A stretch of 64,000 nucleotides of DNA from Camelus ferus (lineage: Eukaryota), in assembly GCF_009834535.1 (NCBI RefSeq), contig NC_045696.1:65536001-65600000 (forward strand). The letters run 5' to 3'. The notes below the pieces were generated by a model. That model worked only from the letters and a program-made list of their open reading frames with translations, ran no database searches and was not told where the DNA came from. Of this stretch, positions 1 to 64,000 are shown one piece after another (the first letter of the stretch is position 1; the number at the start of each line of letters is the position of its first letter). The position numbers were made by a program, and so were the translations under genes.

Positions 1-865
1 ACTAATATGGTCATCATCACCTGACAATTCCATTTGATCTAAAATGCAGAATGCTTATAATACTTATAATACTAAGGCAAATAGACTGGGGGATCTATTT
101 TAATCTCAGAGATTCAACTGACTCTTGATGACTCTCTAGCCCCCTCATGAATGTAATATTCTTAAAATAATAACTCCAAATGAAATTATATCCCTTTAAT
201 ATAAAAATTACATTGCTTTTTTCCTGTTACTTCAACTCATGTTTTAAAACTTACTAAATAATATATTCAACATGGAAGGACAATAGTAAAAAAATCCTTT
301 GTTATTCTTCAATTCTTTAGATCAAGAATTCTCAAAATTTTTGAAGAAATACATCTATTTCTATAAATTATGGGCATGTCTATGAGGAAAGCAGGGAATA
401 TCCCCTGCTATCAGTTTTGCTCCCCACTCCTCTGGGAATCTTGGAAGACCAGGAAAGAAGAAAGGAGAATCATAGCAGTAATAACATAGGAACTACGTCC
501 CAGGTAAGTCTTATAGATCAAGCAATAGGGAACATTCCAAAAATTGTTTCTTTATTTTTAAAAAATTCTTGTATGGGTTAGAGAAATCAATACTTGACTG
601 TAAGGCAGACACTGGGTCCCTAGTATGGAATTAGAACCCTAGTTAAGTTCCCAACACTTTTTATTTATGGTCACTAACTGCCATATCCAAGACAAAACCT
701 CTCACTTAAATTTCAAGCTTTAGAAATCAACTGAGTAAATGTGTTGATTGTTCTTTCCTTTTCTAAACATTGGCCATCATATTTTTTTTCAGTTGTAGCA
801 TATTTTTTAGCTACGGTTCAGCTCTTTATATTGCATCTTCAATTAACTTCAATTTAACCTACATT

Positions 866-1098
866 AACAATCTTTGAACTAACCAGGCAGAAATACACTG
901 AACTATAGCCCCAGAAATAGGTGAAATGAAATCAATGTTACTAAATTTGCATGTAGTGATTATAGATGGAAAAATTCCTTCGTTGCCATGACAATGCCAC
1001 GTGTGCCTTTGATTTTTTTCCACAGAATAACAAAACGTGCATTTAATAGAGATGTTTAATTGTCTTTTGCTCTGGGTTTTGCAAACCAACATAGCAAC
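866..1098. promoter_or_regulatory. Dense TF-motif cluster, candidate enhancer
   Basis: SOX AACAAT 866-871, TCF/LEF CTTTGAA 872-878 and CCTTTGAT 1006-1013, octamer ATTTGCAT 945-952, RFX X-box GTTGCCATGACAAT 982-995, E-box CACGTG 998-1003, RFX half-site CATAGCAAC 1090-1098, all in non-repeat DNA. Confidence 0.5.
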
Positions 1099-2309
1099 AT
1101 GCTTTTTGCTCAACATCACAGTATTGAAATTGCTCTGCCTCCTGCTGCCATTAACATATTTTGTATTCATGCTTTGTATAAATTCTGGAAAATGTTTTCA
1201 GTTTAGTTTCCCAACTATGCATTTAATTTATGTGTAATGAGACAGGAGGATCTTAAGTAAGTGTGAACTAACTAACTTAAAATAGATGTATTGGTGTTTA
1301 TTAACCTAACAGTGGGTAACTTCAGTGACTGTCTCCTGCAGTTGTTGAAGCCTAATACCTAAAAAAATTCTCCAGTTGAAGTTTAAAGGCAAATTTAAGC
1401 ACAGACAGCTTAAGATGCTACAGGGACTGGCACTTTTCTATTATTAAAGTCTTGTGACAAACCCAGTTTATTCAAGCAATTCATGAAAAGGTCCTTAGAA
1501 GTCTATTAGTCCTTCTTCTACTAAATATAAAACTTCCTTTTACAGCCAAACCAGAAATGGTTATTATGCTTAGCCACTTTGATAAAATGTGAGTCTTCAC
1601 TCAATCAAGCCATAATTTGTTAGATGTAAATCTTACTATTAGTCTTAAATTGTGATACTCATGTGATAAAGCTCTAAGTATTATACAAAGCTCTCAGGTC
1701 TCTCATAAAACTATTTTTTATTAACACATCAGTCCCAGGGACTTGGATAATACTCATATAAAAAAGCATCTATCTAACCCAGTTGTCTCTACACATCAGT
1801 TTCTTCCTTAAGTTATGAACCTGGTGTCCATATATGGCAGGAGCAGACTATAATTCACTGATAACTTTGTACATTCCAGACCTTCCAACCCACATACTCT
1901 CTCCAAACTCTGACAGGGACTATGATGAAGAGTTTTGGCATTTTGGTAAACGTCCTACGAAACCATCAGCCTGAGTTTCATTAACTCTGATTTCTTTCAG
2001 GTTCCTGGATTAGGCATTGCTTTCTAACACGGCTGACTTCTGGTGGAACAATCAGCTCTATGGCTGCTCTAAGGAAGACAGTCTTATGGCAAGATCCCCT
2101 TGGCATTTCAGAACATATCTTCTTGAGATAAAATTCAGGAAAACACAATCCACATGCATACAAACCTGGCTAAAAGAAAGTATTCTACTGAAAGTATATG
2201 GTATTTCAATTGAGGATTGCCAAGTATCTTGAGGAATAAATGGGAAAACACTTCATATTTAGTGAACTCCTCTCAAAAGCCTGAGCTTATACATACATTT
2301 CCTTTCATT

Positions 2310-2396
2310 TTCTCACGGTCACACCATAACTGAGCAGCAGATCCAAGATTCAAACTCAGGTCCGTGACCTTAAAGCCTATGGACTTTTTATCATAC
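2310..2396 (-). mobile_element. MIR SINE fragment
   Basis: gcagatccaagattcaaactcaggtccgtgaccttaaagcc resembles the reverse complement of the MIR 5' region. Confidence 0.6.
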
Positions 2397-2400
2397 CCAG

Positions 2401-2874
2401 TGTCAGCTGAAAAAGCAGCACAACCTAAAAGTTGAGAATTATGTTTTATTCGGCAGATTTGCTGAGGACTTAAGCCTGGGAGGCAGCCTCCTAGAGGTGC
2501 TGCTCCAAAGAGGCAGAGAAGGAGGCAGGCTATGTAGGAATTTTTACCAAAAAAAAAAAAAAAAAAAAAAGAAAGAAAGAAAGAAAAAATAGGTAATTGG
2601 ACCATTGAAAGACAGTGTTACTCTCTTTAACCATAATAAAAGATAAACAGACATCTCAAGTTAATGAATTTAGTGCTTTTCTATGTACAGGAAGAAGCAA
2701 GAGTCTGGGCTCATTGAAAACATTCCTTTGATATTTCCTTAACTATCTAGGGCCAGTAGCCTGTTTTTCTCCATCCTGAATTCCCTCAGGGTGTGCAGTC
2801 AGGGGTGGCCACAACATCCTGAGGGCCACAACATCCTTTGTTACTGATATGGCAGGCAACATTTTTCATCCACA
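2401..2874 (-). mobile_element. ERV1 solo LTR, MER41-like (cetartiodactyl type)
   Basis: TG...CA termini, 4-bp TSD CCAG (2397-2400, 2875-2878), TTTATT (poly-A signal on - strand) near the left end; family from recall. Confidence 0.8.
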
Positions 2875-3374
2875 CCAGCTTTATTAGTACTGAGACGTGC
2901 CTAAAGGGCACAACAGACAGTGATCTCCACCACAAGCCAAGAAATTTTCTCACTATTTTTACCATTTGAGTTACAGTATGAACTAATTCTGCAGCCTGGG
3001 GCATAAGAGCATATCGTAAAAACTAGTCAAGGTCTATTTAAATTACTTACTCAGCAGAGAGGGTCTCAAAACAGGATGGGACACCAGCAAGTAACCAGTG
3101 GTCTTTGTGTTTTGTGGACCTACCTCCTTACCCTTTCTGTGGATGAGATCAATCCTCCCTTCCTAACTACCATAAACTGAGCAGCCTGGGTACGTGGCCT
3201 CCCCGGGACGATGAGTCCACCTGACCCACTCCCGTTCTCGTGCCTACTCCAGCGCTCCAGTACCACGCAAGAAAACACCTCATGTGGTTTCACTGTCTCT
3301 GTTCTGGCTGTCCCGTTTCTAGGGTATGATTTAGTAAATTAATCTATTTAGACTTACCTCCAAACCTGTCAACT

Positions 3375-3895
3375 ACCTACTTGAAAGCTCTTGGATTTCC
3401 GATTAGCCAAAAGATAGTCATTTCCTTGTCATTTAAAGAGTTCCACAATATATCTCATTTCTATCTCTCCAATCTCATTTCCAGTATCCTGAACTGACAC
3501 CATACTTTCCAGCCAAACTGCCCTGTTTCATTTTCTGAACATGCATCATGGTTTCTCACCTTCAGGTCATTACCTTAAAGCTAAAATGACTTCCCTAACC
3601 CAGTGTTATCCTATTTAACTTCAGCTGATCATTCAGGAATCTGCTGCCCTGAGGCTGATTTTTGTTTTGTAACCACTACCATATTGAGATCTTAACCTCC
3701 TTTAAATTCCCTATAGGAGGCTACTTAAAACTCTGTTATTATTTTATGTAATACACACACACATACACATGCACACAAATACACACACACTTGCCCTGCA
3801 TCCTCCTTCTAGATTCAATTACTTACTCATCTCTACATCCCACATAGCATGGGGTCTTGATAATAAGTACCAATAAGTGTTATTTGAAATAAATA
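3375..3895 (+). mobile_element. L2 LINE 3' fragment, degenerate
   Basis: L2-like motifs ending ...catagcatggggtcttgataataagtaccaataagtgttatttg; (CA)n inside at about 3753-3790. Confidence 0.5.
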
Positions 3896-4889
3896 AAAGT
3901 AACATAAAGCACATTCTGTAAAAAAGTTGAAAAGATGCCCTAGTATATTCATATCAAAATGCTTAGGAGTGAACACTACAGTGCTTTTCTACAGTAATAA
4001 AACTGCCTGACTTCATTAATGCTAGGTCACAAATACGGGCTAGCTTGGTGCAATAAGTACTTTCACATCATCCTCACTCCCAACCCACCATACACCTAGG
4101 GACAGTTTTTTTTTTTTAACCAAGGCACAGATGGCATGAGAGAGAAAATGGAGGAACAGCTGGCAGTTCCACAAAGGTACCTTGGGCTTTCTCAGAAGCT
4201 CAGTTCAATCTGTCCCCACAGCCAGAACAAAGCAGTGAAAGAAGCAAAACTGCCTGGCAATAAAGCACTTTATTTCACTTGAATTGCTGGAATAATAGCT
4301 TCTATCCTCTGTTTAGCTTTCACTTAGGTGACCTGGCAGGTACAATTGCAGTATGTGGACTTCTTCAATAACAGCAACAAAGGCATCCTCCCAAACAGCT
4401 GCCAGCAGTGACAGCCTCTAGGTGTCACTGGCCAGCCTGAGCGCAGGTAGGGAGGAAAAAATAGAGAAATGAAAGGCAGAAGGGGAGTCAGGAAGGTGGG
4501 AGAATGGCAATGTCAGTGGCAGAATAAAGCATTGCACTCTCACTCCTCTGCAAAGCAGTCTTATCTGTGGAATCAGCAATAAACTCCTTCAAAGATTTAG
4601 TCGATGTCCTATTTGGATAGACTGCATAGTTTACACCTCAAGCAGAAGAAAGAAAAACAATGAGGAATCTAAATTAAAATGTATTTTATATTTATGAAGC
4701 ATATTTATCAGAAAAAGGAACTTTGTCCCAGATTTGCGGATTTGATGAATATTTCCTGAGTATATGTAATTCTAGATTCAATACACAAACAAGGCTTTTC
4801 TCTTCTTGGAAGCCCCTCTGGCTGGAGCTTCATTCTTCAAAATGTCACCTCCTAATTGAAATTTTCACCCAACCCTCCTAGGAAAATGT

Positions 4890-5670
4890 ATGTATTTATA
4901 AAATAAACATCAAGTGCTTACCATGTGCCAGGCAATACTTTAAACACTGGGGATACCACTGTCAATATGAGATGCGCTGTCCTCAGACCTCATGGCGCTT
5001 ATATTTTAATAGAAGGAGGAGGAACCAGTGGGTATAGTGCAGGGGAGAGACGGATGAATAAACATCAATAAACCAGATAACTTTAGAGAATGTTAAGTGG
5101 TGTCGAGAAGATAAAATAAAGTGGTGTGATTCAGGACTGTCAGTTTTGGAGGGCATTGTAATTAAGGTCACTGGGGAAGAGTTCCCTGAAAAGGGGTATT
5201 TGAGTTGTGACCTGAATGACAAAAATAAACAGATGAGAGAGCGAGTGAGAGAGAGCGAGCACAATTGGGCAAAAATATGAGCCAAGAGCATTCCAAGTAA
5301 ATGGTCCAGAATATTTCTGGCACAGAGGCCCTAAGATGGAAATTAGTTGGAATAAGCTTGTTATATTTGACATGTGCAAAGAAGGGCAATGTGGCTGGAG
5401 CACAGTGAATAGTGTAGAAAATGCTAACACCGAAAGCTTGAATAATAGACAGAGGTCAGATATTATAGGGTACTGTAGGTCTTAGAAAGGGGAGTGAATT
5501 TGATTCTAGGTTCAGTAATGGGAAGGCTTTTGAGGATTTTAAATAGAAGACCATGACCAGACCAACACAATCTAATTTGCATTTTGAAGGATGATTCCAG
5601 CTTCTGTGAGAAGAATGGATAGAAAGACCTAGAGTAAGAGGGGAGAGAAGAATGAGAGGTAGGTTGACAG
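4890..5670 (-). mobile_element. L2 LINE fragment
   Basis: aagtgcttaccatgtgccaggc...ctggggatacc, gagcattccaag, gtggctggagcacagtg, gggaaggcttttgaggattttaa are typical antisense L2 3' motifs. Confidence 0.75.
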
Positions 5671-5769
5671 CTCAGGGGAAAGCTGCGGCTGGCCTCCATT
5701 TTGCTCCTGCAGTACTCTAAATGAACCTCCACCACTGAATCACGACACTGAATACATTTAAACGTCTGT

Positions 5770-5871
5770 TACCTACACTAGACAATAAACCATTTGAAGA
5801 ATGAGACTGCATCTTATTCATCTTCCTAGTATCCACCATACAATGCATGGTTGACTCTCAGTAAATGTTTA
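5770..5871 (+). mobile_element. L2 3' tail, split by the LTR at 5872
   Basis: ctagacaataaaccatttgaagaatgagactgcatcttattcatc...ctcagtaaatgttt, resuming after the LTR as tttatggcatgaat. Confidence 0.6.
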
Positions 5872-6372
5872 TGTTGCCCAAAAACCAGCCTCTGTCTGAA
5901 AATGAATTTAGACCTGGAGGCAGAGTTTTCGGGGTATCAGACAAGGGCAGCTTTATTGCTTTGTCAGGCAAAGGGGATTTCCAGCAGGCTAATGCCTTAG
6001 AGACTGTGAATCCACCTTGGGTTGGTGTCCTGAGGTTTATAGGAAAGCTGGGCAGAACAGAAAGGCAACAATAAACAGGACATTTTTCTGGGGTGCTGTA
6101 ATCTTCTTAGTCTTGATGAATCCACCTGATGTCACAGAGAAACTCTGTAGGGTCTGTTCATTCTTCTAAGGCTATCAGCCCATGACTACCTTCCTGGAGC
6201 ACAGATTCTGGGTTAAAGGATAAGCTATTCTGGATAAAGAAATCATAGGGAGTGGAGAATGTAATGTAATGGTTTGTCAGAGAAAAACAAGTTGCAAGAA
6301 TTTTAAGTCAGAAGGAATCAGCAAATAGCATTAGCATCAGAGAAGCCATTTTGTTAGTGTCCTACTCTTTCA
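5872..6372 (-). mobile_element. ERV1 solo LTR
   Basis: TG...CA termini, TSD TTTA (5868-5871, 6373-6376), TTTATT near the left end; left part similar to the LTR at 14178. Confidence 0.8.
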
Positions 6373-6409
6373 TTTATGGCATGAATTACAGTATCATGGT
6401 CTCCTGTGA

Positions 6410-6620
6410 TGCTGGAGGTAGCAATGATACAAAAGAAGTCAAAAGCCAAAGAGTCCATCCTTGGTCCACCACATAGCTCTTCACCTTGGGTAGATTATTT
6501 GACCACCTAGTCCCCAAGCCTTGGTTTCTTCACCTGTCAAAGTGTATTCTACAGTTTAATTAAGCTCACGGTGTTGTTAACGGTAAAAGAGATAATGCAT
6601 GAGATAGGGCTTCATAAAAT
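6410..6620 (+). mobile_element. MIR SINE
   Basis: accttgggtagattattt...ggtttcttcacctgtcaaag...taaaagagataatgcatg. Confidence 0.6.
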
Positions 6621-7137
6621 TACATTTCAAAGTCCCATTGAAATGTAAGTCATTTTTGACAGTTCCTCTCTTCTTTCTTTAAACATTTGCCATTTTTATG
6701 AGAGGTTTTTTTTTTTTTCCTCCAAATTATAATTCACTAGAATTCTCTTTGGAAATCTTAGAAGATCTACTGATATCTGGGAATTCAGAATAATCATTTG
6801 ATCCTCTCAATCCTCTACTGTGGCAGGTAGTTTTAAAACTATAGATAATTCCTACCCCTTGTAAATTTCCCAGTCATCCTAACATCTAACTCTTATCCCC
6901 CACAGAAGGCTGAGCTCTACTGGTAAGTCAAAAGCAAATACATAAACAAATATGTAGTAGAAGGAAGTGTGGTGTAGAGAAAAGACTAGTGCACTGATAG
7001 TCAGGGGATTAGGAGGCCTGAAGTCTCCTGCTGGCTTTGCTACCTTCCAGTGTAAATTGCAGCATGATTTTAGATATATTATTTACCATGCCTTCGTTTT
7101 AAACTTTCCATCATTTTTGAGGAGACTAGAAAAAGGG

Positions 7138-7969
7138 TGTTTGGTTTTCCAACAGTAAACAATTCTCTAATACCAACTGGATGGCCTACAATTCAATTCA
7201 ATTCAATTCAATTCAATGTTGATGATAACTACCTGGAGTTAGTGTTGACCCCACAGGTTAAGGGTTGACCCCACAGGTTAAGGCAGTCCCACAAGAGTGC
7301 CTCTACTTCGATACCCATCAAAAAAGGGGTCTCCTGGCTACCTTAACTTCAGCTTGGCCAACTATAAGTTCAAAGGGGTTCCCATAATGCACCCATCAGT
7401 TTCAAAAATTTGCTATACTGACTCACCAAACTTAGGAAAGTACTGTACTTACACTTAGAGTTTTATTATAAAGGCCACATTTCATGAATAGCCAATGGAA
7501 GAGATACATAAGGCAAGGCATTGGGGGAGTGGGAGTGTGCAGAGCTCCCAAGCCCTCTCTGGGCACACCACCCTCCCCAGTACATCTGTGTGCCTACCTA
7601 GAAGTTCCCTTAACCTTGTTTCAGAGTTTCTACCAAAGTTTCATTACACAGACATGACTGATTAAACCATCAGCCGCTGGTGATTAAACTAGATCAGCCC
7701 CTCTCTCCCTGGAGAGGTTGGAGGGTGGGGCTAAAAGTTTTTATCCTCTAATCAGGTGGCTCATTTTCCTTCTGGCAATTAGTCCCATTCTGAAGCTACC
7801 TGGGTGCCCCCTAAGAGTCACCTCATTAGCAAAACCTCAGGTATGATCAAAGGGGCTCCTTATGAAAAACAAAACACTCCTACCACTCAGGAAATTCCTG
7901 GGGTCTTAGGAGCTGTGTGCCAGAATCAGGGACAAAGTCCAAATACGTATTGTTTTTTATTATATCACA
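7138..7969 (-). mobile_element. MER21-family solo LTR inserted in a MIR3-like element
   Basis: Ends ...caggaaattcctggggtcttaggagctgtgtgccagaatcagggacaaag...ttattatatcaca, the reverse complement of the MER21C start; near-TSD AAAGG; internal (AATTC)n and a 20-bp tandem duplication. Confidence 0.8.
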
Positions 7970-9628
7970 AAAGGCAATCAACTAGATTATTTCTAAGTCT
8001 TCTTTCAGTTTTAAACATTCAATTTTTATTGTTTTACTTATATTCCAGTTTCTGAAGTCAAGTTCTATACGAAGAAGGGCAAGACCACATGGGGATAGAT
8101 GTGTGAGGACTATATGGATCTTCGCACAAGTGGAATGAAAATGGTTAGCTCTGCAGTCCTCATACCATCACAAAAAGAAAAGATTCTCAGTGCTAATGAA
8201 TTTCCCCAAGATTAGGCAGAAAGAAAGAGAAATAGAAACAAAAATAACAATTTAGGGAGTGGGGACAAATACATGTAATATAATAAACCCCATGAACTCT
8301 GACTTCTGTGTAGATTTTATTTTATTTTAAACTGCAAATAATGGCAAATGTCTTCCCCATGGACAATTCAAATAAATAGAATAAACATATTTTCCGCAAG
8401 GGCTACTTGAAATGTATTTGAGATAATTAAATTAAGCAATCAAATACATACACATATTCATGAACAAAAAATAATAACGATATACTATTCACCGTAATTT
8501 AACTAGTCACCAAAAGACAAATTCCCAAAGCACCACATTAATCTAGATTTTTACAAATCTAACACAATATTAGCCTAATTCTTAATTATAAAAAGAAAAA
8601 AAAAAAGGAGAAATAAACTGGCCTTAGTCTTGGTGAATTAAACCCAGTGAGAATTTTCTGTCCTCATGATTTTGCCATACGATTGTGTCTGTGGAAATTC
8701 TAACTAGAGATTTGTCACTTTGGGAAACACAGGATAACTATAGTTAGGATCTCACTCCCTGCCTTGAGAGCAAAGCAGATGTCAGTATTTGTCTTCAGCT
8801 CATTTCCTGTACATTCTTTCATGGCCAATAACAAGTGATCATAAAGTCACTGACAAACATGTCGCTGTTAACTGGCAAGTAATCATAAAACAGAGGGTTT
8901 GATGGCTAAACATACAATTATTCCAAACTGTACTAAACGTGTCTTATATTTCAATCAGTAAAGTCACATTTATAGCACCACCTTGTGAAAGAATAAGGAA
9001 CTGACTTGCCAAAGTAGCAAGCAAAAAGCAAGCCTTTCCAAGCTCCTAAAAGGAATTTGTTAAAAAAATATATATACTTTTAGTTGTCTATTTGTTATTT
9101 CACAATATATATATGCGTATTTATAGACAACTCAATTTGAACAATTTTTCTGCTCATTTTTAGTATTTTTCTCTAAGCACAATTAAATCATTTTGATATT
9201 AATCATTAGGACCACATGCAATAAAATTCTATGTGTTGTGCTTAAGCAAATATGAGTTTATATTTAGGCAAAATATTTGTCATCTTCCTTTTCTGTCTCA
9301 GTATTCTTTTAACCTCATCTCTTGCCCCTCCATAGGTACAAGGACACCTAATTTTAAAGTGAACGGAAAAAAATAGAGGTCAGGGAATTCATTTCTAATA
9401 GATTCTCACAGCAGGGCATGAATCAGAGAAGCATAAATTGTGTTTACATTATCTAGCATTTCAATCAATACTTGTTTTACAAATTAAAAGTAGAAAATCT
9501 ATGGGTGTTAGTTGCTTATTACGAAGTTGGTTTTGCAAATATTAGGAATAAGACTCATCAATGCTTTACTCATTAAATTTTGTAAAATGTCATTTCTTTT
9601 TCTAACTATTTGTGTACAATTACCTAGT

Positions 9629-9805
9629 CCAGTGGTTTTCAGACATTAGTGTGCATAAGAAACATCTAGAGTATTTGTCATTTTTTACCAACCAGATATT
9701 TATCCCTATTCCCAGGCACTGATTCCAGAGAACTGACCTGCATTTCAACCAGCCCACAGTACTCCTAAGGTGATGGATCTATGGGCCACTCTCTGAGAAA
9801 CACTT
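9629..9805. mobile_element. MER5A-type hAT DNA transposon
   Basis: cagtggttttcag...ctgcatttcaacc...ctctctgagaaacact with terminal inverted repeats. Confidence 0.65.
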
Positions 9806-12099
9806 GCCTGACTCTATGCTACCTCATTTTACCACCTGCATCTGCTGACTCTCCTCACCCACATTTAATCGGTTTATTTTCCTCTTCTATCATGCAATAT
9901 CTTGGCCCTGGATTTACTGGCCTTCTATTCTTATATTGCTCAATCTTCTGAATTCCTCAGTATAATATAGATTTATTATCCAGTGTCTGACTTTGGATGA
10001 GAGGACATTCTGTTAACGTCCAGAACAAAGGGAACATTTTTAAAGGCTCAACAATTAAGAATATCCAGACAAGATCTTGAGCTCCTGAGGAATTTTATGT
10101 CCTATTCACCACCAGGTGTTCCCCTGACCTAGCGTAATATCTACCACATAATTGACAATCAATAAATAGTTACTAAATAATGCCTGAATGAATAAACACA
10201 CACTGAGAACATTTTAGCTTGAAATAACTACTACAGAAGTAGTCAATTACTGACATTGGCCCTTAAACTTACCTATACCAACTTCCTTATTTTACAGATA
10301 GGTACACAGAGGCCCTCCTGATGCGTGTGCCTTGAGCAAGCCAGTTCCAAGAACACAAGTCTTCCGACTCCCCGTGACATGTCCCCTCCCCGTGACATGC
10401 CCCCTCCCCCACTGGGCCCCATTACTGTAGCAGATTACCCATTGTTTTCTCACTAAATAACCTATGGCAATTTACCTATTGTTTTCAAGTAATGTTCAAT
10501 TCTAACCAAACTGCTTTTCCTAAAACACTTAGAATTTCTGAGCACTCATCTCTCTCCAATCCTGTTCTCTGATCTTCAACCTCCAAAATCTAATTACATC
10601 CAACTTCAAAATCTGAGTAAAATCCTTAACCAGAAGGAACAGTCAAGCTGTACTCTGAGCACAGCTCTACTCTGAGCACAGCTCTGTTTACTACAGTCAT
10701 TTTAACTATTCTAATTAAAGTTCCTATAGTCGGGTATTTACAGAGTATGTGCAGTAATTCTAGTTTTATCACATTCAAGGTAGGTCATTAGCCCCCATAG
10801 TTTGGGGAACAATTGGGGGGGTGGGGAGTAAATGTGTGGACACACATACATATATGTGTGATGTATGTATACACTGTTTACACATTATAAATGTATGTGA
10901 ACACATATAAATAACGAAAAGGAAGCCATTTAAGGTGGTAGAGAGAACTCTACAGTGGTCATTGGGTAGCAGGAATCTGAACGTGGGTTCTGTCACTAGC
11001 TTTTACATTTCTTTCCTTCTCTGGGCTATGTGCCCATCTTCCAAATCAGGGATTTGAATTTGGTGGTCTAGAAAGTTCTAAGATTCCTTCCAGATGCAGT
11101 TTTTTTAAGGAATCTTAAGAATGGGCAAATTGTTCATATTCTAAACTATCTCTTTGGCACAGTCTTTAAGTTAGAACTTCATTTGTACATAAAGAAAGAT
11201 TAGAGCATAACTCTACTGTCAGCCCACTTCTAGTCTGCATTGATAGTTTCATTCCTGGTAAAGGAAAGCTGGAACTAAGGCAGTTGCTTCTGTCATTGCC
11301 CCTGTTAGCTAAGTCTCTCTCTCACTCCCCACACTCCTCATTCTCAGCCTGAGCTGGACATCACTGAGGGTTGTTCATGTGTTTTCAAAGCTGATCTAGT
11401 TCACAGACATCAGGGTCCTCTTTTGGCTTCATCGTAGTCACCCCACTCTATTCCTAACAGAAAGATCCATTCTTCCACCTCAATAACTCAGCTAGGAACC
11501 TTTTACAAAAGCTTATTCTTTAATCCTGGAACTGAACTTTCAAAGGTTCATGAGATGGTTAAAAAAAAAAAAGAAAAAAAATGGAGCTGGATGAAGAATC
11601 CTATCTCTCCTATTTACAATCCCTAAGACCTTGAGCAAGCTCTGTAACTCTGCTGAGCCTCTATAAATGAGGATTCTAACACCCACCTCACAAACTAATG
11701 TTGGCTTCAAAGATGATGATGTGCAAAGAATCCATCCCAGAGCCTAGCCCACTACAAGTGGCTAAAAAACTGATAAAATGCCCAAAAGGCCCTTTCCATT
11801 CCTCACATTTCAAAGAGATGTGAGAGGGATAAATTCCATTTTACATGATTTGAAGTCTGTACAAATATAATGTTACTGTCATTCTTTGAGAAGTTCAGTG
11901 CTGTGCAAAGAACACACAGAGAGCTGCCCACGCACATCCTGCCACTGTCATTTAGGAAGCAGTTTTAATTCTACAAAACGAAGCAAAGAGATGAAGCTAT
12001 GCAGCTGTACCTGATTTCCACCTGATTCCTGACTTGATAATGTGGCTAAAATCGCTTGACCTCTCTGGATGTCGGAAACCCTATCCGTGCAGGGTGGGG

Positions 12100-12620
12100 A
12101 TGGAGCTGAGCGACCTCTAATTGTCCTTCCTGTGCAGAGACTGCAGCGGTGCAGCCGGCGGGAGGCCCTGCGCGCTGGCCCGGGGCCAGAACGACTCCCT
12201 CCTCCAGCGGGAAGGGCTTCCCTCAGCAACCCAGGAAGCCGCAGGCAGGAGCGGGGGCGGCTCTCCCGCGCAGCTCCGGAGAGACTAGGCGAGCGCTGTC
12301 TTCCCACCATCAATAACGCAGTCTTTTGTCAGCAATAAATTCCCTCCAAAATTAATGAAAACAGCCCTTTTAAATTCTCATGTCACTGCCTCATACAGCA
12401 GGAGCTGGGCTAGGCTGCCTGCTCTCTAAATAAATATAAAAGCCATATAAATTGTCTGGAGGCGATATCTAGCTTGCTGGGCACAAGCTAATCTCCTCGA
12501 CCGTCTACAGAAACAAGGAGAAAGATGGAAACCCAGGATCAGGATCTATGTTTGCTCTCCAGTGCAGGAGGCACCCACCTTCCGCCCACACTGGTGCTCT
12601 GCTGGCATCCATTGCCCAGG
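12100..12620 (+). promoter_or_regulatory. CpG-rich promoter candidate with GC box, TATA box and Kozak ATG
   Basis: Local CpG enrichment 12100-12320, GGGGGCGG about 12253-12260, TATAAAAG 12435-12442, aagATGG with ATG at 12525, weak donor CAG|gtcact near 12619. Confidence 0.45.
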
Positions 12621-13059
12621 TCACTGCCACTCTGCAGTCATCCACAGTGTGACCTAGAGGATACTGTTAAGAAATATTAAGGAGGAGAGATCACCTCTTC
12701 CTTTTACAAGTGAAGAAACCAAAGGCCAGAGGAAGAAACAAAGGACCACAATCTACCCTCAAGTGCCTCGGTGGTCTAAATCCCAGCTTCTCAAATTTAA
12801 ATATGCAGAAGATGCAGTAGGTCCGGATAGGTGGGGTGGGGCTGAGAGTGTGCATGTCTGTAAAACAACCTAGTGCTGTTGCTGTTGCTACGGTGGTAGT
12901 ACACACATTTCTAGCAGCTCAGGTGGAGAAGACCTTGAGCTCCTTTGGGGAAGAGCCAGACATTATTTTTTTTTACTGTGTTCCCAGTATCTGACACATC
13001 AACACAGTAGATAGGCTTTTAATAGAGGTTTGTCAAGTAATTAATTGGTACATGAAAGA

Positions 13060-13270
13060 GGCAGCATTGTATAAGGATTAGAAATCTGGACTCTGGAGCC
13101 ATCCTACCAAGGTTCACATTCCAGGAATGCCACTAACAAGTTGTGTGCCTTGGGCAAGTTATTTAACCTCTCAGTACCTCAGATTTCAAACTGTAAAATC
13201 GTATTACTAACAATATATGTCTTATAGAGTTGTCGAAATGAGCTAATATATATAAAGTGCTTAGAACAGT
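13060..13270 (+). mobile_element. MIR SINE
   Basis: ggactctggagcc...gccactaacaagttgtgtgccttgggcaagttatttaacctctcagtacctcag...aaagtgcttagaacagtg is a clear MIR match. Confidence 0.85.
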
Positions 13271-14177
13271 GGAAAGTGGTGTGATACAAAAATGTGACTT
13301 GCTTCAGGTCACACAGCTACTTACATGATATGGGCTACCACTCGTAACTGACATTTTAATTCAGTGCTAGCAGCAGTATCTAGCAAAAGAAAAACATTCT
13401 ATTTACTTAGTTACAAAAAATGACATTTCCACCCAAAAATCCCTTAGAGTTATGAAATGTGAATGCAAATCACATGAAAAGATCTTTTGGTTGAAGGTGG
13501 CAAATAATTGAACACACACACATTTAAACCAACCAGAAACTCAAACGCACGTGACTTAGGAATGAGAAGGAGCCCCAGCCTTGTAGTGACACAGATCTGA
13601 ATTTAAATCCAGATCACCCACATCCAAATAGTGGAAAGGTGAACCAGTTATTCTCTTGAAATGACAACTGGCACATGAATAAAATGGAGAGATATTTATC
13701 TAGCTTAGAGGGCTGATACGCAGAATAAATGAGATAATGTGCTTATGGTATATAATGCTACTGTACCCATAGCAAGATCTCAAGAAGTCATAGCTTGTAA
13801 TGATGGTAGTAGTAACGCCATAAAACATTTACAGCAGGCACAGACTGAAAAAAGCAACTGACTGTTTTCTAACTGGTGTCCTTAAAGGAGAGGCCCCTTA
13901 AGTCTCCCAAAGCAATGTAGACTAGAAGAATGTTCAGGCTTCCTCCAGCTGTGACAGACTATAATGCATAGTTTGACTCCAACACATTAGAAAGTTGTAT
14001 CTTGGAGCATGGACTGGAGGTTGTTTCAGGCCATCTAGTAAGGGACCAGAATAGGGCCTATATAGACCTGAAAGGTCTGCATGCAACCAGACACTAGAGA
14101 GAAATGGTGGACTGTCATAGGACTTTGAGTTCTAAAAGGAGAGTACTAAACCTCAAGATTTAATACTTAAGCCATAG

Positions 14178-15003
14178 TGTTACCGAAATACAGCCTCCCA
14201 CTTACTGAACTGAGACTCAAGGACAGAGTTTTGGATGAAGTAGAAAAGGCAGCTTTATTTCTTTGCCAAGCAAAGGAGGTCACAGTGGGCTAATGCCTCT
14301 AAGATTGTGAGCTTTGAAGCCAGGGGATTTTATAGTACAAGTTTAAGAGTTCAAGGGACAGGGCTAGTTTCCAGACACATTGTATACAGGGTAACAAACT
14401 GTTGCAAAGTTGTTCTTGTTTTTGCAGATGCAATCATCCCCTTCCCTCTGCTGGGTATGAAGTTCACCTCCAGCTTTGGGACTCTCTTAATATTCTTGTT
14501 CCTAGAACAAAGGATGCATAGGAAGGGGGCTCTGTGGAAAAGAGCTCTAGAGAAAAAGTCTTAAGTCAGGTTGACTTATAAGCCTTCAAGCCTTTTAAGC
14601 AGGTTGAGGCCTGGGACCTCCTGCTGCAGGCTATGGCCTACAGCTTGAACAACAGGATACAAGGAAACCAAAAGGGGGCAAACACGAATGCAGACATGCA
14701 CAATTGGAGCAATTTATGAACAACATGATGCACACAACTGCCCAATCTGAGGTGTAGGGTCAAGAGGAGGGCATGGGGGTCAAGAGGAAGGCACTTGGGG
14801 CAAAAGCAGGGCACTGTGCATGATCCCTGTGGTGGGTTAGGTGGACCACCCAAACCTCCCTCTTCAGCCTAACCCTGGTCAGCAAGAGCATGAGAAAACA
14901 AGAGCATGAGAAAACCCTTTTAAACCATTTCACAGTGGCAGTTACAAACACCACTGCAGATATCAGATGGTCACCAATGACAATAGGTTCCTGCTTGGTT
15001 ACA
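14178..15003 (-). mobile_element. ERV1 solo LTR (826 bp)
   Basis: TG...CA termini, TSD ATAG (14174-14177, 15004-15007), TTTATT near the left end. Confidence 0.8.
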
Positions 15004-15569
15004 ATAGAGCCCTTGAAGATAGTATACTGCAACTCATTTTCATTTGGGGAAACTGCTTTAAGGAAATAATTTGAAACTCTGAAACCAGGAAAGGGAGTAG
15101 GGTCAGGGAAGGAAAAAAAAAATGTGATTAGAAAAAAAAAACCACTTAAGTCCCAGCCAGGTACACAGGCCTACGGTAAAACTGAATATAAATTGGATTT
15201 TTGTCTACTACTTCCCCACCCCATCCCACCCCATACCTTACCACCACACCAACAGGGCTCTAGTATAATAACCCTGGGTTAGAGCAGACAGGCCTATGAA
15301 CACAGATTCCCTCTGAGGAGGAGTATGTGGGGAACCACAAAGTGAGGGGGGGAAGACAAATACAAGGATACACATGGCACTTTAAGCCATTTAACCTATA
15401 GCAAAAATGAACATTAAACACAGCTCAACTCATATCCAGTTTAAAATAAATTCTCACACTGATTTGTGAGGTAATCCTCATAGATTGAGTCCTTCCTATT
15501 GCCAAATACAACATATCTGACTTGAGCTAGAAAAATTACAAGACATTCCAAAAGGAAAAAAAAAAAACC

Positions 15570-18500
15570 ACAAAACTCCCAACTTGATCTATAGATTCAA
15601 TGCAATCACAACCAAAACCCCAGTAAGTTGTTTCATGAATATTGACAAACTGATTCTAAAGTTTATATGAAGAGGCAAAGACCCAGAATAGTCAACATAA
15701 TATTGAAGAACAAAGTTGGAGGGCTGACACTAACTAACTTCAAGAGTTACTATAAAGCTGCAGTAATAAAGACTGCATTGGTAAAAGAATAGACAAATAG
15801 ATCAATGGAACAGAGGAGAGAGCTCAGAAACAGACCCACATAAATACAGTCAACAAATCTTTGACGAAGGAGCAAAGGCAATACAAGGAGCAAAGATAGT
15901 TTCTTCAGCAAATGGTGCTGAATCAACTGGACATCCACAGCAAAAAGTAAATCTAGACACAGACCTTACACCCTTCACAAAAACTAACTGAAACGGGGTC
16001 ACAGACTAAATGTAAAGCAAAAAAGGGTCAAATTCCTTAAGATAACATAGGAGAACACTTAGATGACCTTGGGTATGACAATGATTTTGTAGATATAACA
16101 CCATTTCTATGAAAGAAAGAATTGATAAGCTAAACTTTATTAAAATTAAAACTTCTGCTCTGTGAAAGACAAAGTCAAGGGAGTGAGAAGACAAGTCACA
16201 GACTGAAAAATACTTGTAAAAGACAATTCTGATAACAGGACTACTGTCCAGAATACACAAAGAACTCTAAAAACTGAACAATAAGATAACAACAACAAAA
16301 AAATTCTAGCGAGCAATCTCTTGAGTACATCCCTCACCAAAGAAGATATACACATGGCAAATAAGGATATGAAGAGTTGCACAAATAATTATTCTCAGGG
16401 AAATGCAAAGTGAAAAAAGATAAAGCACTGCAATCCTGTTAAAATAGCTAATACTTTAAAGAATGGCAATACCAATTGCTGGCACAGATGCAAAGCAACA
16501 AAAACTCTTATTTATTGCTAATAGGAATGCAAAATGGTACAACCCTTTTGTAAGACAGTCTGACAGTTTCTTACAAAGCTAAATATAGTCTTAACATATT
16601 ATTCAGCAATTACACACTCAAGCATTAATCCAGCTGATTTAAAAACTTATGCCAACATAAACAAATGTTTATAGCAGCTTTATTTATAATCACCAAGATG
16701 TCTTTCAAAAGGTGAATAAGTAACCAAGTTGTGGTACATCCATACAATGGACTACTATTTAGTGATAAAAAGAAATGACCAATCAAGCCATTCAAAAACA
16801 TAAGGTGAATTTTAAATCCATATTTCTAAATGGAAGAAGCTAGTCTGAAAAGGCTATATTCTGTACAATTGCTCATTATATAACATTTTGGAAGATGCAA
16901 AATTATGGAGATGGTGGAAAGATCACAGGTTAACAATGGTTCGGTAATTGGTGAGCGGAAGAATACTGAATAGGTAAAGTAGAGGGATTTTTTTAAGTGG
17001 TGAAAATATTTTGTATGATATGATAATGGTGATTACATAGCATTGTGCATTTGTCAAACACACAAAAAATTTACAATACAAAGAGAGGACCTTGGCAAGT
17101 GAAACTTAAGAAAAAATATTTACAAGGTTGGGAAATCCCAGGACAGACTGCAGACTCTGGCTAAATTCTAACTGTACTACAAGTTTATGAAATAATCTCA
17201 CCGAAGGAGATGGGGGGAGGGAATGTGCTGACCTAAGTAACTGTGGAAATGAGTAGCATCTGCAAGACTAAAGTCAAAAGGAACTTTATACATAAGCACT
17301 GCACTCTACTTCCAAGGTCATTTCCCACATGGATTGGGTTAGCAATTCTGAAACCACTATGCATATATACTGCAATTTAACCATTAAGTAAATAAATGAC
17401 AGATGGTGGGAGCAAGGGGTCTTGTCATAGTGGGAAGTTAGAGATAACCAAGATTAAGAGGCTAGAACGATCCATGTGATAATAGTATAGACTTGGACAC
17501 AAGAGTATGAGTTCATATTTAGCTTAATATAGACAGAGATGATAACATATAGTAATACGTGTATTTATCAATAAGTGTATATACACAGTTAGTATACACA
17601 CGTATTTTCCCTTGCTCTGTCAGGTGACATCTCAGTAACAATGAGAGCAGCAAGCACCCAGATCTTGGTTTTAAATACCAAGTTTTAAATGTTTTAAATA
17701 CTATTTAAATGGTATTTTATTTTAAATAGCACTCAAAAATACCATTTTCCAGTAAAAGATACCAGGGGCTCCTTCAAGAAACAGTTGATTCTAGGACTGT
17801 GGACAGAAATATACAAGATGAGCTTGGAGCATATGGTATTGCCAGAAAATAACAAAGTGCTCAAAGCACACAATATGGGAATATGTCAAATGGACACAGG
17901 AGCCAAATGAAGAATTCCCAATGGCCAATGCTGGAACAATTTGAGCAATAAAATGAAGTTGAATTATATCCCATAAGTCCATACTGATATAAATAAAAGA
18001 CGGAAAAAAATAAATTAAGTGGCAGAGAACAAACAAATCTAGTGCTTGAGAGAATTTCAAATAATTTATGTAGATACTCTGCCTTAAAGGAAATGAAGCA
18101 TAACCCCCACTCCTTCCACTGTGGACTGCACAGAGTGATTTCCTTACAAAGAGTGCTGCATGGAAATAAAAGTAACTGCACAATGGAGAAACCTGACAAA
18201 CAAGTGATCAAGTTTAACAACAGTTATTCTTTATAGTATAGAAATTTGGCTCCCACCATTTGGCTACATTTTAAGCCAGATTTATAGTATATATTCTTGA
18301 TATGATGTGATGAGAATGGCACTTTACCTCAGTGGTCTTCCTCCCAAAAACCCATAATTCCAGTCTATTCATGAGAAAGACATCATGACAAATAACAAAG
18401 ATGTTGAGAAACACATTTAAAAGTATCTGATCACTAATCTTCAAAACTATCAAAGCCATCAAAAATAAAGTCTGAGAAAGTATCTTAGCCAAAGGGAACA

Positions 18501-18770
18501 TAAGACATGACAAATAAATGTAATATGTTATCCTGGATGCAGTATTGGAACAGAAAAGGCGAATTAGGTAAAACCTGAGTAAATGTGAATAAAGTATAGA
18601 CTTCAGTTGATGATAAAATATCAGTATTTGTTAATGAATTGTGATTAATGCACTGTGCCAATGTAAGATGTTAACAACAAGGAGAAGTGGGTGTGGAGTA
18701 CCTGTGAACTCCTACTATCTTCACAATGTTTCTGTAAATCTAAAACTTTTCTAAAACAAAACTAGACAAA
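15570..18770 (+). mobile_element. Old L1 (L1MC/L1MD type): ORF2 3' remnant plus long 3' UTR
   Basis: ttgatctatagattcaatgcaatc, gatcaatggaacagaggagagagctcagaaacagaccca, 3' UTR aatggcactttacctcagtggtcttcctcccaaaaacccataa, ending ttctgtaaatctaaaacttttctaaaa. Confidence 0.9.
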
Positions 18771-19490
18771 AAACGAGGGTCTCTTAAATATCTGTGAAAA
18801 CACAAACACTTCCTAGGAGTTATTCTTTTATCTGTTATTAATCACTTACATCTTAGTTAGTAGGTAGGTGTGAGATCAAATTTGGTATGAAGTTGCAGAA
18901 AACAGATCTGTGGCTCTTGAATGTAAATAGGTAAAAAGATGCAGGGTGTGCGGGGGTGGTGGTATGCAAAGTGGATGAGAATACGTTCTAATTTTATACC
19001 CTTGTAATAGAAAAGTCAGTCAGATAACGTGAATGCCAGGATGTTCTGGGATAGAGTAGAAAGAGCAGTCTGGTACCCTTCCTGTGTTATTTTGGTCAAG
19101 TCATTTTCTAGCTTTGGGCCTCAGTTTTTCCATGCACTTAATCAAAGAACTGAATTATAACATCTAAAGGGTCATTCAGCTCTGACTTTCTATGATGCCA
19201 TATGTATTATTCTATCATGGGCTAAATGTTAGGGGAAATTAACAAGACAGAAAGTCAGAAAGTTTTAGTTAATTCACTATAATTTTTGCCAATTTCATAA
19301 TCAAGGGAAAAGGTCTATTGCATACTCTCATATGACATATGATTTCCCACTTTAAGAAAAAGGAACCAAATGAAATTCAATTTCACATTTGTCTTTTGGT
19401 AATGAAAAATTTTAAACAGAAAATTTGCATTTGACCAGAAAGAAGGAACACATAGTTGGCTTATTCTTTTGGTTTGGTTACACTTCACAG

Positions 19491-19547
19491 AAACAGACTC
19501 ATAAGGTAGTATCTGTATGCCACAGATGCCAGAAAATTATTTATGGC
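19491..19547 (+). pseudogene. Candidate exon KQTHKVVSVCHRCQKIIYG (phase 0-0)
   Basis: cacttcacag| acceptor, GGC|gtaaca donor, open frame joining the next exon in phase. Confidence 0.35.
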
Positions 19548-20344
19548 GTAACAGAATAGAAGCATATGTCTATTTAAATAAAGCAGCATTAAAAAGTACA
19601 TTCTCCATTTCCTATACTGATTGCCACTTCATGAAATCTCTCAGATGTAACACTATCAAACTCATGTTGTATTGCCAAAATTCCATAAAAAGAGATCAAA
19701 TCAAGAAAAAAATCTGCCATTTTTAGAAACAGATTAATGATATAAAAGTTAATGCTTACAGGCTTCTTTTATTTACTGGAGAAAGCATAATTAATGGAAG
19801 AACAAACTAGCAAAAAAAAAAAGAATTGTTTCAATCCAATTTATAGTTGTTTTAGATAGTCCTACTCAGAATTTAATCTATACTAGACAAAACCAATAGA
19901 AAAAAAGAACTCATTTATAGCAATTTAATCTTAAATTTTTATTACACTTTCCTGACAGTACTGATAACTGACGTCTGCACACTGAGAGTCATTGTGATTG
20001 ATGACGGGAGTGCTTTGCAACTTTGACTGTTACAGCCATAATAGATCTTGGAGATCAATTCAACCATCATATTTTGCAACTGAGAAGGCTGAAACTTGAG
20101 ACATAAAATAACTAACCTAGAGTCATACGGTAAATTTATGCCAGGGCCAAAACAAAACCTCAAATCATGAAAGTCCCACTTCAGCGCTGCTTTACCCACA
20201 AAAAAAGACAGAACTAGGCAGGACTATTTAGGAATTTTGTGAGTCAAAGGTTAAACAACTGGCAACTTGAAAATGACAATGAGTGTATTTACACCATGTA
20301 TATGAGCAAATACTAAAACTATAGCTTTTTCATTTTTTTTTAAG

Positions 20345-20414
20345 GGAGTTGGTTTACCAACACACCACTGGCCCTGGTCCTCAATTTGCAATCATATTAG
20401 CTGTTTCACAAAAA
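20345..20414 (+). pseudogene. Exon GVGLPTHHWPWSSICNHISCFTK (0-1), donor mutated
   Basis: Long T tract then taag| acceptor; donor reads ATAAGT instead of GTAAGT; open frame in phase with 20537. Confidence 0.5.
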
Positions 20415-20536
20415 ATAAGTTTGATACTAAAGACTAGGAAAACTGATATCTTCAAGTTCATACTTAGCATTTCTAGGTTATGGCGTATTCTACTTATGCA
20501 GGAAAAGCTTAGAAATAGCATTGTGTATTTTTAAAG

Positions 20537-20724
20537 ACTTACCTTTGAACGTAGGTGAAATTTGTATACCCGTGTTTGACAGAGAATGTCAATTCACAGA
20601 ACAGAGAATTGAGGATTTCAATTTTAGTTCTGCTTCTTTTGCCTTAATTTCTTTCCAAATTAGGAATAGGCATAGCTATTTTACAAAAGCAGGGTTATTT
20701 TTACGGTGATCTTACAAGGATTTG
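20537..20724 (+). pseudogene. Exon LPLNVGEICIPVFDRECQFTEQRIEDFNFSSASFALISFQIRNRHSYFTKAGLFLR*SYKDL (1-0)
   Basis: gtatttttaaag| acceptor, TTG|gttagt donor, 62 codons with a single TGA. Confidence 0.6.
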
Positions 20725-21142
20725 GTTAGTTAACTTAGTCAAAAAGACAGTGGGCAGAGCCTGGAGAAGAGCACAAATAGGAGGAGGCACTGAGGAGCCA
20801 AGGGGAGAACAAAACAAAGGGAGTAGATGCCCAAGGAAACATGAACCTGATCGAGGAAGTGGAAGACCAGCTGCTTTAAGTCCTTCTTCCTCAATCTGCT
20901 GCTGTGACTTGGTGAAAAAATGTTGACTCAATTCTCACTTGGATGATCTAACTTTATTATAGGAACTATCACAGTTAATAAATAAATATTATCAAGGCTT
21001 AACTAACTGAACTGTCAGGCATTCTTTGAAGTCTGAGAAATGGAAAAGTGATGTATCCCATTTTTATTAAGTAGAATTTGAGGTATTTATGAGACATTCA
21101 AATGAAGGAAGCCAACTGGCAGTTTAACATGCGGTTCTATAG

Positions 21143-21369
21143 CAGGGTTCCTCACTCTGGACACTAATGACTGCTTGGAATGGATCACTCCTTTGTTGGG
21201 AGATGGGGGGAAGGGGAGTAGCTTGTGCCCTAAGGGATGCTTAGCAGCATTCCTGGCCTAAACCCATTAGATGCCAATAGCACACTCCTCCCCTTGCCAT
21301 CAGAAATGTCTCTAGACATTGCCAGTTGTCCCCTGGAACATGAGAACTGCTTCCAGTTGAGAACCATAG
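21143..21369 (-). mobile_element. MER20 hAT DNA transposon
   Basis: tagatgccaatagcac...aaatgtctctagacattgccagttgtcccctgg...ttgagaacc; 8-bp TSD TTCTATAG / GTCTATAG. Confidence 0.85.
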
Positions 21370-22613
21370 GTCTATAGTGCAGAAAGTGAGTATGGAGTTA
21401 AGAAACAGATTTAGAAATCACCTTTTAGGTAATTGTTAAATCTTAAACAATGGTGGAAATTTTGCAGAAACATGTTTAAAGTAAAAAAAAAATAAATAAG
21501 AAGCCAAAGTCAGTGGGTAAGTTAGAGCCCTGTTACAAATGACAGGTACCTAATTCAAACTAAAGAAATAAGAGAATTTATTGGACTTCTAGAAATGAGA
21601 TCCTGTTAACACCAACATTTAAGGAGCCAGAAAAATGTGCTCATGAAGGAAATGAAAGAACAGGCAACGATGTAAAAAGAAACCCAGAAAAAAATATATG
21701 GTATAATAAAAGCCAGGAGATTCACTATCTTCCCTACTCAGCTCGTACTCTGAGCCTCCTTGTCCTTTGAGGCTGAGTTCAACTTTCATATTTTCTTTGA
21801 AGTTATTACTATCTCTTCAGTCATTACTATCATTCCTATCTCTGATTCCTTTTCTTAGCAACTAAGCCAAATACTCTTGCAGTTAAGTGGGTCCTTTTCA
21901 GCAGTATTTGTTGCTGTTTTGTAAATTCTATTCTTCTCCTTCCAACTAGATTTCAATTTCCTGAAGTATAAAAACCCGTCATCCTGTATAGCTCTCCAGA
22001 GCCTCTGGGCTCAGTGTAGTTAGAAAGTCAATAGGTATTTCAGTATTAACTGTTGATCGGTTCTATCTATTGTCATTTTAGAAGAGCATCATTTCAGTAA
22101 ACATTAGTGAGTAACCCTCATGAGTCATGCTTTGCTCTAGGCACAAGAAAAAATAAAGATGCCATGCATTGTCAGAGTAACATTAGCCTAACATCACTCT
22201 CCAATAGCGCCCCCTATTTTCACCTCCTAGCAACATGTTAATTACTACTCATCTCAAAGGGAGGTAAACCTGGTTTCATTTTTCTCCCCCAAATCAAACT
22301 TAGTTTCACATTAAAACATTTTAAGATGTGCTTATAATTGTTTTCCTTAAACCCAATCTGTGTTTCCAACCAGAATGCGGTATGTTATTTAGAAATAGTA
22401 TTAAATGAGGAATAGGAAGATTTATTTCCATTCTTATGTTACCACTAACTTTTACTATAAATTTCATGAAAGTATTGCCCTTTCTGGTCCTCAGTTCCCC
22501 ACTCTATAAAGTAAGGTAGCTTGATATACGATTCCTAAGTGCCCTTCTAATTTTGACACATTGGATTTAGCGATTTAGTAAAGTAAACCATGCTACTTGA
22601 TGTCTGACTACAG

Positions 22614-22656
22614 CATCCGTGAAGTCTTATGCATTGTAGAAGACAGCAATACACAC
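22614..22656 (+). pseudogene. Candidate exon HP*SLMHCRRQQYT (0-1)
   Basis: ctgactacag| acceptor, weak GC donor; bridges the phases of exons 20537 and 22767. Confidence 0.3.
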
Positions 22657-22766
22657 GCATATATTTTGATGATTGGAAAAAGTAATTTAGTAAAAGGATC
22701 AAATGAATATGCAACTTTATAATAAGTCATGCCAACTGACAACATGTCCTTTTTTGTTGCAAACAG

Positions 22767-22805
22767 ATCTAGTTCATCTTGGCAATAAGATAGAGGTGGA
22801 TAGAC
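22767..22805 (+). pseudogene. Exon LVHLGNKIEVDR (1-1)
   Basis: tttttgttgcaaacag| acceptor, GAC|gtatga donor, open frame. Confidence 0.6.
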
Positions 22806-23046
22806 GTATGAATACTACTGCAACTAATTCTGCTTCCAGCTACCTTGAAAGAATGCTGAGGTTAGCAAGACAGTGAGGTGGGCAATAAATTGCTTTTTGA
22901 ATAGATGGATATATTTTACTTTCCATCACAAGACTGCCTAATAAGTGAGTCCCTTGAGCACAAGTTGGCTTCTATGAAATGTTTTTTAATCTTTGCATTT
23001 CATCACTTTAATTTAAATAACACCCCATATTTTACTTTATCTACAG

Positions 23047-23129
23047 ATAGCCAAGCTTTGTCATCACAATGTCCTGCTGAAAAATCACCCTTCCTATCAG
23101 ATGGGTACCTATTTGATGAGTCTTTTGCT
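23047..23129 (+). pseudogene. Exon SQALSSQCPAEKSPFLSDGYLFDESFA (1-0)
   Basis: ttttactttatctacag| acceptor, GCT|gtaagc donor, open frame. Confidence 0.65.
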
Positions 23130-23227
23130 GTAAGCAGGGACACCTTGCACATATACTTTATGCCTCCTGTCAAATGCTAATAATTAAGAGAAAGAAAAAG
23201 AGATTTATGACTATTTTCGTTTTGCAG

Positions 23228-23273
23228 GGTTCCTAGAAGTTAGAGTGTGCGCAATGGCCACCAGGTTTATGGG
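23228..23273 (+). pseudogene. Exon GS*KLECAQWPPGLW (0-1)
   Basis: ttttcgttttgcag| acceptor, G|gcaagt GC donor, one TAG. Confidence 0.5.
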
Positions 23274-24031
23274 GCAAGTTATTTGTATTTGTAAGCTATG
23301 TATATGTACTGCAAATCCTCAAATTTGCAAAATATAACCATCCACAAACTACTTCCATGCATTTCTACATACTGCACACATAATGATAATCAAAAGAGAA
23401 AAAGAATTAATTGGAATGCTTCCACCCTAATATCGCCTATTTATAAATTTTGTTGTGGTTGGTATTTCCTTCCAGCCTTTGCTCATGTGCAGACATAATT
23501 TACATTCGGCTTTTTTACATTGCATAAAAGGAAACATTTCTCATTCTGCCTCACAGTTATTATAATGTAAAATGGCTATTAACATTCAATTTCTCATGCT
23601 CAAATGAAGCCAAATGGTACTTACTGACCATTTCTTATACCCAGGCCATGATTCTTGGCCTCAGAACCTTTGCATGTGCTTAAAATGTAGGTCCATCTTT
23701 ACATGTTCAAATGCTACACTTTGAGTTCTAAGCATATGATTTCAGTACAAGTGTTCCTGATCACCTTTTCTCCTACCCTCCCCAGATAGGGTCCACCCCC
23801 CTCTTTCTCTGAATTTCCAATTAGGTTTCACTTGCTAACTTGGATTTTTTCCTCCTTGGTCACAGTTGTGCACAAAGTGCACTCTTTCGCTTAACTACCA
23901 GATCACTGGGGAGAAAAATCCATGTCTGACCCTTCATTGTGTCTTCTACAGCAACCAGTACATATTGGAGACAAATAAATGCTAACCAAGTGATATGTGA
24001 TATGCAACCAAGCAATAAGTGATATGCATGC

Positions 24032-24456
24032 TGTATTCATTTTCTATAGCTGTCTTATCAAATTACTAAAAATTTGGTAGCACAAAACAATTTTTAAAAT
24101 CTTACTAGTTGGGATTGATCAGAAATATAACCCAGTTCTCACTGGGCTAAAGTCAAGTTGTCAGCAGAGTTATCCTCCTTTCTACAGAATGTTCTAAGTA
24201 AGGATATGTTTCTTTGCCTGTGTCTTTCTTCTGTGATTACATCTTATTCTCACCCTGACTTAGCTGGGAAAGTTGCTCCGATTTTAAGGACTCATGGGAT
24301 TAGACTTGGTCCATCTAGATAATCCCAGATAATAACCCTATCTCAAAGTCTTTAATCATATCCGTAAATTTACTTGTGCTGTGTAAGGTACATATTCATA
24401 GGCTCCAGGGATTAAGACCTCAGTATCTCCGGGGCACCATTATTCTGCCTACCATA
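24032..24456 (-). mobile_element. MLT1 (MLT1D-like) MaLR solo LTR
   Basis: Ends ...caccattattctgcctaccata (reverse complement of the MLT1D start); 5-bp TSD CATGC / GATGC. Confidence 0.85.
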
Positions 24457-24908
24457 GATGCTCACATTAGGGTTAAAATAGAATGGAGCTGAGAAGTATT
24501 TTAAAATGATTGGGAATATCACCTTCTTATACAGACAAGAAAAGATATTCAGAAAGGACAAATTTCTTGCCCCGAACGCCAAATATAGTAAATGGAAATT
24601 TAAGATCTTGACTCACTGCGCACATTTTCCCATTTAATTTTTCCATTTAATTACATATATCCCCCATATCACAACTACTTATTAGAAACAGAAAATAATT
24701 TATTTTAGAAGATGTATAAGGCTCAAAGAGGTATTTGCTCAAAGGCCTGAGTTTCTCATCTTTATGAATTCTATTCTAGTTATTTCCCTCGTACACCACT
24801 CTGGTCACCAACCCCACATAAATCCAATAAACAAATGCTGAAAACATCCAAATAACGACTTACAATAACAAAAATGAATTTATTTTTAATAGTCTCTTTT
24901 TTTTTTAG

Positions 24909-25139
24909 AGATTCCCTTCCACTTGAGCCTAGCTGAATGACTGCTTCTATACCTGCTCCTTTCTGGGATCCGAATGGGTGTGGAAGCTGTCCTTCATCTA
25001 CCTTGTTGGAAACACAGTTTCTGTGTTTGGGACACAAGCCTACCTAGAGATACTGGGAGGCCTTCGCCCAGACTTGGTTTTACAAGGCAAACTGCCTTTA
25101 CCTTAAAACCGGCTCTAGGAAACAGGTTGAGAAATGGGG
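24909..25139 (+). pseudogene. Exon IPFHLSLAE*LLLYLLLSGIRMGVEAVLHLP... (231 nt, 1-1)
   Basis: Long T tract then ag| acceptor, GGG|gtaagt donor; one TGA in 76 codons. An alternative frame reads GNTVSVFGTQAYLEILGGLRPDLVLQGKLPLP, so a frameshift is possible. Confidence 0.65.
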
Positions 25140-27441
25140 GTAAGTGTGTCTAGAGATAGTCTCAACAATAACAAAAAGTGTTCTTAAGCTAAGTTGTCTA
25201 GATTCCCTTAGGGGTTGAAATGGTGGTGGGGGTGCTGCACTGCCACCTCAGAAGAAAATTCTGCCCAAGAGTCTGGACAATAAGGTAATACATATTTTTT
25301 GTAAGGACCATAAAGTATATCCTCTTTGAGTGCCCATGGGAAAAATTAAAATACTGGAGATAATATTAGGCTCAAGGCAGGCCAAGCCATGCCAACTGTA
25401 TTGGTGAGGAGAGTGAGGATTCTAACGATCATCACTGCTCCACTGAGCAAGGGATAAGAAGCCCCAAGTTTTTGGCAAGAGTGAAGTAACCAAAGGAAAG
25501 AATTTCTCAAATTTTTATACATAAGGAAAGCTAACAGCCCTATAACCTATTAGAATTTACATATGACTTTCACAACTCTCCAGTTAATTCTCACAATACC
25601 TTGTGAGGAAGGGGTTCTTTCTCATCCCCAATTTACAGTTAGGAAAATTAGTCTCTTATCATCTTAGAGGGACTTTGCCAAGATTTTCTCATAGTTACTC
25701 TGACCGAATTTTTCTTATGATGTCATTTTGCTAGTCTTCATATAACTACAAATTAAAATGGTCACAACATTAATCAAGGGCCTAGATAGAAAAAAAAATG
25801 AATATAACTGATTTTTGAGCAGTCTTTTTCCTTACCCCCTCATTGCTAATTATGTGCTCAGGGAGCTCTCTTGGACAAGCTTTTCATCTTCCATATAAAA
25901 TCTACTATTTGTTTCCAGCTTCTAAACTAATTTTCCTCTTCTGGGGACTGTTGTATCTGTTGGGGACAACCATCTCCAATGGGTGCTGCCATTTCTCCCA
26001 GACACTGAACTGCTTTCAGTAGATGCTTACAAGCTCTTTCTGGGTACCACCACCTTTCCTTGGTCCGTATCTGCTTCTTCTTGATATCCTCATGTCCACT
26101 CCTTACAGAACTTGTTTACCCTAGATTCTGTCATGTTCCAGTTACCTTTACGTGCTGTTATGTCTACCAAACCTCACAATTCCCAATAGGCCCTACTGCC
26201 AACATCACTAAGTATCACTGAGGTCCTAGAGATTTCACTCTGGAGTAGAGTTCTATAAATATTCATTTGATTATTTTTGTATTTATTCAGTTATCAGAAT
26301 AACAAATTATCAAAACACTGATTCCCTGGACCCTAAATGCCTTACAGAAATTTTAATAAAAATAATCATCTTAGATTAAACTTATACATAGTCTATGGGA
26401 GCCTTCTCTACTCTGACAATTAAAACCTTTTTGTTCAAACAGTCCTGACCTATTCTCTCTTCTCTTAGATGCTCTCTTAAAAGGTTCCTCAGCCTCCCAG
26501 GAAGATTTCTAAAAGGCTCATTTCCTTATGATTCAGGCATGAATTGATCTATAATGTAGCATTACTTTGAACAATTAATGAACTGCAAGAAAAGAGAATT
26601 CATTTGGCCTTGACTTGCAGAAAATTCTCTTTAGTGACTCATAATATTTTAAGATTACATTTCCTTTTCTCTACAGATCCAATTATACAACTTGGTTCTG
26701 CAGTGAATAAGATTTACATAATCCTAATACTGTAAACACTGTTGGGTTCTGTTTTTCACAGTTCCGTAAACAAAGTGTAGAATTCTCAAGCCTATAAACC
26801 ATGGAAATGTTAAAATAATGCTAAAATTCTTAGAAACTAAGAGATGGAAGAAGGGAAAAAGAGAGACAAGGAGTTTATATCTGAGAAAATTGCATCTTTT
26901 GCTTTTGGAATAAACTGCTACTGCTAAAAGCTAATGAACCAAGAAATGCAACTGCTGTGTTTCTTTCTTAAACTTATGGGTGGTGAAATAGGGAATACCA
27001 GATATCCACCAGAAAAATGTAAATCAAAGAAAAGTAAAAGAGATTCACTCTTGCAGTAAACCTTCAGTGAGCAGGTGGTGTGGGAGACTTTCTATTTCAT
27101 GCTCTGCCATAGAAAGAGAATATTTTGGGGATCAAGCTGTTGCATTTACTTGAGTTCACATGGACTTCACCTACCCTCGGCAATATACATGAAGTGCTGG
27201 TTGGAGAGTATCAGCCTATTGTAACACAGAATAGGGATCCCTGGTTTTCTCACTCTTACTCTATTCCAAGCAACAAAGACAAGTCACTCACCACCATGAG
27301 AGTCCTAAAGATCAGGGACACAAATCCTTATCTGACCTGACTTCTCTGCCACTACAGTCTTTTGCCTCCTTAAGCCATGCTGTAGTCCAAAGCCCAAAAC
27401 CAGGTCCATGAAGAAAGCTGTTGTAATTTATAAACACTAAG

Positions 27442-27524
27442 GTTTCTCAATTATTTATAAATATGCTATCATGAAACGGAGGATAAATCCCATGCTATCC
27501 ACAAAAGAAAACGTTGTATTTCAG
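27442..27524 (+). pseudogene. Candidate exon ending ...CYPQKKTLYF; 5' boundary uncertain
   Basis: Consensus CAG|gtaagt donor, then a 100-nt intron to the next exon in phase 2. Confidence 0.45.
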
Positions 27525-27624
27525 GTAAGTAGAAATACATCACACACGTGATGAGGAAACATGGAAACAGCACATATGAAGAAAGGATACTGCCTTGAGC
27601 CATTTTCTGGTAACCGCCTTTCAG

Positions 27625-27766
27625 TCCTGCATTGTCTGATCCCTTCTTATAAACTGCTTGTCACTTAGAAGAACGAGATGCACCAGATAAGCCTTTTAGA
27701 AGAGTCCTGAACATGCTAATGAAAACTGTTAAAAAAAAAAATCTTGTTCTCTTCTAAAATCATAAG
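27625..27766 (+). pseudogene. Exon PALSDPFL*TACHLEERDAPDKPFRRVLNMLMKTVKKKNLVLF*NHK (2-0)
   Basis: ccgcctttcag| acceptor, AAG|gtcaat donor, one frame with two TAA. Confidence 0.55.
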
Positions 27767-27915
27767 GTCAATGTTTGTTAACCAACTGGGAGCTGTAAAA
27801 GCTTATATCGTAACATCTAGGAAGTCCTTTAAAAACATTTATTGAAAGCAGAAATTATAAATACAATATTAAAAATGGTAAACTGTGTTGCCATAAAGGT
27901 TTTTTTTTCCCTAAG

Positions 27916-27992
27916 ATCACACAAAATGAGAGCGTAAAAAGAAGCTATGAATTCAATTGCCCATCAAACTCCTCTACCATCCTCTTTGGAAA
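27916..27992 (+). pseudogene. Candidate exon ITQNESVK.../...EAMNSIAHQTPLPSSLE (probable frameshift)
   Basis: ttttttttccctaag| acceptor, AAA|gtagga donor. Confidence 0.4.
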
Positions 27993-28545
27993 GTAGGAAT
28001 AGAGAGATATTGTTTCTATATCCAAATTACAATCCACATGTGATACTTACTAGGAAATAGGGCATTTTGTATACCATAGTCATAAATCTTTTTTTTTAAG
28101 TCTGTAACTGAATGTTATTTTTCCCTGTTGGAATAATTTTCAAAATTATCTGGACTTTCTAAAGTTTATAAAGCAGTGAACTGTTCTTTTCCTGTTTTTT
28201 TCATCCTGTGGAATAATTCTCCCAGCAGTTAGAAAGCATTTGGGTACACTGTTGATTTACAGTCTGCAAGGATTTTATATATATAGCCATAAACACTAAA
28301 CTTTGGATGGCCCATCTAGTGCATGATACTGATTCTAAGATAGCAACGAATTAAGTGAATTTCAAAACTGCAACTCACCAGAAGAGGCCCAGAGATTATA
28401 TCGATCCATATGTGTTTAAACTGCAGAGTCATTCAAGAAAATATTGCTATTATAGCTCCAAGCCTGGAAGTGATTCCTGATCATCTTTGACTTTTTCAAA
28501 AATAGAAAATTATTTGGATTTATTTTAAATGTCACTCCTCTGCAG

Positions 28546-28654
28546 GTGAAGAATCTATTCATTTCGGAGAGTGCAGGATGAAACAAACTGTGCTGGTGCC
28601 TACTGGCTACAGAAAGTTTGGTAGAATTGACTACATTCTTGTGAAACAGACTGA
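28546..28654 (+). pseudogene. Exon VKNLFISESAG*NKLCWCLLATESLVELTTFL*NRL (0-1)
   Basis: cactcctctgcag| acceptor, TGA|gtatct donor, two TGA stops. Confidence 0.55.
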
Positions 28655-29221
28655 GTATCTGCTGAATCACATGAAGGCAATGATCAAAAGAGAAGATTAT
28701 ACTTACTTAATCTTCAGGAGCAGTAAGGTGTGGTGGGAAGTTTCCTGGTCTAAGAGTCAGAATGCAGGATTTGAGTCCCAACTTCATCAATTACTAGCTC
28801 CGAGTCTTTCCGCGAGTTAGCCTCAGTCTCTGTGTCCACACTTGCACCAGCAAAGGTAGTACTACTAGCTCTCTGGTCTCTTCAGAAGTCTTTGCTTCCT
28901 CAGAAAGTCACTTTATTTCTCATCCTCAGTCTCCTCATCTGAAAAACAGCGCTAAAACTCCAGGCCCTGATAATGTCAGAAACTCCAAGAATACAATTGA
29001 GAACATGGATGTGAAAATCATTAAAAAACCAGAAGTATTTATTAATTTATATAGTTGCAAAATAATATATTAAAAAAAAACTATTGCCTCTATTTGCCTA
29101 AAATTTGTTTTTATTCTAACCAAGTATTAAGAATTTTGAGAGTTATGTTTATAAACTTAATTTGTTTGAATTGATTGGCTATTTCTAATTTCTTAATTCA
29201 CATGGACATGTTATCTCTTAG

Positions 29222-29364
29222 GAACAGATACGGAATTTTCCTTCTGGATGAGAACACGAATAGTTGAGCATTTGGACCAGTTATCCTCTCAGTCTGTATC
29301 AAAAGCCTGCAGCCTGGCTATTGAAATAAAGGGAAAGTAGCAAGATGCAATCATAGTCATCAGA
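29222..29364 (+). pseudogene. Exon TDTEFSFWMRTRIVEHLDQLSSQSVSKACSLAIEIKGK*QDAIIVIR (1-0)
   Basis: ttatctcttag| acceptor, AGA|gtcagc donor, 47 codons with one TAG. Confidence 0.6.
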
Positions 29365-29447
29365 GTCAGCACCTTTTCTTTTTCTTTTGGAGCACTGTCA
29401 CACCAGTGTCATTGGAGAAATGCAGTGGTATTTTTTTTTCTCGATAG

Positions 29448-29493
29448 GAAAGAAAGCTCATAGCCATTCTGAAGCAGCTTCATGCTTTCTTAC
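29448..29493 (+). pseudogene. Exon ERKLIAILKQLHAFL (0-1)
   Basis: T tract then ctcgatag| acceptor, TAC|gtgagt donor, open helix-like frame. Confidence 0.65.
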
Positions 29494-29599
29494 GTGAGTC
29501 TCTTCATTGTTCTGCCCTTCTGCCATTCTGTGTGGTTATAAATTTGGCATCACCTGAAAGAATTTCTATGATGAATATTCTTTGTAAAACATCTCTCCC

Positions 29600-29943
29600 G
29601 ACATTTTTTTTCTGCCATTCAAAAGCATTCCCTACAGTCTCTACTGCTACCCCAATCAAACTCAATTTCTCACTAGTCACTGTATATTACCCCTTACTTT
29701 CCTATTTCTGCTCATGCTCTTCCTTCACTTGGGATCCTATCACTCAGTGGTTGCACGGTCAAAGCTCTCCATCTTTCAAATTCCATATGAAATTCCAACC
29801 ACTGGATGAAGACTTCTCTGATGGCCTTGAAGGCTTGAATGTCTCCATCCTCTGGAATTCCATAGCCTTTTAGCCACATTTCAGAAGGTACTTACCACTT
29901 TTGCTTTTGTTGTTTATCTACCTCTCATGTCTCCCACCCCCTC
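29600..29943 (+). mobile_element. L2 3' fragment, interrupted by the NDUFS6 retrocopy (resumes about 30498-30590)
   Basis: ...ttatctacctctcatgtctcccacccc on the left; cctccagggcaatacg...cttggcacatgatagtaagtgttaaatgaat on the right. Confidence 0.55.
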
Positions 29944-30497
29944 TTTTTTTTTTAAAGGGAACAACACACTTTGTTCGGCACCAGTAATGCAGTACGTGCA
30001 GCACTCGGGTCACCAATTCATTCCAACACTGAAATGCTCACCCCGGTAGGGATGGTGCTTTCTGAACTGGAATCCACGATAGCAGCACATTCCAGTCTTT
30101 TGTTTCTTTGTCAAGTTTATGTAAAATTCGGGCGGCCAAGTACCACCCCCCACCCCCCCACCGCCGTTACATACTGTCACTCGACTTTTGACTTAGCTCA
30201 CAGGCTGCTCTGCTATCAGATTCACGGCGAAGTCTTCATTCACCTTTTTCTGACGACCTACAAATCGAACTTTCCTGTAGTCTTTATCGTCCTAAACCTG
30301 GCTGGTGGGCGTGACTTTCCCCTGGGCGGCCTAGTTCCGCAAGCCGAGACATTTCGCGCCAGACAGCAGGCTCCGCGCAGCCGCCGCGCCGCTCGGCCGC
30401 CGAAGGGTCACCGCTGCTGCCGCCACCTTGCGGGCTGACCCTTGACCTGGCGCGCCAACGCGCCAGCCCTGACGCATGCGCACGGCTCTCTCGTCGG
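29944..30497 (-). pseudogene. NDUFS6: Processed pseudogene of NDUFS6 (complex I 13-kDa zinc-binding subunit)
   Basis: Minus-strand 30426-30046 reads [87 protein letters not shown]...(frameshift)YINLTKKQKTGMCCYRGFQFRKHH; intronless; ATG>GTG; stops at 30333, 30294, 30195; 3' UTR with decayed poly-A signal AACAAA and a poly-A remnant (T run at about 29944-29953). Confidence 0.95.
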
Positions 30498-30540
30498 CCT
30501 CTGCATCCAAGTGCCTCCAGGGCAATACGTGGTCGTTACA
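30130..30540. promoter_or_regulatory. CpG island on the retrocopy with NRF1, DR1 and E2F-like motifs
   Basis: Many CpGs against a CpG-poor background; TGACCCTTGACCT 30436-30448, TGGCGCGCCA 30448-30457, ACGCATGCGCA 30472-30482. Confidence 0.65.
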
Positions 30541-31149
30541 GTGTTTCCAGGAGCCCTTGGCACATGATAGTAAGTGTTAAATGAATGGTATAGATTGTTA
30601 AATTTAAATGGTACTAATTATCTCCGTTTTCAGCAGGCTACTAGTAAAACTAAGGTCTCATTACATGAGTAACTGAATCTTATTAATTCTGAGTCTCCAG
30701 TACCTACTGGAAATTCAATTCCCTGCAGAAAGAGGCCTTTTCACCCCAGTATTTCTGAGAATCACCCAAGGAGTCTGCTCGTGTTTAGCTTAGGAACGTT
30801 TGTGATGTTCTGTAATGGTTATTCAGCGGATGGTACCTCGTGTTGCCATACTTAGTCTTTGAGGTCAAAGGCCAGGTGTGGTTCATCTCTGCAGTTCTTA
30901 CATTACCTGGTACATTACCAAGTACATAATTGTGGATCAGTAAACATTGGTAAGTCTAAAGTATATGAACTGCAGAGGACAAATTCAATGGAATTTCAGC
31001 ATTTGCCTTCCAAATGCTGTATCACAGTTGTGCAAACAGTCCAGTAGCATTAAACAGAAGTAGAGTACAAAGGCTAAGAGCTCCAGAATCCTAGCCCAGG
31101 GCCTCACTAGATGTATGGCTGTATCTACACCTCAATAATCTTGCTTCTC

Positions 31150-32120
31150 AAGGAGACACAGCTCTGGGTATGTCTACAGTCACCCTGAGACAACAGTGGT
31201 TTTGGTAAGACTCTCTTACTCTCTCCCTGACTGTCCCCAGTTGTTCATTTCCACCGATTGCCCACTGATTGCTCTGCTACTTTCAACAATGCCCTGGTAC
31301 TTTATTTTTACTCTACCTACTAATCCATTCAAATTGTAGATCCTTTAAAGGAATAGTTTCTGAGGTCAGTGCTTGGTATTTGTTCTGATCCCAAAAGGAC
31401 TCCTCTCAGCTGCCTCATTCATGGTTCTCTTCTGCAAACCAGTCAATCTACTAGTCAATAGATTGTATCTTCATTAAATCCACATATCTCCCCCCAGGAG
31501 CTGTAGGCAGGCACAATGGCAAGCTTCTCTTTGAGTGAAAACCCCACAATAGGAGCTGAGCCCCTGGTAGGGGAAGTGAGGGTTCAGCCAGTAGTCTGAA
31601 ATCATCTCTTCTTGTGACTCCTCTGGCATCTAACCTCTGCCTCACAAGCCAGGGCAAGGACAGTTATGGCCCCCATATTCTCAGCAAATCGCATCCAAGG
31701 CAGAGTCCCCTTTTCACAAGTAGGGACTGAATAGGAAATTAAAACCCTCACCTCTCAGCCAGACATGCCCAGGACTTAGCTTCAGCAGTATCAAGGCAGA
31801 AGTCCTGAAGTCCTTCTCCTTCTAGTAAGAAAGGTCTCTTATTGGGAGCTGAGGGGAGAGAGAGTCCTGTGTTCTTGGCTATAGCATTCTGAAGTGAATT
31901 CTCCACCTCACTGAGCTGGGAGGATTTAGAGAGGGAGTTCAAACACTACAGATTCTGGCCTTTCCCAATTCTTAAAGATTTCCTTGAATCGATATTTTTT
32001 TCATTGGCTTCTTGCTCTTGGGATCATTTACAGAAGCTATAAATGGTTGCTTTTTATAATTTTCACTGTTTCTCTGGGAAGCAGGTCAAAAGAGTTCCTC
32101 ACACTGACATGCCAGGAGTC
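31150..32120 (-). mobile_element. Old L1M 5'-region fragment
   Basis: Ends ttcactgtttctctgggaagcaggtc...cctcacactgacatgccaggagtc, resembling an antisense old L1 5' end. Confidence 0.45.
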
Positions 32121-32597
32121 AGTGGGCTAAACATTTATTCGTAATAAGAAAATTATGGAAAACTGTGCCAAGATACTATTATTAATCAAGCAGATTAGCA
32201 AAATGTAAGTGTGTTTCAACACACTCTGTTGGTGACACTGTGAAGAAACAGGCCCTCCTATACCATTCAGGTTGGGTATAAATTTGTATGCTCCCTAGAG
32301 AGGGTAGTCCTGAAAAACAAGTTACAAAAGCACTTACCCTTTGACCTGGCAGTTCTACTTTTGGTCTTTATTCTACAGGTATATCTGCATGCATAGCATT
32401 ACTGCTAAGAACAAAATATTGGAAATAATTGAATATGAGGGGGCTAAATAAAGAATGAATATGTGATTTATGTCATATGAAAAGAGCTCCATGATATATT
32501 CAATGGGGAACAAAGGTGTATATTAACCTCTATGTGAGAAATTGATGGGAAAGACAAATATATATTTATTTGAATTTTTATAAAGAACTTCTGGAAA

Positions 32598-32810
32598 AGG
32601 GTATGAGATTAAGAGATAAAAACTACTATGTATAAAATAAAAAAAGCAACAAAGATATATTGTACAGCACAAGGAAATATAGCCATTATTTTCTAATAAT
32701 ATTATATGAAGTATATATAATCAGTCAAAATATTGAATCACTATGTTGTACACCTGAAACTAATATAATATTGTAAATGCACTGTAATTCAATTAAAAAT
32801 TTTTAAAAAG
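32598..32810 (+). mobile_element. 5'-truncated L1 3' end within an older L1ME-like fragment (about 32190-32970)
   Basis: gatatattgtacagcacaaggaaatatagcc...gaatcactatgttgtacacctgaaactaatataatattgtaaa then an A-rich tail. Confidence 0.8.
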
Positions 32811-33487
32811 AAACTCAGAAGATATCAAAGAAATCAATAAAACTGGAGATTAGTACAAAACATGGTAGATATGGCAGGAGTGGGAATGAGGTTTCCACAG
32901 TGTTCTTTCGATATTGTTTTGCACTTTGAACCATGCAAATGTATTGCCTGTATATAAAAAAAATTAAATTTACAAAAGAATGAAAACAGAATTTCTAGTA
33001 GGATAAAGTTACTAGGCAGGAAGTGGCCTTTGTTATCATCATATTCAAGTCCTAGAATTTACAGATAAAGAAATAAAGGTTAAGATAGGAAAAGGGACTG
33101 CACCAGGATCCATGCCAAGTTATTGGTAGAATTGGGACTTAAATGTTCCAATTCTAAATCAGGCCTCTGCCCACTTCTGCATATTTGCTTTTGATATTAG
33201 AGAATCGTGTGTTTAACTTCTACTGTGTATAATGGAAAGGAAGTATCATACTGAAAAATAATATACTCTGAGCCCTTTCTGCCCTGCAGTGCCCTGTGTC
33301 CATCTGGAGTGTGGGGCCTGCTTCATAGCAGCTTCCACATCGCCCCTAATGAAGGCATGACAGCTCTATATGCCGGGAGCCCTTTATTAAAAATTCACAA
33401 AAGCAGGCTCCACATTCTGCAGCATTTTCTTCTTGCAAACCACTTTATTGTTTTTCTCTTTTTGACCATCTTAGGAATACTCTTTAG

Positions 33488-33644
33488 GCATCTTTCCACC
33501 TTGATGATAGCATGAGCACCCTAACATCACTCATATCCTCGGTAATGCTGCTAAACCACCTGTTCTGGAGATGGCAGAGAGAGTGTCTAAGTTACTGGTT
33601 ACTAAATCAGAGATGAAAGCTGTAGAGAACAAGGCTTCACTGAG
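33488..33644 (+). pseudogene. Exon IFPP***HEHPNITHILGNAAKPPVLEMAERVSKLLVTKSEMKAVENKASL (1-2), with Kozak ATG at 33571
   Basis: actctttag| acceptor in phase with exon 29448; GAG|gtaaat donor; in-frame TGA TGA TAG upstream of gagATGG. Confidence 0.65.
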
Positions 33645-36600
33645 GTAAATTTAAGCACTTTCTTACAGATTTTTTTTAATACATTGGCCCTGGCTGCTTC
33701 TCAAACTGTACAAAGTGGGCATAATTTTTCTCTGTATAGTCTCTCCTTATTAATCTTCTCCCCCACCCATTCTCAGTCCCTGAGGTTCCAAGACTGTCGA
33801 CTGCACCAGCTTCAGGATTAGGCATGTGGTCCAAAAGTAGCCAGAGCACCCCATCCTCCTGACCAGGGTGATTAAATCAGGGCAGGCACATAACTCAGCC
33901 TGAGCCAGTGAGAACACAAGGAATTTTGTTGGCTATATCCAAAAAGACCTCACCTTTCTCTTGAGGTTGCTAAACTGGAATAACTTAAGTCTGTAGATTC
34001 CAGTAGTCAACTTTACTCTCACACCAAAAAGTCCAAGTGCAAACCAACACAGAGAAATCAGAATCTGAAAGACTCTGGATGGCAGTGTTTAACCCTGAAC
34101 CCATTTGTGTCCGAAAATGTGTCCCTTGAATTTCCCAGTTCTATGAAAAGGGAAAAATAAAATTCCTTTTTTTTGGTGGTTATTTAGGCTAGATTTAAAA
34201 AAAAATTTTTTTATCGACTTATAGTTGATTTACAATGTTGTGTTAGTTTCTGGTGTACAGCAAAGTGATTCAGTTATATATATTTATATATGTGTCTGTG
34301 TGTATATATATATTCTTTTTCATATTCTGTTCCATTATGGTTCATTACAGGATATTGAATATAGTTCTCTATGTTTTACAGTAGTACTTTGTTATTTATT
34401 TTATATATAGTAATTTGTATCTGCTAGCCCTAAACTCCTAATTTGTCCCTTCCCCACTCCTCTTTCCCCTTTGGTAACCATAAGTTTGTTTTTAGACTAG
34501 ATCTGAGTATCTATCTCATGCAGATCCAAAATCCAAACAGAAAATTTTTCTTATTTAATTATAAGATATAGATACATTTTAGAAGTTTTAATGTTCTCCA
34601 AAGTGTAAGTGTATTATTTATTCTTTCCAATAAAACCTCGATTGAAATGGAAAGATTATAATTTAGGAAGCAGATATTCAACATATGTTCCTTACTTTAA
34701 TCTCAAATTCTCTGGAGCACTTAGAAATTTTTCAGTAGAAGAACAATATCCTGGAGAAAAAAAAACATAAACACTAGGAATAATAATTTTTATAATCCCT
34801 ATTACAAGTTATAAAGCATCATCATATGCTAACAATTTCATTCCCCTACCCCTGTAACAAGGCTTTTAGGTGCACAGCGTGTTAAAAATCTCATTTTGAA
34901 AGTGAGCAAAGCCGAATTTCAAAAACCATAACTTATCCAAAATCACACAGCTAAGGAAGGGAGCAGGAGTTGAACACAAGTATACCAATTTATTCTTCAT
35001 GTGTCCATTACTCCACACTGACTCACATAAGGATAAACAAAATCTGACTGGTCAGTTGAAGGATTTAATCTCAATTGCAACTGTTCCTTTTCACTTGGGT
35101 TCTAGAAATCATATGGATATCCTCTTTTGCATTTGCAAATCAGTAAATCTTCTGGTCTGTTTTTCCTATACCAGCGCTGCTCAAAAAAATCCGTGTTCAC
35201 ATTATACAGAGGTATTGATTTTGCTCACCCAAGAAATATTTTTAAAGTGTTATTTATGAAGAATATAGGGGAAAACTTCTTTTGTTCGTAAGAGGAAAGT
35301 AAACATTTCTTACAGAGCTGCCTGGCGCTGCTTTAAGATAATTTAATTTGACTCAAAAACCATTTACAGAGTTGATGCATTTGTAAACCCTGTGAAATGG
35401 TGTTATTTTTTATGACAGATAAAGATGAGGAAAATGATCAAGAGAAATAAGACACAGTCCCTGTGCTAGGGAGACGGTGGGTGGGGAGGAGGATACGGTG
35501 TGTTTTTTGGGGTTTGGAATTGCAAACCACAAAATTCCTTCCATTTTACGTAAAAAAAGAATCTGCTTTGCACGTTAGGTGACTCAAAATACATCCAAGG
35601 TAGAGACAGAGTCAGAATTGGATGTGTGCAACCAGGAGCAAAGTCCAGGGACTGCTTCTGCAGGCGACTCTGTTACCACTGATGAGGGTGTGTACTGCAG
35701 CTCTCCTGGACGCTGGATGCCAGAGCCTCGAACACTGCTGTCCTCAAAGGCCAGACAACTTGGCCACCGGGCTTGCCTGAAAATGGCTCCCATGGGGCAA
35801 ATGCTTCCTTAGGTTGCTCTTTTGTGAGAATGTTTCTGCTTGGGAGGGTCTCGGTCACATGCTCTGCTGCTGGGAAGACCAGAAGGACAAATTTCTGGAT
35901 TCTAAATTGAGAATAGGGACACCCATTTAATTGAGGAAAATTCCTCAAACATAGAAAGGATATATAAAGGCTCCTGACATTTTCTAAGCATATGTATGTC
36001 TACAAGATGGATTAGAGGAAACACAAAGGTCAGTTTTTAGCAGGAAATCTTACATCCTGTGATGGAAGATGTGGCAGAGAGACTTGGAGGTTTTGCTGAG
36101 AAAGATTGTTCTTGAAACACGTTAGGCAGCGAAGGTGTACTCTGAGCACCCTAATTATTCTAGTCCCTTTCCAAAAGGCTTCCACATCCCTTTGCTTTCT
36201 ACTCCTTGTATACCTCAGATAAAGTAACTGTGCACTAAAGATGATTTGAGAAGCTTTCAAGGTGTTTTTATAGAGATAATAATACTAAAATGTAAATTGT
36301 CCCCCTCATGGTCTCAAACATCAAAGTCATAGATGTCAAACTCTAAACTGAATCCAACTATACTGAAATAGTTTGGCAAATGGATAAAACAAAACTCCAA
36401 AATGTTAAGGTTAACATCTAAAAATCTAATGATGAGTCAAGCAAAGCGGTTCACATCACCTTTTAGAAGTGATCCCCAAAGTGCTGAATTATGATAGCCC
36501 TGAGCTAGTAAAGCTGTTCTAAAGAAATCTTTCATCCCTGCTTTAAACAGATGACAAGCAGAGCATTAGAGGAAGAGGCCAGACTCTGCTAAAGGAGAGG

Positions 36601-39600
36601 CAGGTTTCATGATTATAACATCCTCCAGGGCATTGTGTACGACACCGGGTCACAGGACCCCATCCCCACGCAGGCCTCGCTCACACTCCAGCCTGTGCCT
36701 TCCCGACGAAATGAGTGACTTCCAGGTGGACTGTTCACCCAGCCGGACACTAGTGCATTTAAACTTTTTATTTGGGGTTTAAAAGAGCAGTAGGAAAATG
36801 GACCATACTCTCGCTTTCTCAATGTCAAGCATACATCATTTACATGGTAATTTTATTATTTCTGGAATTCATTCAGTTAAAAAGAACATCTGTTATTTAA
36901 AATGGAATACCATGCAATGATTATAGTTATGTCTGGGGAGAAATGTAGAATGCTAAATATCTTTGATATATTTTTGAATGCACAGAAAAAAATCTGCAAG
37001 GATATATACTAAGTTTGGATTTTGTGGGGTGTTTTTTACTTGGCTTTTACTCCTTCTTTATACCTTCCTGGATGTTCCAAATCATCTATAAAACATATAT
37101 ATTACATTAATAATTAGAAAAGTAATAGTGAAGGTTTCATTTAGGATGTCAAAGTCATGATTACTTGAGTGCAATATGAAATATATGATAATTTATTGGT
37201 GTTTTGAATATACGTTATCCCCAGAAAATTATTTTCTAAATAACAAATTTTAATAAACTCTTAGGGAAGTTGAGCTTTCTAAACTGGCCTGCTTCCTTAC
37301 TGAGACGGAAATAGCAAGCTTAAGGAGCACTAGGTAACATTTTCTCGAGCATCCTGGACACTCACAAGTACTAAGAAGGGGCTGACATTTTTTTACTGCA
37401 ACACTTAGTGTCTCCAGACGCCTCCATTTCTGAGCGCTTTCATTGACATACTGTCCTCTGGTCTGCACTTCTGTGAGGCTGGGTAGCTATGACCATCGCC
37501 CCCTCTGAAGCCAGCACCACTTTCTCCTGCCCTCACTCTCTCCTCACTTCTCCTCATAGAAGAGCGAGTGGAAAGAGCATGCATTATGGTACCACACAGC
37601 TTGCATTTGAATTCAAATTCTAGCATTTACTCATGCTCATGATCTGACCATTTAATCATCTGTAAAGTGGACATGCGGATGAATAATAGTAACACAGCCA
37701 CCCAAATAGTATCCAGTAGTAACCAACAGTAGTAATACCCAGCAAACATTTTAACTTGTTGGAAAATTGAATTGGTCGGGACACATGAAAGCAGCTTTCA
37801 AATTATAAAGCAATGTGCAAAAGATTTTATTCTTTTCAATTCTAAATTTGTTCCTTTTAATAATAAGCCATGGCTTGAAAAATCAGATAAACGTATTAAA
37901 TATAATTAAGAGAAAACTAAAATCTAGCAAATAAGTTTTAAGTGTTCCCAGGGGTCTGAATGGAACTAAAGATACCAAGTTTCTTCCAGTCTAAAACATA
38001 CATATTGACACACAGTTTCAATATTTCTAAAATTGGGGGTGGGCCTTAAACTGATAGTGTCTTATAATTGGCATTTGGGACGTGGATCATCACCTGCCTA
38101 GGGGCAGGCATCAAAAGCACTACCCTCAACCCTTGCAAAATGGGTGTCTGCAGCCTGGAAGAAAGTCCCAAAGTGAAAAAAAAAAAAAAAAAAGAAACAT
38201 AAATACAAAATGGAAACAGACTCATAGACATAGAATACAAACTTGTGGTTGCCAAGGGGAAGGGGAGTGGGAAGGGACAGACTGGGATTTCAAAATGTAG
38301 AATAGATAAGCAAGATTATACTGTATAGCACAGGGAAATATATACGAGATCTTGTGGTAGCTCACAGAGAAAAAAATGTGACAATGAACATATATATGTT
38401 CATGTATAACTAAAAAATTATGCTCTACACTGGAATTTGACACAACATTGTAAAATGAATATAAATCAATAAAAAATGTTAAAAAAAAAAAAAAAGACAC
38501 GAACTTGTTTACAAAACAGACACAGATACACAGACATAGAAAACAAACTTGTGGTTACCAGGATGTGAAGTGGTTGGGAAGGGATAAATTGGGAGTTCAA
38601 GATTTGCAGATACTAACTACTATATATGAAATAGATAAACAGCAAGTCTATACTATATAGCACAGGGAACTATATTCAGTATCTTGTAGTGACCTGTAAT
38701 GAAAAAGAATATGAAAACAAATATATGTATGAATATGTGACTGAACTATTATGCTGTACACCAGAAATTGACACAACGTTGTAAACTGACTATACTTCAA
38801 TAAAGAAAAAAAAGAATGAAGAAAAAAAGAAAGTCCCAAAGTGAAAGGTGAAGCACTCTTTGAAGAAATGTTGCAACATCAACTTTCCTAGTGGCACAGG
38901 GGATGATATTGGAAGAAATGACATGGATGTGGCAGTGAGTCCAAACACATCCAAAAGAGTCAGACTCTGTATGTGGAGAAGCTTCAGGAAAATTTAACCC
39001 ATTTTTTTATGTTTTCAATTTTTAGGTATGTATGAAGACAGATATAATTACATAAACTGTCACAAATGACTTAAAAAGCTCTCTCAATAAAAAAATAAGT
39101 GCAAAGTGGCATAAAAACATGTAGTATTATTTTTATTGACAACGTTTTCTCTGTTACTAAACAATAATGGTGCATCTTACAATCAGTGGTGTCTTGGATA
39201 CAGTGAAATAGGGTAAATGTCCAGTTGTTCTTTTTTTTTTTTTTTTAATCCCGTTACCCCAAATACTTCATTCCGCAGGCTCTCTTAGGAATAAGAACAT
39301 TGTCTTATAAAATTGTGGTACTGTTATTACATCACAGAAAATGGACAATACTTCCATAATGTCATCTAATATCCAACCTATATTCAACCTCCTGCAAATT
39401 GTCCAAAAATGTCTTTTATGGTTTTTCTTAAACCAGCAGCCAGTCAAGTTTTATGCATTACATTTGACTAAAATTTTTATTATTGTTAGCCCTGTGTACC
39501 AACTACTCAGTAGAGACAAATTTACTTTGTTTTAAACCTGCCCCCCTTTATCTTTTAGGGCATAAGTGTTCATTTTGTTTCATCCTGCTTTTATCTTATG

Positions 39601-40124
39601 GAGCTTTTTTAAGGTAGGAAGTATTTAGCAACCTTACCAAGAGATTTGCCCACTGGAATCCATATTAATTGTTTTACTGAGTTTCTTAATCTTTCAGAGG
39701 TAGGAATAAATAGAAGGTTATTTCTGAACTTCACTGTTGCATTGCAGCAGGACTAAGTTGCTGTAATGAATTTATCAAATTGCTCTCTGGGGCAATACAT
39801 ATGTACACCAGAAATTCCAAATATCTGGAGAAGCATTGCCTTTTGAAAGTTCAATGTCATGTTCCCTGAGTGTTTTGGGTTTAGCTGAATATGAATAACT
39901 TCCTTATTTTGACAAAATATTCCAATCTTCTGGTTGCCAAATTAAAAATAGTTCCTTTCATATTTCCTTTAGAAGGGAGTTAGTGCTTTGAATATGATGT
40001 TCACATCTTGGAAAGAATAGCATTTCTTGATGAATGAAAATATGTCTTTTCAACAAAGGACTTGCTGTTCCATTCTTTTATAAAACGGTTTAGTGCTGGT
40101 GTGGAAAAAAATGTACAGACTTGA
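33571..40124 (+). CDS. Possible spliced 122-aa ORF (6 exons: 33571-33644, 35175-35211, 35579-35687, 36551-36599, 37265-37333, 40094-40124)
   Basis: 369 nt, open across all five junctions; one GC donor (36600); translation unproven. Confidence 0.3.
33760..34190 (+). mobile_element. ERVL LTR33/LTR16-like fragment
   Basis: ggcatgtggtcc...gattaaatcagggcaggcacataactcagcctgagccagtgag...aataaaattcc. Confidence 0.5.
34200..34492 (-). mobile_element. 5'-truncated cetartiodactyl L1 3' end
   Basis: tatagttgatttacaatgttgtgttagtttctggtgtacagcaaagtgattcag...ggtaaccataagtttg; approximate TSD ttagRctagat. Confidence 0.85.
35175..35211 (+). pseudogene. Exon AAQKNPCSHYTE (2-0)
   Basis: tgtttttcctataccag| acceptor, GAG|gtattg donor, open. 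Confidence 0.65.
35579..35687 (+). pseudogene. Exon VTQNTSKVETESELDVCNQEQSPGTASAGDSVTTDE (0-1)
   Basis: ctttgcacgttag| acceptor, AGG|gtgtgt donor, open. Confidence 0.65.
36551..36599 (+). pseudogene. Exon DKQSIRGRGQTLLKE (1-2)
   Basis: ccctgctttaaacag| acceptor, GAG|gcaggt GC donor, open and in phase on both sides. Confidence 0.6.
37265..37333 (+). pseudogene. Exon EVELSKLACFLTETEIASLRST (2-2)
   Basis: aactcttag| acceptor, TAG|gtaaca donor, open. Confidence 0.65.
38050..39215. mobile_element. Tigger6-like Tc1/mariner DNA transposon split by an L1 insertion
   Basis: gaagaaatgttgcaacatc...gtggcacaggggatgatattg and terminal aataatggtgcatcttacaatcagtggtgtcttggatacagtgaaataggg. Confidence 0.6.
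38179..38826 (+). mobile_element. Two tandem L1 3'-UTR fragments (about 38193-38494 and 38495-38826) within one TSD
   Basis: 20-bp TSD AAGAAAGTCCCAAAGTGAAA at 38159-38178 and 38827-38846; each fragment ends in poly-A. Confidence 0.9.
39250..39470 (-). mobile_element. L1MC4/5-type 3' UTR fragment
   Basis: ccccaaatacttca...aataagaacattgtctt...tcatctaatatccaacctatattcaa. Confidence 0.6.
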
Positions 40125-40189
40125 AGAAAGTGTATGGACTAAAGAACAAAACAAATTGGATGTTCAAGATAGCAGGATGGGAACACTGC
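40094..40189 (+). pseudogene. Exon AGVEKNVQT(frameshift)EESVWTKEQNKLDVQDSRMGTL (2-1), donor mutated
   Basis: cggtttag| acceptor; 1-nt frameshift giving TGA at 40122-40124; donor reads C|ATATTT, possibly from C|GTATTT by CpG decay. Confidence 0.5.
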
Positions 40190-40909
40190 ATATTTCTTAT
40201 TATGCTTTTCATTTATGTTGAAGCAAAAAAAAGGGATTTGGGGGAAAAACTGGTTACTAAAAGTCACATAATACCCAATATAGTGTACAATGGAGGTTAT
40301 CAAAGTTACCAAGTTATTTCTTTTTGATTAAAGAGTTTTCTATCAAGTATGCCAGAATATTTAATTGAAACTGGCAACCCTACTGCTGAAAGTGTGTTGT
40401 ATAGTCCTGTTTTAAGTTGTTCAGAATGGATATTTTGTCCACTTCTAGCTCTTAGTAGGGTTTTCCATAAGTAAAACATCTAGACAGTGGAATTCTGTAC
40501 AGGTAGAGTTTTTCTGCTTATAAAAATTTCTTATTTGTTATTCAGTTGTTAGTAAATAATAAGCTAACCGAGAAGTGTGCAATGTCTAATGTGTGTCTAG
40601 TCACTGGTTTAGCATAATGCCTCTATTCAGTTATTATATAGATTTACTATGTTAACCAGTTTCACAATGGATTAGTCTTAATTTCCAGTCAACTGATAAC
40701 GTTAGTGAATAAGTGGACAGACTCTATCAACAAACATTCCCTCTTCTTCTGTTTCTACTATACTCCCAAAGTAATCATTTTTAAAAATGAAGCTATATAA
40801 TATTGGAATGGAAGTTTCCTTGATTATACTTCTATGCGCCATCATTACTGCCTCGGCACTAGGGCCTCAGTGGGCAAGTAAAGTCCCAAGGCCATTTCTA
40901 TTTTTTGAG

Positions 40910-40959
40910 GTTCCCAGTTGCAGAATAAAGAAATGCCAAAATATGGCTACAAAACTGAT
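40910..40959 (+). pseudogene. Exon SQLQNKEMPKYGYKTD (1-0)
   Basis: tttctattttttgag| acceptor, GAT|gtatgt donor, open. Confidence 0.6.
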
Positions 40960-41499
40960 GTATGTTAAAAGTTCACATTTAACATTTTCATTATGTTTAT
41001 GCTCTAGAGAATTCAGTCACTGTGTCTGTGACATTGTAGAGGTAATCTCAAAATTGTATTTTTGAGGCTCAACATTATGAGAGACCCTGGACTCTCCAGT
41101 CACTCTGCAACTTATGGTCTCATGTTAGGTCCCGCTGATCACGCATTCACTTTGTTAATTACATAGAGTTTTGATTCTCCTATCATCCCCAACTCCTATA
41201 AACTATTTTCAACTGGTTACTGTAGCTTTTTTTTTTTGTCATATTTGTATGTAAACATGTGTCATAGTACAGTACCAAATATTGATACCCACAGCAATAA
41301 AAAAAGATTGAAAAAAATTGATCAATATCTTGTTCCACATAACTTTCGTGAGGACAAATCCTTTTATATTTTTAGTATACCATTTCAGTTTCATGGAGGC
41401 TGTCCAAATTCACAGGAAAATATGTTTGCAAATCCCCAGAAATATTGTCATTTCTTTTTTTTTAATTACAGAGGCGATTTCTCTTACTTCCCAAGGTAT

Positions 41500-42170
41500 A
41501 GGTCATCATTCAATTTCCTCCTTTCACCCCGTCGCTGTTCATCAATAAATAACTGTATCTCCACTCGCTCTTATCATTTCTCTCCAGCCTCACAAGAAAG
41601 TTGATCTTATATATCCAGTCTAAACATAATCCTTCAAACTGTGCCCTAAATCGTATTTTTCTTCCTTAAAAATCTCACAATATCTTCTTTCTTTTCTGTT
41701 TCCTCAACAGCTGTCTCCACTGCTTCCCTTCTCTTCACACACACATACATATACATCTCTCTCCCATTATTAAAATTTAAATGTTTGGTTTAATTTCCAC
41801 GGTCTTCTAGGCATCCTCTCATCTTCCTGATTGCCTCTGTAACCAGCTTCTTTAAAAGTAGTCTACATTTCCTCCTTTCCATTCTGCCCCCCCCCCCACG
41901 GCTATGTTATTTCTTTCCCTATCTCTCCAGGAAAATTCTTCTCACAAGAGTGATCAGTTACTCCTTTTTTCCTAATACAATGAACACATTTCAGCCCTGA
42001 TCTTACTTTATTTCTCTGAAATATATGGAAGACTGAACCAAACTTTTCTTGAAATTGTCTCCCGGAAGACTTCCATGACACAATTCACTCCTATTTTTCC
42101 ATCTACATCTGCAGCCACCTCTTAACCTCCTGCACAAATTCATTTTCTTTCAGCTACCCTTTAAAAGAGG
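41500..42170 (+). mobile_element. L2 fragment
   Basis: Pyrimidine-rich L2 motifs such as cttctcacaagagtgatcag...cagccctgatcttac...gacttccatgacacaattcactcc. Confidence 0.55.
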
Positions 42171-43336
42171 CACCTAAAGAGACGTGACAATTAAATGTAA
42201 TGCGGGACCCCTGGATGAGATCTCGGGACAGAAATAGGACATTAGGTAAATACTAAAGAAGCATGAATATATTACACATGTATCATTTGATCTCTACAGT
42301 CATGTAAGTATTTTTATTTTTTTACTTTACAGAGTTGTAGTAGGCTAAGAGATACTATATTAATTTGGAAGATCATATACATACTAACTAGTAGATCCTA
42401 AAATTGATCCCACATCTTTAGATACAGAGTCCAGTATTCTTTCCGATACTTAATTCTACAGTGTGTTCTTAAAGACATAATATTAAAAAGAGTGTAATAC
42501 ACTTTTTCTTCAACAAAGTTATTCAGAGTAAGTATATCAGGTTATAAATATGTAGGGTTTCAGTTGTATTTGCTTTGTTGAGATATGCTTTCATTTTAAG
42601 AAAAAAAGTACCCAAAGTTTTGATTCTCTAAGAAGTAGAAACCACTATTAAAAGATAACTATCATGAAAAGAAAGAGAGAGAGAGAGATAGAAAGAAGAG
42701 AGAGAGGGAGGAAAAGGAAAGGGAAGGAAAAGAAACATCAGATATTTCATTTTCAAGAAAAAAATGGTGCATTAGATGTGTAAAACCATCCATCTTTTAA
42801 ATCTCCAACTCTTATTAGCAAACCCTTTATAAAATTTTTTTCATATAAATATGTGTGATTTTCTGGAGAAAAGCGTGTAAGGTTTTCATCATAAGTGTTG
42901 TAGTATCATCAGGGAAGTCTGTCTCCTAAAATAAGAAACTGTAAGAGACAGAAAATAATGAAGCAAAATGTTCTAAGAGTAAAGAAGAAGCAACTGAATA
43001 AAGCAGAGGGAATCTTGGAGGGGCTTAAGAAACTCAAGGAATTTGTGACGGGTTGACTTTCAACAGGAAAGGAAAAAGAGGAGAGGCTTTGTACACTAAG
43101 AGAAAAGTAGGAGCAACAACACGGAAGGAAAATGTACATTTGAGAAAACGCGGAAGTTGCAACGTAACTAGAACTTAGACTGGGTTTCGGGGTTCAGGTG
43201 GGTTGGAGCGCTTCATGAAGGGAAGTAAGTTTATTTTCTTGTTTTGAAAGCAGTTTATGTTAGCTTTGGTGAGAATAGTAACACCAGAGTCTCTGACCTA
43301 CAAAAGATTGTGTGTTTTCCCTTCTTTCTTTCACAG

Positions 43337-43408
43337 AGGAGAAACGTGAGCCCTAAACCTAGCCTCCAGCCCTGCTCTTTCTCCCTAGATCTTATATATA
43401 AAGGACAG
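43337..43408 (+). pseudogene. Exon RRNVSPKPSLQPCSFSLDLIYKGQ (phase 0 start; 3' end uncertain)
   Basis: Very strong acceptor ttttcccttctttctttcacag|; only the phase-0 frame is open; possible donors after 43408, 43440 or 43498. Confidence 0.5.
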
Positions 43409-43780
43409 GTCTACGTTGGATTCCGTTACGGAAAGCCTCTGTAACTGCTTGTTACGTTGACTGTGCGTGCTTCCTGCCTCACGCTCATGAACGATGTGGT
43501 AATTTCTCCCACCAAAGAAATCAAATATTTTCCCCTAAGTATATAGACAGAGAAGACCTCAGAGCATATTTGCCTTTTGGATAGTGTGGATTCTATTATA
43601 ACTCTTTGAAACAAGCTGAGTTAACATCCCAACCTAGTCCATGCTTATTTCTTTTTGAGTGCTTTTTTCTCATTCATCCACCTAAAACATTTCCAAGTCA
43701 TACAATTCAAGAAAACTGGGTTACTTGAAGTCACGTGTGTCGAGAGTAAATTTATGTCATCTTTTTCATTACTATCTCAG

Positions 43781-43817
43781 TCCAGCACTGAAATCTTTAA
43801 GGAAAGAATTGTCTGTG
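43781..43817 (+). pseudogene. Exon SSTEIFKERIVC (or PALKSLRKELSV)
   Basis: ctttttcattactatctcag| acceptor, GTG|gtatgg donor. Confidence 0.5.
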
Positions 43818-44339
43818 GTATGGAAATTACTTTAGAAACTTAAGGTTCATTGGTTAGATGAGCTCTAAAGTGCTTTTCTAAATATGCTATTATTTTATGT
43901 TCTCAAATTCTTTTTCTCTAGAGGAAAGTAAGTTTTTATATACTTTGGTGATTTTTAAATTGCTTTAATATGTTTGAAATTGTCCTAGATTATTATGGTG
44001 TCATGGCACCTTACATAGCGATTAATTAAATGCTAAAATCAGCCCAGAAGGTGAAAATGCCGTATTCCAAATTACCCTATATGTGTGTATATGTATGTGT
44101 AAATATTCATATGTAAAATATACTATGGTAATTTAAAATAGAGCTTATCAAAGATGCAGAGACAGGCAAATCCATGAGTTACAGAATGAAAAACATATGG
44201 AGTTGAAAATTAGTAATCTAAAATGCCATTTGATGAAACCTCGTTATATATTTAATTACAGGACCCTGCAGTGATGGTAGTGTATTAGTAAGGGGAAGTG
44301 TGCTAAGAAATTACTCTCTTGGTATTAAAAATTACTGTG

Positions 44340-44800
44340 ATTATGTTGGTTAGTTATCAGTTTGCTCACCCTTCTGTATTCATTTCATACTCTGAGATAC
44401 TGGGGCTCAGACTGCACCAACTCTATTTACCAGATTCCCATGCTGGTTGGCTGACTGTGATCTCCACCAGGAGGCAGCACTCCGAGAGCAATCCTGGAAG
44501 GTATGAGAAGGGGACAAAGAATTTCCTTTCAGCCTAGGTCCCTACCCCTGTAGCTCCTATAGCAATGATACTTGGCCAAGCCTGCAGCTTTTTTTTTTTT
44601 TTTTTGGTTCCCCAGACCAGCCACACTGTGTCCCTTATCATCACTTTTTCCTCTTTATCCCGGCTTCTTCCTGTACCTATTATCCTAGGTCACCAGTGTT
44701 TCCTCTTTGCTCTTTTAGCTCAACTACTGTGTAATGACATCCCAAATCAAATCTAGTTCATTTTCAATGACTAATGGGGTTTCATTTTCCCATTAAGGTT
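44340..44800 (+). mobile_element. Old ERVL LTR (LTR16/LTR33-like)
   Basis: tgttggttagttatcagtttg...ctatttaccagattcccatgctggttggctg; boundaries approximate. Confidence 0.45.
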
Positions 44801-45433
44801 CCAGTTGATGCTCTTAATTTTCAGTTGAATGCCAGTCTGTAAATGCTTGACCATCTCCTACAATGACCATAGATGGGTATGATGAGAAGCCAGGGGTGAG
44901 GGTTGGGGGTAGGAAAAGCTGGCGACAGTGTCCTGCCCTTTGGAGCCAGAAAATAGTATAGTAACAAACATGTGCCAAATCCATTGAGCAAAAGATATAT
45001 TCTCTGAAGTTACTCAGAGCAAACCAAAATTCTCTACACATCAATCACTCAGGAAAGAGAAGTAAAAGGAGAGCAATTTTGTAAGAGAGCTTTCTAGTAG
45101 AAAGTGGGCCAAAAAGTGGGGGTAGGGGTTGAGGGACAATTTTTCTTCACTTCAAGAGTTTCAACATTATTTCATGCTTTTCAGCTTCAAAGTGGCTTTG
45201 TTCATAAAAGCTTTATGAGTAATTTAGGTATTTTCTGCAAAGAGGTACAGAATATACAATGAGTTTCTGAGTTCAGGGTTTTTCTCCATTAACAACTAAT
45301 GTCTGATTCCTCTGGAAAGGCACCCGGGACATGTTGTCTTTCAATTATCACATTCTCATTCAGGGAAGAATTAAATGAAAACTGAATACCATCATTTTAA
45401 CGTAACCTTGGGGATAAAGGTAATGGTATTTTA

Positions 45434-46890
45434 TTTTATTTTTTTATGTTCTTTTTTTTTATTATTCAAGTATAGTCAGTTTGCAATGTGCCAATTTCTG
45501 GCATACAGCATACTGTTTCAGTCATACATACACATACATATATTTGTTTTCCTATTATTTTTCATCTCCAGGTCCATCCATGTTGCTGCAGATGACATTA
45601 TTTTATTCTTTCTTATGGCTGAGTAGTATTACATTGTATAAATATACCACCTTTTCTTTATCCAGTCATCTGTTGATGGACATTTAGGTTGCTTTGATGT
45701 CTTGGCTATCGTAAATAGTGCTGCTATGAACATTGGGGTGTATGTATCTTTTGGAAATAGAGTTCCCTCCAGATATATGCCCAAGAGTGGGACTGCTGGG
45801 TCATATAGTAAGTCTATTTTTAGTTTTTGAGGAATCTCCATACTGTTTTCCATAATGGTTGCACCAAACTACATTCTCACCAGCAGTGTAGGAGGGTTCC
45901 CTTTTATCCACACCCTCTCCAGCATTTATCATTTGTGGACTTTTGAATGATGGCCATTCTGACTGGTGTCAGGTGATACTTCATGTGGTTTTGATTTGCA
46001 TTTCTCTGATAATTAGCAATACTGAGCATTTTCCCATGTGCCTGTTGGCCATTTGTATGTCTTCATTGGAGAACTGCTTGTTTAGGTCTTCTGCCCATTT
46101 TTGGATTGGATTGTTTGTGTTTTTGTTAATAAGTTGTATGAGTTGTTTATATATTCTGGAAATTAAGCCCTTGTCAGTCACATCATTTGCAAATATTTTC
46201 TCCCGTTCCGTAGGTTGTTGTTTTGTTTTGCTTATGGTTTCCTTTGCTGTGCAAAAGCTTGTAAGTTTAATTAAGGTCCCATTTGTTTCCTTTTGCTTTT
46301 ACTTCTATTGCTTGGGTAGACTGCCCTAGGAGAATATTGCTAAGATTTATATCAGATAATGTTTTACCCATGTTTTCTTCTAGGAGGTTTATAGTGTCTT
46401 GTCTTATATTCATGTCTTTAAGCCATTTTGAGTTTATTTTTGTGTATGGTGTGAGGGGGTGCTCTAACTCCATTGATTTACATGCAGCTCACATCTTGAG
46501 CTAGAGATCACAGGGACCCTTGGTTCTGGTTTCTCTCAGTTCTGTCTGCCAAGTGACTGCTGCTTCCCCCTCTGAGCCTCTGAAGCTCCCATTCTGTCCC
46601 TGCTGACCTCCCCACTGGAGAAGGGGCACCCCAGAGTGAGGGCACTTTTCCTCCTTTGCTGCTCCCTCCCCGGGGGACAGATCCTGCACCGATTTCCTTT
46701 TTCTTTTTCTTTTTTCTCTCCTATCTATTTTTGTGAGGAATCTTCTTGTATTTCCATAGTAAGAGATATTCTGCCGAAGTTCAGTGGGTATTCTGTGTGA
46801 ATTGTTCAGTCTGTAGGTGTGATTTTTGGTGCATTCATGGGAAAGGATGCGCTATGCGTCCTTCTGCTCTGCCACCTTGGCAATCCCCTC
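45434..46890 (-). mobile_element. Young L1 with both ends but most of the interior missing
   Basis: 17-bp TSD AAGGTAATGGTATTTTA (45417-45433, 46891-46907); 5' UTR about 46490-46890, ORF2 C-terminus about 45570-46489 (ORF track: [13 protein letters not shown]..., YDPAVPLLGIY), shortened 3' UTR and poly-T. Confidence 0.9.
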
Positions 46891-47365
46891 AAGGTAATGG
46901 TATTTTAAATGTTAAATGTTTGAGTTCCAGAAATCAGCATGACACTTAAATGTCTATTAGAATGAAGGCAATAAATGGCACTGATAGGTCACCTGCTAAT
47001 GTATTTTTGAGCCATAATTTTATGGCTACAGCCAACTTAAGCCTTTGATATGTAAATCATGACAGAATTGTTCTAAGGATTTCAGTAAGCACAACTATAT
47101 TGAAACCCCACTGAGCGGTGCCTGTAGAAGTAACATGGAACCTAATAAAAGTAACCAAGGACCTTCAAGAGCCCTGAAATAGAGAGGCATGTGTAGCCCA
47201 CAGGTGTTAAGAGCAAGCTAGGTTCCTCCTTCACCTGTGAATATTCGGACAGAACAATTAGTTCATTATATTGATGTTCCTGGAGACAGACTATTGCAGC
47301 ACGGTAGTTTTGCCCCTGCTCATTTCAGTCTTTTAAAAATATAATCATGCCATTTCATATTTTAG

Positions 47366-47487
47366 AAGAATGTATAAACTCTTTCATATCTCTTAACTAA
47401 CATGATCCACATAGAAGCGTCACTCTAACTTGACAAATGAAAGACATGAACACTCCTGAAAGTGGGGCCTTGGGCCTCATCACACAG
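47366..47487 (+). pseudogene. Exon ECINSFISLN*HDPHRSVTLT*QMKDMNTPESGALGLITQ (1-0)
   Basis: catttcatattttag| acceptor, CAG|gtactg donor, one frame with two stops. Confidence 0.5.
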
Positions 47488-47944
47488 GTACTGAGTAGGG
47501 AGCCCAGGCTGAGTCAGAATCATGAGAAAGCTGGAGAACGTGGCCCTCAGTATTCTCAAACAGAGAGGACATACTCGGGGTTTGAATTTCATTTTTTTTT
47601 CCAAAGGAAAAAAATAAAGGTTTTATTTCAGAACTGTTCCAGGGATATCAGGGGATAAATTATTTCAGCCAGACCCAAGCAAGATTTATGCTGTATTCAG
47701 AGGGAAATGAAAACAAATTATTGAGTGAAATAACATTCCTTTGGAGCCAAAGTCTTTCTTTCAAAAAGGAAAGTCCAAAGAACAAAACGTTTGGTCTAAC
47801 ACAACCTAGAACTGTCCTTGAATGACTCACGTGTGTATAACAACATAAAAGATGTTGAAGGTGCTCTGTAAGCTAAAAAGCACAGAAACTTCTAATGAAT
47901 AATTGTAGCAAAGGAGAGTTCCCAAAACCTTAGCATAGTCAGGA

Positions 47945-48115
47945 GCAGTGATTCTCTGTGATCCCTGGATCAGCAGCCCCAAATCACTGGGGAATTAGTT
48001 AGAAGAGCAAAATCCTTGGGCTCCACTGAACCATAAACTCTGGGGGTGGCACCCAGAAATCTGCCTTTTACAAGTGCCTCCAGGGAATTCTGGTGCATAC
48101 AAAAGTTTCAGAACC
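47945..48115. mobile_element. MER5A DNA transposon
   Basis: cagtgattctc...cagcagccccaaatcactggggaattagttagaag...aaactctgggggtggcacccagaaatctg...aagtttcagaacc. Confidence 0.8.
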
Positions 48116-48260
48116 TTAGAGCTCATGAAATAATTAAATTTAAGGTCAAATTTGAATTTGTAGAAGTGTCTACTGTGTAATCTAGAGTAAATGATTCAAT
48201 TTTTCATAGCCTAGATTTATTTTCTGTCAAAATGGAAAAAAAATCTCCTTGCTGTATTAG

Positions 48261-49813
48261 AATTTGAAATAATCAGGACAGCCAGTGTTCTCATGCTGAA
48301 AACTCAGCCCAGAAAGACCATAGTGAAGAAGAGAAAGAGAATCAAATAACTATTCCACAAGGAAGCTACTACTGAAATAAAATCCTGTAGACACCTGCTT
48401 CACTTTGAGCAATGCTTAGGCCATAAAAGTTTAAAAACCACAGAGGTTGCCGAAAGACTCCACACAGAGAAGACCATTCTGAAAGAATGCTGAGAAGGGT
48501 TTATGCATTGATGCAGAACTCAGGCCTCATCCATATTGCATCACTCTTTTGAAGAGTGGATGTACAAGATTTCTGACCATAAATAATTTACCTAAATACC
48601 CATGGATCTTCTAAGTATTAGGGCTGTCTTTTTAAATAGGCCAAAACCTGTGAAAATTTGCCATAGAGAGACAGCTATGCCTAGAGCAAAAGATGTTCTT
48701 TAGTGGGAGCCAGGGGGAGTAATGGAACGACAGACATTCTAGGACAAATCTCACCCCTGGAGTCGGGGGATTTTCTCATTCTCTTCCCACTGGGTCTGCA
48801 GGGCCTCAGAACCTCACCGGGGTCTTCCCAATTGCTTCCAGAACAGATCTAATCTAGCCAGTGTCGAGCTTTAGAAATCTAACTTTCTGAAACCTTATGC
48901 ACACAATGCCAGCTGGTCTCCCTGATCACACAAAGTTGAGCTGACTATGTCCTGGGAACCCCCAGGAATCTTTTTCCTGATGCTGTCATGAGGCAAACCC
49001 CACTCCCCCACCCAAGGAGAACGTGGCCCTAAAGGCCACTGGGAGTATTAGAATCCAAGATGAAGATCTCAAAGACTCCTTCACATCTTCTAGAGCAAGC
49101 CAGAGTTGTCACTTGACCTCTCGGCTTAGATCAAAAGCCAGCAGTCATTAGTCAGCATTCCTATCGAAGTTCTAGATGAAGCCTGTTGAAATTCCATCAG
49201 TGCTGACCATGCAGGTCTCATAGTCACACAAGGAGCCACAGATCAACCGTGGTGAGGTTGATGCCCTCAGGAACTGGGCTGAAATCTACCATTAGAGATT
49301 GCATTATGACTGCATCCAGAGAACCTCAATTCTGAGACCCCTGGAAACTCCCAGTCGGCCTGGACAGTTAATATCTCTGGACTAGAGGAGCCTCCTAGAT
49401 GAACTTGACCAGATTCTTGGGGAGTATTGACTTTATGTGAAGAGACACTATATGACTGAATATCTCAGGTGCAGGAGCCAAATTTTAGCGGTTTTTACTA
49501 CCAAAAACAAAACAAAACAGCAACAACATCAACAAAAACCAGGCTAATCCAAATGTTTAGGGGCCCAGCTGCCAAGGAAGTCCAATAATTAATAAAAACC
49601 CTCCTTCTCCCTGAAGTGGGACACCCATAGAAGAAACACCTCTGCAAGGCACAGAAACTCCCTGATAGTAGCGACCTCTAAGAACCAGGGACTCTGGTGA
49701 GCCATTCTGGAGTCCATTTCACAGGTGGTTACTCTGGGGTCAAGTTTAGCATTAGCTGACACTGTTACTTCCTTAACAAAGGTCCCGGAAGCCAACTACT
49801 TTTAATAAAACTC
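48261..49813 (+). pseudogene. Candidate large (about 1.55 kb) decayed exon
   Basis: ccttgctgtattag| acceptor, CTC|gtaagt donor, repeat-free and exon-like; fragments such as NQDSQCSHAENSAQKDHSEEEKENQ and RSLLDELDQILGEY; many disablements. Confidence 0.4.
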
Positions 49814-49938
49814 GTAAGTAATACATGTTTGCTATAGTAATTTAAAAGAAAATACAGTTATTTATAGAATAAAATTGTTTCTTCCTTTCTTCCACTTCTT
49901 CTGCAACGACTTGGCATGTATTTGTTCATACTCTTTCC

Positions 49939-49974
<36 letters not shown>

Positions 49975-49982
49975 CACACACA
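49939..49982. repeat. Compound microsatellite (TG)n(TA)n(CA)n
   Basis: Directly visible. Confidence 0.9.
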
Positions 49983-50499
49983 TAGATATGTAAAATATAT
50001 ACAGGCACATCTATATTTGACTGTTGGTTAAATCCTTATTGTGACACTAACAAATAGAATTATGCATGTAGCACATTCAAGATAAATGTCAAACAGCCTA
50101 AGGTCTAGGTACTGGGCCAAGCACCTGCACTTTATCATTCAGGTGCTTTTTCAAGAAAGAAGTAAATGATACCTGTGAGCTGCTGCTATACCAGACAGTG
50201 GTACAATGAACAAGGTATTCAGACCTGGGCTGATGGCTTCCAGGAGCTCAGCTTTGTCCCTGTGACCACATGTCCCGAGTGTGTAGTGATTCAAGGATAT
50301 TACAAGCTGTGTCTAGTAGTCAGAAGACCCCACTCTGCTTGTGTCATGCGTGATCTGTTGTTGCCTTTCATGAATCCTGTCATTAAGTGAAGTAAACTTG
50401 GTGCTGAGTAAAGCATATTCTTTTTCTCATGAGTTTATCAACTCAGACCTAAGATGAACACCCCTGGTCAGGCAGAGCAGGCCTTTCAGTCTTAATTTG

Positions 50500-51180
50500 C
50501 ATCTCTCTGATTACTGTTAGGTTCCCATCTGCATTTCTTCTCCAGACCATCTGCTTATATTTTTTAAAATCTTTTTTGCAGGTTGTTTGTGTTTTTCTAA
50601 TTAATTTGTTGGGATTTTTTTATCCTAGGTATAGTAACCCTTTATCAATAAGTGTTAATTTGTTCTCCCAAATTATTGTTTGTTTTGTGACTTTGTTTTG
50701 TGTGCCTTTGGCTGTGCAGAAGTTTTTATTTGTATGTGGTTAATTTTGTCCTTTTGTTGTTATTTGGGGCTTCTGGATTCCTAAGATTTATACAAAGAGT
50801 ACCCTTTATTTTCTTCTCACAGTTGTATTTTAAATTTGTTACATAATTTATTTGATCTTTTTTTGCATTTAGACTGCAGTGTACCACCTACCACTGTAAA
50901 CTGCATACCAATCTTCATTACATTCAAAGGAAGGTCAGCTGTCCCATTGCTATTTATTAAATGATCTGTCCTTTTATTCTTTTCTCCTGAATGGAAATGC
51001 AGACTATTCAGATACTAAGAAAATATATATTTACCTTTATATTTAATTCTGTTTTCATCGTCTGTGCTGATCTACTGGTATACTTTCCTGATATCTATTC
51101 CTGTTGTTTTTGGTTGTTAAATCACAGTAGCATTAGAGTAAGCTTTAAATCTGGTATGCAGGTCTTCCTCCATTATTATT
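50500..51180 (-). mobile_element. Old L1 ORF2 fragment
   Basis: ttaatttgcatctctctgattact...gctgtgcagaagtttttattt. Confidence 0.6.
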
Positions 51181-51195
51181 TGTCAAACTCTTCTT

Positions 51196-51338
51196 GAGTT
51201 TGTATTGGATGTAAGATAAGCTGCAGGGTATGTCTTGTACAGCACGGGGAACATAGCCAGTATTTTGGAATAACTGTAAATAGAGTGTAACCTTAAAAAT
51301 TATATAAAACATTTTTTAAAATTAAAAAATAACACTAA
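51196..51338 (+). mobile_element. Short L1 3' end with TSD
   Basis: gtacagcacggggaacatagccagtatttt...; TSD AAACTCTTCTT at 51185-51195 and 51339-51349. Confidence 0.75.
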
Positions 51339-51729
51339 AAACTCTTCTTCAGTTTCTGTTGGATAATGATGAAGTGCTTACACTGGCTTTGCACAAATGT
51401 AATTTTGGGCAGGTCACGTTCCGTACCTGGAACTCATTTAGAAAATTAGCCGAGCAGTTCTCAGTGTGTCCCCCTGGCGGCTCAGGTACTTACCTTCGAG
51501 TTTCCAGTTCTCTCCTTAGTGCTCCTGGAGGTGTCTAACTTCAACCTCAGTTGTGTGCTTTCAGCAGAACGTCAGTTCCCTTTCGTCCAGTCTCCCAGGT
51601 AGCTGTGTGTGTCTCTGTGTTGTAGGGGGAAGTTTCTGCTCATCTAGTCGGCCATGCAGGTAAACATAATAGAAGCCCTGCCATCTCTAAGTCTCAAGGA
51701 ATTTGTCTCTGAAATGAGGGTGTTGAACC

Positions 51730-51885
51730 AGGTCTTTGCTCCTTTGTGTGGTCCCTGGGGCAGCAGCATGGGCATCCCTCGGGAGATTATTAGAAAGGCA
51801 GACCCTAAGCCCCCACCTCAGACCTGCACTTTTAACCAGACCCTCAGGTCTGGTTTGCGTATTTGAGTTTGAGGAGCACGGAACT
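51730..51885. mobile_element. MER5A DNA transposon
   Basis: gtgtggtccctggggcagcagcatgggcatccctcgggagattattagaaaggcaga...gagtttgaggagcac. Confidence 0.75.
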
Positions 51886-53105
51886 AAATGTTCCAGCGTT
51901 ACAGAAGTCAGTAATTCAGTTATAATTCTGGTTTACCTGATTATTTCCTACATGTCAGACTAAATTAAATCTGGGAACATGCTCCAAATTTTAAGAACTT
52001 CTCAAAAGAGTTAGTAAGAGGGAGAGTGAAAAGCAGTTATGAGGTTTTCTTGTAATTTTCCCTGTTCATGACAAATAACAGCCCTCTTGTCTGTCTCTCT
52101 CTCTTCCATTCTTTCTGTAAATTTCCACTCCCCTGCTCGAACAGTCTGTAGCTGACTCTTGTGCTCCTGACCCCACAGCTCTGCTCCAACCTGCGCAGGG
52201 TTGAGAATGGGCTCCCTGGTTAAGAAAGAAAAAAGAGAGAAAAAGAAAAAGAGAAAAAGAGCTCATTCATTTCTGGCATTCCCATATTTTTGTATTTTAC
52301 TATTAGTTAGAAAAGGAAAGATAATTTACACAATACATATATATAGCCAATAAGCATAGGGAAAAAAAGGTTACACTCTCTAGTAATCGAGGAAATATAA
52401 TTTAGACTGCATAGTACTTTTTACTCTCAAATTTACAAGGATTAAAAATAATGTCCAGGGTTATGCACGATAAAGGTGTTTCTCAAAGTGGGAGTACACA
52501 ACATTGCCCACTCTGAAGGAAGAAATGGGTGTCAAATTCTTTTAAAAATGCATAGTAATTATATTTCCAGGAGTTAGTCCTAAGAAATTATTTAAAAAGG
52601 TACACAGAGATTTAGCTACAGAGCTAGTCACCAAAATGTTGTCCCCTTTAGGAAAGAGAGAGGAAAAAAAAAAACTTGAAATGATGTAAAGTATCAAATA
52701 CATGTGAGCTAGTTTCAATTGCTTATGATACTATACAATGGAACATTTACATGGAAGGATAGTCACAGTATACTAACTGTAAAGGATGTGTTACAAAATA
52801 ATATGATCCCATGTTAGTGAAATAGATGTGTGTTTGCATGTGTATTTGGCTTGAGGAGAAATGTGGATGGCCTCATCTTTTGCTCTGGAATTGCAAGATG
52901 TTTTCCCCTCCTGCTTTCTTTCGTGCATGTTCTAATTTATCTGCAGTATTTATGGCTTTTAACTAGAAAAAATAAGAAAAGAAATATTGTTAACTTTTAA
53001 AAAGTAGAGTCTTTCTCCCAAGGCTGACGATGGATGAGAAGGAGGTAAAACCTAAGGAAAAATTCACCTTGCCTTTTTCAAGTCCCTGTCTTTCATTGTT
53101 TTCAG

Positions 53106-53228
53106 ATGAAAGTTCCAGATTGCCAGCAATGTCTGTCCCTCGGTGGCCAAACTCAATTATCTGGGGATTGACTATTCATGAAATAAAAATGTAACTCCTG
53201 TTATCCCTTCAGTAGAGACAGTGTCCAG
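53106..53228 (+). pseudogene. Candidate exon (123 nt) *KFQIASNVCPSVAKLNYLGIDYS*NKNVTPVIPSVETVS
   Basis: Strong ctttcattgttttcag| acceptor and CAG|gtaact donor; length a multiple of 3; two TGA. Confidence 0.5.
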
Positions 53229-53954
53229 GTAACTTGTTTATTCAGGTTTTCTCTGTGCATGACTTGGCACTTTTTAACACCTTCGCCAAATGGGTTGAAG
53301 ACAACTGTATGTATATTTACCCAAAAGCCTCAGTTTGTCCATTTTTATTGGCTTCAGTTAAAATTCAAGTGTTAAAATAGTTGAGAACTGTTAGTTAAAG
53401 TTTGAGAAAGAACAAGAGGTTTTTTTCAATTTTTTTTCATTTCAACAAGTAGGAAAAAACAAATACAAAGGAAACCACTGAATTGCTGATTTCAACAAGG
53501 TTAAAATAGGGACCAACCTTTTGCAAATTAAGATGCAAAATAAAGCTACTTGTAATTTTAATTTCTAAACAATATGGAATAAAATCTAATGAAGAATTTG
53601 CAAGTATAATAATTCTGTTGTTTTCTCATTTGAACAAATAATACAGTCATTTGAATAAATTAAGAAAAAAATAGACAAGCAAAAGGAAAAATATATTAAA
53701 ATTACCCATAAATCCCACTGCTAAGTAATGACTCTTCTTAACATTTAAAAGCTTTTTATATATTGTTTCAGTCTATTTTCTGTTCTAAAATATACATGCA
53801 CACATAGCTTATGTAACTTGAATCATAGTTTGTCTGTTGTTTTATAAGCCTTAATTTCATTCAAATATAGATCACAAAGATATTTTATGGATTAAGATTT
53901 TATCATGTAAATGTAACGGCAGCAGGATGAGCTACATGACCAGCTGTCCAATTT

Positions 53955-54104
53955 TTTTTTTTTCATTTTTTTATTGAAATTTTAGACTCACAGAATAGTT
54001 GCAGTAATAGTACTGTACAAAGTAATCCTGAAATTCTTTCACCCAAATTCCCTAAATATTATTTTACTGCATGTGTTTGTCTCTGTGTTTCTCACTCTAT
54101 GTAT

Positions 54105-54139
<35 letters not shown>

Positions 54140-54410
54140 ACATTTTTTTTCCTGAACCATTTAAGAATAAGCTGCAGACAGGATGATGCCCTTTCACCTC
54201 CAAACACTAGAGTGTAACTTTCTATAACAAAGGACATTATCTTACATAAACACAGTACAATTGTTAAAAGCAGGAAATTGACATTGACATGATACTTCTG
54301 ATATATAGACTTGATTCAAATTTCTCCAATTGTCACATTTATGTCTTTCACAGTGTAGAAATTTTCTTTTTCTTATCTGGGACCCAATCAAGGATCACAC
54401 ATTGCATTAG
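53955..54410 (-). mobile_element. L1MC4/5-type 3' UTR fragment containing (TG)n at about 54107-54136
   Basis: cctgaaccatttaagaataagctgcagaca...aacaaaggacattatcttacataaacacagtacaatt. Confidence 0.7.
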
Positions 54411-54475
54411 TGAATTGGGTAGGAGCCAAATCATGGTGGACAGTAAAATATAGGTCTATTAAGAAGTTGTTACTT

Positions 54476-54641
54476 CAAATTTCTTCTATATAGCACAGGG
54501 CACTATATTCAATATCTTATAGTAACCTTTAATGAAAAATAATATAAAAATGAATATATATATATGTATATGTGTGACTGAAACATTATGCTGTACAGCA
54601 GAAATTGACACATTGTAACTGACTATACCTCAATAAACAGA
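54476..54641 (+). mobile_element. Short L1 3' end with TSD
   Basis: tatatagcacagggcactatattcaatatcttatagtaacc...; TSD core AAGTTGTTACTT on both sides. Confidence 0.8.
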
Positions 54642-57294
54642 AAAAAGTTGTTACTTAATTTTATAAAAGTAGAAGACATTGGAGGTTTTAAGCAGGAGGA
54701 AAGAGTCCCAGACTGCTTTGTTGTTTTTTCAAAAAGGCATTTCTCTTGATATTACAGAAAATGGATTTGCAGAAGAATGCATTCTAATAAACTCCTGGAA
54801 TGGTGAGAGGAGAGAGGACAAGGTGGAGACTGGATGGGTGGAGAGGAGGGAAAATAAGAGTTGGACCAAAATCCAGTGTGCAAAGGTAACCCCGGCTCCT
54901 ATACTCCACAATAAGAATAAGACAGTTAAAGTTTGTGATGCCAGACCTTCTCTTATCACTGGGATGAAAATTCACATCCACACAAGAAAGAGGGCAAGAA
55001 TAGGTCCATGCATTTAACTTATGCAGGCAAAGGAATGCTCTAAGGTTGAGTCCATATGGGTTGCTTATTTCTTAGTGGAAAGGCTAGCTCAGTATCACAC
55101 CTTCCCATTTGATTTCTAAAACCCTTTTTATACCATCACAGTCCCCTGTATAGCAAATTAAGGCAGGGCCCAAAAGGCTTTACTTTATCCAATAATCAGC
55201 ATAGTTTAGAGATCAGCTCTAGATTTGTACTTGATTTCAAGTAATCATCTCTTGAGTTATCTATAATGCTAAAAACTTTTGCCATGTAACAAGCTAAATT
55301 AAGGAATAATCAACAGACTTATGAGTTGAAATGAAAACATATGCACAATGTATTGTTTTCCAATCCTGTAAAGCCTGAAAGTCTATCCTGAAAATATACC
55401 CATCAATTAAATGTCAAAGTCCAGCCTGAGACTTAGTGCATCACAGATTTCAATTTGCATTTGACTCTTCTGGGAATTGAGTTAAAATGCAGATAGATTC
55501 TATGGGTTTGGGATGAGGTCTAAGAACCTGCATTTGAACATTCTGCTGGGGGTATCTATGAGGCTGGTTCCCAGATCACATTTTGAATAAGAAAAATATA
55601 GAAATCATCAATTGCTTATTGCTGGGTAATAGATTTTTACTTAAAAATGGAGGTGGGACAACAGGTTGAAAAGAGCACAAGCGTGGGGTCAGGATAAGAA
55701 ATCCAAGACGTGGGTGCCATCAGCAAGCCGGGTAACATGGGGCAGATCCTGGAATTGTTTGGGGCCTCAGTTTCCACAGTGTAGAAATCTGCAGCAGAAG
55801 AGTGAATTGTTTTCTAGGACATAACGCATGTTTTCAATAAAAATTGAACACAATCTAAGGCTTCAGAATGAATTAGCTACAGTGGGTTTAATGGCAGTAA
55901 ACATATTTATCTCAAAATGGTGAATGTTTTCCTGCTGAGAATGCAATTCCAAATAGTTACCATGTGATTATAAAGAAAATGAAAAACTGTGTTACCTCGA
56001 TGAGAAAGTCACCCTTTCTCTTTATGAGGCCACAGTCTGAAACAGTAAACAAAGATGTGGCCAAAAAACTGTGAACTGGGAGATTAAAATATCCCTTCTC
56101 ATATGGAAATGGACACACTGCTTTTCTGCCTTGAGCATGGCTTTTAGTGAAATCTACCCTTTGAATCTGGAAAAAAGCAGATTTTCATTTCATTTCAACA
56201 TCTGGCTCTGAACTGATGGGAGGCAAAGAAAAAGCAAGTGTTCAGATGAGTCTTCACAGAGCACTCCGAGAAATAAAACTGGAACGCTGAAAATCCAGAA
56301 TTGTAGACACTGTACAAAATATGTCTTAATAAACTGCACCTGGCAAAACAGAAAGGATGGAGTCTTTAAATGCAGGGAGGGACAGACAGAGAGATCACTT
56401 AACTTGACCGAGCCTTATTCGTTCACTTTCTCACCATCTTCGGGATCAGCTGTATTTTTGAGGCAGGCGGGTATCCTGGGGTCACCTTTTGCCAGCTGCC
56501 TGAATCCTGCGGTTTTTGCTCACTTTCTCTGGCAGATGTGATGTGATTCTTTTTGCCAGCTCACTCCTCTGCATCTGCTAACTTGGTGCCCATCTCACTA
56601 GCCGGGCTGCCTCTGGCTGAAAGCACTGCCTCCTGCCACAGGCCCCTGTCATCTCCTGACAGCCCAGACTCCCAGCAGCTCTCCCTCTGGTCCTGGTGTC
56701 AGATTCAAAGTCCTGACCTGCTTCCACCAGCAGAAGCTGCCTCTTCGTTGCTAGAGATCAGAAGGTACTGAATGTTTCTATTAAAACAGAGTGGAAGAGG
56801 GGAGAGAGCAAAGTAGGAAAGATCTGGCAGTTACCAAGATAACCCATTTCTTGCTGGGCTGTGGCTTTCTTTATGCCTCGTGGTCCTGCAAGATTAATGG
56901 GCAGGTCATTTCCCATCAACACCATGAACACAACGCCCGGTTTCAGCACCTATCTCCTTTGCCCTACTCTCACAGACTTTTATCTTTCCTATAATTTGTT
57001 CTCTTCTTTAGCAAAAGGGTTTGTCCCTGGAACTGCCTACACATTTCTATGAGAGAACCTTCCAAAGCACACATACAGATATCACGAAAGGAGAAGCCCC
57101 ATTTCTTTTCATTCACCCATTTGTCCTTTGTTCTTTCCTATTACATTCCACTGACGTGACTAAAAATTTGAATTTTAGAGCCACAAGGGGACTTCACTAC
57201 ATAGAGTCTGACAGATGAGTGAATGGAGGCCCGGAATGTTGAACTGACTTGCACGGGGCTCCACAGACACCGTATTTCCCACCTCACTTTCTAG

Positions 57295-57493
57295 ATGATG
57301 CACTTTCATTGCACAGTGATGTTCCCAGGCTCGCTGAATTTCAAGAACCTGATCTAAGACCTCGAGAGGCCACCACATGTGGGGTTGAAAACCAAGCATG
57401 CTGTGCCACATTGGTCCTGCCCCTTACTGGCTCCCTCCTCCGCACAGTGGGAAGATGGTCAGTGCTGGCAGAGCTCTCTGGCCCTAATGTACG
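57295..57493 (+). pseudogene. Candidate exon (D)DALSLHSDVPRLAEFQEPDLRPREATTCGVENQACCATLVLPLTGSLLRTVGRWSVLAELSGPNV
   Basis: cccacctcactttctag| acceptor, ACG|gtgagt donor, frame open throughout. Confidence 0.5.
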
Positions 57494-57548
57494 GTGAGTC
57501 CTACTTTACAGACTCTTTCTTACATGGAAATTAGAAGTCAGAGGAGGT

Positions 57549-58087
57549 TGATGGGTTCAGGACAAACCCCGAAATATGGCACCTGGGCATATTGAATATC
57601 TTAAGCTAAAGGAGGTGGGGAAAATGCCAGAATTAGAATGTTCACCCTGACCTCCCGCCTTGCCCTTCTTCCCTGAAACAGGTCATCAGACTCTCATGTG
57701 AAGGTGCCCTCCTTGTTTCAGGAGGAAAGGAGATGTTCTTATCCCTAGAGATGGGGAGTTTGGAGCTGGGAAATCTGTACAAACAAACCTTGTTAAACTC
57801 ACCCTTATCGTCCTGGTTACTTTCTCCACCATTTAGCGCCTCGAGCCCAAACACCTTCATCCTGTCAATTGTTCACAGATTTATCGTTTCTTTGTCCAAA
57901 AGGTGTAAAAGCCTCCTGCTCTGGTCATTTCTTCAGCTCTTCTTTCTCTTGTGTCAGCTCCCATGGACATGTGGAAATTCAGTCAAATGTGTATGCTTTT
58001 CTCCTCTTAAATCTACCTTTGTCAGTTTAATTTTCAGACCCTGCCAGGGACCCTAAGAGGGTCGAGGAAAAATTTTCCTTCCCTACA
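57549..58087 (+). mobile_element. MER34/MER39-family ERV1 solo LTR
   Basis: tgatgggttcaggacaaaccccgaaatatggcacctgggcatattgaatatcttaagctaaagg...ttccttccctaca; TSD AGGT / AAGT. Confidence 0.8.
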
Positions 58088-59369
58088 AAGTAAAGCCTTT
58101 ATTTCTCACTCAATTTATTTACTGTATCTCAATAAGTTAGAGATCAGTGCTCTCTCATTTGGTAGATCGACAGATTGCCAAATTCTATTTTTCCAATTAA
58201 GCAAAAAAATTCACTTACTAGCACATCTATCTTATAAACTAAAGGACACCTAAATTTAAAATAGCAGAAAGGGTACAGTATGAAGAGTAAAAACAATCCT
58301 TCTCAAAAAGAAACAAGACTTTTGCTTCTGAAGAGAAAAATGCTGTCCTGGGCCAGTGTCAGCACAAACCCTGGGGCTCACATACCCCATCTCCAGCTCA
58401 TCTTCTCCTAGGAAGGAAGCAGCATGCTGCCAGAGGCTGTCTGTAGCCCCTTTCCCTCCTGCCTTCCCACCGCAAGGCTCAGGGGCTCTGACTGTGAAGA
58501 CAATTTCCAGGCTTCTAAATAAAGCAGCTGCCAATCACCCAAGCCTCCACCAGTGTTCTTCAAATCTGCACATAAATCCAACTTGCCAGAATCAGGAGCC
58601 CCCAAAATCTTCAAAGGTAGATGATAGGCAAATCTACAAAATGAATCGTAACCTGGAAAAAGAGCAAGCCCTGCCCTTTGTTGCAGAATCCACCTGCACC
58701 TCTGGGGAAGCCCATAAGAATGGTGCAAGAAAGACAGACAGGCAGCCTAATAAAAGATCAGCGTGGGCTTTAGCTGCATGAACTGTATCCATCCTTGGGA
58801 TGGTGACAGCCCTACTCGGTTTTGTGGACTTCAGACTGTGCCTGGAAGTGAGGTGCCAACGGTGACAGAGACAAAGACAAGCAAAGAGGTGATCGTAAGT
58901 GCCAAGGCCCTGGGCTGTGTCATTAAAAGGACCCTAACGACCCAGGGTCGACTTGTGTCAGAGAAGCAGAACGTCAGGGAGACACAGTAACTATCTTCAG
59001 ATATCTGAAGAGCTGTCATGAGATGAGAAAATAAAACTGCCAGAGGGCATAGAAAAGTCAAATGATTGGAAATAAAGAAAACCAGATTTATGCTGCATAA
59101 AGAAAAAACTCAACTCTTATAGCTGTCAAGAGGAAAGGAAGGTAGGGCGGGGTGACGAGAGGACACTAGGTTCCAGCAAGCAGCGGGGCACCTGAGAATC
59201 CTGCAGTTTGATCTTGGCTTCTTTCTCTGTCTTCCTTTCCCCACAGTTGAACCTGTTACTGAGGATGAACTCAGAGCATCCTTCTGGTTTGGATATGTTC
59301 TGGCTTCTGTCAATAAACATGTCTGGGGTGGGTTTTCCCCCTTAGTTTTGATTAAGACAACTATCATTT

Positions 59370-59560
59370 ATTGAATATTTTCTATGAAAAGACTACTGTA
59401 AATTTTGGAAGTAGATTATACTATTATCCCCATTATATAGATAGGGAAACTAAGCTTCAGAGTTGATAGAATATAATTTGTCCAAACCACACAGCTAGCA
59501 AGAGGGTCAAAAACTTATTTCTAACCCAGATCTGTCTGATGTTCTTAGATCCCAGGGTGC
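59370..59560 (-). mobile_element. MIR SINE
   Basis: ctattatccccattatatagatagggaaactaagcttcagag...aatttgtccaaaccacacagctagcaag. Confidence 0.8.
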
Positions 59561-61096
59561 ATGGCCTGAAAACAGTTCAAATGTATTATCTTGAAAGTAT
59601 TCTCATTTAACTCTAGCAGCCTTTGCCTCATTACCATATTCTATGCCTTGAAATGAGACAAATTCTGGTTACTCAAAGATTACCTTGGAGATTAACATCA
59701 TGAAACTTTTGCCCTTCCCAGATCTGTTTTCTTTGTTACTAACGCAAACCTCCGTGACAACACCTTCTCCCATGTTCTGGGACTCCGTGCCCACGTACAT
59801 GACACTTTGGACCACCAAGGGTTCAGTGCCCTTAACCCCAAATTACAGTCATCTTTCTTGGCACTGCACTGCAACTCCTTGGGCTTAAGTCCTTTTCCGT
59901 ATCTAAAATATCCTCCTCCTGACCAGAACATTTCATTCTTTTCTCTTACTCCCTTATTGCCTGACCCTTGCACCCTGATCACCGTGCTCTCTTGGAGAAC
60001 TGTTCCTTCTTACTCAGACACATTACTCCCCTGCCCCTGAGCCTCGTCCCAAGATCTCATGGGGCCTCACCTCAGCCTCTTTCTTCCTGGCCCTTGGACT
60101 CTGCTACACATGCCCATCTAAACCCCAGCGATGGATCACTTCCAACCATTCAGATCTTCTGCTTCTAAGTATGGGTTGCTGATGCAGCTGCTATGAACCA
60201 AGCTTTCATGAAGATGGATGCCCCTGTGAATGCAGACAATCCAGTCGCAGCTGCCCTCAGTCTCCAGTGCTCAGCAGTCCCGGTCAGTCCCCTTCCTTTC
60301 CCTTGACCATTTTCCCAGACTGTCACCATTCTCCACTGGCTTCTAAATCACACTTCTTTTGGCTGTAGAATAGAACCTTGCTTCTTATTTCCCACTCCCC
60401 TGACTCCCAACCTTACCCCCTCATTCTCACCACAGGAAATTCTCTTCTGCTACACAGAAAGGGAAAAAAAGGAAGGATGGAAAGAAATGAAAAACAGAAC
60501 TTCATCCACTTCTACTGCCAAATCTATGCCACCTACACAGTTTTCTCCTGTCCTCATATTATACATGATCTATCTATAATGTGATCTATAAGGCAAATTC
60601 ATATCATGTCTTTGTCTGTTATACACATATAATGTGTATGACTATGTGTCTCTGCTCCTCTGTCAGAAATTTTATTCTATCAATAGTGAAAATTTTCTAT
60701 TAATAGTGCAAGTTCTTCAAACTCTTTTCACCCTGGTTGATCAATCTTACCAGTTTTTAAACACACTCATATCTCTCTGAAGCCGTCATTTCCCCTAATG
60801 TGACTACAATTACATGGAGTTAAATCCTATGTATAGAAGAGAGCCTGGAACAGAATGTAGTAAATCATGTTTGTGGTTATGTTTTGGAGGGACTATGGGT
60901 GACACATTAACTGATTTAAATTCTACTTAACACAATTCAAAAAAATTTCTATAATCAATATATAATTTTATAAAGTATTGCTTTTGTAAAAGTTTGATTT
61001 TTTGTAACGGAGCTAGTGTATTGGTTTTTATAGCCAGCCAATCCAGTAGAGTGCCAAGTCTTGAGTTCAAGGTTTAAGCTTTTTTGCCAGTTCCGA

Positions 61097-61110
61097 GCGC
61101 CCTCTGCTGG
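61097..61110 (-). promoter_or_regulatory. CTCF core motif
   Basis: Reverse complement CCAGCAGAGGGCGC matches the CTCF consensus closely. Confidence 0.6.
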
Positions 61111-61297
61111 TAAGTTGTGGGTACAACAATCAAAAACGGAATTGACAGTTTGGTGAAGGTTAAAGAACACCACTTCGTACTATCAGTCACTTTGCAATTT
61201 ATAAAATGCTTTCACATCCATTATTGTTTAAGAGCTAGTTAACATGTTAAAATAGGATTCTCCCTGTCTCCGTTTGAGCTGATGTATGTAACATATC

Positions 61298-61520
61298 TGT
61301 GCTGTCCTAGACAGGAGCCACTACGTGTGACTCCTAAGCCCTTGAAATATACCTAGTTTGAATCAACAGGCCTGTGTGTGTAAAATACACACCATACTTA
61401 AAAAGTTATTATGGGGAAAAAATAAACATACACTTAATAATGATTGGGCTGATTGTTTGTTGAAATGATATCTTGGATGCATTGGGTTAAATAAAATATC
61501 TTATGAAAATTAATTTCAAC
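61298..61520. mobile_element. MER3-like hAT DNA transposon, truncated by L1
   Basis: ctgtgctgtcc...agccactacgtgtgact...gtaaaatacacacca...ttgggttaaataaaatatc. Confidence 0.65.
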
Positions 61521-64000
61521 ATTATACTTCTACCTCTGTATACATTACAGCATGCTCAACACAAAAATAGTTTCCACCCATCACTGTAGAGTTGGTCCCC
61601 TTTACCCAATTTTGCCCTCTGCCCCTCTTTGCCTAAGTAACCATTACTCTATTCTCTGTGTCTACATGTTTGTTTTTGATTTGGTTTATTTATTTATTTT
61701 GGGTTTTGTTTTATTTTTATACTTCACATATGAGTGAAATTATTCAGTATTTGTCTTTCTCTGACTGACTTACTTCACTTAGCATGATACCCTCCTGGTC
61801 CTTCCATGTTGTTGCAAATGGCAGGATTTAATTATTTTTTATGGCTGAGTAGTATTTCATTGTGTGTGTGTATATATATACCACATCTTCCTTATCCATT
61901 CCACTATTGATGGGCATTTAGGTTGTTTCCATATCTTGGTTATTGTAATACACATTGCAGCAAATATGTTTTCAAATTAATGTTTTCATATTCTTTAGAT
62001 GAATACCCAGAAATGGAATAGCTGGATCATATGGTAGTTCAAATTTAACTTTTGAACAACTTCGATACTGTTTTCCATAGTGGATGTACCAATTTACATC
62101 AGCAGTGTATGAAGGTTCCCTTTACCAAAAATCCTCATCAACATTTGCTATTTCTTGCCTTTTTGATAATAGCCATCCTGACAGATGTGAGGTGATATCT
62201 CATTATGGTTTTGATTTGCATTTCCCTAATAATTAGTTGATATTGAGCACCTTTTCATGTGCCTGTTGGCCATCTTGTATGTCTTCTTCAGAAAAATGTC
62301 TATTCAGCTCCTCTGCCCAATTTTTAATCAGGTGGTTTTTGTTGTTGTTTTGGAGTTGTATGGATTCTTTATAAATTTTGGATATTAACTCCTCTCAGAT
62401 ATATCATTTGCAAATATCTTCTCCCATTCAGTAGGCTGTCTTTTTGTTTTGTTGATGGTTTCTTTTGCTGTGCAAAAGCTTTTTAGTTTGGTTAGGTCCC
62501 ATTTGTTTATTTTTGTTTTTGTCTTCCTTGTCTGAGGAGACATGTCCAAAAAGATACTGCTAAGACTGATGTCAAAGAGTGTACTGCCTGTATTCCTTCT
62601 AGGAGTTTTCTGGTATCAGGTCTTAATATCAAGTCTTTAATTCGCTTTGAGTTGATTTTTGTGTATGGTGTGAGATGTTGTTCTAGTTTCCTTCCTTCCC
62701 TCCTCCCTCCCTCCCTCCTTTCCTTTTGTCCTTCCTTCCTCTATCCAGTCTTCCCAACACCACTGACTGGAAGAGACCATTCTTCATTGTATGTTCTTTG
62801 CTCCTTTACAATAAATTGTCCACATATGGGTGGATTTATTTCTGGGGTCTCAGTTCTGTTCCATTGATCAATGTATGTTTTGTGTCAGTACCACACTGTT
62901 TTCATTACTGTAACCTTATGGTGTAGTTTGAAGTGAGGGAGTGTGATGCTTCCAGCTTTGTTCTTTTCCCTCAGGATTGCTTTGGCTATCACAGGTCTTT
63001 CGTTGTTCAACATCAATTTTAGAGTCTTTTGTTCTATTTCTGTGCAAAATGCGCTTGGGATTTTGATAGAGATTGCATTGAATCTGTAGACTGCTTAGGG
63101 TAATATGGACAATTTAACAATGTTTATTCTTCTAATCCATGAGCACAGAATATCATCCCATTTATTTGTCTTCTTCAATTTCCTTCAACAATGTCTTATA
63201 TATTTTAATGAAAGGTCTTTTACCTCATTAGTTAAATTTATTTGTATGTATTTTATTCCCTGCTTTCATTGTATTCCACAGACTTTTTGGTATGTTATGT
63301 TTTCGTTTGTCTTCAGGTATTTTTTGATTTCTCCTTTAATTTCTTCACTGACCAAATAATTGTTCAGTAGTATGTTCAGTCTCCACATACTGATTTTTCC
63401 ACGTTCCTTATAGTTGATTTCTAGTTTCATACCATTGTAATAAAAAAAAAAAAGATGCTTGATATGATTTCAATCACCTTAAATTTATTGAGACTTATTT
63501 TGTATCTTACCTTCCTTTTTTCCCCTGGCTGCCTTTAAAATGCTTTCTTTGTGATTGACTGTGGACAATTTTAATATAATGTGTCTTGGAGAAGATATTT
63601 TTGCATTGAGATAATTAGGTGTTATGTTCACTTTATGGACTAGATCGTTCCCCAGATTTGGGAAGTTCTCAGATACTATTTCTTTAAATAAACTTTCCAC
63701 TCCCTTCTCCTTCTCTTCTCATTCTGGGATACCCATTACCCTAGTGTTGCCCTTCCAAAAAGAATCAGATAGTTATTAAATAACTTACTCACATTTTTAG
63801 ATCGTAATTCTCTTTTCCGGAACTTCCACCTGTATCATTTCTAGATTTGTTTCAAGCTCACTGTTCCTCTCTTCCATATGGTCTGCTCTGCTTCCAGTGT
63901 TTTCTAATGCATTCTTATCTCACTTATTGAATTCTTTAGCTCCAGATTTGGTCTTTTTCAGTTTCAGTTTCCTTGATAAAGTATTACTCTCTTCATTATT
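61521..64000 (-). mobile_element. L1 with 3' UTR, ORF2 3' part, large deletions and ORF1 remnant; runs off the window
   Basis: Antisense ORF2 motifs 61750-63260; ORF 63485-63700 ESLFKEIVSENFPNLG...PRHIILKLS...ILKAARGKK is L1 ORF1p. Confidence 0.9.

Follow-up and report, generated by a model that had tools for sequence, protein, structure and literature searches.

A disabled NDUFS6 retrocopy with a retained CpG island beside exon-like segments that may be the remains of a decaying gene in Camelus ferus

Okamura and Nakai (2008, PMC2386082) described retrocopies that bring with them the core promoter of their parent. Such copies make up about 3% of robustly expressed retrocopies according to Carelli et al. 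(2016, PMC4772013), a study whose available sections also report that retrocopy promoters are enriched for NRF1 motifs. The locus analysed here, part of a 64,000-nucleotide stretch of Camelus ferus DNA (the window), resembles these cases in that a copy of NDUFS6 has brought to a new site 5’ sequence of its parent, including an NRF1-like motif, and with it a CpG island. As far as the available text of PMC2386082 and PMC4772013 goes, however, the retrocopies described there were recognised by CAGE or by their expression, and the promoter serves the retrocopy itself, whereas the camel copy is dead, its proposed use is antisense, to other exons, and it is known from sequence.

Three further systems invite comparison. 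As in RB1 transcript 2B (PPP1R26P1 island, PMC4537222), a pseudogene CpG-island promoter and first exon are proposed to serve downstream exons of another gene, possibly with a truncated product. In the available account RB1 is a live, known host, its spliced transcript was obtained by RT-PCR, and the island, which is imprinted, arose after the pseudogene had inserted; here, in contrast, the island was inherited, the host is apparently broken, and no spliced transcript was seen among the joints listed. IRGM (Bekpen et al. 2009, PMC2644816) offers the similar model of a pseudogene revived by a retroelement-derived transcription start, although its death and return were established, in the available parts of that report, by cross-species comparison and expression, whereas here both are proposed from sequence. 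Finally, like unitary pseudogenes (PMC2864566), the camel segments would be single-copy, intron-containing remains with lesions, with no paralogue among the best candidates scored. Membership of that class, as the available text defines it, needs a functional orthologue elsewhere, and pieces of 44-76 aa found no match.

The minus-strand element at 29944..30500 (Table 1) is a dead copy of NDUFS6 mRNA, inserted long ago. Four separate parental exons (G000:C3:1052427-1058925) match contiguous parts of it without introns, 349 of 450 aligned bases (78%) are identical to the parent, and one open piece resembles NDUFS6 chains in the PDB (E 2e-13). The reading frame is disabled, with a changed start codon, stops and indels. 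Its poly(A) remnant is a T10 run at 29944-29953 (+), and inspection, by eye only, showed no evident target-site duplication. The mRNA copy carried part of the parental 5’ promoter region with it and has lost its reading frame. In exons 2-4 its distance to the parent is about 0.11 at position 2 and about 0.38 at position 3; the copy is therefore old, and its insertion need not postdate the loss of the exon-bearing gene. The preliminary description had taken the island for an NDUFS6 copy with a transcript running antisense to it, and the orientation of the retrocopy agrees. Our literature search found no paper on the NDUFS6 retrocopy, or on NDUFS6P1.

Table 1. Positions of the retrocopy, its island and the exon-like segments in the window
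Feature	Position	Strand	Details
NDUFS6 processed pseudogene (retrocopy)	29944..30500	-	5’ leader, four joined exons, 3’ part, poly(A) remnant
CpG island from retrocopy	30130..30550		CpG o/e 0.98, GC 0.62; apparently long shielded from methylation
17-nt block identical to parental 5’ leader	30471..30487		presumed NRF1-like palindromic motif at 30472-30481; from alignment
Putative first exon	30488..30569	+	weak-context ATG 30564; GTAAGT donor at 30570, score 2.2
Optional exon of the preliminary description	30895..30949	+	AG 30893-30894; GTAAGT at 30950, donor score 4.4
Segment 1	33488..33644	+	acceptor options 33475, 33488, 33511; triple stop 33502-33510; ATG 33571; donor 33645
Segment 2 (37 nt)	35175..35211	+	acceptor 3.5, donor 0.5
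Segment 3 (109 nt)	35579..35687	+	acceptor 2.2, donor 3.5; bears most codon periodicity
Segment 4 (49 nt)	36551..36599	+	GC donor 36600 required; acceptor A 36549 reads G in other animals
Segment 5 (69 nt)	37265..37333	+	acceptor -0.3, donor 1.0
Retroelement insertion	38159..38846	+	two tandem repeat ends; families D1, D3, D4; in proposed intron 5
Segment 6	40094..40124	+	stop 40122-40124; very weak acceptor -6.1

CpG o/e in the island is 0.98, against 0.20 for the window. The copy retains 23 of 48 parental CpGs, and TpG or CpA occupies 9 of the 48 compared with 6 of 52 positions for the GpC control, which is no excess (Fisher p 0.40). The 17-nt block, found in the parent about 60 nt upstream of the NDUFS6 start codon, includes an NRF1-like palindrome, and the pattern has a single match in 264 kb. 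Because CpGs are kept without a TpG/CpA excess and the motif is intact, the data indirectly support the view that the island escaped methylation decay and would behave as unmethylated promoter-type DNA. A second partial copy of the NDUFS6 5’ region, on C26 in unrelated AT-rich DNA, has likewise kept the motif, with 15 of 30 parental CpGs retained, so that retention follows the sequence itself and no selected downstream gene is needed. The NRF1-like site and the CpG-rich DNA would by themselves hold the island unmethylated, and the island may be an orphan promoter from which either strand is transcribed at a low level. Orphan CpG islands borne by retrocopies are a known kind of element, and the present one is a clean example of the process, a piece of parental promoter remaining apparently unmethylated while 20% of non-CpG sites came to differ between retrocopy and parent. 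No matching paper was found in a literature search combining NRF1 motif, retrocopy and promoter.

Downstream of the motif, the putative first exon looks like part of an old dispersed repeat. Positions 30500-30600 align with a repeat-like sequence around 48060 at a score of 55.5, where the reversed query reached at most 34.5, and with a minus-strand one around 5000 at 39.5. A repeat origin for 30895-30949 was not supported (49 against a control of 45). The splice donors previously proposed here are present (GT at 30570 and 30950, both +), the optional exon beginning at 30895 and not at 30894.

The exon-like segments between 33.5 and 40.1 kb occupy the strand opposite to CCDC50, beyond the 3’ end of that gene. 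The preliminary description had proposed an open six-exon frame, and 33571-33644, 35175-35211, 35579-35687, 36551-36599, 37265-37333 and 40094-40124 do join into 122 codons plus stop with the start and end given there, provided that the GC donor at 36600 is used; the GT donor nearby at 36604 shortens the frame to 93 codons, and skipping exon 4 ends it at 89. The start described there, ATG 33571 in the context gagATGg, is indeed found, as are the three consecutive in-frame stops before it. It stands 20 codons past the triple stop, in a frame that is open across those 20 codons as well. Phase-0 reading from 33488 turns the triple stop into the sense codons GAT GAT AGC, one base off the downstream frame, and with the alternative acceptor at 33511 the stops would fall in the intron. 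Joining 30569 to 33511 gives an in-frame 144-codon frame from ATG 30564. The acceptors of exon 6 (-6.1) and exon 5 (-0.3) compare with 4.1-7.2 for five CCDC50 acceptors under the same crude model, and the first AATAAA/ATTAAA signals past segment 6 stand at 40327 and 40924.

Chains of this kind are easily found. Of 34 intergenic control spans, 30 held an open six-exon chain of at least 122 aa with a splice sum of at least 14.3, the value of the chain first described. In a larger set of 152 spans, open six-exon chains 122-140 aa long were present in 126, and 30 reached the splice-plus-codon score of the chain first described, while its codon-usage score was no higher than that of composition-matched shuffles (P 0.28). 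Codon-position periodicity gives a different picture: the chi2 of 28.1 for the 122-codon chain was reached by 0 of 3000 shuffles and by 1 of 126 control chains, in comparisons that rest on crude, hand-built splice and codon models. Removal of exon 3 lowers it to 15.2, and exons 4 and 5 add nothing. The best chain of an unguided search, which shares exons 1-4 with the earlier one, was matched in 5 of 152 spans (GC-matched, 1 of 120), although about 19 such spans fit the window on both strands and the chain statistics are therefore modest after selection. The caution voiced originally, that the open run might be chance, thus applies to its openness but sits less well with its periodicity.

The segments could be ordinary intergenic DNA, in which AG and GT/GC sites were joined by chance and the retrocopy island alone is real. 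The ease with which control spans give open and well-scoring chains (30 of 34 by splice score alone) fits this explanation, as do the lack of a homologue in any search and the omission from the chain of higher-scoring exon-like candidates at 35419-35476 and 36629-36725. Suspected internal repeats between exons were also not significant, the pairs 1/5, 2/6 and 3/38935 giving no BLASTP alignment and a score of 45, where an unrelated tile reached 47. We nevertheless consider it unlikely, given how rarely the periodicity and the best chain were matched in control chains and GC-matched spans. Because just one of 126 control chains matched the periodicity, the six exons probably descend from a real protein-coding gene. 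The parent gene had no match in any search, and the term ‘fossil’ therefore rests on composition statistics.

Those searches covered several kinds of record. Among protein records, exon 1 (78-2000 aa) gave 4 candidates, exon 3 (85-2000 aa) 11, and a further single-exon search of longer proteins, up to 2000 aa, 2, none with E<=10; since the queries were short, low-complexity single-exon pieces of 44-76 aa and the targets at most 2000 aa long, there is room for a distant relative. HMMER with an exon piece returned 0 hits among 1.84 billion representatives, the best ESM Atlas scores (0.85 and 0.82) are leads only, and Pfam, applied to 6 and to 81 stop-free stretches, gave a best E of 0.009, under the cut-off and at chance level. 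A metagenome match (L032, 39% identity) proved to be unrelated low-complexity sequence. Rfam had 0 matches over the 64 kb. In the animal’s own genome, the best candidates scored contained only self matches and one hit at E 2. The available text of PMC3056782 names only POP2 in the human and mouse CCDC50-FGF12 interval, that of PMC4074677 and PMC9226698 gave no useful placement or description of LINCR-0002, that of PMC7496026 contributed nothing further, and the matches listed for camel gene loss held nothing for this locus.

Expression was assessed on assembled contigs from 4 of 24 listed runs, contigs that show neither starts nor strand. Among 15 joints listed of 159, from the four runs, there was no GT-AG joint. 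The four runs have no depth at 31153-31819, to which no meaning attaches because some records are dropped. Two contigs read unspliced through donor 30569/30570, contigs cross 35175-35211 (X1 record 4, X2 record 11) and 35579-35687 unspliced, and coverage over the proposed introns is close to the genome-wide background. The transcript formerly proposed to link island and exons is thus not borne out by these contigs. Such a transcript may still exist in another form: the island might drive a spliced, non-coding or poorly translated plus-strand RNA that uses some of the exons, probably in an unsampled tissue such as testis, with the frame incidental. The 500 nt downstream of the NRF1-like site hold two GTAAGT donors, where the average is 0.3 per kb; this is compatible with such an RNA, and a precedent exists in the retrocopy CpG island of RB1 intron 2, whose transcript is spliced to host exons in the available sections of PMC4537222. 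Translation would be damped by upstream ATGs at 33512 and 33545, which have a purine at -3, are out of frame and overlap the start at 33571 in all 6 leader versions tried. The contigs and joints just described speak against it, however, as does a first donor within repeat-like DNA, and poly(A)-like hexamers 561 and 985 nt downstream on the plus strand, with none in the first kb on the minus strand, do not favour plus as the productive direction. We regard this RNA as improbable.

The same runs bear directly on the frame. All three that cover position 36549 (X1, X2 and X3, from two studies) show A>G at full depth, as read from RNA; the exon-4 acceptor reads GG instead of AG in those runs, which breaks the 122-codon frame, and there is no in-frame AG within 20 nt. 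Frame preservation in relatives, raised in the preliminary description as a check, thus appears to fail once, at this splice site. No substitution inside the six exons occurs among the rows listed, which is uninformative with about 0.6 expected.

A selected small protein, expressed by the retrocopy promoter from ATG 33571 or, as 144 aa, from ATG 30564 via 33511, would account for the open frame with coding-like periodicity, for the promoter-like island and for the longer frame that the 30569-33511 joint yields; the absence of substitutions just mentioned adds nothing. Yet it would have to survive loss of the 36549 acceptor in 3/3 covering runs, dependence on the GC donor and two upstream ATGs in every leader, and it has neither a protein record in the size ranges searched with exons 1 and 3 nor a spliced RNA among the joints listed. 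We consider such a protein very unlikely, and the ‘reborn mini-gene’ of 122 aa put forward before finds little to sustain it. Under neutral decay with an assumed indel rate, the 122-codon block would be lesion-free with probability 0.32 at 2%, 0.06 at 5% and 0.003 at 10% divergence, so that an intact block would point to selection if the gene had died at 10% divergence or more. It is likewise highly doubtful that the retrocopy gave a backwards NRF1/CpG promoter and the ATG 30564 exon to an uncatalogued mammalian gene, that a frame broken by a one-base loss near 33510 was rescued in camelids via the acceptor at 33511 or the internal ATG at 33571, and that the resulting 122-144-aa product is polymorphic among camels at acceptor 36549.

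The best reading, to which we give somewhat better than even credence, is a dead retrocopy island with kept promoter features beside a decaying gene without a catalogued relative. The segments at 33.5-40.1 kb would be the decaying remains of a multi-exon coding gene with no such relative. The triple stop is most simply read, on parsimony only, as ordinary codons put out of frame by a one-base loss near 33510, and ATG 33571 would then be an old internal methionine rather than a new start. Two adjacent lesions, one near 33510 and the other at 40122, would bound the 122-codon run, which would be the gap between them and not kept by selection, with splice sites inside it apparently decaying already, at GC donor 36600 and at acceptor 36549, gone in other animals.

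If orthologues confirm it, the coding remnant beside CCDC50 would be an uncatalogued lost gene. Were a small protein made after all, it would join the few documented genes revived via a promoter of retro origin, and a naturally occurring loss-of-function allele would be at hand for testing it. The retroelement in proposed intron 5 is flanked by a 20-nt target-site duplication, at 38159 and 38827.

The preliminary description of this locus proposed a reborn mini-gene, in which a retrocopy promoter drives an intact block of six exons. The sequence features it listed are real: the exon positions hold, the exons join into 122 codons and a stop, and both the three consecutive stops and the ATG at 33571 are present. 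The open frame requires a GC donor at 36600, as a GT donor four bases further ends it at 93 codons. Scored with hand-built matrices, the acceptors of exons 5 and 6 come out at -0.3 and -6.1, whereas five CCDC50 acceptors fall at 4.1-7.2.

Sequence features at the locus (window = G000:C1:65536001-65600000; G000, the same camel genome; C1 and C26, its contigs)
Feature	Position	Strand	Remarks
Weaker CpG island	12000-12600		o/e about 0.6
TATA-like motifs	near 12430-12450	+	in weaker island
Good-context ATG	near 12527	+	in weaker island
Donor-like site	~12011	-	in weaker island
Exon-like segment	27443-27524		upstream of NDUFS6 island; one open frame
Exon-like segment	28546-28727		same; strong splice sites, 60 open codons, other frames 6 and 5 stops
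Exon-like segment	29222-29292		same; one open frame
Pyrimidine-rich acceptor	~29553	-	
Exon-like segment	29958-30045	+	reversed retrocopy poly(A) remnant is a strong acceptor; open in two frames
CpG island formed by minus-strand NDUFS6 retrocopy	30130-30550	-	CpG o/e 0.98 (window 0.20)
Donor-like site	~30297	-	at retrocopy exon 1-2 junction
Putative first exon	30488-30569	+	donor 30570; stretch resembles dispersed repeats elsewhere in window
Triple stop	33502-33510	+	
Exon 1	33571-33644	+	begins at ATG
Exon 2	35175-35211	+	
Exon 3	35579-35687	+	
Exon 4	36551-36599	+	
Exon 5	37265-37333	+	
Exon 6	40094-40124	+	
Two tandem retroelement ends	38159-38846		clean 20-nt target-site duplication; flanks coding-like on both sides, weak, non-significant likeness to exon 3
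Purine-rich stretch	48276-48620		coding-looking, stops in all frames
GC-rich stretch (L012)	~64400-64850 (window-equivalent)	both	just past right end, near CCDC50 3' end; open coding-like frames
Second partial NDUFS6 5' copy (L026, L074)	G000:C26:7156180-7156420		internal duplication; AT-rich, repeat-rich DNA

The earlier suggestion that the open run may be chance stands for openness by itself, which does not exceed intergenic controls, and is weakened for codon position, where a signal is present. When 6.7-kb intergenic spans were searched for six-exon stop-free chains from a Kozak-type ATG, 30 of 34 gave a splice sum at or above the 14.3 of the described chain; with a codon-usage term added, some chain arose in 126 of 152 spans and the described score of 33.1 was reached in 30 of 152 (22 of 120 GC-matched). 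An unguided search of the true span chose exons 1-4 of the description and then two other exons, a best chain (58.6) equalled by 5/152 spans and 1/120 GC-matched spans. Base-by-codon-position chi2 was 28.1 for the described chain and 39.2 for CCDC50; the former value was reached by none of 3000 composition-matched shuffles and by one of 126 control chains. It drops to 15.2 minus exon 3, and exons 4 and 5 contribute nothing; codon usage does not exceed that of the shuffles (P 0.28), and about 19 spans in the window could have been picked. Weighing the codon-position signal and the unguided chain against exon-3 dependence, codon usage and span choice, we find moderate evidence that the six exons descend from a coding gene.

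The triple stop itself may reflect decay. Read from 33488 in phase 0, its bases are the sense codons GAT GAT AGC, one base off the downstream frame, and the three candidate upstream exons (ends 30569, 29292 and 28727) all finish in phase 0. It is improbable that three neighbouring codons each turned nonsense next to 142 open codons, and a single one-base loss near 33510 would account for the triple stop; alternatively, an acceptor at 33511 leaves it inside an intron. The 20 codons preceding ATG 33571 are already open in the same frame, and under either reading this ATG looks like an internal methionine codon. Under neutral decay with an assumed indel rate, the 122-codon block and its ten splice sites would stay undamaged with probability 0.75, 0.32, 0.06 and 0.003 at 0.5, 2, 5 and 10% divergence, so that a fairly recent loss requires no selection and an old one would.

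Translation of the proposed product would meet upstream starts. In all six leader versions tried, the ATGs at 33512 and 33545, with purine at -3, open an out-of-frame reading overlapping ATG 33571; 33512 loses its -3 purine with acceptor 33511 or through junction bases, and 33545 remains. Only with splicing from 30569 to 33511 does the first ATG, in weak context at 30564, fall in frame, for a reading of 144 codons.

Single-exon queries found no relative in two very large protein collections, the ESM Atlas, Pfam, a metagenome collection or the camel's own genome. Since the queries were of 44-76 aa and low complexity (S/T/E/K/Q make up 49% of the 122 codons) and three word-index searches covered proteins of up to 2000 aa, a diverged orthologue could have escaped. 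No camelid record of the 122-aa product appeared, where exact-word sharing with exons 1 and 3 was expected. Overall, the segments are probably the remains of a coding gene for which we found no relative. Homologue searches with the three exon-like segments upstream of the island were also empty.

The island is a processed NDUFS6 copy, as established by the four parent exons on contig C3, which match it end to end, 349 of 450 identical bases, an open piece matching NDUFS6 in the PDB, and loss of start codon and reading frame. The copy is old, differing from its parent at 72 of 352 non-CpG sites. It retains 23 of 48 parental CpGs; 9/48 became TpG/CpA against 6/52 in the GpC control, no excess (p 0.40), and a 17-nt block with a motif we take to be NRF1-like is identical to the parent. 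Such a composition fits DNA that has long escaped methylation and is in a promoter-like state. CpG and motif retention is no argument for a mini-gene, because the second copy on C26 retains both (15/30 parental CpGs).

Four RNA contig sets (X1, X2, X3 and X5, of 24 runs; tissues unclear) were compared with 25150-45140. They covered 0.23-0.43 of the stretch against a contig size/genome size of 0.40-0.47, which is background, and none of the 15 joints listed out of 159, all of those 15 in repeats, was GT-AG. X1 record 2 and X5 record 26 cross the 30569 donor unspliced, as X1 record 4 and X2 record 11 cross exons 2 and 3. These contigs speak weakly against island-to-exon splicing, given the unclear tissues and that DNA or nascent RNA can yield unspliced contigs. 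An A>G change at 36549, found at full depth in runs X1, X2 and X3 from two studies (X5 lacks coverage there), removes the invariant A from the acceptor of exon 4, and this depth in three runs makes a genomic difference more likely than RNA editing. The nearest in-frame AG options lie at least 21 bases away in purine-rich context, and skipping exon 4 ends the frame at 89 codons. Separately, 474 of the 662 nt of X2 record 10 lie on 29076-29549, the other 188 not being among the matches listed. The minus-strand sites at ~30297 and ~29553 would give an exon of ~190 nt (30297-30487) ahead of the piece on 29076-29553, and the record may come from a spliced transcript that runs the same way as the retrocopy.

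Known systems offer three comparisons. The NDUFS6 island works like inherited-promoter retrocopies (PMC2386082, PMC4772013), a class that needs a demonstrated start site; from its sequence features, the island is probably an orphan promoter of this known kind. For the proposed pairing of island and exons, the parallel would be RB1 transcript 2B (PMC4537222). Rebirth would work like IRGM (PMC2644816), a kind of resurrection for which retention in close relatives is one defining test; the exon-4 acceptor reads GG in the three covering runs, which speaks against such retention for the six-exon block. We found no evidence for a protein reborn from island and six exons, and consider one very improbable. 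Our literature search returned no paper on this NDUFS6 retrocopy.

Exons of CCDC50 occupy the minus strand ~10-70 kb past the window's right end, and one of them matches Pfam CCDC50_N (E 4e-10); the six-exon block therefore sits beyond the 3' end of CCDC50, on the other strand. The interval holding the block presumably runs towards FGF12. In the part of the source available, the sole name given between CCDC50 and FGF12 is the primate retrogene POP2 (PMC3056782). The purine-rich stretch gave nothing above chance against Pfam. The weaker CpG island could be the old promoter of the decayed gene, or that of a minus-strand transcript.
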